Part shown: piece after piece, positions 1-64,000 of the stretch
Layout: each line of letters starts with the position of its first letter
Numbering within the stretch: the stretch's first letter is position 1
Assembly (NCBI GenBank): GCA_051047955.1
Contig: JBPGPT010000028.1
Coordinates: forward strand, 124,001-188,000
Direction of reading: 5' to 3'
Length of the DNA stretch: 64,000 bases
Origin: Cystobasidiomycetes sp. EMM_F5
Taxonomy: Eukaryota
Made by a program: the position numbers and the translations under genes
The notes under the pieces: model-generated
What the model was told of the DNA's origin: nothing
What the model saw: the letters and a program-made list of their open reading frames with translations, nothing else
The model's database searches: none

Positions 1-1512
1 GATGTCGAGCGTAACGGTCTTGTCCGCGGCGGTCAATGTCTGACTTACGCCTGGCAATGTGTGAGGCAGAGGTTTGACCAAATTCTCGACAGCAGACAGC
101 GGTGCAGTCTTCTCTCCGGTCATCGACGACTCGGCTGTGATGTGCAGCGGACCGGGTTTTTCGAACTGATGCCTTGTTGGTGTAGGTGCATTGGGTAACG
201 GCATAGCATCTCGATGTATAGGGGTAGGGGGTTGTGAGTCGATCGGCGAGCGCTGATGCCGCTGTGATGCCATGGCAGCGGCCGCATCCGCTGCTGTCTC
301 AGCTGAATCGTAGCCACCTGCCGACTTGCTGGTTTGTAACGAGACCTTCGTTTGGAGATGCGATTTTGGGTTCACTTTTCCAATCGGAGCTGGAGCCTCG
401 TGCATTACGCCTATATCTCCCGAATCATCGTAGACAGCCGTTGTTGAGCGTGTAACGTCCTTTTCGCTATACGGCGGTGCAGGGCCCTCGTCGAGGGAGT
501 CAGTTCCGTTGGCTGGCTCGGCGGTATGTTCGACATGCTCTTTCTCCTTATCTACAGCTTCCTGAGCAGCTCTCTTCCGCTCTTCCTCGACTTCCTGTGC
601 AAACTCTGGGTCGTATTCTGGGTTTGGTACTGTATGCGTGGTCATCAGGGATGGCACTAGATCTGCCGAAGTCACTCCGTGTTCTGCTAGTTGCTCAATC
701 ATGCGTTGCTCTGCGTTTTAGGCAGTAAAATAAGCGTTTGCGACTTGTTAGCACGTCCGAGACATACCTGCACTCTCAATCTCCATGTGTTGATACAGTC
801 TGCCCATGATACGTGTGGCCCAATCGTCGGTACTCTCCCTCGCAGGCTGCAATTCCTTCACGCCTCTGAGCGTGCTTGCCATCTCTCGCGTGACAATCCT
901 GCAGAGGCCGACGTAGGCTATCCTCTGCGCCTCGGTCAGCATCGTCTTTGTCGTCTGCATCTGAGCGAGGGGGGTCATTCCAGCGTTGTCGTCGAATAGA
1001 TACTGCGTCTTTGTGTGCATCTCGTCCTCGTCGGGGTCCTCGTCGACCATCAGTCGCGTATAGTCCTGCTCGTCGACGCGGCTCTTCTCCCTCCACTCTG
1101 CGCCATCGTCGTCAAAGTCGATGAGGCTCCCTGTCGCGTTAGCATTCACTTTCGACGAGCTGGCCGTGGTGCTCGAGCTCGACGTTGCGGCAGTATGGCC
1201 CGCCGAGTCTTTGATATCGACAATCCGTGCATGAACTGCCAGACTTGCTGGGCCGGGCTGCCTGTTTTGGTGCTTCTGCCTACGCCGTCTCCGCCTGTCG
1301 AGGTCGTCCAGACGGTCATCATCGTCGTCGTCGTCGTCGTCGTCGTTGGCTTCCTGGCTGCTGGTCACGGCGACTGGGCCATTATCAATGCGATCCACGT
1401 CCTCGTCGTAGGCGCGCCAGCCAGACCTGAGCGTGTCCTTTGCGGCCTTGTCCGTCGACCGCAGTACTGGCATATCCTGCCATTCCGAGTCATCATCGTC
1501 CCACATTCCCAC
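1..1512 (-). CDS. DUF726-family (TMCO4/Mil1-like) membrane protein, 3' end runs off the window
   Basis: ORF 748..1512 has an acidic N-terminus and the segment MTPLAQMQTTKTMLTEAQRIAYVGLCR. After a GTATGT..CAG intron (~767-711) it continues as EQRMIEQLAEHGVTSADLVPSL. Family assigned from remembered similarity to fungal DUF726 proteins. Confidence 0.7.
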
Positions 1513-1862
1513 ATGAATTGGTGCAGAAACGAAACATGACTGGGGGATGCTGATGTCTCACATGGCAAAATACGAGATATATCGAATACAACACGAGCAA
1601 GGTCACCGGACTGTCCTTAGAAGACTACTGATGCATCCTCGAGCCCGTCCGAATGGCCGCTGAGGCTCTGCTGGATAAAACTTACACCGCACCTACACAG
1701 CTAACCATTCCCGCTCACTCGCCTCGTCAGTAGAAATGGGAGCGTTATTGCTCTACTCTGTACCGCTGACATTACAGTGGTCGAAGGCTCGCGTGTGCAA
1801 AAGTCTCGAGTAGGCGATTCAGACGAGTTTAGCCCTAGAGATCCGCAATCCCGCATATCACC

Positions 1863-2661
1863 ATGGGTATCCGCCTTAGCGTCAATCCTGCCGTCACGGT
1901 CCGAGCTCTCCTACTATGTCTCATCACCCTGTCGGCGGTTTATGGAGGCCTCTTTGCAGAGCTGATGATATACTCACTTTCAAAGGGCCAATTCCCTATG
2001 CAGCAGGTTAATACTATAAACCGCGACGATGCGAGATCCGGCGCTGACATATAGTCTCCTTTAGATCCACATTGCGCAAATTTGCACCTGGGTCATTGTT
2101 GGGATTGCTTTCCTCATTGTGCTAGCCAGCTTCTTCTCTGTCGCTAAGCCAGAGACGGCAGCGACTGCACAAGAAGCGGGACAGGTACGGACTGAGACCG
2201 TCGTGGATGCATCGACGCGACCCATGTCTGGCAAGGAGCGGCCTCGTTTGCGTCGGGATGCACAATCGCAGCGACCCTTCATTCCACTACACAGCAGTCC
2301 GACACAGGATCGATTCGTAGTCACGTCGCCAGCTCAAGCCGCTGCTTCTGCACCCTCTGCACCATTACGACCTCCGACTATTGTTCATCGGATTCCTGCT
2401 CCTGGACCTGCTCAAGCACCCACTGTCACCGAAGAAGCTGCGACCGCCCCCGCTCCGGCCATCAACGTTCGCTCCGGATGGCCTGTCACTATCGATCCGG
2501 CCGTTGAGGCAGAAAGCACTGCACCCGGTATTACGTTCCAGCCAGAAACGAGCGAGAGTAATTTCATGCAAGAAATACCCCGCTTTTATGGACTGGGTCG
2601 CGAGCGTGATTACGAGAGAGGCTTATTCTTTGGCTCCGGTCCTGTAGTAGCAGGCCGTTAG
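1863..2661 (+). CDS. Hypothetical small membrane protein (two hydrophobic segments, Pro/Ala-rich tail)
   Basis: Hydrophobic MGIRLSVNPAVTVRALLLCLITLSA can be joined via two plausible introns (GCTGAT/GCTGAC branch points) to ICTWVIVGIAFLIVLASFF and ORF 2119..2661. No family recognised. Confidence 0.4.
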
Positions 2662-2850
2662 ATAAAATTGCCCCCTGTGACGATGCCATTATGAATCACG
2701 AAATATATTTAGTCCGACTCGAAATCGTAACCAACTGCACTTTGACTTTAAAGCTGGCTTGTACTGCTGATATCTCGTCGTACACGACTATGATACATGA
2801 CATGCTCTACTGCTTCAGCAAAAACCCTTGCACGGACGCCGATGGTACTG

Positions 2851-4363
<1,513 letters not shown>

Positions 4364-4420
4364 GGTTTCGATATATCTGATTGGTTTTCAGGCAACCTGG
4401 GTTGTTTCAGGACCGATACC

Positions 4421-6568
4421 ATGAAAGGCCTGGACAATGATAACGACGACGGAAACGCATCGAGTCGCAGTGGTATCTCCCGCAAAAGCTATGCTATGCC
4501 CGCCCTGCTCGCAGCGCTGGCCTTGTCGGCATCAACGCTCTGGTTGTCAAACTTACCTTCATCAAACAAGCATTCAAGACCGACATGTCCAGCTCAGGTG
4601 TCGCCAATAGTCCCCGCCATAGAGTTTGGAAGACTTGAAGACTCGGTGTACGCAGATGAAGCAGCGCACCGTTTGGCGAGAGCAGTCTCGTTTGCTACAG
4701 TCTCCTACGACGACGGGGGACCCGTTGAAACCGATGTGAATAGCTTCTACCCTGTTGAAATGCAGACAATAAAACACTTCTAACGTACTGAATGGTTGCG
4801 CAGCCTCGTTGGAGTATCTTTCATCCATTCCGGGAGTTTCTATTCGAGACGTTTTCTCCAGTCTTCGCCCATCCTTCAGTCACGCTCGAGACAGTCAACA
4901 CACTGGGGATCCTTACCATAGTGCACGGCTCTGATTCTTCCCTCAAGCCCCTGATGCTCACGAGCCACTTTGACGTGGTGCCAGTCGAGATGCAGACCAT
5001 TGCACAATGGACGCATCCTCCCTTTGCCGGCGTGTACGACGGGAAATTCATCTGGGGCCGTGGAGCATCGTACGTATTCCTTCGCTTCGTTCAAGACACC
5101 TCTAGCTAACTGTTTGCGCTTAAGCGACTGCAAGAGGTCAGGACTAAATAGCCGTACTGTTGACTCGCACAGCTGAAACTACAAGCAGCTTGATGCTAGC
5201 TCAATACGAAGCACTCACTCTGTTGTTCAGTCAAGGATGGCAGCCAAGACGGTCCGTTGTGCTCGCACACGGGTTTGACGAAGAAACTTCTGGCGAGCAA
5301 GGCGCCTTGCAGCTTTCAAAACGTCTCGAAGAGCTGTACGGTCCATCTGGCATACTACTGCTCATTGATGAAGGAACCGATACCTTGCGTCAATTTGGGA
5401 CTGCATTCGCTATCCCAGCGACCACCGAAAAGTCAGTCTGTCTGTAGGCAGTATCCTCAATAGACGCAGACTGCTGACAATCGCTTGCAGGGGCTACATC
5501 GATGTACAGGTGACCGTTGGAACACAGGGCGGACACAGCTCTGTACCACCTGCGCATACCGGAATTGGAATCATGTCGCAAATTGTAGAGGCCATAGAAG
5601 CCAACCCCTTCCAGCCTGCATTTGCCGGCACACAGGATCCCATTTTGCAGTTTCTCGCCTGCGCTGATCAGCATGCCAAGAACTTCCCGTCATCCTGGCG
5701 CACGAGTCTTCGAAAGGGCGATTTTGTCGCGCTTGCAAAGCAGTATGCTCGCAGTGATCCCGAAGCTAATGGTAAGTAGCTGCTTCGGGTAAGTATCCGG
5801 ACACTGCTAACATGTCTCGCTTCAGCTTTGATAAGCACAACGACTGCTGTCGATATCATTTCAGGCGGTGTCAAGGTAAATGCCTTGCCGGAGGTCGTTA
5901 CAGCAATCATGTAAGTGTAGGAGCAGCTGCATCCAGAATCGATATGCTGATCAAATGGCCCGCAGCAATCACCGTATTGGGTTTGCTGACACGGTCAAGG
6001 ACGTTCAAAGTCATCTTTCGAAAGTGATAGAGCCTATAAGCAGACACCATAATCTGTCTTTCCGCGCGTTTGCAAACGCGTCCACCTCGTCGAGCTATAA
6101 TTCACCTTATATCTCCTTAGAGGCTGCACTTTCGCAGCCTTTCGACCCAGCGCCGCATTCTCCGACAAGCGGTCCAATCTGGGACGTGTTCTCTGGTTCA
6201 ATCAGATATGTATTGAAGGATGTCAAGAACGCCAATGTGCCTTTTGTCGTCTCCCCGTTTGCATCAACTGGAAACACGGATACTGGCAGGTATCAGCATC
6301 TCACGGACGCAATCTATCGATATGCTGGAGGAGATCTGGTAGACTATGACAGTAATGAGCATAGTGAGTTCGAATATGATCAGAAAGTCTTGGGTACTGA
6401 CATCGACATCCGTAACAGCTGTTGATGAGAAGACAAGCGTCAAGAACCACGTCAAGATTATTGAATGGCTTCATGCCATGATACAAAACGCCGTAAGCAC
6501 ACTATTGCCGTCGTTCTCCTTGCCTGCCGCTAATTGTGCAATGTTAGGACGCGCTCGATGCGAATTAG
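4421..6568 (+). CDS. CPS1: Gly-Xaa carboxypeptidase S-like M20 metallopeptidase (paralog A, 8 introns)
   Basis: N-terminal hydrophobic anchor, CPAQV, SHFDVVP, WGRGASDCK (spliced), GFDEE, DEG, GGHSS, GGVKVNALPE, GNTDT, HTVDE. The start could instead be a downstream Met (MPALLAAL). Confidence 0.9.
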
Positions 6569-6684
6569 GAGCAGTCGTTAGTGCAGTAGCAGTCCGCAGA
6601 GAAAGTAGACGTTTGTGCGATGTATCTGTCGTGTCTCCAAGTTGCGCAATGCATCGTACTTGTCTTTTGATCTTCAGCAACCAG

Positions 6685-9600
6685 ATGGACCGCCATGTCG
6701 CTGAACTGCTGGCTGCCACGCTGTCTGCAGATGCAAATATCCGCCAGCATGGGGAGCACAGTCTTGCTGAGCTGACGGGCAGCGATGGTGTGTACTTTGC
6801 AATGGATTGCTGATTCCACGCGTATTGCTGACTGCGCGTAAACAATGGCCATGTATTGCCAGCGGCGACGAGCGAGCAGGCTGGATTGATATTTGCGCAG
6901 CTATGCCTGGCTCAGAACGTCGATATAGCTGTCCGCCAGAGCGCTGGACTGGCGCTGAAGCGGTACATACGCAACCACTGGTCAATCGGATTCGAAAGCT
7001 TTCTGGGAAACCCGCCAAGTCTGCCAGTACGGCCACCCAGCGCCAAGAATGTGCAGAATTGAGTATACAATGACTGACTGAGTCTTTTTGTCGCTTTCCA
7101 TCAGGCCAAGAATCACATCCGACAGACAGTTTTCGCAGGATTGAGTGACCCCGCTCGACGTATTCGACTGGCTTGTGTAAGAAGATTCAGCTAATGGAAA
7201 GCGACGAATAAAAAACCCTCTGACTTGAAGACGACTCAAGGCAAATGTCGTCTCGGAAATCGCATCATCCGACTGGCCGGAAGAATGGCCAAGTCTGCTC
7301 GATGAATTGGTACAGCTCCTAGCAGATGGTCATCCTGACGCTGTCCACGGGGCAATGCGCGTCATGACAGACTTTGTGTCGACCGACTTGGCTGAAGATC
7401 AGTTGCTACCTTTGGCCAACGCCATCCTGCCTCAATTACTCAAGATCGTCACTGCAGATCAGGTGGGTCGCTCCCTCAGCATAGGGATACATGTGTTGAT
7501 GTAGTCCACCCGCTGCTACAGCATTCGGCAGCTACTCGAGCGGACGCAGTGTCTGTCTTCGAGCAATGCCTAGCTACACTTTTCATGGTCAAGGAAAGTC
7601 ATCCAGAGGCCGCCAAATACGCAACAGGGCATGTCCTACCCCAATGGATCCAGGTATTCAAGAGTCTCCTTCAGATCACAATCCCTGTGCAAGGAGATGC
7701 GACGGCCCTATACATCTGCAACGAGATTTTTCAGGTAGGCTGAATGATGCCGAGCTTGCCGACTATGAGCCTAAAACCGCATGGACGGACCGTTGTTACA
7801 GACTCTGTGCACCGTTCTGGTCTCGTTTCCGAAGACGCTATCGGAAGATATCGTTACTTTTGTTGACGAGGGTAGCAGATATTTGCACACTCTGGCAGAA
7901 ACGTATCGATCAGCATGTCTCAACGATGAGGCGGATACTGATTTTAATATCTCGTCCGATGACGGCCAAGATCTTTCGTTATCGAGGTTTCTTGGCACAA
8001 TAATAGAATTTCTAGCATCAACGTCAAGGAAGGCACTCGGCAGGCACATTCTCGTCTCAACATCCGCAGACGGCACAAACCAGTCGACTGCTATTCTGCA
8101 GAACATGACTAGACTCGCAATCTTTTACGGACAGCTGACGTCGGACGATGAAGACAAGTGGCTAACAGATGTCGGTGCGTTCGTTGCAGACGAAGACGAG
8201 GAGCTGCCTGCTGCCACTCTACGTGCAGCGTGCCTCGATCTGATGAGCGGCATCTTTGTATCGTTTCCGGACGTCATGTCGACCATTTTGTTGCAATCGG
8301 TCGCTCAGGAGGCGCAAGCTTCTTATGCCTCGGCGACTGCGCCCGACTCCTGGAGGTCGCTCGAGAGTGCTCTCACTCAGCTTGGTAGTGCCTCGGAGGA
8401 AGTCCTCGCACAGCTTGAGCAGGCAAATACGTCAGCTACGGCATCGAATTTAGCAAGTGAACTTGGCAGGATTTTCGATATCGCAGTCACACCGAATCTC
8501 GTCCGGACTGGTGAGTTCGGATATGCTAAGAATCGTGTCAACGAGTCTGATCCACAATGCTGGCCAGGCATGCCATTCTTGCAAGGGCGGGCGATGATTG
8601 TTGCAAGTCTTTTCGCGGCGTATATGCCTGACGAAGTGCAGCAGCGTCTCCTGATGACTTCGCTACATACCTTCGAAGACGCACAAGCGGGGCTGGTCGT
8701 CAAGGTTTGTGCGTTGAGGGCGCTGAAGAAGTACGTACAACGTTGTCGCTCTTTTGCCCAGAAGGTAACAGCTGCACAACCGCCGCAGTCTCTTTCAGTT
8801 ACTTCCCGACTCGCCTCAATTGACGAGCCTGGCAGATCGCATAGTTGCGGACTTGCTTCCCTTGATCGGTCAAACGTCTGGAGCCACTCAAATACTCATT
8901 CTGGAGACACTGCAACGGTCGCTGAATCAAAGGAATACGCTAAATGATCCTACACTTTGTCACAGTGTGGCTAGATCACTTCTCGGCCCAATCACCGGCG
9001 ACTCTGTAAATGGTGAGTCTTCTAGTACGCAGGAGCGGAAAGACATGCTGACCGTCGGACCCGTAGACCCTTTACTATCCTCCGTGTTATGCGACGTATA
9101 TCGTTCCTTTGCTACCTCGAAAGAACCGGCAGTCGAACAGGCTGTCTTGGATACACTTCTGCCACAGTTGTCCAGCTATATAGCCCAGCCAGAGAACGAC
9201 GAGACCCGATCTGCAGTGACGGCAGCAGTCTTGGCGCTGAACAGTATATTTGACGGCAAATCAGGAAATCTCGGCTTTTCAATAGTGGCGCAATCGCTCT
9301 TCGGCTTGTTACAACGAACGGACGACGACAGCATCCTTCAGGAAGGCTTGGAATGTCTGACCTACGTGGTAAGAAAGGATGTTGACTCGCTTATACAATG
9401 GTGAGTGCCGGGGATGCCGTGACAGGACAGCCTTATTGAGCATGTATTCCAGGCAATCTAGCTCTGGAGAATCGGGTCTTGCTGCTCTATTTAGCGTCAT
9501 AGCTCGATGTCTGGATCCCAGTCGTTCAGAATCAGGCGGACTGTTTGTTGGAGATCTGCTACTCCACGTATTCCGTAAAGCTGGACCCCTGGTGCTCCCA

Positions 9601-10704
9601 GTTTTGCCGGATCTTCTCAAAGCGCTCGTTGTGCGACTTGCGACCGCAGTTACAGCGACTTTTTCCCAAAGTCTCATCCTCCCTTTTGCATACTTGATGC
9701 ATTCGCAGGTCGATGCGGTGCTAGATTTACTGGAAAATATCCATGTTCACAACGACAGCGGTGTCAAGGTCCTACTCACTGCCTGGTCGGACGTGATTGA
9801 TATGATACAAGGCTTTTGGAGCATTCGCGTCTGGTATGCTATGCATCATCATAAAAGATAGCCAGACTTAGCTAAAGCTTCATGTTCGCAGCACTGTCGC
9901 CCTGAGCACTATGCTGCCATGTCACCGTCAGAGCGTTGACGCCGTTTACGTAAAAGGCGATCTCATAGTGACCGAGCATACTTCACGAAGTGAGTAGAAT
10001 GTTGTTTTCATTTGACTTCAGGATAAAGCGCAAGGTAATGTATTTGCTGTGTCTAGCCATTATGACACGCTCGAGGGCGAAAAAGAGTACGTGATCAGGC
10101 ATATTGAATGTTTGAACATCACAATTGAACGCAGCTTCCCGCGCGCAGATCCAGATCAGTACACTCAGATACCATTCCGTGCAAAAGCATTGAAGACTCT
10201 CTTAAAAGATCTTGACCAAGCACGTCAAGCTCACACTTCAGCGAACAACGATGTACTCGAAGATGACGATGTGAGTTTTGATTCTGTCGTAGCGGCTGCA
10301 GCATCGATTCATTCGGCATTGCAGGACGAGGAATGGGAGGAGGACGCGGCTGCGGAGTCACTCAAGGACACGATCGATTTGACTCGTACGTCTTCCAGTG
10401 GGTCAGAGCTCGTGCAAGGCTAAGGTGTTCCATCAGACTTTATTGGAGGTGACGCTTCAGCCCTGTTCGGAAATGGTGATTTGGATGACGAGGACGACGA
10501 GGACCTCAAGTCTGATCCCCTATACACATTGGACGTGCCGGTGTGTCGATATCTGTTTGCTCATAACCCAAGCTGACTGCCTCAGCGGTATAGACACTGA
10601 TTGCGGAAAGTGTTAAGTCGTTCGCAACCTCAGATCCCGCCACGTTTCAGGCGTGTCAACCGCTTCTCAATGCGAGCGAGTTGCATACACTACACTCGTT
10701 GTGA
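6685..10704 (+). CDS. KAP114: Importin-9 / Kap114-like karyopherin beta
   Basis: IBN_N-like start (LLAATLSADANIRQHGE...VRQSAGLALKRYIRNHWS), SDWPEEWPSLL, SESGGLFVGDL, TFSQSLILPFAYL, IMTRSRAKK..PDQYTQIPF and an acidic C-terminal loop. Many short introns. Confidence 0.85.
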
Positions 10705-10992
10705 TTGTATTTACAAAATGTACGGGTCAGTCAGCTGTTGTTGTTTCGCTTCACTACTCTGCATTTGATCTACGCACTTAAGCGGTTCCAGTAATTGCCG
10801 AAAATGGGAATCTAGTCAAACCGACAAATCCGCCGGGGTCTCCGCGATTATTTTGCCTAATGGGGCAAACGCCCTGGGCCGGCTAAACGGCAACAGCGGG
10901 GGGAAAGAAACGCGTTTCAAAAATGCAAACGCAGCAGCTTTCTGTGCTTTGTTCTGATTGTTCAGCATAAAATCACCCACTCGGCGGTTGAC

Positions 10993-12530
10993 ATGTCCGA
11001 AGACAAGATCAAGGTCACCATTATCGGCGCAGGTAAGTCCGCAATTCCCACGTCTGTGTACTGCGACTAAGTGTTGATTCGTCTCAGGTTTGGGAGGTCT
11101 GGCTGCTGCTCTCTCCATACAAAACGACCGATATCAAGTCACCGTTGTCGAAGCGGCCGCTGTTCTTGCAGAAGTCGGTGCTGGTGTTCAGATTGTAAGG
11201 GCATCACGCCGGAGACCCCGTACGCCTGCATTTCTGACCATGTCGTCACGTCCAGACCCCGCAGACCGTGCGATCATTCAAGAAATGGGGCATACACGAA
11301 CAATTAGAGCCACACGCGGCCAAGCCCGTCGCTTTCGTCATACACCGCTACTCTGACGGCAAGGTGTTAGCCGAAGAGCCAGACTGGAAAGGCTGGCAGG
11401 AGCGAGAATTTGGCGCAGCAGTCTGGGATCTACATCGCGCAGATATGCAAACGACAATGTACAATAAAGCAAAAGAGATAGGAGTCGCCTTCAGATTCGG
11501 ATGCTATGTGACCGACATCGATTGCGAGAATGGATCTCTTACCCTGAAGGTACGCCTCGACAGGCGTGGACTGAGCGAGCCTATAGCTGATATGTGATGC
11601 TGCTTCTTGCTTGCTACACAGTCTGGCGAGGTCATAACGGCCGACCTACTCGTTGGAGCTGATGGCATTGCTTCAAGAGCAAGGCAAGCTCTGCTCGGCA
11701 GAGAAGACCCGCCTTTGCCAACTGGTGACTTGGCTTATCGCATCGTCTTGAACGAAGACGAGGTTCCCGACCCGGAAATGCGCGAAATGATGACAGTACC
11801 GGCGTGCCGACTCTATGCTGGCCCCGGTTCACACGTCATCATGTACTCGCTCAAAGGCGGCAAGCAGATGAATATTGTCCTTCTAACACCCGACAACTTG
11901 CCGGCCGAAGTGAAGAGGCAAGCGGCCGACCTTGACGAGATGATGGCTCTGTTTGCAGACTGGGATCCGCTTTTAAGGAAATTCTTGGGCTTGGTCAAAG
12001 GCGTGGACAAATGGCGCTTGATGCATCGTGAGTACTATGATGTTGCTCACCTGAAAGAAGACAAAATTTGAGGCTGATTTGTCTGCGCAGACGGAGGGCT
12101 GGAGACATGGCATCATCCGAAAGGCAAATTTGTAATGATGGGCGATGCTGTACACCCAATGCTGCCGTACCTGGCTCAGGGTGCTAATAGTGCTGTGGAG
12201 GATGGTGTCGTGCTCGGCAATTGCTTACACAAGGTATCTTCGCGAGCGGATCTGCCGGTCGCCGTGAAGGTTTTTGAAGCTCTTCGGAAACCAAGGAGCG
12301 AGCGTGTCGTCAAGCTCACGCATCAACAACGGCACTGGAATCACCTGGAGAATGGGCCGGAACAAGAGGAGCGTGATGCTTTGATGGCCGAACAAATGAA
12401 GAACGGCAGAGATAGTAAATTCCCCTCTGCTTGGATCAATCCCGAGCTGTGGGGGATGCTCTGCTCGTTCTCTCCCGACGAGGAGGTCGACGAGAAGTGG
12501 GAGAGCCTCGCGAAGCAGTTCAGGGCGTGA
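10993..12530 (+). CDS. FAD-dependent monooxygenase (salicylate hydroxylase-like, group A)
   Basis: Spliced IIGAGLGGL (GxGxxG), EVGAGVQI, LHRAD, LLVGADG and MGDAVHPMLPYLAQGANSAVEDG fingerprints. Confidence 0.9.
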
Positions 12531-12830
12531 TGCAGACTTGTTGGCGGTCAGTACCTTTGTCAATGTTGTGCTTAATTGTGGCGAACCTATCGGAAAACTC
12601 GAAAGTCAACCTTGAACCACCAGACCTGGCTCGCATTTGCTGACTACTGACGTGCGCTGCAGACTAACACTTTACCGCTGGTTGCTGGAATATTGTTTGT
12701 AGGATTCCTGGTGTTCCCGCACCCGGCTGGCCGCGACTGACACGTGCCTGGACTGACCCACAGCCCAAGACTTGCGACTTTCGACGCACCTTGGCTCTGT
12801 TCACCGCACTTCCATCCAAGATATTGCACA

Positions 12831-14559
12831 ATGACCACACATATCGCACTCCGAACAGCTGCAATGGCCATCCGACCGACATTCGAGATCCGCCACTCGG
12901 CTTTGGTCGGACTAAGGGCTGCTTCGTCGAGCCATTTTCAGTGCTTGCATGCATGCAGAGGATACGCCTCGTCGTCGTCTCCTGTTCAGCGTTCCGCCGT
13001 GGCCGTCGCCAATCCGCCGACTGCCGCTGAAGTAGCAGACTCGTCAATCAAGACCGAGATCCCGACCATTTCGCAGAAGCAGCCCATCTCCAACCTGGAT
13101 CAGAGTCAAGATTGGGGTGGGTCGAATTTGTTGTATACGTCTTGTAAGATAATTAAGCTGACGCGACTGCTCTCACGACAGTCCTGTACCATCCAGTCTA
13201 TACAGAGGAACAGGTCAAGGCTGTCAAGGCGAGTACTCACATAGGACAAGACACGACATTCTGAGGCTCATGGTGCACGCACCCATTCTTGCGGTTCAGG
13301 TTGTTCACCACGAAGCGAAGAATGTCAGCGACAGGTTCGCCAGGTCACTCGTAAAGATGGCACGATATGGTTTCGATCTCGTTACGGGCTACAAGCATGC
13401 GTCACCCGATGCTGCTCTAAAAACTGCGGCTGCCAGAGGCCAGACCAATCTCTCTCTAGAAGAGATGCGCAAGATGGGGTTGGTGATGGATCCAAAACAA
13501 TGGTTGAGTGTACGTGGGCTTTGCTTCTATAGCATGTTCTGAGGAGAAGCTCAGTCCAAATTTGAATGGATCAGCGTATAATCTTCTTGGAGTCCATCGC
13601 CGGCGTTCCAGGTGAGCCCTCCGCAAGCAACGAGCGTAAAGCCGATTACGAAACTGACATTGTATTCTACTACAGGCATGGTTGGCGGCGTCTTGCGGCA
13701 TCTACGTTCACTACGCCTGATGAAGAGAGATGGAGGGCAAGTTCAAGAGATTCGTTCCCGACAGATCACCAGCTAATGGAACTATTTCATAATTAGGTTC
13801 ATACATCAACTCATTGAAGAAGCAGAAAATGAGAGGATGGTCAGTGCCTTGTTTCCTAGATCAATCAACACTCTCTGCTGATTTTTCTGTCCCCGCAGCA
13901 CCTGTTGACTTTCATGAAGATTGCTCAACCGACCTGGTTAATGCGTGCCTTCATCTTTGCGGCGCAAGGCGTGTTCTACAATGCGTTCTTCCTAGGCTAT
14001 CTTATCTCACCAAAGACTGCACATCGCTTCGTTGGGAGCCTTGAAGAAGAAGCAGGTGAATTTACATGTTATGTGGCACGGGAGTTCCAACGACTGATTT
14101 GACCTAAATTGGTAGTCTACACATACACCGTGGCGATTCAAGAGTTAGAAGCAGGACGTCTGCCTGAATGGGAGAACCTTGCAGCTCCTAGGATAGCGCT
14201 CGATTACTGGCGGATGAAGGAGGATGCAAAGATGTTGGACCTCTTGTACGCTGTCCGAGCAGACGAAGCCGGCCACAGATTCACAAATCATACCTTTGCT
14301 AATGTGAAGGACCAAGACTTTAATCCTTTCGGCATTAAAGAACCAGATACCAAAAGTAGGTTGGGCATTCTACCTACGAGTGGAGGCACGATCCGATAAT
14401 GATCTGCTTGTAGTTCAAAGCGCTTCTGCTGGCTTTACGCGTGAGGAAGCAATGAAGTGGTATGGTGAAACATCCGAGGAGTTGCGGCGCGCCCAGCGTG
14501 CAAGAACAGAAGCTTCAACTAAGGACGCGAAACAAAGCGAGGCAATCAGCACCCCATAA
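12831..14559 (+). CDS. AOX: Mitochondrial alternative oxidase (8 introns, two GC-AG)
   Basis: Arg/Ser/Ala-rich presequence and the diiron motifs [29 protein letters not shown] and RADEAGHR. Confidence 0.95.
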
Positions 14560-14994
14560 TGCAGTTGCACGGTCGACTACATGGATCGTGGCTAGTATGG
14601 TCTTGCATTAGTAGTGTACCCTACTCAAATTTTCAGTAGAGACGAAGGATTTACGCATTGAGGTATACAGTGGTAAGAGAAGAGCTACAATCTGTTTTGT
14701 GAGAGTACAAAGTCCGCGACAGTTGAAGCGCATGTAAGGAAAACTAGAGCAATCAAAAGGGAGTCAGCACTGTCTCCTGGCCGCACTTCACGCTGAGCGG
14801 ACAGTCGTGAGAGCTCGATATCAGTCGCAAATATATATAATGTACGCATGTGGATTGCTCCAATTGTACTCATTAAATCAGTATTATTTTGTTTGTGGAT
14901 GCATCATTTGTGATTCCTTCGTAAATACGGACGACGCTTGCCAACTAAAACTCACCAGATACAAAGTACGACGCAGCGCCTTACGTGCAGCATG

Positions 14995-15405
14995 TTGGGA
15001 TATTATGAATTGTCAGCCGTCGAGGCAGGTGGAGCCCTCTCCTAGACGGACGAGGGTTTTGTTGCCCAGAGCACTCGACGTTCCTAAACTCCCTTGAAAA
15101 GTTCGCTCTGCGGCGAGTCCACGGCACCTCGCGTGATTCTGTAGGGTAGGCCATACGAGGTATGAGCCCAGAAAGCGAGGTATGGCAGAGGACTGCAGGT
15201 GCTTTTTTGATGGAAGAGAAGCCAACCTGGGTTGCAAGAAATCTTTGAAATTTCAATGACCTTGCAATTGATCGCGACTCGACTCCGACCAGAAGACTCG
15301 CGAGCAGGTGAGAACGATAACAGAACTGCTACTGATAGTCAAGTCGGCTGGCGGACCATTCTGGGCTCATTCTATGTCGACCTCGTCCAAGTAGCCCGTT
15401 ACAGT
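14995..15405 (+). ncRNA. Candidate structured non-coding RNA, family unassigned
   Basis: Intergenic segment with many complementary pairs, including a perfect 12-bp inverted repeat (15162-15173/15359-15370). G-U-compatible pairs favour the + strand. Confidence 0.3.
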
Positions 15406-15473
15406 ACATGGTGGAGAAACGTGAAACAATAGCGATACACGTAAAGGAAGCTGCTACAGACTTTGACGTGCTC

Positions 15474-18400
15474 CTATGGAGACATGTCCATATCATCGCT
15501 TTCAGGGTCCACCCTCCTCACGCCAGTGTCCTCAGCCTGGTCAGGACCGTTGTCGGCCACTGCTGGCTGAATGGCAGCACCCTCTTCGATGATGAGCTGG
15601 GCTGGAACGGAGGCGCTACCGGCTCCTTCCACCTCACTGTCGGGTATTGCTACGGTCTTTCCAGCGGCATCGTCCTGACCAGAAATTGCATCTTCAACGA
15701 TGTTGTCCTCATCGATGTTCTCCGCCACGGGGTCAGCCTCATCTGCGGACTGCAACCACTCCTCCCAGGCTTCCTTTCTCTGTGTACGCGCTTGTATTGC
15801 TTTTTCTTCATTAGGTTCTCCCAAAGTCGCCCGATAGATGACTTCCTCGGTGCCTTTGAGATACGATATTCTGTGTGACCCAGATATGCGTATCGCTAGC
15901 GTTGAACAGCCTTGGATCCTGCTTTGTTCTGCCTCCGTTTGTGATGTCAGAATTCTGCGATTTCTCGCGAGTAATGGTGCTTGAACTTCGTGGTCTAGCC
16001 CCTCCGTCGGCTGATCTAATGCGTAGGCGTCCACATAGTTGGCCCACTGGCTCGCAACGTTGTCATTGGCAGTTTCGATGGTAGGGTCGTCTGGGCCTAG
16101 TAACTGTATGGTCATGGATTTAGCAGAAGGTATCCATTCGATTCGGAACAAGTTCTCCTCGAGGCCGATGATCTCCTCGCAAGCATGCCGATACACCATT
16201 TGACCTCGTGCAGACGTCCGGGGTTGCTGCCTTTCCGCAGTAAGCAAGTCGATCAGCTGATGCGCGCGGGCGTCATGATTCAAAGAGTGTATCTAGTTGC
16301 GTTGTCCCATCAGTAAGGTGTCCTGGATCATTAGAAAGATCGATTGCATGCTTACGTGCTTAATGATGGAAGAAATTACGATTCCTACAGTGAAGAAGGG
16401 ATACGCCTTGATGCCCCACATGTACCGTAGATGTTCTTCAAAAGTATGCACGTCGACCTCTCCGTCAAAGAACTTTTCGCACATCTCCAGCATGTATTCG
16501 TAGAAAGTCGAACCGCGCGGTACGCCTTCTTCGTCAATATGCGGAACCGGGGTCGTGATGCCTAGCTTGACAGCAAAAGGACTTAATCGCGCAGGCGGGT
16601 TGCTGGCGGCCAGATCTGCTGCCAGCTGCTTGAGGGTTGCCAAGCGGTGATATAACAAGTGAAATAGGCGCATGAAGGAATAGAAGCCTTGGTGGCCGAA
16701 GAATACGTATCGACCACCGGTGGATTGGCTGAGGTCGCCTTGCTGCTGAGCTGAAGGAGAAGCATCTCCGCGATCTGGCGAAGGTAATGCTGTTTGTTTC
16801 TGCGTTGTCTTTGGCACTTCCTCCGATACAGGTGCTGGATAGGGTACAGGCCCGATAGGAATCCAAGTAGCTTCTTCAAGGCTAGGCAAGCCCGTGTCAG
16901 GCTTCTCCTGTTCACCATCGGTAGCCGTATCGCCTTTGCCATCATCGCCCTTGGCTCCATTGGCTGCGGCCGAGGTGAGGAGTTTCTTTCGCAAATCTCG
17001 CTTTGCGCCACCCTTTTTGCCGGCGAGAGGGACACTGCTATCGCTCGCGCTTCCCCCTCCGGCATCACTCAAGGCGCCTATTGCGTCTTCTTGCTCACTT
17101 TCTACGCCATTCTCCACTACTTCGGCGGCATCCTGATCGAAAACAATCGCTGGCGCAATATTCGATTCGACGTCAGTCTCGTCGATATTGAACAACAGAG
17201 GTACCAGCCTCCTCAGTGTTGCTTCGATTGATGCGCGGTCCTTCGAAGTATGCGAGGGAGTCGCTCGGTCGAGGAAAGACAAGATGAGCTTCATGACGTC
17301 AAAGATCACGCTTGTATCGTCCATTTGCATCTCGAATTGATGCGAAGGTCTCAGCGAGGTCTCCGAGATCATGATATCATCAGGGTTGTCTTTTTCTGAG
17401 CGGACAGCGATACGTTTCTGTTGCGCTTCTCGTTTGAGGGTTTCGATTTCCGAAAGCAGATGTTTGGAGGTGATGGTCTTCTTGTCGTTGGCTTTGAATG
17501 TCATGCCTTGGTGCTAGAAAAATATGATTGATGCAGATTTCGTGATCAGAGACAGCTGAACATGCGTTCAATACGACAACTTACGTCAAGACTCCGATAG
17601 AAATTCTTCGCGTCAACATCTCTCCAAACGCGATTCCATTCCCTCAGTGCCTTTCGCCACTCCTCGTCTTTTTGCTTTAGTCTCGCCAGAATAATGGGTG
17701 CTGCTATTGCCGGCGTCTCGTACAGTGCACCGAGCGCCTCCACTCCCTGATCCTTGCCGTAGATCTTCTTGATTGTCCGCTCGTAGAAGCTGCTCGATGG
17801 ACCCCCGAGACCTGGCTTCAGTCTAAAGGTAGAGCGCTCTTCGGCCGACATGAGCGAGATACGCGCAACGATCGGCTCGAGCAAGGCAATAGAACGAATG
17901 TTGGAATCGATGTTGTAGTCGTACCAGTGGCGCTGTCACGGGTAATACTCAGCACGGTCACGCCGGCTGAATCAAATGCTCTGTACGAACCTCCTGTTCG
18001 CTGCTTGCCAAGGCATCCTCGTAAGGATTCTTGCGATGCGCTCCTGAGCCTTCTGACGCCCAAGTAGCGAAAGCGACCCAGTCGTCATTTAGCACACTCC
18101 AGCAGAGAGCGTCGCGACCTGAACATGCAAGTCCCTTGGCCTCGCCGTACGGCAGCTTGCGATACGATGGTCCATAGCTCTTGAGGGCTGATAATTCGAC
18201 GCGTTCTCGATCCAAGGCGGGACTGAAGAGTCAGAAACATGTATCAGGAAGTGCTCAAGGGATGTGAGAACAGCACACTTACGCATTATCGATTGGCCAC
18301 TCTTCACCGGGCACGAAACCGTCCTGCTCCCCTACAAACTCCCTAAACGAGCCAAATATTTCGTCCGACCCGCCAATGTACAGAAAGGCCTTTTCGAGCA

Positions 18401-21400
18401 GCGTAGGCATATCGAGGAGTTCTTGGACGAACATGTTGAGCATCTTGAGGAATTCGTGATATGTCGGCTTGTCATCAATGTACTTTTTGATGCGGTCAAA
18501 CAGCACAAACTCATCAGTCGTCACGAGTGGCTGGGCTTGCCCGCGAGGTCCGTGCGGTCTCGGGAAAGCTGGCAATGTGACTGGCTGCAGGAAGGGCTGT
18601 GGCGCGAGGAGCTGTTGACCGTTAGCAGCCGCAGAGCCAGCGCCTGGCAATGCACCTGACGCGTTGACCGGTATACCGTTGCTATAGCCATTCATGCCCG
18701 GATGCAGAGGTGCGGCGACTAAATCTTCCATTTCGTCGTCCTGTCCGGCATGCCCAAGCTTGCCCTTCTTTGCCTGTTTTATACAGCTTCAGCGCGCTTC
18801 CTTTCATGAGCTGCATAGACCTTTGCAACCTACCCTAGCTTTATCTTGAGCACTTGCAACACTCTGTCCTGTATTCTGACGTTTCTTGCTCCTTCCAGAC
18901 GGGGGCTGCCATTCTTCATCAGCGTACTTTTCCTGAAACTGATGCTGAGAGGACGACGGCTGTTGATTGTAATAGCCTTGCTGAGTCATTCCCTGCGTCG
19001 TTGAATGCTGGTTGTGACCTTGTTCTCTATCCGTGTATGCAGAACTTCCAGGAATGCCACTCGTTCGTCGTGACGCTGCTGCTGCCGCAGCTGCCGCTTC
19101 TTTCTCTCTCACAGCTTGTCGTGCGTGAGCGGCATAAGCAGCAGCACGCTCTTCCTCATCCGATAATTCCTCTGGGAAATCAGTAGGTTGCATCCACGCA
19201 CCGCGGTAAGGCTGGATATGGTTCGCCGGTAGTCGCCCGTCTCTCTGTTTCACTTGACGGGCTGTAGATGCTCCGGCTGGTCTGTGTGGGGCAGCTCGTG
19301 AGTACGGCTGCGACTGCTCAACCCGACTTGCAGCAGGGTGGTGAGCAGAGGAAGCGGGCCCATGTTGATGATGCGCTTGTGCATGCTGCCCCTGAAGAGC
19401 ACTGTGCTGGGCCTGTGTAGTTCCGCTTGGGCCTACCATCGGACCCACGCCAAAAAGCGAGGTAGTTGACCCAATGCGGGCGTTCCTGTTCGCGGGCTGT
19501 GATGCCATGGTTTGAGTTGTCGCATGTGGGGCAGTATGAGGGGTTGCCACCGAAGCCTGTGTCGGACCTTGACCTACGCTTCCTGCAGCGGCCGTACCAT
19601 CTGGCGCGCCCGATTCTTGTGAATTGCTGTTATCCGGCAAAAACTCTTTAAACTCTTCCAACAAGTCCGGGGCGTCCTGAAAGAGGATTGTAACCTGGGC
19701 ATAGACATCCTGAATCGCTCGCTGCTCCTTTTGGTACGTCTGTAGAATCTCAAGAAAGGCCTTGTACGTATCTGGACGTCGATTGAAGCGATGCTTGATC
19801 TTGTTTACGAAATTGATGGCGTGGTTGAATTCGGCGGGTTGGCGTTGGGCGATGTTGGAGGCGTTACTGGGTGCGCCAGTTCCTGCAGTGTTGGACCCAG
19901 CAGTACCGGTTGGCGTACCTGTTGCACTTCCAGCTGTACCCGTGACAGGCGCGGCAGACGCCGAACGGACTGCCGTTCCGGTTGAGACATGGGAAGGAAT
20001 GGCATTGTTGGAGCCTGGTCTACTGCCCGCACCGGGGTGTGAGGATGCAGTCGCGTCCGCTCTTGTCGTAGTAGCTTGGTTGAGTGCGCCAGAGGATGCA
20101 CTGGTACTTGCTGCAGCTGTCGTGCCGGGCGCTGGCCGTCTAGCTGCATTCAAAGAAGATTGTGTGGTCGTACTCTGTGCAGCAGAAGGGACACTTCCAG
20201 CTTGAGTTCTCGCGTTCCCAACGACCGGATGTGAAGGAATGGCAGCAGAGACGTTGACTCCACCTCCCAGCGGTGTCGGCGTGCCCCTCTGTGCACTACT
20301 CGCATTTCCACCAGGATTTGCATTCGCAGCCGCAGCCGAAGCAGCCGCTACAGACTGCTGCCACCAGTTTGAGCTGCCGCCTAGGTGAGGTCCGTTCGTG
20401 GCTGGGGCAGGCGGCATGTGCGCATTCACACTCCGTAAATCTCGACGAGTTACCCCTGTCGGAGTCGTTACTGTAATCAGACCTGCTTCTGCGGGATCCA
20501 TGGAACAGTCTATCCGGAATCCTGGAGGGAGGAAGGTATTGAAGCCTGTGGGAGAGCATGAGGGTAGATGGGACAGAGCAGAGCATCGAGGGAGGGTAAA
20601 TGAGAAGAACGAGGAGAGCGTCATCGGAATTAACGATGTGGGAGAGCATGAGGGTAAATGGGGAATGTGGAGAACGTCGTGCGAGAGATCAAGGGTAGAT
20701 GTAAAGAAGAGCAGAGCATCGAGGGAGGGTGAATGAGAAGAGCGAGGGGAGCGTCATCGGAGATAACAAGCATAACGAGAAGACAAAACCAAGATGTCAC
20801 ATTCGCGTTTGCATTATACATGGGCAATGTATCGCATACCGGATCCGGTGGCGGCGGTAAGCGAGTTGAATGGAATGATATCAAAGAGAGGGAGTATTGC
20901 CATCAGCATGCATCTCTACACCGCGTGCTGCCGTCAATAGTCTCCACACCCACCCTGGATGAGCGTCGGATGGCCTTGAAAGAGGGTGGATACCCGGTCA
21001 ATGACGCCTGGCGTGTCGATGCTGCAAGCACGAGCGGTACATTGTCAGAGTAATCAGCACGTCGTCAGTCGGCAGTACGCCGTGTCGTGGTATTCAGCTG
21101 CCCACTTTTGCGTCTTGAAGTCCTTCCTGTATGCATCAAGGACACCCCGATCCAAATGCAAATGCAATATACCATCAGCCTCGCTACACTCTCCACCTCC
21201 AATCCACATCCCCACCCACATTATATCCAAGAACCTGTTGTATATGCCCGGGTTTCGTGTAAACTGATTCTTGACCTGGTCGAGGTAGCTGAGGGCTGCA
21301 TGAAACAATATGGATATGCCGTGAGCTGATTGTAATTGTAATTACAATAGTCTGCCTCTCTTTGTTAAATACCCACCATCCTTGACGTTCAATGGCCTGT

Positions 21401-21506
21401 AGCCGTCCCCGTTGCTCGCCGTCCCACTGCTCGCCGTTCCTGCAGCTGTCGAGGCCGTCGTCGCTGCAGCCCTCTGCTGGCTGCCAGCCTGACCAGCCGT
21501 CGACAT
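15474..21506 (-). CDS. SIN3: Sin3 histone deacetylase complex scaffold
   Basis: PAH1 ([17 protein letters not shown]...[12 protein letters not shown], spliced), PAH2 ([16 protein letters not shown]), PAH3 ([11 protein letters not shown]), HID region ([43 protein letters not shown]) and a Sin3_C-type tail. Confidence 0.95.
20548..20761. repeat. Imperfect tandem duplication (~90-125 nt units) inside SIN3 intron 4
   Basis: gtgggagagcatgagggta occurs at 20548 and 20638. gagcagagcatcgagggagggtRaatgagaagaRcgaggRgagcgtcatcgga occurs twice (~20576 and ~20709). Confidence 0.85.
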
Positions 21507-21540
21507 TGTTGTTGAAAAGCAGTAATTGCTCGTTGTTGGT

Positions 21541-21590
21541 GTGGATTAGAAGTGGATTGATTGGATTGGATTGGAATTGAATTGGATAGT
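21541..21590. repeat. (ATTGG)n-like microsatellite giving four CCAAT boxes in the SIN3/CPS1 divergent spacer
   Basis: ATTGG at 21560, 21565, 21570 and 21581. Confidence 0.6.
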
Positions 21591-21643
21591 GATTTAGATT
21601 ACAATGGACGGCTCTCTCTCTCGCCAACAACGACAACACCACC

Positions 21644-23689
21644 ATGCCTCAGATTATGATTGAAAAGGACGCAGAGAAGCTCAGCACGGACACTCGTAAA
21701 CAGCCCAGGAAGCAGTGGGCTCATCGGGCAGCAGTCGGGGTAGTATCGCTCCTCACCGCAGCGTACCATCTATCGCACTATGGCTATGGCACTCGCTCAT
21801 CATCACTTATATCGCCCCTCGAAGCGACGACATGTCCAGCTCAGGTGGATCCATTGATCCCATCGTTGCCTTTCACTATCGACTTGACGGCATACAGAAA
21901 CTACTCGGCCTCGCTCCTGTCGCAAGCAGTACAGCACCGCACAGTCTCGTACGACGACAACGGGAGTGTCCAAGACGATGACCGCTGGGAGCCCTTCTTT
22001 GGATTCCACGAATGGCTCGGGGAGACCTTTAAAGACGTCCTCCAGAACGAGGCAGTCGCCGTGACAAAGGTCAACACGCTCGGATTTCTCACGGAATGGA
22101 GGGGAAGCGACGAGGGTTTGAAACCGTTGATGCTCATGTCGCATTTGGATGTAGTGCCGGTCGAGGAGAAAACCGTGGATAGATGGACACATCCCCCGTT
22201 CAGTGGGCACAACGACGGCAAGTACATTTGGGGACGAGGAGCCGCAGATGACAAGACGTGAGGTATTCATTCGTCGACCACTCAAGGTTTGTGCTGATGG
22301 TTCAACGCAGCCTGCTCGTCGCACAATACGAAGCACTCTCACTCCTCCTCAAAGCAGGCTTCACACCCCGCCGAACAATCATTCTCGCACACGGGTTCGA
22401 CGAAGAAGAAGTAAATGCTCGTCAAGGCGCAGGCGAACTATCCAAATACCTCCTCGAAAAATACGGACAAGACAGCATGCTCCTCATCGTCGACGAGGGT
22501 TCGTCAGCCGTCGAGCTGTTTGGTACGGCATTCGCTGCACCTGCAACCAGCGAGAAGGGCTACCTCGACGTCCAGATTACAGTAGCAACGCCAGGAGGGC
22601 ATTCTTCAGTTCCCCCTCCACACTCGGGAATCGGGATAATGGCACAGGTCGTCAATGCCGTAGAAGCGAATCCATACGACGTGAGCTTTGATGGCCCGAC
22701 AGACCCGATTGCACAGTTTGTCATGTGCGCCAAAGAACACGGAAAGAGTATACCGAAGGAATGGCAGAAGGCATTGGGTGCAGCCAGTGACAAGGCGTGT
22801 GGTTGGCACGCGGTTGGTAAAGGCAGACACGGTAAACACGACAAGCATGGAAAGCATGGAAAGCACGGCAAGCACGGAAAGAGAGGTAAAGGCGTAAACT
22901 GGAATAGTGTAACCAATCTGTTCGCCGCAAGGAGTCTGGCAAGTCGTGGTGAGCTGGTATCCATCAAGCGCGTCGGGGTTACTCAAGCTGATCGCACTTA
23001 CTCGTGACGTGCCCAGCACTCATCACTACCACACAAGCAGTGGATGTCATTCGAGGCGGAGTAAAGGTCAACGCCTTGCCAGAACACGTCACTCTTCTCA
23101 TGTAAGCTGCAACAGCGTGTCACGCTTGTAATCTCGCTGACGCAATCTGCCTTTCAACAGCAACCATCGCATCGCCTTTTCATCCTCTGTAGCAGCCACG
23201 CAGGAGCATCTTTCAAAGGTCATTGCCCCAGTCGCCAAGAAGCATGCTCTTTCATTCTACCCCTTCAATGCTTCGAGCGCGTCCAATACAAGCCTAGGAA
23301 ACGCGTACATCAAGATTGACGTCTTCGGTATCCCTCTTGAACCCGCTCCTCGTTCTCCGACCAGCGGTCCAGTATGGGATCTATTTGCAGGAACGATCAG
23401 ACACGTCCATCGATTACCGAGCATCAATACATTGTCAGAAGGCGGAGAACTAGGCGAACCGTACATCGTCACGCCATTCGCTTCAACCGGCAACACTGAT
23501 ACCAAAGTTTATCATGGTTTGTCGAAGCACATCTACAGATACATGGGAAGCCCGTTGCCCGAGGATAAAGGAGAAGATGGATTGAGTAACGCTCACACGG
23601 TCAATGAGAAGGCGTCAATCAGTGCACACATCAAGATTGTCGAGTGGATCTATACGCTAGTGCAGAACGCTGATACGTTTGAGCAGTAA
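21644..23689 (+). CDS. CPS1: Gly-Xaa carboxypeptidase S-like M20 metallopeptidase (paralog B, 3 introns)
   Basis: TM anchor, CPAQV, SHLDVVP, WGRGAADDK, GFDEE, VDEG, EKGYLD, GGHSS, GGVKVNALPE, GNTDT and HTVNE. Carries a (GKH)n insert. Confidence 0.9.
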
Positions 23690-23929
23690 TCACACAGCAG
23701 TGATAAGGCACTGGACCTTCTGATGATGGGATATGGAGTGCGTGTAGCCTAGGCCTAGGTGCGAAAACAGTTGCATGAAGTACACCTCAGTCTAAAGTTC
23801 TAGTACACGTGTAATACCCCATGAATCCCTTCGCGCAACTAAGCCTGAGTCTGTTACCCCTCCCGTATATTCTCAAGATCTACTGGCAAGCTGACCGCCA
23901 CAAAAGGTCAATAATTATGTTTACGACGT

Positions 23930-25320
23930 CTAAGCATTGAAGCGTGGGAGAGGACTGAGTTCAACTTCTTCAGCCTTTGCAGGCGCTGCGGGTCGGATGT
24001 GGACAATCTTGTTGCCCGTTGTGCTCGTTCCAAGCGTTATTGTATCGAGTCGCTTCGCAAAGCGATCTTCGTCCCGCAGACTGAGCGTAATTCGCAAAGT
24101 CAGCAGAACCGCCCCGGCAGAAGTGCTGCAAGAGAAAGCGAGCTCAGTGTCATGTCTCTACCGGTCGACTATTGCAATACTGACACGAAGGCGGTGTCTC
24201 CTTGCGAGCCATCATTCCCGGTGTGTGTTGACACGTATGCGCTGTTCATCAAAAAATCAGCTTCAGCGATCGTAATGCAGCGAAAGGATGCCTCACATGT
24301 TGACGGCGTACTGATGGTTCGAATGCATGCTCAGAATGGCACTGATGATGATGCAGCCGACTTACCAAAATTAACGTCAGCCCAAGATAGCCTAATGAAT
24401 CCTTCGATATGATTTCGGCTATTGAGCGCATCGAAACACTCTTCTGAGCTCTCCAGATGGGCATGCACTTCCATAAAATCAGGACGGTGATGACCATGTC
24501 AAAGAAAATGAAACCGATAGCCTCCGAGATGATTGCCCATCCGTGTGGATTGCCTCCTTGTATTGCGCAGGGGCCATGTGATCTTATGAAGGGAGCCACT
24601 GTTGCGTACTTCTCAGTATGGAAGTGCTAAGTACCACCTGGACCTTTACACGTACCTCCGCTGGTGTCGGTGATCGTATACACACGCACACCGATAGAAC
24701 TCAGGACAGGAAAGACCAGAAACGGAATGATGCGTTTATTGCGACCCCAAACTGAGTACGCTCTCAGACACAGCAAAGCCTGGGCTGGGTGGATCTAGAC
24801 GACTCGTCAGACCGGCTCCCGATATGCTGAAGCGACTGGAACTAACGACAAAGAATGGAACGATCGGCACGAGCCACCTTCCATATTTTTCGCAAGCCGG
24901 TAAACTCCACTTTGCAAAGAACAAACAGCACTGCGATGGGATGACAGCGTTAGTGAAGATCTCGCATGAAGTGATTGGCATTCACATAAATGATCTCCGC
25001 ACTGAACAGTGCGTAGCGAACCCATATGTAGAGCCCTAGTGAATAAGAGACTCAGTACCACACCTCTGTAGTAGTCACGCTTAGGTACACTTTGAGATGC
25101 TTCGCGGTGCTTTCCAGATCAATTGCCGTTCAGTAGGCAGCAGGTGAAGAGTCTCATAAATTACCACAGCTGAAATCGAGGCCAATAGCAAATCGTTTCT
25201 GGCGAATGCGGACGATATCTGCGTGACGGCAGCTTGGATCTTGGCCTGCACAGCAGGATCCAGCTGAGCAAAAGTGGTGCGCTGCGTAAGTGCCTGTAGA
25301 GTAGCGGAATCTCCACTCAT
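23930..25320 (-). CDS. DUF6533-like multi-pass membrane protein, tandem copy 1
   Basis: IYETLHLLPTERQLIWKAPRSISK, LRAYSVWGR, FDMVITVLILWK, IISKDSLGY and LLTLRITLSLR. Paralogous to copies 2 and 3. Confidence 0.7.
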
Positions 25321-26091
25321 CGTGGGCTGATGGGATCAGAATGGGCGAATAGAAAGAGATTACGAAGAATGTCGCATTCTTTCAGTCTCACGGCACCGCA
25401 CCAAAATAGCATTCCGGCCGCACGATGCGTACGGGACGATTCCGCGAGAAGAGCCGGCCCTGCCTAGAAGTTAGCGGTGATGATGCGCCCCTCGTTACTG
25501 CGATTCGGGTGTAGATTAGCTTGGGCTTCAGCGTCAGATTTGGTATGGAAGTGCTCCGAGAGCGTAACTCGTGCGTGGACGCGGCTAACAGCCAGCCGCC
25601 GTTTCGTTGAGTGTGATATCAGTACAAGCGATATGCAACGCCCAGCTGCTCGTCAGTTGCTTAAAGTCAGGATATGTCGGCCGCCTGAACTTGAAGCACC
25701 ATGTCGACAAAGTAAATTGCCAGACAACAGCGTCGATACAGGGCAGAGAGTGTTGCATACATACGCATGATGTCCTTGGATGGGCTGCCTCGCATTCTGT
25801 GATTGCTGGCCGAGTTGGTGCAAGTTCGAAATGCAACAGGATATAGTCGTTAGGACCCGACAACTCGTACGATAGCATGACTGGAAAGGATAGACCTGCT
25901 ACACGATGGCAATACATATCTGAACCTTACAAAACGCTTGCTTCAGGCCCGAACGCGTTCAAGATCCTTGCGGAGATATCCTCAGTCCCGCTATGCCCCC
26001 AACTTGTCGTAATACCTAAGAGCAGGTGATGCATCTCTCGTCACTGATACGTCAAGCAAACCACTGAATGTTGTCCTCTTTCGGTCGCATA

Positions 26092-27424
26092 TCACGGGGC
26101 GAGATTGTTTGGGGAACGATAAATGGCGTGCATCTCGAGCATTCCCGTGTGCGTCTTCGATAGTCCCCAATTGGCAGTCCCGCCGAAAGTCTCGGTATCC
26201 AAATCTCTCATGAACCTTTCCTCCGAGTGTAGATTGAGTGTGATTCTTAGCGTCATAAGGATCTGAAGAGTTGCCGACACCTAAAACTGCTGCTTAGCCT
26301 TGGGTTTCTACTTCTAATGCGGCAGCCTTACCCATGCCAAGTCAGCTTTTCTTTCTGGTTCTTGCTGCAGATAGGTGTAACAGCTACACTCATGCTCAGC
26401 ACAACGGCGTTGAGCAGGAAGTAAAGTGTCTCACATGTGAATAATGTATAGTATGATCAGAGAAACCCAGTATATGCACGAGTCCCTCATGAGAAGGGTG
26501 GGAAGTCCCGACAGTCCAAGCGATCTTTGAGATGACCAGAGCTTGTACGTTTGATACAGGATGAGGGACGAGACGACCAGATCATATGCTGCATAGGAGA
26601 TTTCGAGCAGGACCTTTGTATGAAAGTCATTACAGTAGATAAGTCAACACCGGCCGCTGAGCCAATCATCCTGTGAAAAGTCATCCTCACTAGGTTCAAC
26701 CCCAAATCACCAGATGTGATCAACAAACACGGACCAGTATCGCGCAGCATGGGTGCGACTATACAATCATTAGCGTGCATCGAGTCGGTCGCGACGAAAG
26801 ACTCACCTGATTTAACCATTGTAATCGTGTAGATATGGCTGGCTAAAGTAAACATCCAGGGAAAAGCAACGACGACAATCACCCATCGCGCTCGCTCCCA
26901 CAAGGCCCACGCTCGAAGAGCCAACAACAATTGACTAAAAGGGACCTGACAATATGTTTCGTCAGTAGCTGGCTTGACATCTGCTCCCGAGTTGCGTACC
27001 ACAAATACAGGCATGATGGGGATGAGGAAGCGGTTTTTGTAGCAGGAAGACGGCGACCATGCTCCATACATCATTGCTACGTAGCAACACTCCGTGATCA
27101 AAAACATGTAGCGAGTGTAAATGTACAGATACTGAGAGTAGAAACGAGTCAGGTGATGCTTCACAACGTTGAGACTGCCTGCCAGCTTACCTTTCCCCAA
27201 CTTCGTCGCGCCGACCAGATCTCTCTGCGCTCAGCTGGCAGCGACCATACCGCATCGGAAAGCACGATCGCAAAAACACAGCTCAAAATCAGGGTATTCC
27301 GTCCGATGGCTACGTCCAGCTGCCGGACGGCTCCGAGAACGAAGGCTTTCGCGCTTGGATCTAGCTGAGTGAAAGTGTCCCTATTGGTGAGTAAACGAAG
27401 CGTGTCGGCATCGGAAGCGCTCAT
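26092..27424 (-). CDS. DUF6533-like multi-pass membrane protein, tandem copy 2
   Basis: LSDAVWSLPAERREIWSARRSWGK, LYIYTRY, LRAWALWER and LMTLRITLNLH. Confidence 0.7.
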
Positions 27425-27858
27425 GTTGGATAGCGTGGAAATTTGTTAGCAGGCAATGCCTCGGAGAAGGAAAGAGGCAACGTGGAGAGCGATCAAGTTG
27501 CTTTGGAGTTGACATTGCGCACAAGCAACAAATGTGTGTCAGTGCTTTGCCATAACCCACGTGGAGAAGTCATCGGAGCTGTTCCGGTGATTAGATTGGA
27601 TACCAAGGTGTCACGGTGCTGCAGTCTCCGCGACGGAGGAGGCTGACCCGGCTCTTGCCATAGAGTGTCGGAAGCTTGATATAGCGAGAGTATGCCGCAA
27701 GTCAACCAAGAAACAAAGCCCGAGCGTAGATTTGCGACACAGATGTATAGTGATCATGGGCTTTCAATGTCTCTGCAGATGCAGTTACAGCATTATAGCC
27801 AGATGTACAGCAAGTCCTATCTTCACCCACTGTCACACAACAACCGCGTTAAGGCCAA

Positions 27859-29195
27859 TCATGCATCGAGAGCACTTCCGGCGTGCATGTTGTGTAGCTC
27901 GATGATTCCCCTCTCTTGCCGACTGCCATATTGTAGACTTCTCCCTCGAGGTACGATAATGGTGGAACGATCCTTGTCTAGTTGCTGAGCGAATGTCTCC
28001 TCCATTCGGAGATTCATAGTAATTCTGAGCGTAAGGAGCACGCCAGCTCCGGCAGCTACGAAGCTGTACAATTGATTAGTCATCTTAGATGTGGGGTCAT
28101 CAATTCTGCTGCGTACGAAACATCTCCCATAGTGGCAGCTTTACCGTAATGAGCGAGGATGTAGACTCTGCGAACGAACAGGTTCAATATCAGCAAGGTG
28201 TATATTAGAGACGCTGTCCAGGTCACCGCACACGTCGGTCACGTACTGTGGAGACGACATTAGCTGCCGCGTCAATTCAGACATCGTTCACTCACGAGGC
28301 AGAACATGGTGAGGAAGTAGACCAAAGATTCTCGCATGATCACCTGCGGTAAACCGCCCATTCCGAGGTTTTTCTGAGATCTCCATAGACTGGTTACTTT
28401 CCACATCACGCAGCACGTTACTACCAAGTCAAAGGAAATGTAACCGAACGCAGCAAAAACGATGCTCAATCCCTTTTCGTTTGTGCCAGTGACCAGACAA
28501 GGACCTGTGCTGCGCAAGAACGGAGCATCTTGTACAAGAAGAGCTTTCTTCAGATTGACCCGATAAGCTGAAGCGTGCGAACTTACAACCCGATGTATCG
28601 TTGATTGTGTACACATGTGCCGCGAGCGTAAACATCCAAGGGATTGCCAACAATGCAATGAGCCATCTCGATCGTCCCCACACCGAATACGCGCGGATCC
28701 CAAGAAGCAGTTGACTAGCAGGGATCACGAGGAAAGGCAGGGCTGGGAGCAGCCATCTCCCTCTTTCACAAGATGAGGGCGACCATGCACCGAAAAAGAG
28801 TCCGAACTGGTGCAGGACCGTTAGCAAGGGACTGCATTCGGAAGTCACATATCTTCGAGGCTCACGTATACGATTTGGACCACCGCAAATATGATCCTGA
28901 CGTAAAGATATAAGAACTGACACTGAAGCGTCAGGCATATAGAGTAGCAGAGGACGAGAAGACCCACCTTGGTCACAGACGCTTTTGCACCCCAAAAAAC
29001 CTTCCGCTCGGCCGGGATAGCTTGAAGGGTATCAAACATAGTGATTACGAAGGTGCAGCACACCAACAGCCTGTTGCGCTCGGTTGCCGATGTCAGCTGA
29101 GCAACGGCATCCTGCACGAAGGCCTGTACAGCTGGATTGAGCTGTGCGAATGTCTCCCTCTGCGTCAGCAGAAACAATGTAGCAGAGTCGCTCAT
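27859..29195 (-). CDS. DUF6533-like multi-pass membrane protein, tandem copy 3
   Basis: MFDTLQAIPAERKVFWGAKASVTK, LYLYVR, IRAYSVWGR, FDLVVT, IMRESLVYF and LLTLRITMNLR. Confidence 0.7.
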
Positions 29196-29822
29196 GGTGA
29201 CGGTGAACCCTGCGAAGGCAACGAGGAATGGATGGCGGCCTTGAGAGAAGGTTGAATGCGCACAGATGAGCCTTGCACCTAATCTATTAACCAACTCCGC
29301 TTCAGATGGCGGCTGCCATCCGTTTGAATCTTGCACGTTCAAGCGGTACAGTCCTGAGCGCGAAAGCGTACCGGTATGGCACGGACACCGTCGACAGGGT
29401 CACATCCTACTGCGCGTCAGTGCTGCGCGGGCCATAGTGCCGCAAGTCAGCCTTGCTTGTCCAAGATGTCAGCCAGCTTCGATATCGTCAGCTTCAGCAT
29501 CCACGGCGAAGGTTTTCATCCAGGCAGAACTCGGACACGACATGTATGAGGAGACCAGTGCATACAGCAGCTGAGCTGCAGTTGCATGCGCCATTTCGCA
29601 ATGCAGTAATTGGGCATTGGTCAACGTCAAACACGCAATCTCCGCATTCTACAACTCAACGCCAAACGTATATAGCTGTAATGAATCCAGAACAGTCTGC
29701 TACTCCACTCCAAGATCAACTATCATCGAGCAATCACTGGCACTCTTCAAGCACCCTTCGTATGCAGCACTGTGTCTGACCGTTCTCAGCATTACGACAG
29801 CGTGGCCTATGAACCTATGCGG

Positions 29823-31682
29823 CTAGCGACGGTCTGGTCCTGATGCACGCACTGCAAACGGCAACTCTGCAGCGACCAGATGGCCAAGATGATGTCGTTC
29901 AGCCAGGGCATGGACTCCTGTGCTCTTCGGATAGTTCCTAGCTTTGACGGGCAGATCGTCCGGATTTGCACCCAGCAGCTGATCCGGCCTTGCAGGATCT
30001 TGTGCAAGCTGTGCTACACCCTTCCTTTGCCGATTCTTGGCTGACAGCTCCGCAGTATCGGAACCGCTGTTGTCGTTTGCCAGGGTGCCTTGCCCGTTGA
30101 CCCGCTTCTTGCTGTCCCTCAACTTCTGACCGATGCTCGCTGCTCGCATGCCTGCTGCATATCCGCCAAACGTGTCAAAGGCCGCTTCTTCCAGGTAGGG
30201 GACCCTGTTGACCAGCGCAACTTTGATGGCTTCCTTCGGCCATCTTAGTGGTTCGTCGCGTTCGATGTTCCTACATTGATATGCCAAATAACGAATGCGA
30301 TCCTTGTGTTCCTTGCGTTGCATCCGCATGGTCCTGGCTTGAGCCTGCTTACTGACCAATGAAGCGCCGTTCATGCGATCCTCATACGCGTCGGAATCGT
30401 TGTCGTCCGAAGTTGCATAGGACGAGCTCGAGTCTATCGACTTTTCCTCTCGTTCCGGACACTCGAGATCCGATAGCTCATCGTAAGCGACCTCGGCATC
30501 TACAGATACCTCGATGCGATGGTTTGCCTGCTTCTCCAGTCTACGCTGCTGTTTGGCAGACGGGACCATTGCAACGGGTCGCTTGCTTGACGCGACTTTA
30601 CCCAGACCTAGTCGGATCATGGAGGTCTTGTGCTGCTTCTCCTTAAACTCACTCCGACCGCGTGGCGCACGAAGATACTCTATCTCTGTAGCGATTTCGT
30701 CATACGTTGCGCTGTCGAGTATGCCAGGCTGTACAGGTGGACAGACTATCTGCCAAGCATACACTAAACCTTCCGGCAGTGGTTGCGATGGTGGCATTAC
30801 CTTATCCCCGATCGCTTGTTTGATGTAGCGTGGAGAGATGATGCCTTGCTCTTCAGATGAGTATTGACCAGACGGTCGTCGGACTGTACTTGGGCGCGTT
30901 ACCTTGTGACGGACAACACCTTCTGTCGCTTGTTGTTCACGAAGTTCCCGGCAGTACTTTGTACCTCCCCTTCCGGGACATTCTGTGCTCGAGCAGTTTC
31001 GACAGTGTTTTGGCTTGCGTGGAACGATGCTTGTCTGCGTTGCTGAATTCGGGCCATTCGCCAAAGCAGATGGGCGCATCGAACTGGAGTTTCTCCCTTC
31101 GCCATCTGAACGCGATGATACGGGCACATTCCCGTTGCTGGTCCGCTTGCGAGGAGAAGGCTTAGGGGGGAGTGGATACCTATTCAATACCTTTGCTCTC
31201 CGCAATAAAGCGCTTGACCCACTATCCACTGGTCATCATCCGATGATGACACGGCTTCGGCATGCGCCTTGGTCGCAATTGGCTTCTGCAACTCGCGTTG
31301 AGACGCTTCGTCTTATCGTGTGGTTTGAAAGACGCACCTTTTGCACTGTCGACTGTTTTTGGCGATGTAATAGGTCGGCATTCTGACTGCTTGGCCTTTC
31401 AGCCGCCCGATGTAGTACATTAGGTAGCGAATGTCGCGGGCGGGATGCTTTCGGAAACTCTCCACTTGGTCCTGCGACAGAGTAGCCCAGACTAGTTCGC
31501 TGTTTCTTTGCGCGATGTTGCGAATTGGTGTCGATATTGGACCGGTTAGCCGTACCGCCGAGACTATAGAATGGCCTGCTGGAACCACTGGCGCTGCTGT
31601 AGTTCTGCCTGTCGGGCTCCAAGAAGTTGCTCCTGCCGTCCTCGTCGCTGTCTGAGCTGTTGTCCAAGTCGATAATTCTCAT
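29823..31682 (-). CDS. Hypothetical basic/disordered protein with a C-x2-C-x4-C-x8-C motif
   Basis: ORFs 31236..31682 and 29823..31229 probably joined by short introns (GTGCGT and GTGGGT donors). Contains CRNCSSTECPGRGGTKYC. Confidence 0.55.
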
Positions 31683-31923
31683 TCTTTCGCGGATGCTCGC
31701 TGGCCAGGCTGCAGCATGGAACCACTCCTACGCTGCGTCAGAGGTGGAGCTCATCATATCGCAGCCATGTTGTGCGCAGCTTCATATCGAAATAGTCCAG
31801 AGTTGGTGCAGAACCATCCCTTGAACGGCCTTTGCGGCTCTCTTCATTGCCAACTCGTTGATATCGCACAAACTGTCTGTAGCAACGACGAGCTGAGCAC
31901 CGTCCGATGCTCGTATACCATCA

Positions 31924-34900
31924 ATGGCGTTCCAGGCGGTGCGTCGAGTCCGCCGTCTGCCTTTTTACGCGGCTCTGAGTAAACTAATATCAAACAATCC
32001 CCAGGTCAAGCCGCACTGCACTGCATTTCTCCGCCATGTCCGTCTAGCAGACCCCGCAAACGTCGAATTACTCCCCGACATCCTCGCTAATCTATCGGCC
32101 AGCTTGGCGGGACTGGGCGACGTCTCGGACGCTGATAATTTACCCAAACTGACAGGATACCTCTTCTTTCCCTTTTCTCAATTTCTCCAACTCAATTCTC
32201 CAGCAATTCTAAAGTCAACTCCGTCCCATCAACACATCTTTCAGCTGGTAGTGGACGCCGTGAATACGCTAGCCTCGGTCTGCCCCCTAGACAAAGGAAT
32301 TCGGGAACAGCTATGCACCTTTTGCATGCTGAGCCTCGCTGGTCAGCTGGGCAGCAAGGATGTAGATAGGTCTTGGAGTACCGGCGTCCAGGCGTCTTTA
32401 TTACATTTATTCGGGTCACTCGTGAGCAGCGACACGAATTTAGACTTGCCACTGCCTATCGTACTGCATTCGGTCAACGCTCTACTTCTACTGGTGGAAA
32501 CAGGAGACTTTTCCATTCAGTTGGCATCTTTGGACTGTTTGTCGACGTTCCTTACTCCATATCTCCTTTCACACGACTTGATTCCCCGCTTCCTGCCTGG
32601 AGTCGTCAGCACGATCTGCAAGGTAGTCATCAGTAGCAAGGGAAGCAGTAGAGTATGCGTCAAAGCACTGAACTGCATGTGCTCGGCAATTGTCGGGGCA
32701 CTTGACGATGAACGCAGTAGACGGCTAGGTATCCTGGCCTTGGATGCGCTACCGCCACCCAGCATCGAGCCGCAATCCCTGCACTCTATTTTTGAGGCAA
32801 AATCGCTGAATAATTACAGTACGACGGAATCCTCCATCGCAGCATTCGACATTACCACTGCGACATCTTCGACACACGAAGAGACTAAAGGCCAACCCGG
32901 GCTTTCCGCAGCATGGCTTAGCGCAACATCTGGACAATTGTACCGAGCATTTGTCAGCATACTACCTTTCATCCAATCACACGAGAGTGCAAATGTGCGC
33001 AGCGCTGTTGCTCATCTATGCGACGAAATTCTGGCCAAATGCTGGAAGTCGCTCGGTAACGCGTCGTGTCGACTCTTGCTCGAAGAGCTGCTGTCATTGG
33101 GCGACGATGATTGGGAGGAGGTCCGAAATGTTGCTTTGCGTGGTATTACTCAACTGGCGGATAACGCACAAGCCATCGAGGAGACTGCCCGTATCGCTCA
33201 AGATGCTGTTGCTGAGCTGCCTCACGTTATCTTCCGGCACGGCATAGCGAATGAAGGTACTCTACAGCGTCATCTCACTCTTATCTGTGCAGCGTGCAAG
33301 TACGCGCCCCTCTCGGATGTCCGAATTGAACGGTGGTCGAGATCTTTAATCAAGGCTCTTGAAATGGTGGCGCCTGTCACGCACAATCACAGCAACTCAG
33401 CGACCCTCCATATCGACGCGTCTACGCCCTGGATGCAGCAGAGTCGTACGATGCTTTACTTGGAGGGCGACACTCAGCCCAATGGGACTCGCAAGGCAAC
33501 GCTCCCTGCTTTCCCCGTACCGCGTTTCGTGCACATAGCTCCAGGTCAATCAGTTCTTCTTCTGGAAAGAGCTCTGCAGAGTCTGGCGATTGGAGCAGTC
33601 AACAATGCTGCCTCTGGCCATACACTCGAAATAATTTCACATTTTCTAAATTTGGCAAGATCGCACAGACCCTCTGTTTCTTTATTACCACCCAGTCTAT
33701 GGATCACGGCTCAAATGCTCATCGGGCTGAGGTCTACTTCGCCATCGAAGGCAGCTCTGACAAAGCAACGCCTCGTAAGAGACATGGTTGACGTTGTGCT
33801 TGAGGTGCTGCGATGGCAAGACGAAACAGCTTCAGGCTTCGAAGAGAAGCAGAAATTGATGCAGTCTAGAAGCAATGGGCAGCTATTAGACAGCGATATC
33901 GGCGATGACGGCGATGAGAATACTGGTATCGAAGTAGTCTCAGGCATGCGGCAACTGCAAGGCCTGCTCGGCGATGACTCCAAAATTGCAACGCTGAGGC
34001 AGTCATCTGCAGGACACGAAAGAACCCACACAGTCGCAAGCCAGGCCATGGCAATCCAGCTGTTATCAACAACTGCAAAAGTCGCTGGACGGTCCTTCCG
34101 TCCGTATTTACTCCACGTTCTGTATCCGCTTCTCAGAGCCCTCGTTCCGATATCTACATCAACGAACGGGATGATATCTGCATATGCACATTGCGCTCTT
34201 CATACAATCACACATGCGTGTGAGTACGACTCGCCTGCGACGCTCATTACCGCCAACATCGATTATCTCCTCAATGCGGTATCAGCGAATCTACGAGCCA
34301 GCACAGGATATTTGGATCATCTCGCGCCATCAATATTGATTTGTGCTATCGATTTGGCCGGTCAGGATGTGCTACCGTACCTCGGAGATACAGTGGCGGA
34401 AATATTCGATGCCCTTGACCGATGGCACGCATATGATTTGCTGGTATCCGAGCTGTTGCGGGTGCTCGATAAACTGGTCTCAACCTTTGAGACACCGACG
34501 CAATCTTCTCAATCTACTGCGCCGCACCCGACCCCACACTTACCGAATCGTGAAAATGATTTAGCGGGCTTCGCCAAGTGGTTTGAAACGAGGACCGCTT
34601 TACGGGAGCAGCGTAACACGGTCCACTCGTCTGACTCAATCATGCCAGACGGCAATCCGCAACAGCCATTCGCCAATCTGCACAATGCTGGAAGCAGTCA
34701 GGAGGAGGCCAGCGCGCAGGAAGAGCCTAATCCCGATCCCGATGGCGAGACGAAACCGGCATCGGCCACGCAAAACCTCATTCTGTCCATCATGCAAAAA
34801 TGTATCTACTTCATGGGACATCCGTCGCCCTTTTTGCGAGCTCGGGTTCTTGCGATGCTCAGCGCATGTGTTCCTGCAATGTGCGACCTTGAAGCGGATC

Positions 34901-35445
34901 TTCTACCAGTCATACATCGGGTATGGCCGTACGTATTAGCACGTCTCGATGACGGGATCGTAGCCACTCCTCCCTACGTGTTGCTCGAGTGCATGCGATT
35001 CGTTTCCACACTTCTCCGCTACAAGGGCAGTTTCATGAATACTCGAATGGTGCAAGATGTCTGGCCGAGGGTGAAATCAATGGTCCCGACGCTGAGTGTC
35101 GATCGTTTCACGAAAGAGGATCGCTTCAGCACAGAGTATAGAATAGCTCAAAGCATGATCGACGGCATGTTTACTGCAGTATCGAACGTCACGCACATCA
35201 AGGGCGAAGACCTGTGGGATATGTCGTTGGTTTTGCGGCCGTTTCTATCGTCATCCGAAGATGAATTGAACAGAGCAGGCGTGAAATTTTACAGGTCGTT
35301 GGCAAAATCTGATAGCGATATTGTCTGGCTTGCGCTAAGCGCATCTATTGGCAAAGTGCCGGATCTGCAGTGTCTTTTTAGTAGTCAGTCGGAGTCGATA
35401 TCAGTATCTATAATGACTGTGTTGTCAGAAATATCATCGAAGTAG
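31924..35445 (+). CDS. TTI1: TEL2-interacting protein 1 (TTT complex HEAT-repeat protein)
   Basis: 1173-codon ORF with YLFFP, FLPGVVSTI, LLHVLYPLL, LITANIDYL, IFDALDRWH and LLPVIHRVWP. A likely in-frame 66-nt intron at 31939-32004 gives MAFQAVKPHC. Confidence 0.85.
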   Translation: MAFQAVRRVRRLPFYAALSKLISNNPQVKPHCTAFLRHVRLADPANVELLPDILANLSASLAGLGDVSDADNLPKLTGYLFFPFSQFLQLNSPAILKSTPSHQHIFQLVVDAVNTLASVCPLDKGIREQLCTFCMLSLAGQLGSKDVDRSWSTGVQASLLHLFGSLVSSDTNLDLPLPIVLHSVNALLLLVETGDFSIQLASLDCLSTFLTPYLLSHDLIPRFLPGVVSTICKVVISSKGSSRVCVKALNCMCSAIVGALDDERSRRLGILALDALPPPSIEPQSLHSIFEAKSLNNYSTTESSIAAFDITTATSSTHEETKGQPGLSAAWLSATSGQLYRAFVSILPFIQSHESANVRSAVAHLCDEILAKCWKSLGNASCRLLLEELLSLGDDDWEEVRNVALRGITQLADNAQAIEETARIAQDAVAELPHVIFRHGIANEGTLQRHLTLICAACKYAPLSDVRIERWSRSLIKALEMVAPVTHNHSNSATLHIDASTPWMQQSRTMLYLEGDTQPNGTRKATLPAFPVPRFVHIAPGQSVLLLERALQSLAIGAVNNAASGHTLEIISHFLNLARSHRPSVSLLPPSLWITAQMLIGLRSTSPSKAALTKQRLVRDMVDVVLEVLRWQDETASGFEEKQKLMQSRSNGQLLDSDIGDDGDENTGIEVVSGMRQLQGLLGDDSKIATLRQSSAGHERTHTVASQAMAIQLLSTTAKVAGRSFRPYLLHVLYPLLRALVPISTSTNGMISAYAHCALHTITHACEYDSPATLITANIDYLLNAVSANLRASTGYLDHLAPSILICAIDLAGQDVLPYLGDTVAEIFDALDRWHAYDLLVSELLRVLDKLVSTFETPTQSSQSTAPHPTPHLPNRENDLAGFAKWFETRTALREQRNTVHSSDSIMPDGNPQQPFANLHNAGSSQEEASAQEEPNPDPDGETKPASATQNLILSIMQKCIYFMGHPSPFLRARVLAMLSACVPAMCDLEADLLPVIHRVWPYVLARLDDGIVATPPYVLLECMRFVSTLLRYKGSFMNTRMVQDVWPRVKSMVPTLSVDRFTKEDRFSTEYRIAQSMIDGMFTAVSNVTHIKGEDLWDMSLVLRPFLSSSEDELNRAGVKFYRSLAKSDSDIVWLALSASIGKVPDLQCLFSSQSESISVSIMTVLSEISSK

Positions 35446-35492
35446 CGTATTTACTTGCTTTGCAATGTCTGGCTACATAATTATTTGAGTTG

Positions 35493-37891
35493 CTAGAACG
35501 GAGAGCTCGCCAATTGCGGGTTTCGGAGTAGACAAAAGTCGGCATACTTGTTCCGCTCGTCCAGAAACGGTAAGTAGAAAGACCTCGTGAGCCTGCTGGA
35601 CTCTTCTAGATCTAGAAAAGGCCAACACTTGACTCGCTCCCACGCTGCCTCGTTGAAACCGTCGATTGACGTTTGCTTGCGATGCGGGAATATCGTCTCA
35701 ACCACGTATGAGCAGGAATCCAGCGGTACCTGTGTAGTGTATCAGTATGCTCAAGAAATCGAAAGGCCCATCATTGCTTACGAAATTCCCGAGTTCCCGT
35801 ACGTTACGGTCGTTAAAGCCCGGCGGACTGGCTGCAGCGATAGCTTGCTTTGCTCTCAAGCTTTTTCTGACGCTCCCTACGTCTTGCCGACGCTCCACAA
35901 AGTGCCGCGGTGATTGTGCTGTGAAAGAGCTCATGACAAAATCTACTCGTACCTCGTTCGGCAGCAAGAAACTTGACGGGTATCGATACCATTCTCCACC
36001 ATAGCAAAGAGTCAGGTTGAGCGGTGCAAGCGGCGATAGATCGAGCTGTTCTTTCGCTTCAAGATAGTTTTCCAGCGTCAATTTGGGGTACCTTTCCGGA
36101 TATCGCTGAATAGCCAGGGCAGGCAGGTCGGCGTACTGGAGGTGGAAGAGAGCGGTCATAGGTGCGCGAAAATACTGTTGCACAGCAAGGATACGGGCCA
36201 TCGACAAGAGCGTGCTCAGCAGAACAATAAGTGTAGTATTGATCGAGAAGATGGGGGTCCGTGCGGCTTGGAACGATGCTTTCGTAGTTTTTACATAGAA
36301 GTGCTGCATCCAACCTCGAGCCAAACTCAAGGTCACTGCTGCTTGGAAGCAGATAAGAGGGAACGCGGGAAACATGAATCGCTCTTCTTTGTGCGCCTGT
36401 GCTGTCAACAAGCCAAACCATAGGTAAAACGGCGACAAGCGCACAGCTAAGAGTATCGCGCTGGACGTTTGCTCAGGTTGAGTGATGGCCAATCGTTTCG
36501 GCTCAACTAGTGCCGTGATTGCTAGCGCTGGAAGCGAGAGCAGAGCCAAGGGATACAGTATGTTCAGGTTGAGAATCCCATTGAATAGGTAGTAGTACCA
36601 TGGTTCGGTGCCAAATAAGTCTGGACCGCCAGTGTTGGACAGCACGTTATAGCTGACGATATTCCACGGAGCAACGACGAGTCGACCGTAAAAGAAGGAA
36701 TCGATGCCAACAACAGCCGCCTGATGTAAAATGTCAGACGCGGATCATCGTCAATCCAGGCAACACGCTCACTAAGATTCCCAATGCAGGAACAGCGCCT
36801 GCGACAAGTCTGGCGATCCTGTCTGCGATGCTTAAGGTCGTCTGTCTGCCACGAAGCAGAATCTCCTCCAGAACGAACGGGACTGCGAGGACGATGCTGA
36901 AAGGCCAGCCTACGATGGCGGATGCAGCGAAGCATATCACTGCATTCACAGTTCTCGTACGCGAAGAATTGACAGGCTCCAAGGCGAATGACCAACCGAG
37001 CATGATGAAATACATCGAGAAGCTGGATGGGAGCAGAGCTGGCGTGTTTATGATCAGCAATGGCCTGCTTGAAACAAGTGAGCGACTCGGAAGCATGATC
37101 TCACCTGTTCCAGCATTGTACATCCCTGCACTCATGAGAAGAAACAGCAGTGTATAGCGCGCCGCTCGTGCACCAACGTGTTTTGCTATACTTCTGTAAA
37201 AGGTGACTTCTGACAGTGTGCAGAGGAGAGCCAGCGAAAGCCGAACCGCAAAGAATGGCACTCTCTGTGTGATTGGCAGTGTCAATAGCTGTTGGACCCG
37301 CTATCAAAACGCGCAATTACCTTGTCTGTCGGATTCACAAACTGTACGAGCCGAGCTGGTACCGCGTGTACTAGGAGGTATGCCCAACTCCGAATAGCAT
37401 ATTTTGACGAGTACTCCCATGTCCTGAGGCCGTCTCCTTCTAGCAGGAAATGCAAGGGTTCCCAGTAATTGTAGACTGCCCAAACAAAGTATTAGGCTGT
37501 CTGTGGAGACGCGCTGCATGAAGCTGACCTTCGTCGCAGTCTGTCGTCACGGACGAGTACATTGCCCCGCACACTCGGATCAGGATCAGCAGGCGGAATG
37601 CGACGGAGAATGACGGGACCCAGATATCATTAGGACCTCTGTAAACAGGGTCAGAAAGTGCGGAAAACGGCAAAGACGATGAGCGCGATTAATATCTTTC
37701 AGTACGTCCACTCTCAACAACCTCAGGCTTAGCGCGTCCACTCACTTTGTGTAGAGCTCCCGAATGAGACTGGTCTCGTTACTTTGCGACTGCGCTTGTT
37801 GCAATTTGGCTCTTGTCGCTCTTCCAATTGGCGGGCTGGCACCTCTGAGTGGTAGACGGGCATTGCTAATGGGCGTCGTGGGCGCAGACAT
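35493..37891 (-). CDS. ALG9: Alpha-1,2-mannosyltransferase (GT22)
   Basis: DCDEVYNYWEPLH (spliced), TWEYSSKYAIRS, LLPSSFSMY, GWPFS, GPDLFGTEPWYYY, HKEERFMFP and CYGGEWYRYPSSFLLP. Confidence 0.93.
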
Positions 37892-38160
37892 GGTGGGCAG
37901 CCCGGATGCTCAGTCGAAACAACACGGAAATCACTTCAAAGTTGAAGTCTGGCGAATATCCAGGCGAAATATGAAGCATGCAACCTTTGACGGAGCTGAA
38001 AGAAGAGGAAACGTGTTCCATAGACAACGACGGAGAGCTAAGCTCATTACAACGCGAAAGCTAATGTTGGAGAAAGGGAAATCAACGAAATGGCAGCCAA
38101 AGATGGGCTGCGGGAACAGAAGGGGTCGAATAGCTCGTGTGAAGCGCAGCGCTGGAGGTA

Positions 38161-41100
38161 TCACTTGATACCGTGCGGATACTTGCGGATCTCCTCCGCA
38201 CAGAGCCTGAGCCAGAGCGATTCTGCAACAACGCTCGGATCCGCACTCAGCTTCATCTCCGCACACTGTTGCTGACTCCATGCGAGTATATCATCCTGCC
38301 CCGCTCGGGTGCCCTTGAAGAGGATAATGCCCACTTCCATGAGGATGTAGAGCACAATATCGAAATTACCGCCCTTGTATTCCAAGCACTTCGATGCTGG
38401 GCTTCTCGAAAACCCAAAACCCTTACGAATAGCTTGGAAGGCTGTTCGCTGGAATTCACGCATGTCAGCCATCAATGTCGAGTCGTGGCGCCGTCTAGCC
38501 CACCTCGGTAGCGTGTTCAGTAGAGAACAGCAAGGGGCTGCAAATAAAGAAGAGAGGTGTAAACAGCTGTTATAACATCACTCAGACCTCCTGCAAGTCA
38601 AAGACATGTCGGTGCGCAATATGACGCACCTTCTCGCCGCTGATAACGGACTTGCCATCAAGGTTCATCCTATCTTGTACCAAGTAGTACAATCTCCACA
38701 TTATGCCCTTAGCTTTATCCTCCACTACTTCAGCATACGTAATACCATTGTGCTTGACAGACAGCTTTACAGGGCGCGTGATGAAATCGACCTTTGGGTC
38801 CTTTAGCGCAATCATCTTCTTGAGAACCGGATCGCGTTCGCCAAAGGCCAAGCCTCCTTGATAGTGGAATGGATAGCCCTTGCCATGGCCGTTGTCTGCA
38901 AGGCAAGCCGCTGTATAGACGCGCAAACCATGTCGAGTGATGTCCGTCTCGTCAGCCTGTCTCTGGTGCTGAAGAAGCAGCGTGTCAACGGCTGCAACGT
39001 CGCATTCTAGTGTCATGACAGGAGTGATTTCGCGGTAGCCTTCCTGGTTGATCAACAGCATGAAAGAACCAACCTTGGGCAAGTCTTGCGGGGCGAAGAC
39101 GAAAGACGCATTGCTCAACAAACGTTGATGTCGGCCGCTTTTGGACGGTACGATGGAGCCAACTTTGGTGGCAAAACCTTTCAGAGGAGTCAATACCATA
39201 TTGGCGGCAGATGTAGCAGTGCCTGGTCTTTGGTTACGAGATGCACCATCGGCTCGCTTTTTGCGCGCTGCGGACTCAACAGCAGGCAGTCGAGGCAATG
39301 GCTTGCTTGATCCGAAGTCATATCGAGTCTTGCCGACACTCTTAGGCAGGGCAGACGGCTGTAAGCCAATTGCACTGCAGGACTTTCGTCTCGTCACGAC
39401 CGCTGCCGGAATCACTGTGTCATCGGGGTTGAGCACCGCTGCTATGCGACGTTGCTGATCATCTCCTAGAAAGGTGCGATTACCGTCCAAGCGCGACATG
39501 GCAGTATGCGGCCTGCCAAACTCGTCTGGACGTCTACGACCAGCTCTTCCGCGGCTTGGGCTGTCGTACACTTCATCGCTCGCATCAATCAAGTCTTGCA
39601 AGCCAGGCTGAATGAGCGAAGCCCCAGCAAGCCATTTGCCGGGCGGGCATGGTGCCGTAGAAGGTCTGCTCAGATGGCGCTGGGAAATTTTCTCCTTGAT
39701 GCGACGTAGAGCTTGACCGTCGCTAGTCTCCGTAATAGATACAGTGGTTGCAATACTGGCAACACGTCCAGCACGAACCGACGCCGTCTTTTCAGACATG
39801 GACATGGATGTATCGTCAAACGCTCCTGGCATTCGCATTTTGTTTAGATTTGTGCCAGCAATAGGAGAAGCTGGATTAGATACGTCTGCAGTACTCTCTA
39901 CCGTGGTCGCATTGCTGGTAGTTGCAGACAAGGGGAGACTAGTTAGTTGCGACGAGGATGGGTTACGGCTCTCTGCTGAGAGACAGTCTGAAGATTCGAC
40001 GCGCAGATCCAATTTGGCTGGTAGAAATCTAGGGGCATCAACAGTCTCTGCACGTCGTCGTTCAGTCAGAGAAGTCGGCGAATGCGATGCCGCGGAGAAG
40101 TATTCGGCCGAGATGAAGGATCGTGAAGAACTGCCCTCAGCGCCCTGTACCACCTCGTTAGCCGTAAGCTGCGTTGATGTCACTGTTGGCGGCAAGGCTT
40201 GTCCGGCTAACGGGAGCATCTTTAGCGTGGCTGCAAAAGATTCATAAAAGTCTCGCTCACCGCTTTCTGACATTTCGACCGGCTTGGCCTGATGAGGCCC
40301 CTGCTTCCACCACGAACGACAACCGTCGAGAAAGGTCTCGAAGGGATTGTTCTGCGCGCTTTCGCCATGGCGGTCATTCATGTACGTATACTCTTCAGCA
40401 GGATATACAGGGTTCATCTCCGTCGCCATTGCGGCTTCAGCAGACTTTGCGCGTGCGTGTGCCAGTCTTAGCAGCTTCTCTGCTGGTCCTTCCTCTCGTG
40501 TTACAGGCGGCGAAACCGAAGCTGGCTCGGGCGACCATCCCTCAGAAGCGGTTCTAGGAAGGCCATTTGAAGACCCGTCCGTGTTATTGGATGCAGTCGA
40601 GTCTTGCGTCTTTTTAGCGATGACACTGGGACGTGCCCAGACCGTTATCTCGCCGCTCGCAACGCCCTGAGGGATGACTGGACTGTCAGCCTCCACTACC
40701 GGAGATGCAGGGTACTGCCGTGGCGAGTCTGCAATAAGACGGTCGGCAATTGCTGGAGCATACGCTTTAGTATCGAGGATAGACTCTTCGACCGAGTAAT
40801 CATTATTATCGGGCTTCTCTTCCACATCGTCCTTCCTGATGTTAAAGCCGATTTGAGTAATCTTGGTTCTGGGCGGAGTCGACGTCTTGAGGCCCCTCAT
40901 TGACGGCTGGTCTATATGCTGCTTGTGAGAACAATGCCGATGCATCGTTGGAATACCAGAGAACGGTCCAAAGATGTCCTCGCTAATGCCTTCAGACGGA
41001 GAGTCATTGTCTGTGCTCATTTTGCTCGACGCAACAGACCCCTTTCCCTTAAACGTATGACGAGTCTTCTCCTGTTCCGCCTCCTTTGCCCGCATGGCTT

Positions 41101-42169
41101 GCTCCCAGTCCCATTTTACCGACTGAGCAGCTTGTTGACGCCATACTTCGACATTCTCAGCATTATTGAATCTCGTCTCTGCAACGACTTGACCACCACC
41201 ATCAAACTTGATAGCCCGAGGATTCTGCTTAGAAGACTGCATCTTGTGTCGCAATGCCGTGTGCTCAGCCATCTGATAACGATGGATCGACGAAGGCAGA
41301 GTACTATTGTATTCTGCAAGCTTCGACAGATTCTCCTCCCTGAGCAGCCGCGCCTCGCGCTCAGCAAGATTCTTTGATCTGACTGCGTTGAAATGTGCGC
41401 GTTCGGCTTCGAAGCGCGGTTTCTCTTTCGCATTCTTCTCGTTGATGGCTTGTTAGTAAGCAGGGTCGCGCGGCTTATCTTCTCGACTAGGCGACTCTGA
41501 TTCCGATGGTACATACGCTGCGGTTGGCCGGTCTGTCGTAGATGCGGCACGCTGCGGAGGGGACTTGGGCGGCGTAGGCCGAGTTTGTGTCCGGTCATAA
41601 ATGTAATGACCGCCAAAAATCCAGGGACCAGTACTGACTCTGATGGTGTTGAAAGCGCGACGTACATCATCTGGACCGATCAGAATAGGTTCGTCGGATG
41701 GCAGCTGGTTGTCAGAGGCATTCCGTGGTGCTTGACGGGGTCCTGCCTTTGCAACCGAGCCTTCTGGTGATAGCGCCGGGCTGCGATTGAAGCCAGAGTC
41801 CCTTAGAGCCGCCGAGGATGTATCGGCAGAATCCACGCCGAGACGTAGTCCCTCGTCCTTGTGCGAAAGGGGCGAAGTGATTTCGCTCTTGACGTTTGTG
41901 TTAGAGGATTGAGAGTGTGACAGCTTGGAGGTCTGAGCACCCTTTAGATTAGATGCGACTGCAGGTTGATCCGCCATAGCAGTCTTAGGAGAAGTGGCAG
42001 GCGGAGGTGATGGTGTGACTTCGCGAGCCGGAGGTGAACACCCTCCCTTGACACCTGGTCGGGAGACTGTAGCTCCAACACGCGAGAACACCCCTGGCTG
42101 GACCTGGCGCGAGAACTTGATGGCATCTACGGGCTGTTGTGGTGCCCTGTCTGGACGCTGAGGGTACAT
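38161..42169 (-). CDS. Large hypothetical protein: disordered N-terminus, globular C-terminal domain, internal in-frame TAA at 41453-41455
   Basis: ORFs 41453..42169 and 38582..41452 are in the same frame. The C-terminal domain (LLINQEGYRE...YPFHY...WRLYYLVQDR..GEK|LFTPLFFICSPLL) continues through two introns to a stop at 38161. Confidence 0.55.
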
Positions 42170-43069
42170 GTCGCCAGATGTGAGGAGTCGAGCGCCACAG
42201 CGACTTAGATAGCTCGATTGTGAGCCTATCTGTGGACACGGACATGTCGTCAGTCTACACCAAAGGTAAGCGCATTCAGGCTGTGAGGGTGACCTACTAG
42301 ATGCCGTCAATGACTAGACGGCGTAGTACATTTAGCAGATTAGAGTGGTCGTGACTGTCGTAAGCAGGTACCTCGTGAAACGGTGAGTGATATATAAAGG
42401 GCCTCTCGGAGTGGACCTGCGTAAGCCAGGTCGTAGTCGAGAGACGACGAAACGGATAGAGGTATGGACAGCAACGCCGGCGACACGAGGAAAGAGAGAA
42501 AGAGAGTTGGAAAACGGTCACAGTGGTGGATGAGTGGGAAACTACGACTCGCTCGAATATTTGACTATGACTGAATTTCTAGCTGTGAGGGGTTTCAAGG
42601 TGCGAGGGGCTATTACTAGACCCCTGGGCAGGGAGGAGCCTGAGAAGAGCAGGATGGATGCCTCACTTGCGCAAGACTGAACCAACACCAGCGCGAGTGC
42701 GAGGATTGTTGATTTATATCCGCGATAATGTCGAATCAAACATGTCACGACGGAACTGCGGCTGAATGAATGCGCTTTCCTGCACTGTCAGCCGGGCAGA
42801 TCAGTCAGTCGCGAGTAACAGAACATTCAATCAGTCTTTGTGTATCTGCTACGTCAATCTCGCTTTGTCGATATCGCTCCACCTCGTCTGCAAGCTGAAT
42901 GCAGCGACTGGGCATTCTGCGAGCTTGGACGATATTGACTCCGACACGCAGCCTCTTCGCGAGATACGCTGGCCATCTTTTACGCTGTCACAGGCATTCA
43001 CTATCGTCGTATCGTTTCCTTTCACGATATTCTGCTGGATCTTTGACTGAGCCTACGACAAGACTGAGC

Positions 43070-44831
43070 ATGGCGGCAGCTGATATTTCCACAGCCATGC
43101 CGACACTGCAGAATGGCATGACTCTGTATCCTTCGTCGACGTCGATGAATGGAAATGGCCATCTCTGCCAAAATGGACAAGTTGCGACCGAAGGTTCAAG
43201 TCGTGCTTCCCCAGTGCCAGCAGAAGAGGCACTTGCATCAACGAGCAGCAGTGCAGACACCGTCTCGCAGAATGGCAGTCATGGCAGCGTCCAGTCCGAC
43301 GCAGTCGATACGCTCAAAGCTCCATCAGCAAAGAGAATCAAATTGGCACACAAACTGAATTATCGAAAGGGCCTCTTTCTCGCGCCGATGGTGAGCATTG
43401 TCGTGCTGTTGTTTGTAACGAGTGGTCTCATGACTTGGGCGTCTATGATTCGCCTCGACAGGTTCGCTGCGGCACTCTGCCTACACGGCTCTTGTCGCTC
43501 AATTACGGAGCAAGCCTAGTATGGGGTGGGCATGTCAACATCTTCACATTTGAGTAATCAGATGTCTGACATGATTCGCCCGCTCATCGCAGGCCCGGAA
43601 ATCGTAGACAAGGCTATAATGGATTGCGAGCGTAAAGTCGATGGTGGGCATACAATAATATACTCGGGCGCTCTCAATCCTTACACGACATATCCCCGCC
43701 AGAGCCCTCCTCTACCATCTCATTCGTACACCCGAAAACTGGCAAATCAGTGTTTGAATGTCACCCTATCGAAAAGTCTCGCTTGATTTTCCAAGTCGGG
43801 TCTGCGGATCCCATGCTGGCTGTTCGTGCTGCCAAGGTAGTCGAAAAGGACGTCAGCGGTGTTGATCTAAACTGCGGGTGTCCAAAGGTATGTCTTTGTG
43901 AGGCAAATGTGCGTACAAGGCATGAGCTGACGTAGGGGTAAAACAGGACTTTTCCATCAAAGGAGGCATGGGAGCTGCACTACTATCCGATCCTGAAAAA
44001 CTATGTTCAATCCTCCGTGCTCTCGTGTCGGAACTCTCCGTCCCCGTTTCCGCAAAGATTCGCCTACTTGCTGAATCTGCTCCTACTCTATCGCTCGTTC
44101 GACAGGTCTGTCAGACGGGGATAAGTTGTCTTACTGTGCACTGTAGGACGCAGACTATGCGGCCTAGAGAACCTGCGCTGCTGGATAGACTGAGAGAGGT
44201 AGTGGACGAGGCGACAAGGTATGGCGTGCCTGTCGTTGCGAACGGTGATTGCTGGGGAGAGGGAGACAGGGACAAGATTTGCGAGCTGACGGGTGCGTCG
44301 TAGCATACCTGGTGCGTGGGAGTGTGACGGTTGCTGAGGGTTGAAATAACAGGCGTGACATCCATCATGATTGCTCGCGGCGCCGAAGCGAATCCATCAT
44401 GTTTTTCAGCACTCACACGCCATCCTCCCGGACTGCTCGATCCAGCGAGTGTAGTGATTCCCCTCTACACTCGCCTGGCCATGACGACGCACAACCACAT
44501 GCAGAATACGAAATTCTGCATCAATGCGATGGATCTGGCTGCTAGTAACCTTGCTCCGTATCCTGGCATCAAGGACAAGCGGAAACAGATGAAGGTTGCG
44601 ATGAGTCAGCTCAAGTCGTACGAGGGGCTGTGTGAGTTGGTGGGTGTCGATTATACCGAGGCGAGCAGAGTATTGACGGTGGAGGAGGTGCTGCCTGGGT
44701 TGAAGGAGAGGCTGGACAAGGAGGACAGGGAGGTGGAAGTCGATACGAGGGAGGATATTGCGGAGAATGGGGAGGATGGGCATGATGACGCGGAGAGACG
44801 GAGGAAGCGCCCTGCGGCACTCGCAAGCTGA
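43070..44831 (+). CDS. DUS2: tRNA-dihydrouridine synthase 2
   Basis: FLAPMV|RCGTLPTRLLSL, WGPEIVDK, LIFQVGSADP, GVDLNCGCPK, GGMGAALL, TVHCRT, VVANGD and MIARGAEANPSCF. Confidence 0.92.
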
Positions 44832-45159
44832 CCTCGACGGTGTGTATAAGAGTAATCTCTCTTTGTTGCCATATTATTGCAACTCTTCCCTGTTCTCCGG
44901 CTATTGTTTGCCACTTTCCGCATCCGTCGTTGCCGTCAAGTTGCAATTCCTCCTCTTCTTCAGACGACGACGAGGAGGAGGAGTAGCATTTCAAAAGGAC
45001 AGCGAGCACATCAGACACTCGCATCCTGGACGGGGACACCACTAACATCCAGCACATCGCATAGCCGCGTCACCCGTCAAGCCAGGATATCGATATCGAT
45101 ACAAGATAGACATATTACTCCATCACCCCGCTACTGGCTGGACACTCTCGCACTCCGCC

Positions 45160-48100
45160 ATGGCCAGTACAGCTTCCGACACCCAGCCCACCTACATCTT
45201 CCGGCTGTCGCGGTACTCGGATGACGGGGCACGGCTGTCGAAGCGAAAGGTGGGTGTGGTGTATATGCAGGGTATAGCGTTGACAGTGCTGATGCGATAT
45301 CGCAACAGTACGGCTTCACCGCAAAGACTGCCTCGTACAAGGACCTCAACTCGGTCGTGTTTGATGTGAGATGGTGACTGCGCAGTCGGGTCGTGCAGAG
45401 GCTGACGGTGGTTTACTGACACTCGTATCCTGACTAACATTGTCTCCTGCTCACAATACGCACCTTAATCTCATTATATCCCACGCCCTCCGCTTATCGT
45501 CCTCCGTGTGGCGATGCTCTCCGTCAAACTATCAACGGACGTCATTGGATGCCTGTCGATATACAGGGCATCATTACCCGCGCAGAGAACACATTCACCC
45601 TCGAAAAGGGGACTTACAACCTCATCCTCGTAAAGCCGTCTGACTCGAGTACCGCATCGAGCACGGAGATTGGCTTATCCAAATTGCCATCTCTAGACGA
45701 GGCGGAACAGTTTCTGTGCCATGCTTTCGACTCGTACAGTGACTTCAAACTACACCGCAAGAGTATTGCAAAGCTGCTGCCTGATGAAAAGGGTAGGAGA
45801 GTGGTCAACTTGTCCATCGTGACGCGGAAAGTGAAGCAGATGTTGGACGAGAGGGCAGTAAATGGTCGCGGTGTAGACGTCCCAAAAGAAGCGGACAGTA
45901 GTGTAGAGACGCAAGCTGCGGCTGGAGAAGGAATCCCACTCTGCATCGTCAAGGGCTATCCAGCTATCTCTGCGACCGAGGACCCCTCAGTCTCGCAGCT
46001 CCATCCAACTGAGCCGCTTCACTCTGTCGTCAACGACAATCTCGCAGAAATGCGAATGGAGGCGGAGCGAACACGAGATGAAACTGCTCGTATTGCAAAA
46101 CTGGTCTCGCAACACGTCGAGTCAGCCCCTTCGACCAACGTCAAGGGTGATGACGACAGCGTCAAAGGCAAAGACGTTCCTTTGCAGTCCCAAGAGAAGG
46201 ACAAGGCGGGTGTACATGATGCCATTACTAAATTCGCAAAGGAGTACATCGACATTAGCGGACTCATTCACGGTGTAAACTCGCAAGCACACGCCGCTTT
46301 TACAAGCAAGACCAATGCGCTCGTCGAGTCTCTTTCAAATGATGTCGAGACGGTAGTCGATGCTGTCAAGACGTTAGCCAACGTCCCGGCCGAAGTCACA
46401 AAGCCAGTGTTCGAGTCACTTGGTGAAGCGCTCCATGACGCTTCTCAGCGTGTCGAAGCTGCTCGAACAAATGCCTGTGCGCCCTTTAAGGCTCGATCAA
46501 CTGGATGTACGCCATTCAAGCCGTCTGGCCCAACTCTGGCGGCTCCACAGCCCTCTGCTGCTCCTTCGCCTAAAGCAAATGAGAAGAGCGACGATGACCT
46601 TGCGAATGCCATGTCTGCTGCTGCAGACAAGTTCGAGTATCGCGACACTACATCACGCGGTCTTGCAACTCCACATCGATTCTCTGCTGGTCCCTCACAG
46701 AAGGGCGCAAGTTTCTTCAATGGTCGTCCTGCCGACTCAAAGTCGCCAAGGGACACATCGCAGTACGGCCATGCTTTCGACTCGTATGCGAAGCGGTACT
46801 CGCCATTTGCATTGCTCGGGCCTGGGTCGCAAATGTTGCACGAGCGGCCTGTTGAGCCTCCCACTTTCCCATGTGAAGCGGAACCGCCTTGCTCTGGCCT
46901 TTTCGCAACAAAGGCTGAGCTCGTTAAACACATGATTTTCCATCCCAAGATTGAGCAAGATGCGGCCAGTGGCGAAAGGCCTCAGCAAGCCCCAGCAGCT
47001 TGCACGAATGCTTCTCGCAGCGTGTTCAGCCCACCGACGAAGGCCGACAAGGCTGGTTTGCAAGAAAGTTCTACCTGCGAGGCTGCGCAAGCGATACAAG
47101 ATCGAATGACCTTCCGATTCGGCCAGCCACGCAGGGAGTTGGAGCAGACGTCACGCGAAGAGTTGCGAGAGGCGATTGCTGCATGGCGAGACCACTATCG
47201 CTCGCGTGAAAGTCTGCGTACGTCTCATCGCAAACCGCCCCCACCACCACCTCGTCATGCTTCGCATGGTGAAAGGCCGGGACATGCACTTTGCTCGCAC
47301 TTTAGTGGAGCAACGCACGCGCTGCCTCCGTTTGGAGGCACAGCACTCCCTCCAGCACCTCGACCGATGTTTACGTTTGATACAGCAAAGTCTGATTGGA
47401 CCCCCAAGGCCGGTCCATGGAGTGCACCCGAAGCTGCCGCTGCTTTCCCACCCGTTAAGTTTGTGGCCAGTGCCGGCGCAATAACAAACAACAAGCATGT
47501 CGCGCTCAAGCAATCGCTGGATCGCTTTGTCGCTGACTTTAACGCTACATTGGGTGACATGTTTGGTGCACCCGCTGATGCTGGTGTGGAAGCGGCGAGC
47601 GAGAAGCAGGACTCGCGAGTCAGCGCACATCTTGGTGCTTCGCCTGTCTATGAAGGCGCTGCGCAGAAGGAAGGCTCGTCGACCACTGCTCCAGTAAAAG
47701 TAAAGGATGCAGGAGCGAGCGCTACACAGAAGGCTGAGAAGCACAAGCATCGCGCGACTTGTGATATGTGTAACGAGTGGATTGTTGGCATCCGTCACAA
47801 GTGTGTAGAATGCCCTGATTGGGATTGCTGCGAGAGCTGCTACACTCAAGTTCGGGACGCGCACCCGCAACACACATTTGCAAAGATCCACACGACTTCT
47901 GATCTCGGCAGCGTCATCAAGATGGATGTCAAGCACTACGGTATCTATTGTGATGGATGCAACAAGCCCATTACCGGTATCCGGTACAAGTGCACCCACA
48001 CCGCATGCTCCGACTTTGATCTCTGCGCGCAATGTGAGGCAGATCCAGTATCGTATGCTGTATCGCGCAAGATTGGAAATCATGAATTCAACTCGCATAT

Positions 48101-49452
48101 CATGCTTAAGATCCGCCAGCCCGTTGGTCGCTTTACTGGACGCTTCAGACAGGGAGCTGGCAATGGCCTCGTACAGGCTATTGGAAATGCACAGGCGTTC
48201 TTGGCACAGTACAGTGCTTCATGCGGCAAGAATAGCGTGTCGACATCAACACCGGACTCGCCACAGACTGTGGATGCTCAGACGCAGACTAGCATCAAGC
48301 AGGAGAAGCCATCTAAGCGAGAAGAGAAGGAGGAGGACGCTGGAAACATCGCGATCGCCGATGAAGCTCAAATCAATCCTGCATCTGAGAAAGACAAGTT
48401 TTCCAAAGTGTCGAGCCCCAAGAACAACACCCTGAATGACTTTTTCCGAGAATTGTTCAAGCCAGTATCTACCGCCGTTAAGGAGGTACAAGCTGAAAGC
48501 GTCATTGCTGTCTCCAACGAGCCAGATATCGTCTCGAACGAGCCAACCATTGCATCGGACGCAAAGTCAAACGAGGCAGCGGCCATAACTGACGAGATCA
48601 AGGTCGCTGCTATTGCGGAACCAGAGACGAATTCTGCAAATTCAGCACCGGCTGACAGCGATGTTGCAAAATTGGCAGAGTACGACGCCACCTGGATAGC
48701 AGTGAGTGCATAGACCTCTGATAAGCGAGCTCGAGCTGACTTGCGATGTACGCTTCTCCTAGGACGTCACATATGTAGACGGTGTCTCTGTCGCACCTGG
48801 AACAGTCTTCAACAAGATCTGGCGCGTCAAGAGCTCGGGTCGAACGGCGTGGCCTGCTGGAACTCGACTCCTCTGTGTTGGCGGGTTTGGCGCGCCGACT
48901 CATTCCGGCTCAGCTGCCGAAAGAGCCACTGTCTCGTATGAGGTTCAGTCTGCACGAGCAGGTGAAGAAGTCGATGTCATTGCACATGACATTACCGCTC
49001 CGGAAGTCGCTGGTCGCTTCCTGAGCTACTACCGCTTCGTCACTGCGGACGGCACTCGCTTTGGCGATCGCCTCTGGATTGACATTGAGGTAGTACAGAA
49101 CGATGGGGAACGTGCTATGGCCGCTAGCCGCGAGTCGTCGGAGCATTCCTCGTTGAACAGCTCGTCGGTGATTACCCCGTCTGTTCGAGTCAAGGGTGCT
49201 ACTCCGCAAGCAGACTCGCCATTGGCCGCAGCAGCCATGCTCCAATCTCGTACGCAGAGTACGGAGCCGACGACTGTATCGGCCGTCACATCGCCACGTT
49301 CGGTTCTTAGCGAACTCGTAGATGCCGAGTATGTCAGCTCTGCACACTCTGCCGTCGAAGGACCCGACGATGAGGACGATGACTTTGTCTTACTCTCCGA
49401 TGAGGACGATGACGACTTTGCTGATATTGCGAGCGTCTCGAGCTCGACGTAG
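45160..49452 (+). CDS. NBR1: NBR1-like autophagy receptor (ZZ-ZZ-FW domains, C-terminal AIM/LIR)
   Basis: Two ZZ fingers (HRATCDMC..IRHKCVECPDWDCC; HYGIYCDGC..IRYKCTH..DFDLCAQC), an FW domain (DVTYVDG..FNKIWRV..AWP..SYYRF..GTRFGDRLWIDI) and an acidic tail with DDDFVLL and DDDFADI. Confidence 0.85.
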
Positions 49453-49506
49453 GCATACCGAGCAATTGCGGGGATTCTGACTGGTCGGCTTAGCCGATCG
49501 TTTTCG

Positions 49507-49525
49507 ACACATACACACACACACA
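49507..49525. repeat. (CA)n microsatellite in the NBR1 3' region
   Basis: acacatacacacacacaca. Confidence 0.8.
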
Positions 49526-49914
49526 GGGTGTTCTTCTTTGTTCAGACAAGACTTACTAGCGCTCAATATACAAGAAGAACGAAAAGACTGCCAAGCCATT
49601 GCAAGATATTTTTTGATGACGACGATAACTTCATGCTAAATCTACAAAAAACAATGATACCTTTTCCTTGAGTGCCCGCTGTAGCCAGACACAGACTAGC
49701 TGTCTCGTTGTAGAATAATACTGATACTTCTCCTTTGGTTGCTGCTTGTGACTATGAATTGCCGGCTTACACGTTGACTTTCAACCAACGCCATGCGACG
49801 ATATCGATACCCGACCACGATGCCCTGAGACAAGGCCACACTACCTCGACGTCCAAGTCGATTAAAGAGCAGCCGCTGGGTCGATTAGCCAGTCCAATAT
49901 CGTCCATTGTCAAT

Positions 49915-52900
49915 ATGGACCTCTGGCAGCCAGCGGACGCGGGAGACTCGCCGTACTCGATGAGCAGCCCGGGGAATAATGCTACAGCGACGGGGACATC
50001 CTCGTCGTCGTCTTCAGCAGCAGCACCGTCCACGGCAGTCGCAGCCCGAGCGAGCGGGAGAAGACACGCAAAGTTCTTTGGAGGATATGGGACGGAGGAG
50101 TCGAGCAACGACGACGACGAGGACGAGGAAGAAGATAACGAGATGCTGTCCCGGTTTGGGATAGCGCAGGGAGGGGAGCGCGAGTCCTCGACAGCGCTCG
50201 GGCTGGACCTGTGGTCAATTGACGAGGTGAAGCCCAGTATTGGCGCACGCAGTGCACTGCCAGGCTCAGACGACGAGGACGAGATTCAAAAGACGATAGA
50301 CCAAGTGCGGCGGTCAATGATGGACTCGTCGGCGACGTCGCAGCACTTTGCTGCCAACGACGACGGAATGGACTTGGAAGACTTTCTCGGGTCTGTGATT
50401 GACAAGCTACGACGTGACGCTGGTCGTGCGGCTGACTTGCAAAGTGTGCTCAGCGCAAACACCCGCCTGCAAGACTCGTCGCTGCCTTCAAACGCCGACG
50501 CTCTCGACACCCAGTCCCTCTTTGGCAGCAACGCCAGATCTCTGCCATCGAGCTCACGGTCACTGCTGACTGACCCACTGACTCGAGATCTGAATCTCGC
50601 TGCACCGCTAAACGATATTCTGTCGCATCGTCCCGGTCCTGGAACTGCGGGAGCCCCAGTTTCGATCGCCCCGCACCAGACGTTCCCTGCGGCAAACATG
50701 TTTACATCGAGCAGCGGAGCTGCGCGCAATGCACCTTCATACTCTCAACCACTGTCACCGTCGGCAGTCATGTCTATTCTGTCTGGGAGTACGCCAGCTG
50801 GACTTGCCGCAGCTGGTCCATTCAATCATACCCACTTGGCTGCCTCCGCCTACCCTGCCGAGTTTCCGCAAATCAAACGAGAACAGCAGGCATTGCATTC
50901 TGCGTCTTTTCTGCAGCCTCACGCATCAACGAGCTCGTCGTCTAGATCATCCTCCCAGTCGGGTCCCTCACTCCCTAACAGCACACAACCTGGCTTAGCG
51001 ACACTCCCTGCTCTGTCCCCGCAGCCCAACGTCGGCTCATTTCCGCCTAGCGCGTATCAGACTCAGTCGAATTATACCTCGCCAGAGAGCGATGCTGACG
51101 GGCCGAACACCGCTTCATTCCAACAACATAGTCGCAGCACGTCTGGCTCGAATTATGACCTTACGGCACCTTCTGGCAAGGCATCCAGTAGTACGAGTAC
51201 GACTCGTGCTCATACTGCAAAGAATTCGCCTCCAGGCAGTGTCAAACACTCGAGATCGACTTCGTCGCTTGAAGGCATGAATCGAATGGTGCCATTGTCC
51301 AGCATGACAGCATACGATCACAGCCGCAGCTCTGACAATATTTCGGCGATAGCATCGCAGGGGCAGCAAGTTCCGCCTCAGGCTGGCCCTTCCGCAGCCC
51401 CCGATAAGCACACGCAACAGGCGTCATGCGAAAGTAGCAGTCTAGTGCGAGCTGTCTATCGCGAACCTGCCGCATCTCCTGAAGCACAAATGGTACTACA
51501 GGAAGGCCAATGCCAGCTCGTCGTGCTCGGGTTGCCCGACGAGGGAGCCAGGTCTCGCGTAGAAACCCAAGTCAAGATTGGCTTGACCCTCCTCCGATCC
51601 CGATTCATTCCAAGTGCTCATCCGGCGGCATCTGCCCCGGCTGCGCACGCACCCCGAGCAATGAGCTTTCGTGATCCTCGTGGTGCACTCACAGCAGAAG
51701 CTGATGCCCACTTTGAAAAGGTCGGTAGCTGGAGGTATCTGTGCTTACCAACTGTATCGAGTGTCAAACGGAACGCGAAAAAGCACCATCGCGCTGACAT
51801 ACCGTCCGAACAAGTTTTATATGCCGATATCAAGGTCGTCTCTGCATCGCATCCGAGCAAGCAGATTTCTGTATGCACAAATTGCCAGCAGAGGGAGTTT
51901 AAGCGATTGCAGCGCAAAACGCAGAACAGAAATAAACCAGCAGACGAGGTGGAAGAGGCGGGGAGGGAAGACGAGATTGGCATGTCAGATGAGGAGCTCG
52001 CGAAACGTAAAATTGTACTCTTCAATTGCGGACAGTACCTCGACTTTAACAATGGCGAAGCTATCATACCAACCCGAATTACCTGTTACTGCAGGCATCA
52101 CAAGGAGAAGTACGGTTTCAAGTGAGGTTCGATTTTCCCCTCATTTTGAGTCCCGTGACTGACGGATTGACCGGAATCGCAGCATCGTGTATACCTTGCG
52201 GGACCATCGGGACCGCTTCGTTGCGACAGCAATGTCCCCTCCCATCTTCCTTACCGACGATCATAAGGCACGACCCACCGTTCCCGATGACATTGGTATG
52301 CAACACATGTCACCATCGCTGGTCAATATCGCCAACGGTCACAATGTTGCCCGAGATTCTCGTGCGAGCAGCGCGTGGACGTCGGCAGCTTCCAGTGCCG
52401 GCAATTCTCAGGCGGGCTCGGAGGTCTCGTCAGCTGCCTCTTCTCGACGTCCTTCACGTGGCAACAGTGTTGAAGCCTTGAACCAAGAGGACACCAAACC
52501 CTCGAATCCCACTAATGCCCTCACTGCATCTGCTCTTCAGCCGCCGCCGACAGCCCGGTCTGCAACAAGGAAGGAACGATCTAGCAAGCCTTATAATCTA
52601 GACTCGCGGCCTCTCAAAGGGAAGCGGGTCCCATCGATGAATAGGCTTAACAGCTTTACAATGACACCACTAAATCTGTCGGCGCCAGGGTCGCCAAGGC
52701 AGGGGGCGCAATCTCCACCCGCTCCAGCATCAGTAGGACTGACAACAGACTACCTATCGCTTACGACCGAACCGCTAGAAGACTACGCCAAGTCGATCAG
52801 CGGCGGCACAACTCTGGCAACTATCCAGGATTATGCCAGTCCCAACTCTTCAGTGTCTGCGCCATCTACGCCTGGTGCTGGCCTCGATGTATATACTTCT

Positions 52901-54975
52901 TCATGGATTGGCGGAATGACAGCGCCAGATGCACAAACGTCCACCGACGAGTCTTCCATAGGGAGTCGGTCAGTTGAACAGAGTCCGGCGTACGCACAAT
53001 TCGCAGCTCTGCCAAATCGCCCTTTCGCTTCGTCGCAGACGCTGCAGATGCCGCCGCAAAGCGTATCACACACGCAATCTCTCGCACAACAGATGGCACA
53101 GCTCGGCATGGATGGGCTGAGTATGCAGTCTTCTACCTTTGCTCCGGCGTTGCCAAGAATGAGCCGCATAATACCCAGCGAAGGTCCGATGCACGGCGGT
53201 ATTGAGGTCACCATTCTCGGCGAGAATTTTGTACCCGGACTCGAAGTTACATTTGGCGAGATGACGGCAGTGAGCACGCAAGCATGGGGCGCTAACACGC
53301 TTGTCTGTGTCTTACCACCGTCACCATGCTCTGGTCCAGTCATGGTGGACATCAAAGGCTCTTACATACCTGCAGGCGCAATCCAGATGCAGCTGTTCAC
53401 CTATGTAGATTCCGGTGACAAACGCCTAATGGAACTCGCCTTACAAGTAGTGGGTACGTTAACATCGTTGCCATCCCCTTTTCTACTTGGCTGACGGCAC
53501 CGGTCCATCAGGCATGAAGATGACCGGACGCATAGACGATGCCCGAGATGTCGCACAGCGGATTATCGGTTCTAGTCCGCAGCACCTAGCTCAGGCCCCG
53601 ACGAGCATGTCGACTCAGCCTAAGCAGATGTCGACTTCTACAACAGGCGTCAATGGAGCGCGGAGCAAGCCTACTAAGGCGTGCGACATGCAAGGGATTG
53701 TGCTGGAGCTACTTGCTATTGCAGAAGTTGACAGAGTCTGCATGGAGAAGCTGAACACTCCATCGTCAAAAGACGGTCAAACAATGGTAAGAAGCGCGCT
53801 CGACCTCCGCTTATTTGGCTAACGATTCATTGCTACAGCTGCACATCGCAAGCCAGTGTGGACTTCATCGTCTGATGAATTGGCTAGTAGACCATCACGT
53901 CGATCTTGATACACAGGATGCCAACGGCAATACAGCATTACACTTGTCTGCGCTTTCCGGTCGCTATACGTCTACTCGATTGCTCGCTAGTGCAGGAGCC
54001 AAGAGCCTGTCTAACAAGTCTGGACTGACGCCTTTAGACGTGGCTATCCTTCACGAGCAAGCAGATATAGTCAGTCTCTTGCACGGATACGCAGAGAAGG
54101 TGGATCTGCCAGAACCGGATGTGATCGCTCCCTCGAAAGCTGCACATTCACGTCGATCACAGTCGCGTTGGCTGCAATGCAACAGTGTCCGCCGGCAGAG
54201 ACATGCAAGAGCATCCGTTGATGACGACACTTCAATGTACGACTCTGAAGACTCCGACCACAGTACACTGAGCTCGGACGACTTGCCGTCAACATCACCC
54301 GACAGTTCGACGTACTCACTTAGTAGAACACATAGCTTCGTGCTATCGTTGCAGGGCGAGAACATAGACGATCTCGAAAGCACGGATGACGGAGATTCGG
54401 TAGCATCACTCGAACAAGAATCCCGATGTTTCGCTGCAAGCGGCCAAAGCCACAAGGACCTTGGCGCCGTCTCTTGGCCACAGAGTTTTGTCAATTTGAC
54501 TAAAGCAACACTCCCGCCGCCGCCAACAAGGTCCCTCTGGTCTGCGAGATGTCTATCAGACTGGTTTCTACATGTGCCTGCGCCAGGAAACGATGAATCG
54601 TCATCATCTTTGCTGCAGAAATTGCGAACACGGAGATTCACTAATCTGACCAGCAGCTCTAACTATGCTAGAGTACAATCCCGTTTCGGTGCGTTTGCTT
54701 GACGGTACAGACCGGATTTTGCTAACGCGAATCGCCAAACAGTCAGAAGCTGGGGTTACTCTTTGGACAATCTAAAAGAGGATGCATTGCGCTCCTATAG
54801 CTACAATGCTCTAAAATCGAGCCGGTTGCGGGAAGATCGAATGCTCTGGATTTTTTGGCTACCTCTGCTACTCCTGGCCGTAATATGGCTTGTAAATCAG
54901 ACTGGCTTCCTCCCGACTTCACTGTTTAGCACGCCTGCAGTACTGCCTTCTCTGCCTTATCTTCGCATTATGTAG
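49915..54975 (+). CDS. SPT23/MGA2-like membrane-tethered transcription factor (IPT/TIG, ankyrin, C-terminal TM)
   Basis: SRVETQVK, RITCYCRHHKEK, SPPIFLTDDHK, RIIPSEGPMHGGIEVTILG, ankyrin repeats (QDANGNTALHL) and DRMLWIFWLPLL. Confidence 0.9.
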
Positions 54976-55124
54976 CGCGTTGATTGTTATATATGCCTGT
55001 AGCGATACACGCATACAAATATGTTGTTGACATTATGCGACGAACCTGAGGAGCTTGGAAACAAAGGAACGTATACGAATGGACTTCCGTCGGTGAGTGA
55101 GCAACTGGTAGCATCCACTCCGTT

Positions 55125-57657
55125 TTACCATTCAGGCATAAATATTGGTAGAGGATGAGCCTAGTTTTGTCAGGGCTTCGGTCAGCTTCTGTCCCCTTAC
55201 AGCAATCCCATGCTGACCTCTGTATTAAAGACGTATCGGTCTAACGGCCAGATGCTGTTGTCCGAAAACAGCAGATATAGATACTTGAGGGTCTCACTCT
55301 GTTAATAAAAGGAACGTCAGTCTTTTGGTCGCCTCACGGCAAATCTTATCTAACCAGGAAGAAGGTCTCCATGCGGTCCTCAAGGCCAGCTTTGGCGGAA
55401 TCAACATCCTTGAGTGTTGCGTAGCCACCAGTCGCAACTTTGCAATGTTTCTCGATGGCTTGGAAGATCCGCCAGCCCCAATCGCTGTTGGTGTAATATG
55501 AGCGCACGAGCACGAGCTATTATGCGATTTCCGTACCGATAGATCGGATCACCCGTCAGTCGCCATGACACAAATATACTTTCGACTGTTTCTGGACGAA
55601 GCATGTACTTGGCATCATGAGGAGGTGGACCACCTTTCGCACGCTTAATAAACCAGGCGCGGCCCGTTCGATCGCCTATCCGTTTTGGAGTGATGTGCTC
55701 GTTAAAATAATGCACAATCTCTGCTCCCAGTCCCGTGTTTGATTGAGTGTAGGTGTCCATACACGTCTTCGTCAAGGCCTGCCCAGCCGTCCAATAAATC
55801 TTCTGCTCCATCGTGATCTCGTCTTCTCTGACTACGGCAGCCGGACGCCCGTTGGTCGTCCCAAGCATCATGAGTCCACCTATGAAGCAGACGAGATGAT
55901 CCTGCTTCGGTATCTGCCGCACACCGCTGCAGCGCAAATGTCAATTAAAGTGTCAGATGTCCGTGTTGTCACATTGTGGAATACTTACACTTTCTTTGTC
56001 AATGGGTCCATTGCGGGGACAAGCTCCTGTGTGTAGACAGTCTTTCCAACATTCGACTTACGCAACAGGTTGCGCTGAATGCCGCCGAGCGCTTCCATGA
56101 ACATTACCGCATATCGCTTTTGCGTCTGACCAGTCTGCAGGTATTGCTTCAACAGATACTCTGGATAGGAATAGTCAGATCTGGCAAAAGGGCAGGTCAT
56201 AATTGTGGTATACCGTAATACGAGTCCGCTCGCGACCCAAGCCGAATGTCAGAAATCTAACGAGACGCTGCATGAGCGCCACTGTGACGGGTCTAAAATA
56301 GATGACTTACTTCGAACAGGCCGTTAGAGGGACTTTGTGCATGTCAGTCGGTCATTTGCTCAGCCCTGGTGAAACCAAGTGCTTACTTGATAAATAGCGG
56401 GACTAGACCGTCTTGTTTATCCGCGCTTTCCATCACATCCATAATACGCTCGACCTTGTCCCAATACTCGCGCTCTCCTGTCAGATGCGCCAGGTATTTG
56501 AATTCTAGCTGTAAGGTTCCGGCCTCCGCGACCGAGGAGAAATTGTAATTCTGTGAGTACACAACAAAAGTCAGCAGGGTATACAGTGCACATGATGATT
56601 TCAGCGGTACGAACATCAGCATCAGCCAGCCCTTTTCGCTGGTGTAGATTGATGAATGACAAAGGTACGCCAGTCGGCTACAGAAGTAGAGTCATAAGTC
56701 TGCAGAGTATGGTCTTCGCGTGATGCGAACAGCATGTGCTCACTGTGTCAAATATCGGCAGCAGCCTATCAGCGAGATCTACCGCCTTATTCAGATATAA
56801 CTTGTCTCCATCGCTGAGATGATATGCGGCCAGAAGTCCGCCCAATACTCTGATTGTTACCTAGAGAGGGCACATGATCTCAGTGCGGACCTACAGACGG
56901 TGGGCTACGCAGGTCATACTTCGAAAGCGTGATGTTTGTCATCCGTATCGAAATCCAGCTCGTCTGCAACCCATTTCCGAGCTCGTGCATACTCTTCCGG
57001 CATGTCAAAGAGCAAGAGACTGTCCAGGCAGTCCACAATGTAGCTGCAACCGGGGCCAACGGGTTCACATCAGCGCGACCGTATCTCGGTGGAGACGAGG
57101 CAAACGCACTATCCTATTGGTTTGCTAGCAAGATTGCTGCCCTTCTGACTTATAGGATGATAGTTATCATAGCCAAAGGCGTCGCGGCCGTAAGCTTGCC
57201 ATGATGTCTAAAGCACCCAGCGCGTCACAGGGGTACCAAATTTCGTCAGCCGCAAAGGACGAGGAAGATGAACCAGAAAGGCCAGCGGACGCACTCTGAA
57301 CGCTTCTCGGACAGCGTTGCGCTTGCTCTCCAGCTCTTGTTCCGTATCGTGCGCTGCAGTTATCGGAGTCGCCTGATCAGCCGCAGCAACATCGGGCAGG
57401 ATTGTCGACGATGGCTTGACCGCATCCTGACTGTCCAGCGACGATATCGCGACGTGTTCGGCGGTGTTTATGCGAAAGATGGCTGCACCCGCTAGAGCGA
57501 AAACGAAAGCTGCTCCTGCAAGATATATCAGAAGTTTTGGGAATTTGGATGAAGTCTTGTTGGCCTTTGAAGCTGGAGTCGCAGTATCGCTTCCTGGTTT
57601 GGGGACATCGCCGTGATCCGCGAGCGCAGCGGTAGTCTTGCGCAGACGCGGCGGCAT
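55125..57657 (-). CDS. MNS1: Class I alpha-1,2-mannosidase (GH47), type II membrane protein
   Basis: N-terminal [80 protein letters not shown] and NTEAHPLP. Confidence 0.93.
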
Positions 57658-57749
57658 CGTATGGTTGGATCGAGCAATGGAAATATCAAAGAAGCTGACA
57701 GCTAACGAAGCTCTTTTCAAGTTTGACAACGGCGCTTTCCACTACTCAT

Positions 57750-60617
57750 CTACCTGTACCCGTTCGCATCGTACTGGTCATAGGCATTCCATCCGCTGAA
57801 TCCACTTCTGACGCTCCCTGCCGTGCTTCCACCAACGCTGCGTTGCAAAGGCGGATACAGCTGTCTCTGCTTTGACCTGGACGAGGCGGAAGTGTTGTCA
57901 TCGCTCTGGGAGCGGATACTAGCGGCCTTGAAGTCTATCTCCTCCGCAGCCAGGGCATCGATATCGGGAGGGACATACGGTCCAGGGGCAGACGGCATCA
58001 GTAACGGCTTGCTGTATCTCTGCTGACCGTACGGCGGCATACTGCCGTTGCTGGCGTCTCTATTACGCTCAAACGCTTGCTGTTGCAGCACGCGTTTGCG
58101 CTCTGCTGCCATTTCAGAGTTTAGCAGAGCGCGAGATGCACGGGCCTCCTGGTTGGCAGTAAAAGTAGTAGGTGCTCTAGCGGAGAAGGTGGTACTTGCG
58201 GCAGGGGAGGGTGGTGCATCGGCATGTTTGACTGCTGGCAATTGACGGGCAGTCGGCGGTCGCGCGGAAAAGGACGTTTCGTTTGATGGCGAGGCAGGTC
58301 TGTACGAGGCTGGATATCTGGATGCCATGCTTCTCTCGTCGGCCTGTCGGTGTGTCGTGGGCATAGGTGGCACTGGCGGGACGTAAGCGTCCGGAAGCCT
58401 TTGTCGAGTGGAAGGGGTTCTCGAGCGAGACGACAGAGCATACATGGAAGGATCTCTACTGAGACTGCGACCCCCTGCCGCTTCAGTCAGCAAGTTGGGA
58501 TCGAGGTAGGAGTTCGGCCTCGTTTCCATTGCAACGGTCGGTATCGAAGACGCTCGACTGTATGCTTCGCTTCCATACGTCATCCTGGATGCTCGGTCGT
58601 TGGGATCATAATCGCGTGATCTATACGTGTCATGGCTAGGAGAAGGTTGAAATGGTGAATGCTGACTCGATGTCAGCGGGCCTGGATGCAAGCGCGCTGC
58701 TTCCTGGGCTGCAGCCAACGCTTGGGCGTGCATTTGAGCGCGTTGCTGCTCGGCGTGAACGTGAGCTTGCTGTTCTGCTTCTCGAACGGCTCGTTCCCTG
58801 TCCATGGCCTGTCGGCGTGCATCGGCAATCGCCTGAGCGCGTTTCTCAACGAGAAGCTGGTTGCTCTTCCTTCTCTTGGCTTCGTCTTCTGCATCTTCTC
58901 TCATCTTCCGGAACCTTGCATCTTCCTCGGCTTCGCGCTTAGCGACTTCTTGTGCAGCTTGCTCCTGCTTGCGAATCTGTTTGGCGTACTCTCGCTCCCG
59001 TTTAAGCTCTTTGCGCTCCTCGCGTCTTGCCTCATCTTCTTCTGCTTGCCGCGCTGCTTCCTCTTCGTCAGCTCTAAGGCGTTCATACTGTTTTCGCGCT
59101 TCCTTTCGAGCAGCTTTCTTGGCTTCGCGCTTCTTGGCTGAAGGATCCTCGATGACAGCTGGTGGAGGTGCTTGAGGCATCTGCTGGCCGAGGAGCGTCG
59201 GTGGTATGGCAGGAGCTGACCATGCTGGCATTATTTGCGGCGGAGGTGCGACTGCAGGCGCCATTATAGGTCGTCCAAACATGTCGTAGCCCACGGTAGT
59301 TGGCATCATCGACGGCGCAGTCATTGCCATCTGAGGCATCATCGGCTGAGACATCGCAGGAGCTAAAGTTTGGGGTGCTGTTGCTGGCGCAGCCTGCGCG
59401 GAAGGGCGGAAGACCGTTGCCCACTGACCAGTAGCTGGATCGAAAACTACTTCGTTAGTGCCATGACCCGACGGTGCAACGGAACTTGCTCCGTGGCTAG
59501 CAGCTATGAGGTTGGGATTGTTCTCGGCATTGGTCTGACCGTAGCCAGCTAATGGTGGTTGTCCATTCGGTGGCACACCGAAAGTCTGCCCGGGAGCTTG
59601 AGATTGATCTCCTGCTATAGCACCTGGAGGCGGGGCGCTTGCCCCTACACCCTCTGTACCATCGTAAGCTTCGCCGAGAGGATCGTCTGGGTTCTTGCCG
59701 TCGTAAGGGTCAGGAGCGTCTGGATCGCCCCCGCCTGGAGGCATTCCACCAGGACCACCGTACATGTCATCGTCGCCCATGCCAGGTGGCCCTCCTGGAT
59801 ATTCGCCCGAATCGCCACTGTACGGATCTGTTCCGGCCAATGATGCTACTCCTGGGATGAACGCGCCGATGATATTTAGGTGTCCTGCTAAGAGCATCAA
59901 GATGGCCGCTGTAATATGAATCTTGCCTGCACTACGAAAAGTGACGACGGTGTCAGTAGGGGAATCATCACGTGGCAGTACTATTGAGCTTGGTACATAC
60001 TTGTAGCTGAGGATTTGTAGTCCAAAGTACGAGATGACAGCGCCGCTGCCGGCTAGACCGAATTTGCCGCAGGGAGCGGTGATGAAGCGGTACAGTGAGC
60101 CTAGGGCATTGCCGGACAGACCGCGCATGGTCTGATGAATCATGAGAACAAGGAGAATGGTCACTGTCGAGGTTGTCAGATCGATTGTGGGTCGTTGAGC
60201 TACGCAATAAAGTACGTACTGCTTAGAAGATGATATAAAATGCCGTGAAAGATGGAGCCCGGTCGCTGATTGAAGTCTGTGCCATACTTGTATGCCTCGC
60301 AAACTTTGTCCGAGACCTTCTCCTTGGCCGCTGATGATTTTCCTGCCCTCTTGAGCAGGATGCTCATCGAGTCGCTTGCGAGTGCACCAGAACTCATTGA
60401 TTTGAGGTCGCTGAAGTGACACAATGAGCGCATCATTAGCTTGCGCTGTTCAAGTCACCCATCGTAACTTTAGCTGTACGGAATGTATGCTACAGGACGG
60501 TGCATTGGAGCGACAAGCTTACCCAATGAGCGTAGTTATCTCTGCAGCCAGACCGATGATGCATGCTGCGACGGTCACGAATGCAAAGCCTTTGGCGACT
60601 GCAAGCCAGATGTTCAT
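57750..60617 (-). CDS. Hypothetical membrane protein with ~4 N-terminal TM segments, Gly/Pro/Asp-rich region, charged coiled coil and disordered tail
   Basis: MNIWLAVAKGFAFVTVAACIIGLAAEI spliced by eye through ORF 60200..60436 into the 890-codon ORF. Confidence 0.6.
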
Positions 60618-61292
60618 GCATGTGGATGGAGTCTAGGGAGTGTTGGTGGTTGCCTGTTGTGATACAGGATCGGGTGCTGTATGTGGGTCCTGTCAAGGTG
60701 CGCTGAGCCAGTGAAGGTAATGAAGCCCGCTTCGAGCGAGACCGACGTCTAGTCGTGAGAAGGTGAAATGAGCTGTGTAAGTGTAGGATGGCGCGTAGTT
60801 GGCGAGTCTGCAAGCGCGGTGGCCCAGTATCGACTCCCACTTTGCCATCAGCACAGCCAGGCGCGGTGTCGGTAGTCTCCCTTTGAGCAGTCGACGTCAC
60901 CGAGAGACTCTCAGTGAGTAGCTAGTGCTACAGACGTTAGTAGAATATCCTGGACGTTAGCAAAATGCCTAAACAGCCATCCGTCTCCGCATTCAGCCAA
61001 CTTGGGCAATATGTGTCCGTTTCGAACGCGGATTGGACGAGCAGCATCAGCTTTGTACACCTGTTCAGTATGTCCATCCCATTGCACGCTATCAGTATGT
61101 TTGCAAATGTTAGTCTGTTAGCCATGTCGTCATTGTCCAACAGGCAGTCGATCGCCTCTCTAGCATGAAACCTGAAAAGCGCAGTCTTGGAACAGGGTTT
61201 GCTGCAGCCAATTCAGCGGACAATATACGCAGAATATATCAACGAACTGAGCATTCTACATTCCTCCAATAACTACTTCTACACTTTCAACA

Positions 61293-62951
61293 ATGACCTC
61301 CCAGGCTGAACATGCCGCGTCCACCGCGACAAACCAGACAAAGTGAGCGAGAAACTGCGTGGATTGGGGGTTTCCAGCTGATATGTGTCATTTCGCAGCC
61401 CATTCCTAACTCAGAATGACCCTAACAGCACCTACACCAGTGCCATCCCTCTGTCCGCCGGCGCAGGATCCACTGCACCCGGCGTTGTCGGTGGACACCC
61501 GCAGACTACCGGCATCTCCCAAGCGTACAGCACCTCTGGTCTGACATCTTCGAGCACCCCTGCATCTACAAACCCCTTCTCGAGCACTTCCACCACCTCC
61601 ACAACCAATGCTACATCGGCCACGTCACCACGACTGGCAGGCAACCTCGCCCCTTCCGAGTCGACCATTGCACCCGAGAAGGTGCCAGAGGGTACTTCGC
61701 ACGTCACAAACATCCTCACCGGTCTCGCTGGCGCAGTTCTCTCTGCCCCAGCCGCTGCACTCGAAGCCTTGTCTCCTACAGCCGCTCAACGGACAGGCGA
61801 CGCCGCTGAGGTCATTGCACAAAAGATGCCGGCAGTATCCCTTCAAGACGTCTCTGCTACAGCACAAAACGTCGCCGCTCAAGCATACGCTCGCGTACCG
61901 GAAGGTACCGCCGACACTGTCAAGAGCTATGTCGGCGTAGCGGTAGGCAAGGCACAGGAAGTTCTCCCACCTGCTCTTGGCGGGTCTGCAACTACAGGCA
62001 ACACTGGCACAGGCGAGCTTGCAAAGTCCCCCACTCAGCTGGCGTCAGAGTGTAAGCTATATTCTATGTTCCGCAGCATACGCTGACATTGTTTCACGCA
62101 ACCAGACGGCAATGCCGCTTCTCAGACTGCCACTAATGCCGCCAACACTGTGACTGCCGCACTCGCCAACGCGGCCAGTACGACTCAAGCGTACGTGAAC
62201 CAAGCTCTGGGTCGTGCCTCTCAGACTGCATCGGATGCCGCTGTAGCGACACAACAAGCAGCGTCCGATGCCGCAGTTGCGACTAAGCAGGCAGCTTCAA
62301 ATGCTGCTACCACGGTCCAGCAGACTGCATCCAACGCCGCCGCTACTACACAACAAGCCGCTTCCAACGCTGCTACCACAATCCAACAAACTACCTCCGA
62401 TGCTGCGGCCACTACCCAACAAAAGGCTTCTCAAGCTGCCTCGATTGCACAGCAGACCGCCTCGGATGCCTCTATCACTGCTCAAAAGAAAGCTTCAGAT
62501 GCTGCTGATTATACGGCAGCTTCTGCTCAGTCTGCACGAGATACCGCGCAAGATTATGCTTCGAGCGCGAGCCAGACTGCTCAGCAGTACTCCCAATCTG
62601 CTCGACAGACCACAGGAGACTATGCTGGGTCTGCTCAGCGTGAGGTCGATGATTGTATGTCATATATATATAAACCATTGACTCAACAATGCGCTGACCC
62701 TGCACTTGCCCATAGTGTCTTACCGTGCATCCCCTAATACCGGCTCATCGCACTACGGCACCGCTACCAACATCACCCACTCGACCTACCCCACTACCAC
62801 CGCACCTGGATCTACCTACACCTCTGGTGCTTCCGGCACCGGTGCCGATCCAGCTCTGTACGCCACGACTGCTACCCAAACGTCCACTGGCGCAAAGGGC
62901 ACGTACGAATTATCGCAGAACGATCTTGCTCAGCCAAAGACTACCCTCTAA
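61293..62951 (+). CDS. Ala/Thr/Gln/Ser-rich protein with 11-residue repeats (LEA group 3/perilipin-like)
   Basis: Four exons joined by GT-AG introns, with about 13 tandem 11-mers such as TQQAASDAAVA. Confidence 0.65.
62216..62645 (+). repeat. Degenerate 33-bp coding tandem repeat
   Basis: ASQTASDAAVA/TQQAASDAAVA/TKQAASNAATT/VQQTASNAAAT/TQQAASNAATT and further units. Confidence 0.8.
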
Positions 62952-63256
62952 GCCAATTATTAAAGAACCCTGAAAGCAATATGATCGCAAGCAATTTACA
63001 TGCCATGAAACACGATTCGAATGAATGATATCTCTGACGTGGGAAGTAGTGCTTCGTTCTCTGTTAGTCGTGCCGTCATTTGACGAGAATGAAGTCAGAA
63101 AACGTTGGCTTAGGTAGACGTTGGAGTAATGATGATATGCCAAAACAATGCCACACTATCATGAGTGAATTGCTACTGCGTGCACACTGGTGATCTCTGC
63201 TCTGCTTGACTTCGTAATCTACTGAAGCAATTACTGCTTACCAAACGGACATCAAT

Positions 63257-64000
63257 TCAGATATCCTCCCCGTTCAGCCTCGCTTCGCCAGTGCCCTTCA
63301 TATCCGCAAATTCAGCCTTATACTGCTCGAGCATCTCTGTGTCTACTTTACTTCCCCCGCAGACAATGACCACGATATTCAATTTCCTGTCTTTCCGCTC
63401 GTCTGGCAACTTTGTTAAAGCTGGCTGAAGCAGACGTTCATGGTGATACACGGGCGCAAGGGCTGCGCCACACGATAGCTCCACCATCATTTTGTGATCT
63501 CTGTTGAATTGCCAGCAAGCGGAAGCGGACAATGAATCTGATAGCATGAGTGTCGCCATGTGTTTTGGTATCGTTTTATTTTCAGATGGAGGAGTGACGT
63601 GTCCATGTATAGCGTAGTTTCTTGCGGATAGCAATGCGTTCCTTGAGCATATCTTTGCTCCCATGCTTGTCGCTTTGCTCGTGATTGCGGGAAGAATGAC
63701 GTGTTGATCGTCGATACTGCCAGAAGGATTGCTAAGGAAGAGATTTATCGACTGCGTGAAGGAATCTGCTCCGATATCTTGAACGGCAAGAATGAAGGGT
63801 GGCTTGTAAGTGGACGTTGAGGGCAGGCGCTGTGCGTACTCTGTGATGCCGTGCAGTATGCCATTGATGAATCCTGCTCCGCCGACGGCTGCAGACAGGA
63901 CGTCGAGGGCAGTGTCCTTGGGAAGTTGCTCGTATATCTCGTGCATTATGGACGAGTGCCCTTGTATGAGCTCTTCTCCCTCGAATGGATGAATGTACAC
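63257..64000 (-). CDS. PLP-dependent L-serine/threonine dehydratase (CHA1-like), 5' end outside the window
   Basis: IHPFE...GHSSI, AVGGAG, ITSKATSMGA, MVELSCGAAL and IVCGGS. Confidence 0.85.
   Translation of the reverse strand: MYIHPFEGEELIQGHSSIMHEIYEQLPKDTALDVLSAAVGGAGFINGILHGITEYAQRLPSTSTYKPPFILAVQDIGADSFTQSINLFLSNPSGSIDDQHVILPAITSKATSMGAKICSRNALLSARNYAIHGHVTPPSENKTIPKHMATLMLSDSLSASACWQFNRDHKMMVELSCGAALAPVYHHERLLQPALTKLPDERKDRKLNIVVIVCGGSKVDTEMLEQYKAEFADMKGTGEARLNGEDI

Follow-up and report, generated by a model that had tools for sequence, protein, structure and literature searches.

A putative distant branch point and an AG-free tail in a lineage-restricted SIN3 intron of a Cystobasidiomycetes fungus

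The SIN3 corepressor gene of Cystobasidiomycetes sp. EMM_F5 carries, within its PAH1 domain, a 408-nt intron (i4; 20546..20953, minus strand) that is best read as a distant branch point followed by an AG-exclusion zone, an arrangement known from animals and budding yeasts. This reading, which is drawn from the sequence, is given a probability of roughly 0.55. The spliceosome would assemble across a 5' unit of normal size, formed by the donor GTGGGT, 50 nt, the branch motif GCTGATGG and an adjoining pyrimidine tract. Once the first catalytic step is complete, the first AG downstream, at a distance of 357 nt, would serve as the 3' splice site. Because a new AG within this interval would be chosen in its place and disrupt the reading frame, selection would hold the tail free of AG. 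The tail would have been enlarged from a short ancestral one, partly through tandem duplication of its own pyrimidine-rich end, since a duplicated AG-free sequence would stay AG-free. The window analysed here is a contiguous stretch of 64,000 nt, and all coordinates refer to it.

Gene model and intron boundaries

The host gene is identified as the SIN3 corepressor by its PAH and HDAC-interaction domains (PF02671, PF08295 and PF16879 in its homologues), and the PAH1 sequence can be read across four introns. Exon 4 (20954..21021, minus strand) encodes PAH1 sequence and the first base of a Gly codon. Exon 5 (18834..20545, minus strand), assigned by homology and followed by a donor GTAGGT at 18833, encodes the remainder of PAH1, a linker and PAH2; an in-frame ATG lies 14 codons into this exon. 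Between the two, i4 is a phase 1 intron that runs from the 5' splice site GTGGGT (20948..20953) to the 3' splice site CAG (20546..20548), which contains the first AG past 20914. On the minus strand its flanks read ...CTC ATC CAG G at the donor 20953 and ...CCCACAG followed by GC TTC AAT at 20546, and its removal joins LIQG to FNTFLPPG. In a tblastn comparison of ten SIN3 homologues with the window, seven have contiguous query residues across i4, the match ending at 20952 and the next one starting at 20546 or 20549, while the remaining three lack a match on one side. The boundaries 20953-20546 of the preliminary description are thus fixed by homology. The donor is also of the type common to the other three PAH1 introns.

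Judged by these features, i4 is a genuine spliceosomal intron within the PAH1 domain, and one that is lineage-restricted. No intron was found at its site in any of 76 other SIN3 loci (metagenomes), and no other copy of i4 in the 64-kb window or in 80 loci of other fungi. A stwintron or other nested intron was rejected: the AGs of i4 fall either within offsets 10-39 or at its 3' end, and nested splicing is impossible because there is no internal AG acceptor. A common origin with neighbouring introns was considered for the similar 5' ends of i2 and i4 and dropped, as local alignment beyond the donor was no better than with shuffled sequences. An introner-like stable fold was not found in the whole intron (z -0.36). 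A search of Rfam with 20300-21300 gave no match at E values up to 1, and the DNA run X1 returned three short pieces, none of them on i4.

The reference for intron length, branch scores and branch spacing is a set of 34 short introns of the window (47-112 nt, median 59.5), obtained by a stricter scan and curated by eye, on which the branch matrix was built. Since 26 of the 34 were picked by eye from the scan output, partly for their intron-like look, the set favours canonical branch motifs. The output of an earlier automatic finder, 225 introns of which most were false, was set aside. Against this median, i4 does have the 6-7 times usual length that had been attributed to it. A search for long introns with a conventional layout turned up a single weak candidate of 116 nt, which favours a distant branch in i4.

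Branch motifs and the AG-free zone

The sole top-scoring branch motif of i4 is GCTGATGG (20900..20907, minus strand), with a matrix score of 6.0, equal to the median of the 34 window introns; the runners-up in i4 reach 4.8. Its GCTGAT core (20907-20902) had already been singled out in the preliminary description as the best motif, about 50 nt from the donor, and this ranking holds. The predicted branch A, 20903, is at offset 50 of the intron. It lies 50 nt from the donor, within the usual range (median 39, range 19-86 in the 34 introns), and 11-12 nt past the last upstream AG; 357 nt separate it from the terminal G of the 3' splice site. Just 3' of the motif follows the pyrimidine tract CTCCCTCTCTTT (20883..20894, minus strand).

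The AGs of i4 are confined to offsets 10, 24, 36 and 38, all four within the purine-rich stretch between donor and branch motif (20914..20947, minus strand), and to the terminal offset 406. The 366 nt in between (20548..20913, minus strand; 69% pyrimidine) hold no AG, as the preliminary description had stated. The resulting gap of 368 nt between successive AGs is exceeded by none of the 16 dinucleotides across the 64 kb of the window, the level at which the AG-gap and exclusion-zone statistics were computed; the next longest AG gaps measure 213 and 166 nt, and the longest for any other dinucleotide, TA, 303 nt. Composition-matched shuffles, named as a check in the preliminary description, rarely give such a run: zero AG was seen in 4 of 100,000 mononucleotide shuffles of the zone (8.3 AG expected). 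Under a first-order Markov model of the pre-branch segments of 37 short introns, none of 20,000 stretches of 366 nt was AG-free.

Not all of this zone is independent evidence. The 3' 220 nt of i4 consist of stacked direct repeats of its own pyrimidine-rich end, and because these roughly 220 nt are a CT-rich repeat, with an AG expectation of merely 3.1, which counts against the distant-branch reading, the independent AG evidence rests mostly on the 146-nt unique part (20768..20913, minus strand). This part has an ordinary composition and no AG where 5.7 are expected (P about 0.003), alongside 6 GA, 6 AA and 4 GG. The depletion is thus specific to AG and counts in favour of a distant branch. A similar signature is present in ordinary introns: in 37 of them, the number of AGs ahead of the branch matches expectation (59 observed, 65.9 expected), and behind it AG is depleted fourfold (7 versus 28.4), with GA, AA and GG normal. 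As this depletion is restricted to the downstream side, the i4 tail resembles post-branch sequence. In 33 of the 34 short introns the interval that begins 8 nt past the best branch A and runs up to the 3' splice site holds no AG, and the largest branch-to-3' splice site spacing of the set is 48 nt.

An AG-free stretch of at least 150 nt after an equally strong branch motif was met in 2 of 170 cases in the window and in 0 of 737 in control DNA of other fungi. A third AG-free gap after a branch-like motif (51869-51998, minus strand) was set aside as a chance case, since a long coding ORF occupies the opposite strand. That 116 AG-free nt can follow a strong motif by chance, opposite a coding ORF, counts against the distant-branch reading.

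Growth of the tail and a probable second case

The repeats of the tail comprise an upstream copy (20635..20767, minus strand), found by repeat search and by blastn of i4 on itself, and a downstream copy (20547..20634, minus strand), found by repeat search. The upstream copy holds the 60-nt element D1 (20708-20767) and two copies of the 26-nt element D2 (20678-20703 and 20637-20662), and the downstream copy holds D1 at 20575-20634 and D2 at 20547-20572. The downstream elements are 92% (D1) and 96% (D2) identical to the other copy. The upstream D2 copies terminate in CACG and CACA(T), the last one in CACA(G). Tandem Repeats Finder reported nothing within i4, though dispersed direct repeats are present. 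As far as the sequence can tell, these direct repeats show growth inside the i4 tail.

Two relatives bear on where the growth took place. [quoted passage not shown] Both introns are deduced from protein read-through, in which the third base of GCN is not readable. Since the two calls imply short orthologous introns with GCNGAY, the early motif of i4 would occupy the ancestral branch position, and i4 would have grown downstream of the branch.

A second intron with the anatomy of i4 is probable in a ZZ-finger gene on the plus strand. This candidate, N2 (45366..45566), has 201 nt, phase 0 and the ends GTGAGA...ACAG, and it follows exon 1 (45160-45249), an ordinary 59-nt intron (45250..45308; GTGGGT...GCTGATGC, then 16 nt to CAG) and exon 2 (45309-45365). 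Its branch motif GCTGACGG (45401..45408, plus strand; score 6.8) would place the branch A at 45405, so that 39 nt separate it from the donor and 161 nt from the 3' AG. The AGs of N2 lie at offsets 3, 18, 31 and 33, followed by 164 nt without AG, where 6.2 are expected and 40 of 100,000 shuffles have none. Its composition is ordinary and repeats are absent; no branch-like site scoring above 2 occurs within 93 nt of its 3' splice site, and no sequence is common to N2 and i4. ZZ fingers are the sole Pfam matches in the host protein. No homologue of its N-terminal 420 aa was found, an exhaustive search returning only the low-complexity match P0122, and an Atlas search gave no usable match. It is possible that the gene instead starts at the ATG at 45550 and has no intron there.

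The preliminary description had proposed long-range scanning or structure-assisted selection of the 3' splice site, which might serve to regulate this corepressor. Its long-range component, a distant branch with an AG-exclusion zone, is strengthened by the AG-specific depletion in the unique tail, the post-branch-only depletion in ordinary introns, N2 and the ORF calls of the relatives. The structural component was not supported. Folding energy is no better than that of shuffles for the whole intron (z -0.36), and the branch-to-3' splice site segment has no stable stem beyond composition (z -0.35; 33 of 100 shuffles fold as well). The predicted effective branch-to-3' splice site distance of 11 nt, compared with 33.8 +/- 20.3 nt in shuffles, is as short in 25 of 200 shuffles and is therefore within their range.

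A broader rule for this lineage can be put forward tentatively. The 5' splice site may determine where the branch is placed (approximately 40-50 nt away), after which the first AG may be taken at any distance and without a specific RNA structure. All long introns would on this view amount to short ones extended by an AG-free tail, of 48, 161 and 357 nt in the window. Under this rule introns would lengthen only downstream of the branch, by inserted or duplicated AG-free sequence.

Alternative readings and known systems

The main alternative, possible if somewhat doubtful, is that the productive branch is proximal to the 3' splice site and that GCTGATGG is a relic of a short ancestral intron. 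The branch would then be at GATGAC (20625-20620), a site already named in the preliminary description, within GATGACGC (20618..20625, minus strand), whose A at 20621 is 75 nt away from the 3' AG, or at a weak CTCAT site. In that case the AG-free zone would reflect the CT-rich duplicated tail as well as selection, past or still acting, against cryptic 3' splice sites near the relic branch. The score of GATGACGC, 4.8, is within the range of real introns and beats the best site in 8 of the 34 reference introns, which counts against the distant-branch reading. The motif is kept in both repeat copies (the counterpart A is at 20754), and a long stretch of pyrimidines comes after it. A longer donor-to-branch spacing also exists in the window, where one 112-nt intron branches 86 nt from the donor, and the low AG expectation of the repeated 220 nt (3.1) agrees with a proximal branch. 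Long fungal introns normally branch near the 3' end, and in S. pombe and C. neoformans a long branch-to-3' splice site spacing is reported to be both uncommon and inefficient (PMC9508853, 10.1101/224170). However, the 75 nt required exceed the largest reference spacing of 48 nt, and CCTCATGC, at 13 nt, scores 1.0, lower than every reference intron. With a proximal branch, the 279 nt located 5' of the last repeat copy become pre-branch sequence, in which about 7.5 AG (5.69 + 1.84) are expected, and ordinary introns are not depleted of AG ahead of their branch. In N2 a proximal site of this kind is lacking. A strong early site with its own pyrimidine tract would moreover compete for the spliceosome, and it persists though one mutation would remove it.

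Use of both branch regions is improbable. Intermediates branched at 20903 would often fail the second step and be discarded, the tail would reduce or adjust the output of SIN3, and the proximal branch would give the mRNA. Spliceosome profiling is reported to show that long introns can branch early and that intermediates are discarded through Prp43 in a manner tied to branch-to-3' splice site distance (10.1101/224170), and i4 does have a strong early and a fair late site. The exclusion of AG from the whole tail is nevertheless left unexplained unless early-branched intermediates complete splicing, and sequence alone cannot separate this scheme from the other readings. Very improbable is an AG-free zone that has no role in splicing and results from chance and skewed composition, or from a CT-rich DNA element such as an internal promoter tract before exon 5. 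The zone is 69% pyrimidine and partly repeated, it was picked out of many windows as extreme, and AG-free runs of 100-213 nt occur outside introns elsewhere in the window. Chance is opposed by the shuffles (4 of 100,000 AG-free), by AG-specific depletion where composition is ordinary and by the similar build of N2. The zone also begins 11 nt before the best branch A and stops exactly at the 3' splice site, and nothing points to a transcript start.

The distant-branch reading has its closest parallel in exon 11 of human PTB, where the AG-exclusion zone measures 381 nt, mutation placed the branch at -351 and a good site at -51 goes unused (Gooding et al. 2006, PMC1431707). As in the human distant-branch exons described there, i4 has a high-scoring branch motif at the 5' end of the zone, an adjacent pyrimidine tract and a 3' splice site that is the first AG (PMC1431707). 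Applied to i4, the animal-type features are an AG-free run of at least 100 nt up to the 3' splice site (366 nt), a high-scoring branch near its 5' end (GCTGATGG, 6.0) and the pyrimidine tract CTCCCTCTCTTT beside it at 20894-20883. The geometry is almost identical to that of PTB exon 11, with the i4 branch predicted from sequence. Unlike the human system, the host is a fungus whose introns of about 60 nt are recognised across the intron, and the predicted i4 branch lies at the normal short-intron distance from the donor.

Among fungi, the statement in the preliminary description that branch-to-3' splice site distances are normally tens of nt needs qualification, as budding yeasts reach up to 166 nt (Saccharomyces), 471 nt (C. 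glabrata) and 185 nt (K. lactis) (PMC3239191). The COF1 and UBC13 introns, with a distance far above the norm, resemble the one predicted for i4 and are likewise fungal (Gahura et al. 2011, PMC3239191). In that type a stable stem shortens the distance and hides intervening AGs (PMC3239191), whereas i4 has zero intervening AGs and a predicted structure like that of shuffles. In the short-intron fungi S. pombe and C. neoformans, long introns (>150 nt) also branch unusually far from the 3' splice site (Burke et al., 10.1101/224170), as if intron size were gauged before the first step. Those events, seen on spliceosomes, are extra and possibly unproductive (10.1101/224170); in i4 the early site is the sole canonical one, and the downstream sequence looks selected to allow its use. 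The S. pombe introns that depend on Sde2, Cactin and Tls1 likewise have a 3' splice site beyond the usual branch distance, and in them an AG close to the branch is favoured over a more distant AG (PMC9508853). What is called distant there is about 20-40 nt, compared with 161 and 357 nt here; a spacing of at least 30 nt is reported for about 40 of about 5250 S. pombe introns and needs extra factors, which counts against the distant-branch reading (PMC9508853).

If a distant branch is indeed used in i4, the fungal spliceosome would do what has been documented so far in animals. The case would be informative, as an essential corepressor gene has its sole canonical branch motif 357 nt from the 3' splice site, followed by an AG-free tail that looks selected and has no special structure. 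How the 3' splice site is found after the first step is still debated, with scanning, diffusion and structure as the proposed mechanisms, and long branch-to-3' splice site spacing in fungi is regarded as inefficient or as dependent on a bridging stem. i4 would offer a simple test system, in which an inserted AG is either used or not. Gene finders that expect a 3'-proximal branch may miss or misplace such introns. The growth of the tail suggests a possible route by which a short intron may lengthen without losing function, and if the tentative rule for the lineage were true, the long-range selection of the first AG by a fungus would be demonstrated in nature and on the scale of a whole genome.

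Boundaries of the SIN3 intron and its AG-free zone

Four introns, at 21376-21296, 21219-21127, 21105-21022 and 20953-20546, split the PAH1 region of SIN3 (about 70 codons, window 21376-20546, minus strand). Each has a donor of the form GTGGG[TC]; those of the five other SIN3 introns are GTAGGT, GTAAGT, GTTCGT, GTAAGT and GTAAGC. The last PAH1 intron, i4, is bounded on the minus strand by ...CTC ATC CAG G/GTGGGT at 20953 and ...CCCACAG/GC TTC AAT at 20546, and excision of its 408 nt joins LIQG to FNTFLPPG through a split Gly codon. When ten SIN3 homologues were compared with the window by tblastn, in seven cases one match stopped at 20952 and the next began at 20546 or 20549, the query residues running on without a break; in the other three, one of the two flanks was missing.

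Apart from the AG at its 3' end, i4 has this dinucleotide only at offsets 10, 24, 36 and 38. Consequently, positions 20913-20548 (366 nt) are AG-free, as the preliminary description had claimed, and the GCTGAT motif that it placed at 20907-20902 is present there. The AG-to-AG gap of 368 nt is the longest in the window for any of the 16 dinucleotides; the next AG gaps measure 213 and 166 nt. The zone also proved exceptional against composition-matched shuffles, a comparison named in that description, being AG-free in 4 of 100,000 mononucleotide shuffles (8.3 AG expected). A first-order model built from pre-branch intron sequence gave AG-free stretches of this length in 0 of 20,000 cases. The second-longest minus-strand AG-free run (213 nt, 22687-22899) lies in a plus-strand coding region that contains an HGK-repeat tract (HGKHGKHGKHGKHGKRGKG); it is low-complexity coding sequence and no intron.

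The 3' 220 nt of i4 consist of direct repeats, a point absent from the earlier account: two copies of a 60-nt unit (92% identity) and three of a 26-nt unit (96% and 69%). All duplicate the pyrimidine-rich end of the intron itself, the upstream copies ending in CACA-T or CACG and the last in CACA-G. This part is rich in CT, and its expected AG number is just 3.1. What independently supports AG exclusion is the 146-nt unique part adjoining the branch motif, where composition is ordinary and AG is absent against 5.7 expected, with GA found 6, AA 6 and GG 4 times.

Branch candidates and reference introns

The reference set comprises 34 short introns, all from the window. Eight come from SIN3 and are set by reading frame and homology, while 26 were chosen by eye from the output of a search for a donor and an acceptor flanked by coding sequence, and are thus partly biased to a canonical look. 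Their length is 47-112 nt (median 59.5) and their branch matrix has the consensus G-C-T-G/A-A-C/T. The median distance is 39 nt (19-86) from donor to branch A and 19 nt (8-48) from branch A to 3' AG; the AG-free stretch ahead of the 3' splice site (3'SS) has a median of 28 nt and a maximum of 84. In 33 of the 34, no AG occurs beyond 8 nt 3' of the best branch A until the 3'SS. Across 37 introns, AG on the donor side of the branch is at expectation (59 observed, 65.9 expected), and downstream of the branch it is fourfold depleted (7 against 28.4), GA, AA and GG being normal. Because this depletion is confined to the downstream side, the i4 tail bears a post-branch signature, not a pre-branch one. 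A search for conventional long introns, with the branch near the 3' end, gave a single weak candidate of 116 nt.

In i4 the best candidate is GCTGATGG (branch A 20903), whose score of 6.0 equals the median of real introns; it lies 50 nt from the donor and 357 nt from the 3' AG, and is followed by the pyrimidine tract CTCCCTCTCTTT. GATGACGC scores 4.8 both at branch A 20621 (75 nt to the 3' AG) and in its repeat copy at 20754 (208 nt). CCTCATGC, 13 nt from the 3' AG, scores 1.0, and all remaining sites score at most 2.2. The branch octamer GCTGATGG recurs in the neighboring intron i2 (21219-21127, minus strand, 93 nt), 44 nt from the donor and 48 nt from the 3' AG; no other short intron has so long a tail. 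Intron i2 also contains a small CAAATG tandem repeat (2.5 copies, 21153-21167).

A probable second case, folding and relatives

Both strands of the window hold 18 AG-free gaps of at least 95 nt, and three of them start at most 15 nt ahead of a strong branch motif: that of i4, a plus-strand gap of 166 nt and one of 128 nt. The 128-nt gap (51869-51998, minus strand), starting 13 nt before the branch-like motif TCTGACAT, was rejected as an intron tail: it lies opposite the long ORF 49714-52125 of the plus strand, so its resemblance to i4 is put down to chance, and it is useful as a control. The 166-nt gap ends at 45566, inside a plus-strand gene (45160-48713) that has about 1100 codons and encodes two ZZ-type zinc fingers. 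The predicted gene model has a start codon at 45160, a well-formed 59-nt intron 1 (45250-45308), a 19-codon exon 2 (45309-45365; among the top 2.2% of stop-free windows by coding score) and intron N2 (45366-45566; donor GTGAGA, acceptor ACAG), in frame with a 1091-codon ORF. In N2, AG occurs at offsets 3, 18, 31 and 33, followed by 164 nt without it, where 6.2 are expected and GA, AA and GG number 7, 6 and 5; this stretch is AG-free in 40 of 100,000 shuffles. The distances from its branch motif GCTGACGG (score 6.8) are 39 nt to the donor and 161 nt to the 3' AG, and the last 93 nt ahead of the 3'SS hold no branch site scoring above 2. N2 contains no repeats and has no likeness to the i4 sequence. 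It is probably a second case of the same anatomy, and i2 could be an intermediate in a series of tails of 48, 161 and 357 nt. The gene may instead begin at ATG 45550, without N2; no homologue of the protein's N-terminus was found in a word-indexed search (first 420 residues) or an exhaustive one (first 200). Within the window, 2 of 170 equally strong branch motifs lead into at least 150 nt without AG, compared with 0 of 737 in a control set of 834 kb from other fungi.

Structure-assisted choice of the 3'SS, proposed in the preliminary description, is unsupported, since folding is no better than in shuffles for the whole of i4 (z -0.36; 37 of 100 shuffles equal) or its branch-to-3'SS segment (z -0.35; 33 of 100). 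In the minimum-energy fold, the effective exterior distance between branch and 3'SS is 11 nt in i4 (shuffles 33.8 +/- 20.3; 25 of 200 as short) and 8 nt in N2 (19.9 +/- 12.7; 40 of 200). Generic folding may thus bring the two sites together, and these comparisons give no sign of a selected bridging structure in either intron. Rfam returned no matches.

A scan of metagenome contigs yielded 80 SIN3 loci, of which 76 contain FNTFLPPG. It is preceded in frame by L-x-x-G in all 76, and none has an intron at the i4 site. PAH1 is unbroken from FLDIMKDF onward in 38 of the 76, and about half (37) are broken upstream of IDTPGV, the site of intron i3. Among named proteins, those nearest in the HDAC-interaction exon (17585-17932, minus strand) come from basidiomycetes (Phaffia, Malassezia, Phenoliferia, Rhodotorula, Ustilago and Puccinia; 63-69% identity), and only six proteins are closer (78-81%). 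Judged by these identities, EMM_F5 is a member of a poorly sampled lineage. Two ORF calls from closer relatives, P0002 and P0004, read through the i4 site. P0002 begins MIQGEW...LADTRTPGFNTF, which, against LIQG/FNTF, amounts to 19 additional in-frame codons. At the DNA level these would be a 57-nt intron starting G/GT GAR TGG and carrying GCN GAY, with 42 nt between the donor and its A and 14 nt between that A and the 3' AG; the leading M is probably an alternative start codon picked by the gene caller. P0004 reads ...NADWSSTHTGFNTF, which, from the protein sequence, puts GCN GAY 20 nt from the 3' AG. Should this reading of the proteins hold, a relative would have a short orthologous intron; the early i4 motif would therefore stand at the ancestral branch position, and i4 would have grown between branch and 3'SS.

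Competing readings and known systems

The best-supported reading, with a probability of roughly 0.55, is that the branch point of i4 is distant and accompanied by an AG-exclusion zone. In this view the spliceosome would assemble on a normal donor-branch unit and take the first downstream AG, 357 nt away, as the 3'SS. Selection would purge AGs arising in between, and the tail could lengthen by duplication of AG-free sequence. The main rival, a less probable one, places the productive branch at GATGAC, 75 nt from the 3'SS, and makes the early motif a relic; however, it must account for about 7.5 expected AGs missing from what would be pre-branch sequence, and N2 has no counterpart of such a proximal site. 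A mixed model with partly unproductive early branching is possible but has a low probability. On spliceosomes of S. pombe and C. neoformans, early branching has been observed in long introns and was judged possibly unproductive past 50 nt (bioRxiv 10.1101/224170). That the zone reflects chance or a DNA-level element is unlikely. The idea of the preliminary description that the intron may regulate this corepressor is a hypothesis.

The geometry of i4 is that of human distant-branch-point exons: PTB exon 11 has a 381-nt exclusion zone, an essential branch at -351 and a good site at -51 that is unused (PMC1431707). Distant branch points are also recorded in budding yeasts, the distance reaching 471 nt in C. 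glabrata, but there they rely on stems that also mask intervening AGs, unlike i4 (PMC3239191). In S. pombe, spacings of at least 30 nt are rare and dependent on Sde2, Cactin and Tls1 (PMC9508853), and the first-AG rule appears as a working assumption in the methods of a lariat sequencing study (PMC4787815). Literature searches covering main texts outside subscription journals turned up no description of an intron with an AG-exclusion zone in basidiomycetes or filamentous fungi. If confirmed, i4 would represent an animal-type arrangement in a fungus with introns of about 60 nt.

Follow-up and report, generated by a model that had tools for sequence, protein, structure and literature searches.

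A putative distant branch point and AG exclusion zone in the second intron of a fungal NBR1-like gene

Analysis of a 64,000-nt stretch of DNA from the fungus Cystobasidiomycetes sp. EMM_F5 (contig JBPGPT010000028.1, positions 124,001 to 188,000; hereafter the window) indicated, with high confidence as judged from the sequence, that an NBR1-like gene contains a real U2-type GT-AG intron near its 5' end (intron 2; Table 1). The branch site of this intron is probably located far out, most likely 129 to 161 nt upstream of the acceptor, i.e., at approximately 5 to 10 times the local norm. The intron likely represents a tidy example of the known distant-branch-point signature rather than a new kind of element.

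Table 1. Predicted features of the NBR1-like gene and of the SIN3 intron (positions are those of the window)
Feature	Position	Strand	Details
Exon 1, NBR1-like	45160..45249	+	ATG 45160, 30 codons
Intron 1, ordinary short	45250..45308	+	59 nt, GTGGGT...CTGAT...CAG
Exon 2	45309..45365	+	57 nt (19 codons), phase 0 at both ends
Intron 2	45366..45566	+	201 nt, phase 0, GTGAGA...CAG, near 5' end of gene
Cluster of four branch-site consensus motifs	45401..45438	+	GCTGAC 45401, ACTGAC 45415, CCTGAC 45429, ACTAAC 45433
AG exclusion zone	45401..45564	+	164 nt, 61% pyrimidine
Exon 3	45567..48701	+	1045 codons, two ZZ zinc fingers
Intron 3, ordinary short	48702..48762	+	61 nt, GTGAGT...CTGAC...TAG
Exon 4	48763..49452	+	NBR1 Ig-like (FW) domain, acidic C-terminus, stop codon included
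SIN3 intron	20546..20953	-	408 nt, phase 1, GTGGGT donor, acceptor CAG

The NBR1-like gene and its second intron

Two ZZ zinc fingers and an NBR1 Ig-like domain (N_BRCA1_IG) are encoded in one gene according to Pfam (ZZ in two stretches of exon 3, E = 1.6e-14; N_BRCA1_IG in exon 4, E = 1e-27). As these domains are combined in a single protein, the gene can be classified as NBR1-like (i.e., encoding an autophagy receptor), which upholds the identity proposed in a preliminary description of this DNA. The exons encoding the two types of domains are connected by a canonical join (intron 3), with the branch A located 23 nt from the intron's 3' end. Both domains were found in all 10 homologues scanned, and a PB1 domain was found in none of these 10 homologues (Pfam, E ≤ 0.01). 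Exon 3 matched 2067 proteins at E ≤ 0.001 in a phmmer search (top non-self match 1.6e-54). A word-index protein search returned only the window's own ORF product, i.e., database protein P0001 (1054 aa), which begins at ATG 45549 and resembles a plain ORF call. A search for orthologous loci among metagenome contigs, in which residues 1 to 378 of exon 3 served as query, yielded 332 pattern stretches, 0 of which were confirmed by tblastn. One sequencing run, putatively of RNA (word share 0.06), gave five records over 40000-56000; two of these were small contigs within exon 3, none was close to intron 2, and no joints were obtained.

A profile of nine NBR1-like homologues identified a conserved N-terminal domain of approximately 110 residues; when P0096 was compared with the sequences in the PDB, its N-terminus had no match. 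Translation is predicted to start at the first in-frame ATG within ORF 45046-45369. Exon 1 is matched by residues 3-31 of homologue P0026 (42% identity; E = 0.014, tblastn with a small database) and contributes to the gain of 17 bits seen with the homologue profile. Exon 2 supplies two stretches, Y-G-F-T and V-V-F-D, that align to conserved columns of the nine homologues, and exon 3 opens with G-I-I-T-R-A-E at 45567, for which the homologue counterpart is G-L-Y-D-R-A-S. The N-terminus spliced from all three exons scored 36.8 bits against the profile of the nine homologue N-termini, as compared to 20.1 bits for a protein starting at ATG 45549 and 19.6 bits when exon 2 was skipped; these homologues (n = 9) had been selected for matching the spliced N-terminus, and the window sequence is absent from the profile. 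As reading through intron 2 leads to a stop codon after 3 codons and the conserved N-terminal domain is regained only when all three exons are spliced together, we conclude that intron 2 is real, and the donor and acceptor originally proposed for it are supported by the profile scores. These data also carry a warning for annotation: ORF callers begin the gene at ATG 45549 (as in P0001) and lose the conserved N-terminal domain, and gene models with short introns may overlook introns of 200 to 400 nt, likewise cutting off an N-terminal domain.

The positions given in the preliminary description for the GTGAGA donor (45366), the GTCGTG sequence at 45354, the four branch motifs and the acceptor were all correct on re-reading. 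GTGAGA has a G at +1 and +5, as do all 17 donors listed. On the other hand, the GTCGTG that had been put forward as an alternative donor (in frame, preceded by 15 codons of exon 2, with a second copy at 45390) lacks the G at +5 common to these 17 donors, and its use would remove V-F residues that align with the conserved V-F/Y-x-G of the homologues; this donor is thus not favoured. The acceptor CAG (45564..45566, + strand) is the first AG 3' of the motif cluster and is in phase with the long ORF. A nested (twin) intron was rejected, as 45401-45564 holds no AG for an inner intron and the AGs at 45369-45399 start only 3 to 33 nt from the first base of the donor. A U12-type intron was also rejected, as U12 donors have the consensus ATATCC/GTATCC and the donor here is not of this type. 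The fold predicted for the RNA of the whole of intron 2 was unremarkable (z = +0.54).

Branch motifs and the AG-free tract of intron 2

The predicted branch A's of the four CTRAC motifs, at 45405, 45419, 45433 and 45437, represent intron positions 40, 54, 68 and 72 and are located 161, 147, 133 and 129 nt away from the intron's 3' end, respectively. Neither strand of the window has a second cluster of four CTRAC within 40 nt. Between 45340 and 45600, AGs start at 45340, 45369, 45384, 45397, 45399, 45565, 45584 and 45586, which bears out the earlier claim that no AG occurs from 45401 to 45564, before the acceptor. The first base of the AG-free run is the first base of the first motif. As this tract places 164 nt without an AG between the motifs and the acceptor, we interpret it as an AG exclusion zone.

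On the + strand, the 164-nt run exceeds all other AG-free runs in length, and it ranks third among the 8523 runs on both strands. When compared to 30 first-order Markov simulations, the window contained more runs of at least 160 nt (3 observed; mean of 0.03 in the simulations) and of at least 130 nt (6 observed; mean of 0.57). Within the tract, the dinucleotides GA, AA and GG occur 7, 6 and 5 times, and AG, with an expected number of 6.2, occurs 0 times. As the region was chosen for its odd appearance, single-site P values make the case look somewhat stronger than it is; this applies to the share of AG-free sequences when the 164 nt were shuffled 20,000 times with their composition preserved (P = 0.0003), to the contrast between the 36 intronic nt that precede the first motif, with 4 AGs, and the 163 nt downstream, with 0 AGs (P = 0.0009; Fisher's exact test), and to the grouping of four CTRAC in 37 nt, which is unique among the 239 CTRAC on both strands of the window (P = 0.0146; 5000 random placements). 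The shuffles indicate that the absence of AG is not explained by composition. Overall, an AG-free zone that begins at the branch-motif cluster, as initially described, is statistically real by the Markov runs, the shuffles, the cluster placement and Fisher's exact test.

The pyrimidine share of 20-nt windows across 45406-45516 ranged from 0.55 to 0.85, with no long uninterrupted polypyrimidine tract. Pyrimidines represent 50% of the final 30 nt before the acceptor, and no strong uninterrupted polypyrimidine tract adjoins the motifs. A stable stem was not detected in 45439-45566 (-21.5 kcal/mol; z = -0.28; 72 of 200 shuffles folded equally well or better). These folds bear on another reading of the intron, i.e., that its length results from hosting a small RNA, e.g., a box C/D snoRNA. 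Introns that harbour snoRNAs are common among fungi, and the CUGA contained in the three CTGAC motifs could represent a D box; however, neither fold (z = +0.54 and -0.28) is significant, searching 45000-45800 against Rfam at E ≤ 10 yielded 3 weak matches (E = 5.9 to 9.5), none inside intron 2, and no C-box-like UGAUGA was seen on reading the intron. We thus regard a snoRNA host as highly improbable.

Comparison introns were taken from joined ORFs (38 hand-picked) as the shortest canonical candidates, which represents a subjective choice of predicted introns; unrestricted joining of ORFs proved too noisy, with 2526 candidates from 667 ORF pairs. The ordinary introns of the window are 52 to 63 nt long. 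Among 14 short comparison introns, CTRAY was located 13 to 23 nt from the 3' end in 9 and was absent from 4, and AG-free zones ranged from 10 to 59 nt. In intron 1 of the NBR1-like gene, the AG-free zone is 20 nt, and the branch A (intron position 43) is separated from the 3' end by 16 nt. In nine ordinary introns, the branch A was found at intron positions 35 to 50, as compared to 40, 54, 68 and 72 in NBR1 and 51 in the SIN3 intron. A candidate 389-nt intron (53450-53838) contains 29 internal AGs, with CTAAC at 16 nt, which indicates that length alone does not yield an AG-free tract.

The CTRAY nearest to the acceptor of intron 2 is 129 nt away and the nearest yTnAy 70 nt away; variants are located 70 nt (CTTAT), 93 nt (CTCAT) and 113 nt (CTCAC) upstream of the acceptor. 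CTTAT is also the sole yTnAy of a candidate short intron (9401-9452), and its presence at 70 nt means that the branch could be nearer than the cluster, yet still far out. These variants raise the alternative of a real intron with branching at a non-consensus site near the acceptor or at mid-distance; the four motifs would then be unused decoys, and the AG-free tract would merely follow from a pyrimidine-rich composition or from another constraint. The absence of CTRAY from 4 of the 14 short introns suggests that degenerate branch sites are tolerated in this genome, and in the similar SIN3 intron a CTCAT is located 13 nt from the acceptor. Conversely, the last 70 nt of intron 2 contain no yTnAy at all, and even CTTAT is at 3 to 5 times the normal distance. 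Moreover, a proximal site would give no reason to purge AG more than 100 nt upstream, as observed from the AG, GA, AA and GG counts and the shuffles (P = 0.0003), or for the AG-free run to begin exactly at the first motif. Branching at a non-consensus site is therefore considered unlikely.

The AG-free tract might also represent, or double as, an internal promoter or leader; transcripts starting inside the tract would then yield an N-terminally shortened NBR1 from ATG 45549. P0001 starts at this ATG, though by its look it is a plain ORF call, and similar AG-free CT-rich tracts occur upstream of two other genes (42541-42419 on the - strand and 49714-49827 on the + strand) and at 44853-44938, in the 5' region of NBR1 itself. 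However, exons 1 and 2 encode residues that are conserved across nine homologues, and the form starting at ATG 45549 forfeits approximately 17 bits; this ATG has a T at -3 and is preceded, 35 nt upstream, by an out-of-frame ATG (45514). In addition, the tract starts at the branch motifs and ends at the acceptor, which a promoter does not need. While such a promoter could coexist with a distant branch point, we consider it improbable.

If the branch site is indeed distal, U1 would pair with GTGAGA at 45366, and the branch-point binding protein and U2 would select one of the four redundant CTRAC, 40 to 72 nt past the donor. The first step may thus be set by the distance from the 5' splice site, as the motifs are placed at or just beyond the donor-to-branch spacing of the ordinary 52- to 63-nt introns. 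After lariat formation, the second step would use the first downstream AG (45565-45566), which would work from a distal branch only as a result of all AGs having been kept out of the 164-nt pyrimidine-rich tract. With this long branch-to-acceptor distance, exon ligation would probably be slower and more reliant on second-step factors, leaving scope for intron retention; a retained intron would end translation after 3 codons.

Relation to known distant branch points

Mammalian examples of distant branch points include those of alpha-tropomyosin exon 3 and alpha-actinin. The hallmark of mapped distant branch points is an AG exclusion zone whose 5' end holds the branch site and upstream of which AG has its normal frequency (Gooding et al. 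2006, PMC1431707). Intron 2 resembles this mammalian type (PMC1431707) in the long AG-free stretch directly upstream of the exon (here 164 nt), the branch consensus at the 5' end of the zone (here four CTRAC in the first 38 nt) and the normal frequency of AG upstream (here 4 AGs in 36 nt), as well as in the pyrimidine-rich interval, the placement of the predicted branch near the upstream exon and the use of the first downstream AG as acceptor. It differs in being from a fungus with normal introns of 52 to 63 nt, in having four redundant perfect CTRAC, whereas the mammalian introns have one degenerate site, and in lacking a strong contiguous polypyrimidine tract. In the Saccharomycotina, COF1 and UBC13 have introns with branch-to-3' splice site distances of >60 nt that are still spliced, and this type depends on a stable stem between the branch and the acceptor, by which the distance is shortened and silent AGs are masked (Gahura et al. 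2011, PMC3239191). While intron 2 is likewise a fungal intron with a predicted distance of >60 nt, its interval has no predicted stable structure (z = -0.28) and no AGs to hide; in sequence terms, it thus matches the mammalian AG-exclusion-zone type and not the Saccharomyces stem type.

In S. pombe, consensus distal branch points have been described for long introns, with a position that depends on intron length (Bitton et al. 2014, PMC4079972). "Early" branching has been described for 63 introns of S. pombe and 104 of C. neoformans, mostly >150 nt (Burke et al., bioRxiv 10.1101/224170). Intron 2 is similar to these introns in being a fungal intron of >150 nt with consensus sites placed from the 5' rather than the 3' splice site, and with a predicted branch-to-3' splice site distance far above the usual 15 to 30 nt. 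The distal branch points described there were seen as lariats or intermediates, whereas those of NBR1 are predicted from sequence, and the passages of the two accounts considered here make no mention of AG exclusion. The authors leave undecided whether the distal branch points are productive, artefactual or a dead end (PMC4079972; bioRxiv 10.1101/224170). Distal branching can be unproductive, and the purged AGs argue for the NBR1 distal branch being a productive one.

Published work already covers distal branching in long fungal introns; for AG exclusion zones in fungi, we found no printed description in the open-access library searched. An AG exclusion zone provides evolutionary evidence that the first AG is indeed reached by a spliceosome search starting at the distal branch. 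A cheap, sequence-only test is suggested by the NBR1 and SIN3 introns, i.e., the composition-corrected AG-free length upstream of annotated acceptors, with which distal branching that is productive could be told apart from noise in any fungal genome. In practical terms, the reach is modest, as one gene is concerned and the mechanism is textbook knowledge in animals.

The SIN3 intron and other AG-free runs of the window

The likeness of intron 2 to the intron of a SIN3 gene on the opposite strand, as noted in the preliminary description, was borne out, with a start motif, a long AG-free run and a CAG acceptor in both. The SIN3 intron contains one CTGAT (A at intron position 51), followed by 366 nt free of AG up to the CAG, and is less clean than intron 2 in its CTCAT 13 nt from the acceptor. 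Its exon junction lies within ...H-P-T-L-I-Q / G-F-N-T-F-L-P-P-G..., a stretch which we take to be of the PAH1 type. Comparisons of the NBR1 and SIN3 introns with each other and with the rest of the window gave only chance matches of 11 to 14 nt, so that no shared mobile element is seen here.

The distant-branch layout was found in 2 of the 17 introns examined, in a single window, and the proposal of a recurring intron class linked to regulatory genes therefore draws on two predicted cases. One may speculate that, in this fungus, selection keeps up a small class of introns in which a distant branch point is used productively, as in mammals; the branch would be set by a ruler from the 5' splice site, and the long pyrimidine-rich spacer would serve as a regulatory platform tuning exon ligation or intron retention of the chromatin regulator SIN3 and the autophagy regulator NBR1, e.g., under starvation. 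We hold this to be doubtful; if true, the "early branching" of S. pombe and C. neoformans would be partly a selected mode and not noise.

Overall, the window contains 12 AG-free runs of at least 100 nt, and only those of NBR1 and SIN3 combine a consensus donor with a CTRAY at the start and a YAG at the end. For the runs at 4121-4273, 22898-22688, 22280-22135, 62716-62851 and 51996-51871, there was no correctly spaced consensus donor upstream of the start motif. The runs at 3374 (+ strand) and 11331 (- strand) were rejected as the opposite ORFs were taken as coding, and the run at 26758 (- strand) as it follows a normal short intron. The AG-free tracts upstream of two other genes mentioned above are pyrimidine-rich, measure 123 nt (- strand) and 114 nt (+ strand) and are located outside definable introns; a further AG-free CT-rich tract is the one in the 5' region of NBR1.

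An NBR1-like gene and its second intron

The window represents fungal DNA with a G+C content of 52.6%, in which genes are tightly packed and introns mostly measure 52-63 nt. The preliminary description had assigned the gene carrying the intron of interest to NBR1; as exon 3 encodes two ZZ fingers (Pfam, 1.6e-14) and exon 4 encodes the NBR1 Ig-like domain N_BRCA1_IG (Pfam, 1e-27), the name "NBR1-like" is justified. Both domains were found in 10/10 homologues scanned, including the nine used for the profile described below; a PB1 domain was not demonstrated. In the strongly acidic C-terminus (49300-49452, +), D/E runs are followed by F-V-L-L and F-A-D-I, which we take to resemble Atg8-interacting motifs.

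Features of the NBR1-like gene, its second intron and the SIN3 intron
Feature	Position	Strand	Details
NBR1-like exon 1	45160-45249	+	
NBR1-like intron 1	45250-45308	+	
NBR1-like exon 2	45309-45365	+	
NBR1-like intron 2	45366-45566	+	
NBR1-like exon 3	45567-48701	+	
NBR1-like intron 3	48702-48762	+	
NBR1-like exon 4	48763-49452	+	
Intron 2 donor	45366	+	GTGAGA
Intron 2 alternative donor	45354	+	GTCGTG, in-frame
Branch motif 1	45401	+	GCTGAC
Branch motif 2	45415	+	ACTGAC
Branch motif 3	45429	+	CCTGAC
Branch motif 4	45433	+	ACTAAC
AG-free tract	45401-45564	+	
Intron 2 acceptor	ends 45566	+	CAG
SIN3 intron	20953-20546	minus	408 nt, phase 1

In a full HMMER search, exon 3 matched 2067 proteins at E<=0.001, and the N-terminal 220 residues of the best 149 non-self matches of these 2067 were compared with the locus by tblastn. 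Several homologue N-termini aligned with exon 1 and the start of exon 3, and a conserved N-terminal domain of ~110 residues was common to nine homologues. A profile of these nine alone, which were picked for matching the spliced N-terminus but whose conservation among themselves is independent of the window, scored the three-exon model with the GTGAGA donor at 36.8 bits, the model with the GTCGTG donor at 36.2 bits, the model starting at ATG 45549 at 20.1 bits and the model skipping exon 2 at 19.6 bits. At the junction of exons 2 and 3, V-V-F-D / G-I-I-T-R-A in the window aligns with V-F/Y-x-G-L-Y/F-D-R-A in the homologues; the proposed donor and acceptor are therefore supported by homology. 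The GTCGTG donor would remove V-F and has no G at +5, which is present in 17/17 listed donors, and translation running on past exon 2 would reach a stop three codons later. All coordinates in the preliminary description, including both donors, agreed with the sequence, and we consider the intron very probably real.

In the public protein collection, the gene is represented solely by a 1054-aa ORF call (P0001; window 45549-48713, +) starting at ATG 45549, a model without the conserved N-terminal exons and without the NBR1-domain exon. P0001 is an ORF product of the window itself and provides no independent evidence. The nearest relative showed <=45% identity over matched stretches in a search of 1.84 billion representatives; the lineage thus seems poorly sampled.

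Depletion of AG downstream of the branch motifs

The reported absence of AG between the first branch motif and the acceptor was confirmed and exceeds chance expectation. The tract is the longest AG-free run on the + strand and the third among 8523 runs on both strands; three runs of at least 160 nt were seen versus 0.03 expected (Markov simulations). From its own base composition AG would be expected 6.2 times, and the share of AG-free sequences among 20,000 shuffles was 0.0003. Since GA, AA and GG occur 7, 6 and 5 times within the tract, AG is specifically missing, rather than purine pairs generally. It starts exactly where the first branch motif does, and the 36 nt of intron ahead of it hold 4 AG (Fisher p=0.0009). 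The four CTRAC motifs in 37 nt form the sole such cluster among the 239 CTRAC of the window (P ~0.015). Three CTRAC motifs are also clustered in 29 nt at 12640-12668 (+), just past the stop (~12529) of an importin-9-like gene and upstream of ORF 12741-13244; these may be part of a 5'-UTR intron, or of two such introns, in the gene that follows.

It is possible that the tract contains an internal promoter feeding ATG 45549, as other genes also have CT-rich AG-free tracts upstream. However, the resulting isoform would drop conserved residues (20.1 vs 36.8 bits), the context of this ATG is poor and an out-of-frame ATG precedes it at 45514. The starts of ORF 41453-42313 (minus), the SPT23/MGA2-like gene and NBR1 itself are each preceded by a pyrimidine-rich AG-free tract, 86-123 nt in length (42419-42541, minus; 49714-49827, +; and 44853-44938, +, respectively); these tracts may represent CT-rich core promoter or leader elements.

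Branch position and known distal-branch introns

Fifteen putative comparison introns were built by ORF joining and represent heuristic candidates. Among the 14 short candidates, AG-free zones measured 10-59 nt, and CTRAY was located 13-23 nt from the 3' end in 9/14, at 37 nt in 1/14 and was absent in 4/14. The remaining candidate, used as an internal contrast (53450-53838, +; 389 nt; SPT23/MGA2-like gene), carries 29 internal AGs and, 16 nt before its acceptor, a CTAAC at the normal proximal distance; intron length alone thus does not produce AG depletion. In NBR1 intron 2, the nearest CTRAY is 129 nt and the nearest yTnAy 70 nt from the acceptor. Use of a degenerate branch nearer the acceptor, e.g. 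CTTAT at 70 nt, is possible, but it would still count as distant. The four branch A's lie at intron positions 40, 54, 68 and 72, and those of nine ordinary introns at 35-50; the 5' half looks like a normal short intron, and what sets NBR1 intron 2 apart is the 129-161 nt separating these A's from the next AG.

NBR1 intron 2 is best read as having a distal branch with an AG exclusion zone, a reading that we hold to be moderately probable. The second step would scan from the distal branch to the first AG downstream, and the purged AGs argue that the distal branch may be used productively. Introns of this kind are already known, and NBR1 intron 2, so read, is a new example. Its layout fits the definition in PMC1431707, in which the zone opens with a branch consensus at its 5' end, AG is as frequent as normal ahead of the zone, and the first downstream AG is taken in the second step. 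It is unlike the Saccharomyces solution, in which silent AGs are concealed, and the path is made shorter, by a stem formed between branch and acceptor (PMC3239191): in NBR1 intron 2 the interval has no AG to hide, and its predicted fold is no better than shuffles (z=-0.28; whole intron, z=+0.54). Neither the whole-intron fold nor an Rfam scan supports a small RNA hosted in the intron.

Long S. pombe introns are reported to have consensus-bearing distal branch points whose positions depend on intron length (PMC4079972), and "early" branching, mostly of introns >150 nt, is reported for S. pombe (63 introns) and C. neoformans (104 introns), against a typical branch-to-3'ss range of 15-30 nt (bioRxiv 10.1101/224170). 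The authors of the latter suggest that size may be measured ahead of the first step and that distances >50 nt may block the second. Several accessory splicing factors of C. neoformans prefer introns with non-optimal branch-to-3'ss distance (bioRxiv 10.1101/2021.03.19.436190). For work on fungal splicing, NBR1 intron 2 is of moderate interest, and it has some use for annotation.

The SIN3 intron and recurrence of the layout

The full layout (donor, motif, AG-free run, YAG) was found in 2/12 AG-free runs of at least 100 nt in the window, i.e., those of NBR1 and SIN3, which both match homology-supported junctions. The "recurring intron class" previously proposed stands as an architecture seen twice, on the basis of 2/17 introns examined in one 64-kb window.

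The SIN3 intron interrupts ...H-P-T-L-I-Q / G-F-N-T-F-L-P-P-G..., presumably the end of PAH1. It has a single CTGAT, whose A falls on intron position 51, followed by 366 nt free of AG (8.3 expected; GA 14; AG-free shuffles 0/20,000), and 4 AG in 47 nt upstream vs 0 in 359 nt downstream (p=0.00016). The match to NBR1 intron 2 that had been described holds for this layout, but a CTCAT only 13 nt before the acceptor makes the SIN3 case less clear-cut. Two pieces are partially duplicated within the intron: 20761-20708 resembles 20628-20575 (94%, 54 nt) and 20662-20637 resembles 20572-20547 (96%, 26 nt). Where the real 3' end has ...CCCACAG, its upstream copy has ...CCCACAT, which suggests that the intron may have grown by duplication, with subsequent loss of the extra AG. 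The next intron upstream (21105-21023, minus; ~83 nt; GTGGGC donor) has a 74-nt AG-free run and three clustered CTRAY (CTGAC, CTGAT, CTGAC); motif clustering is thus not limited to the NBR1 intron.
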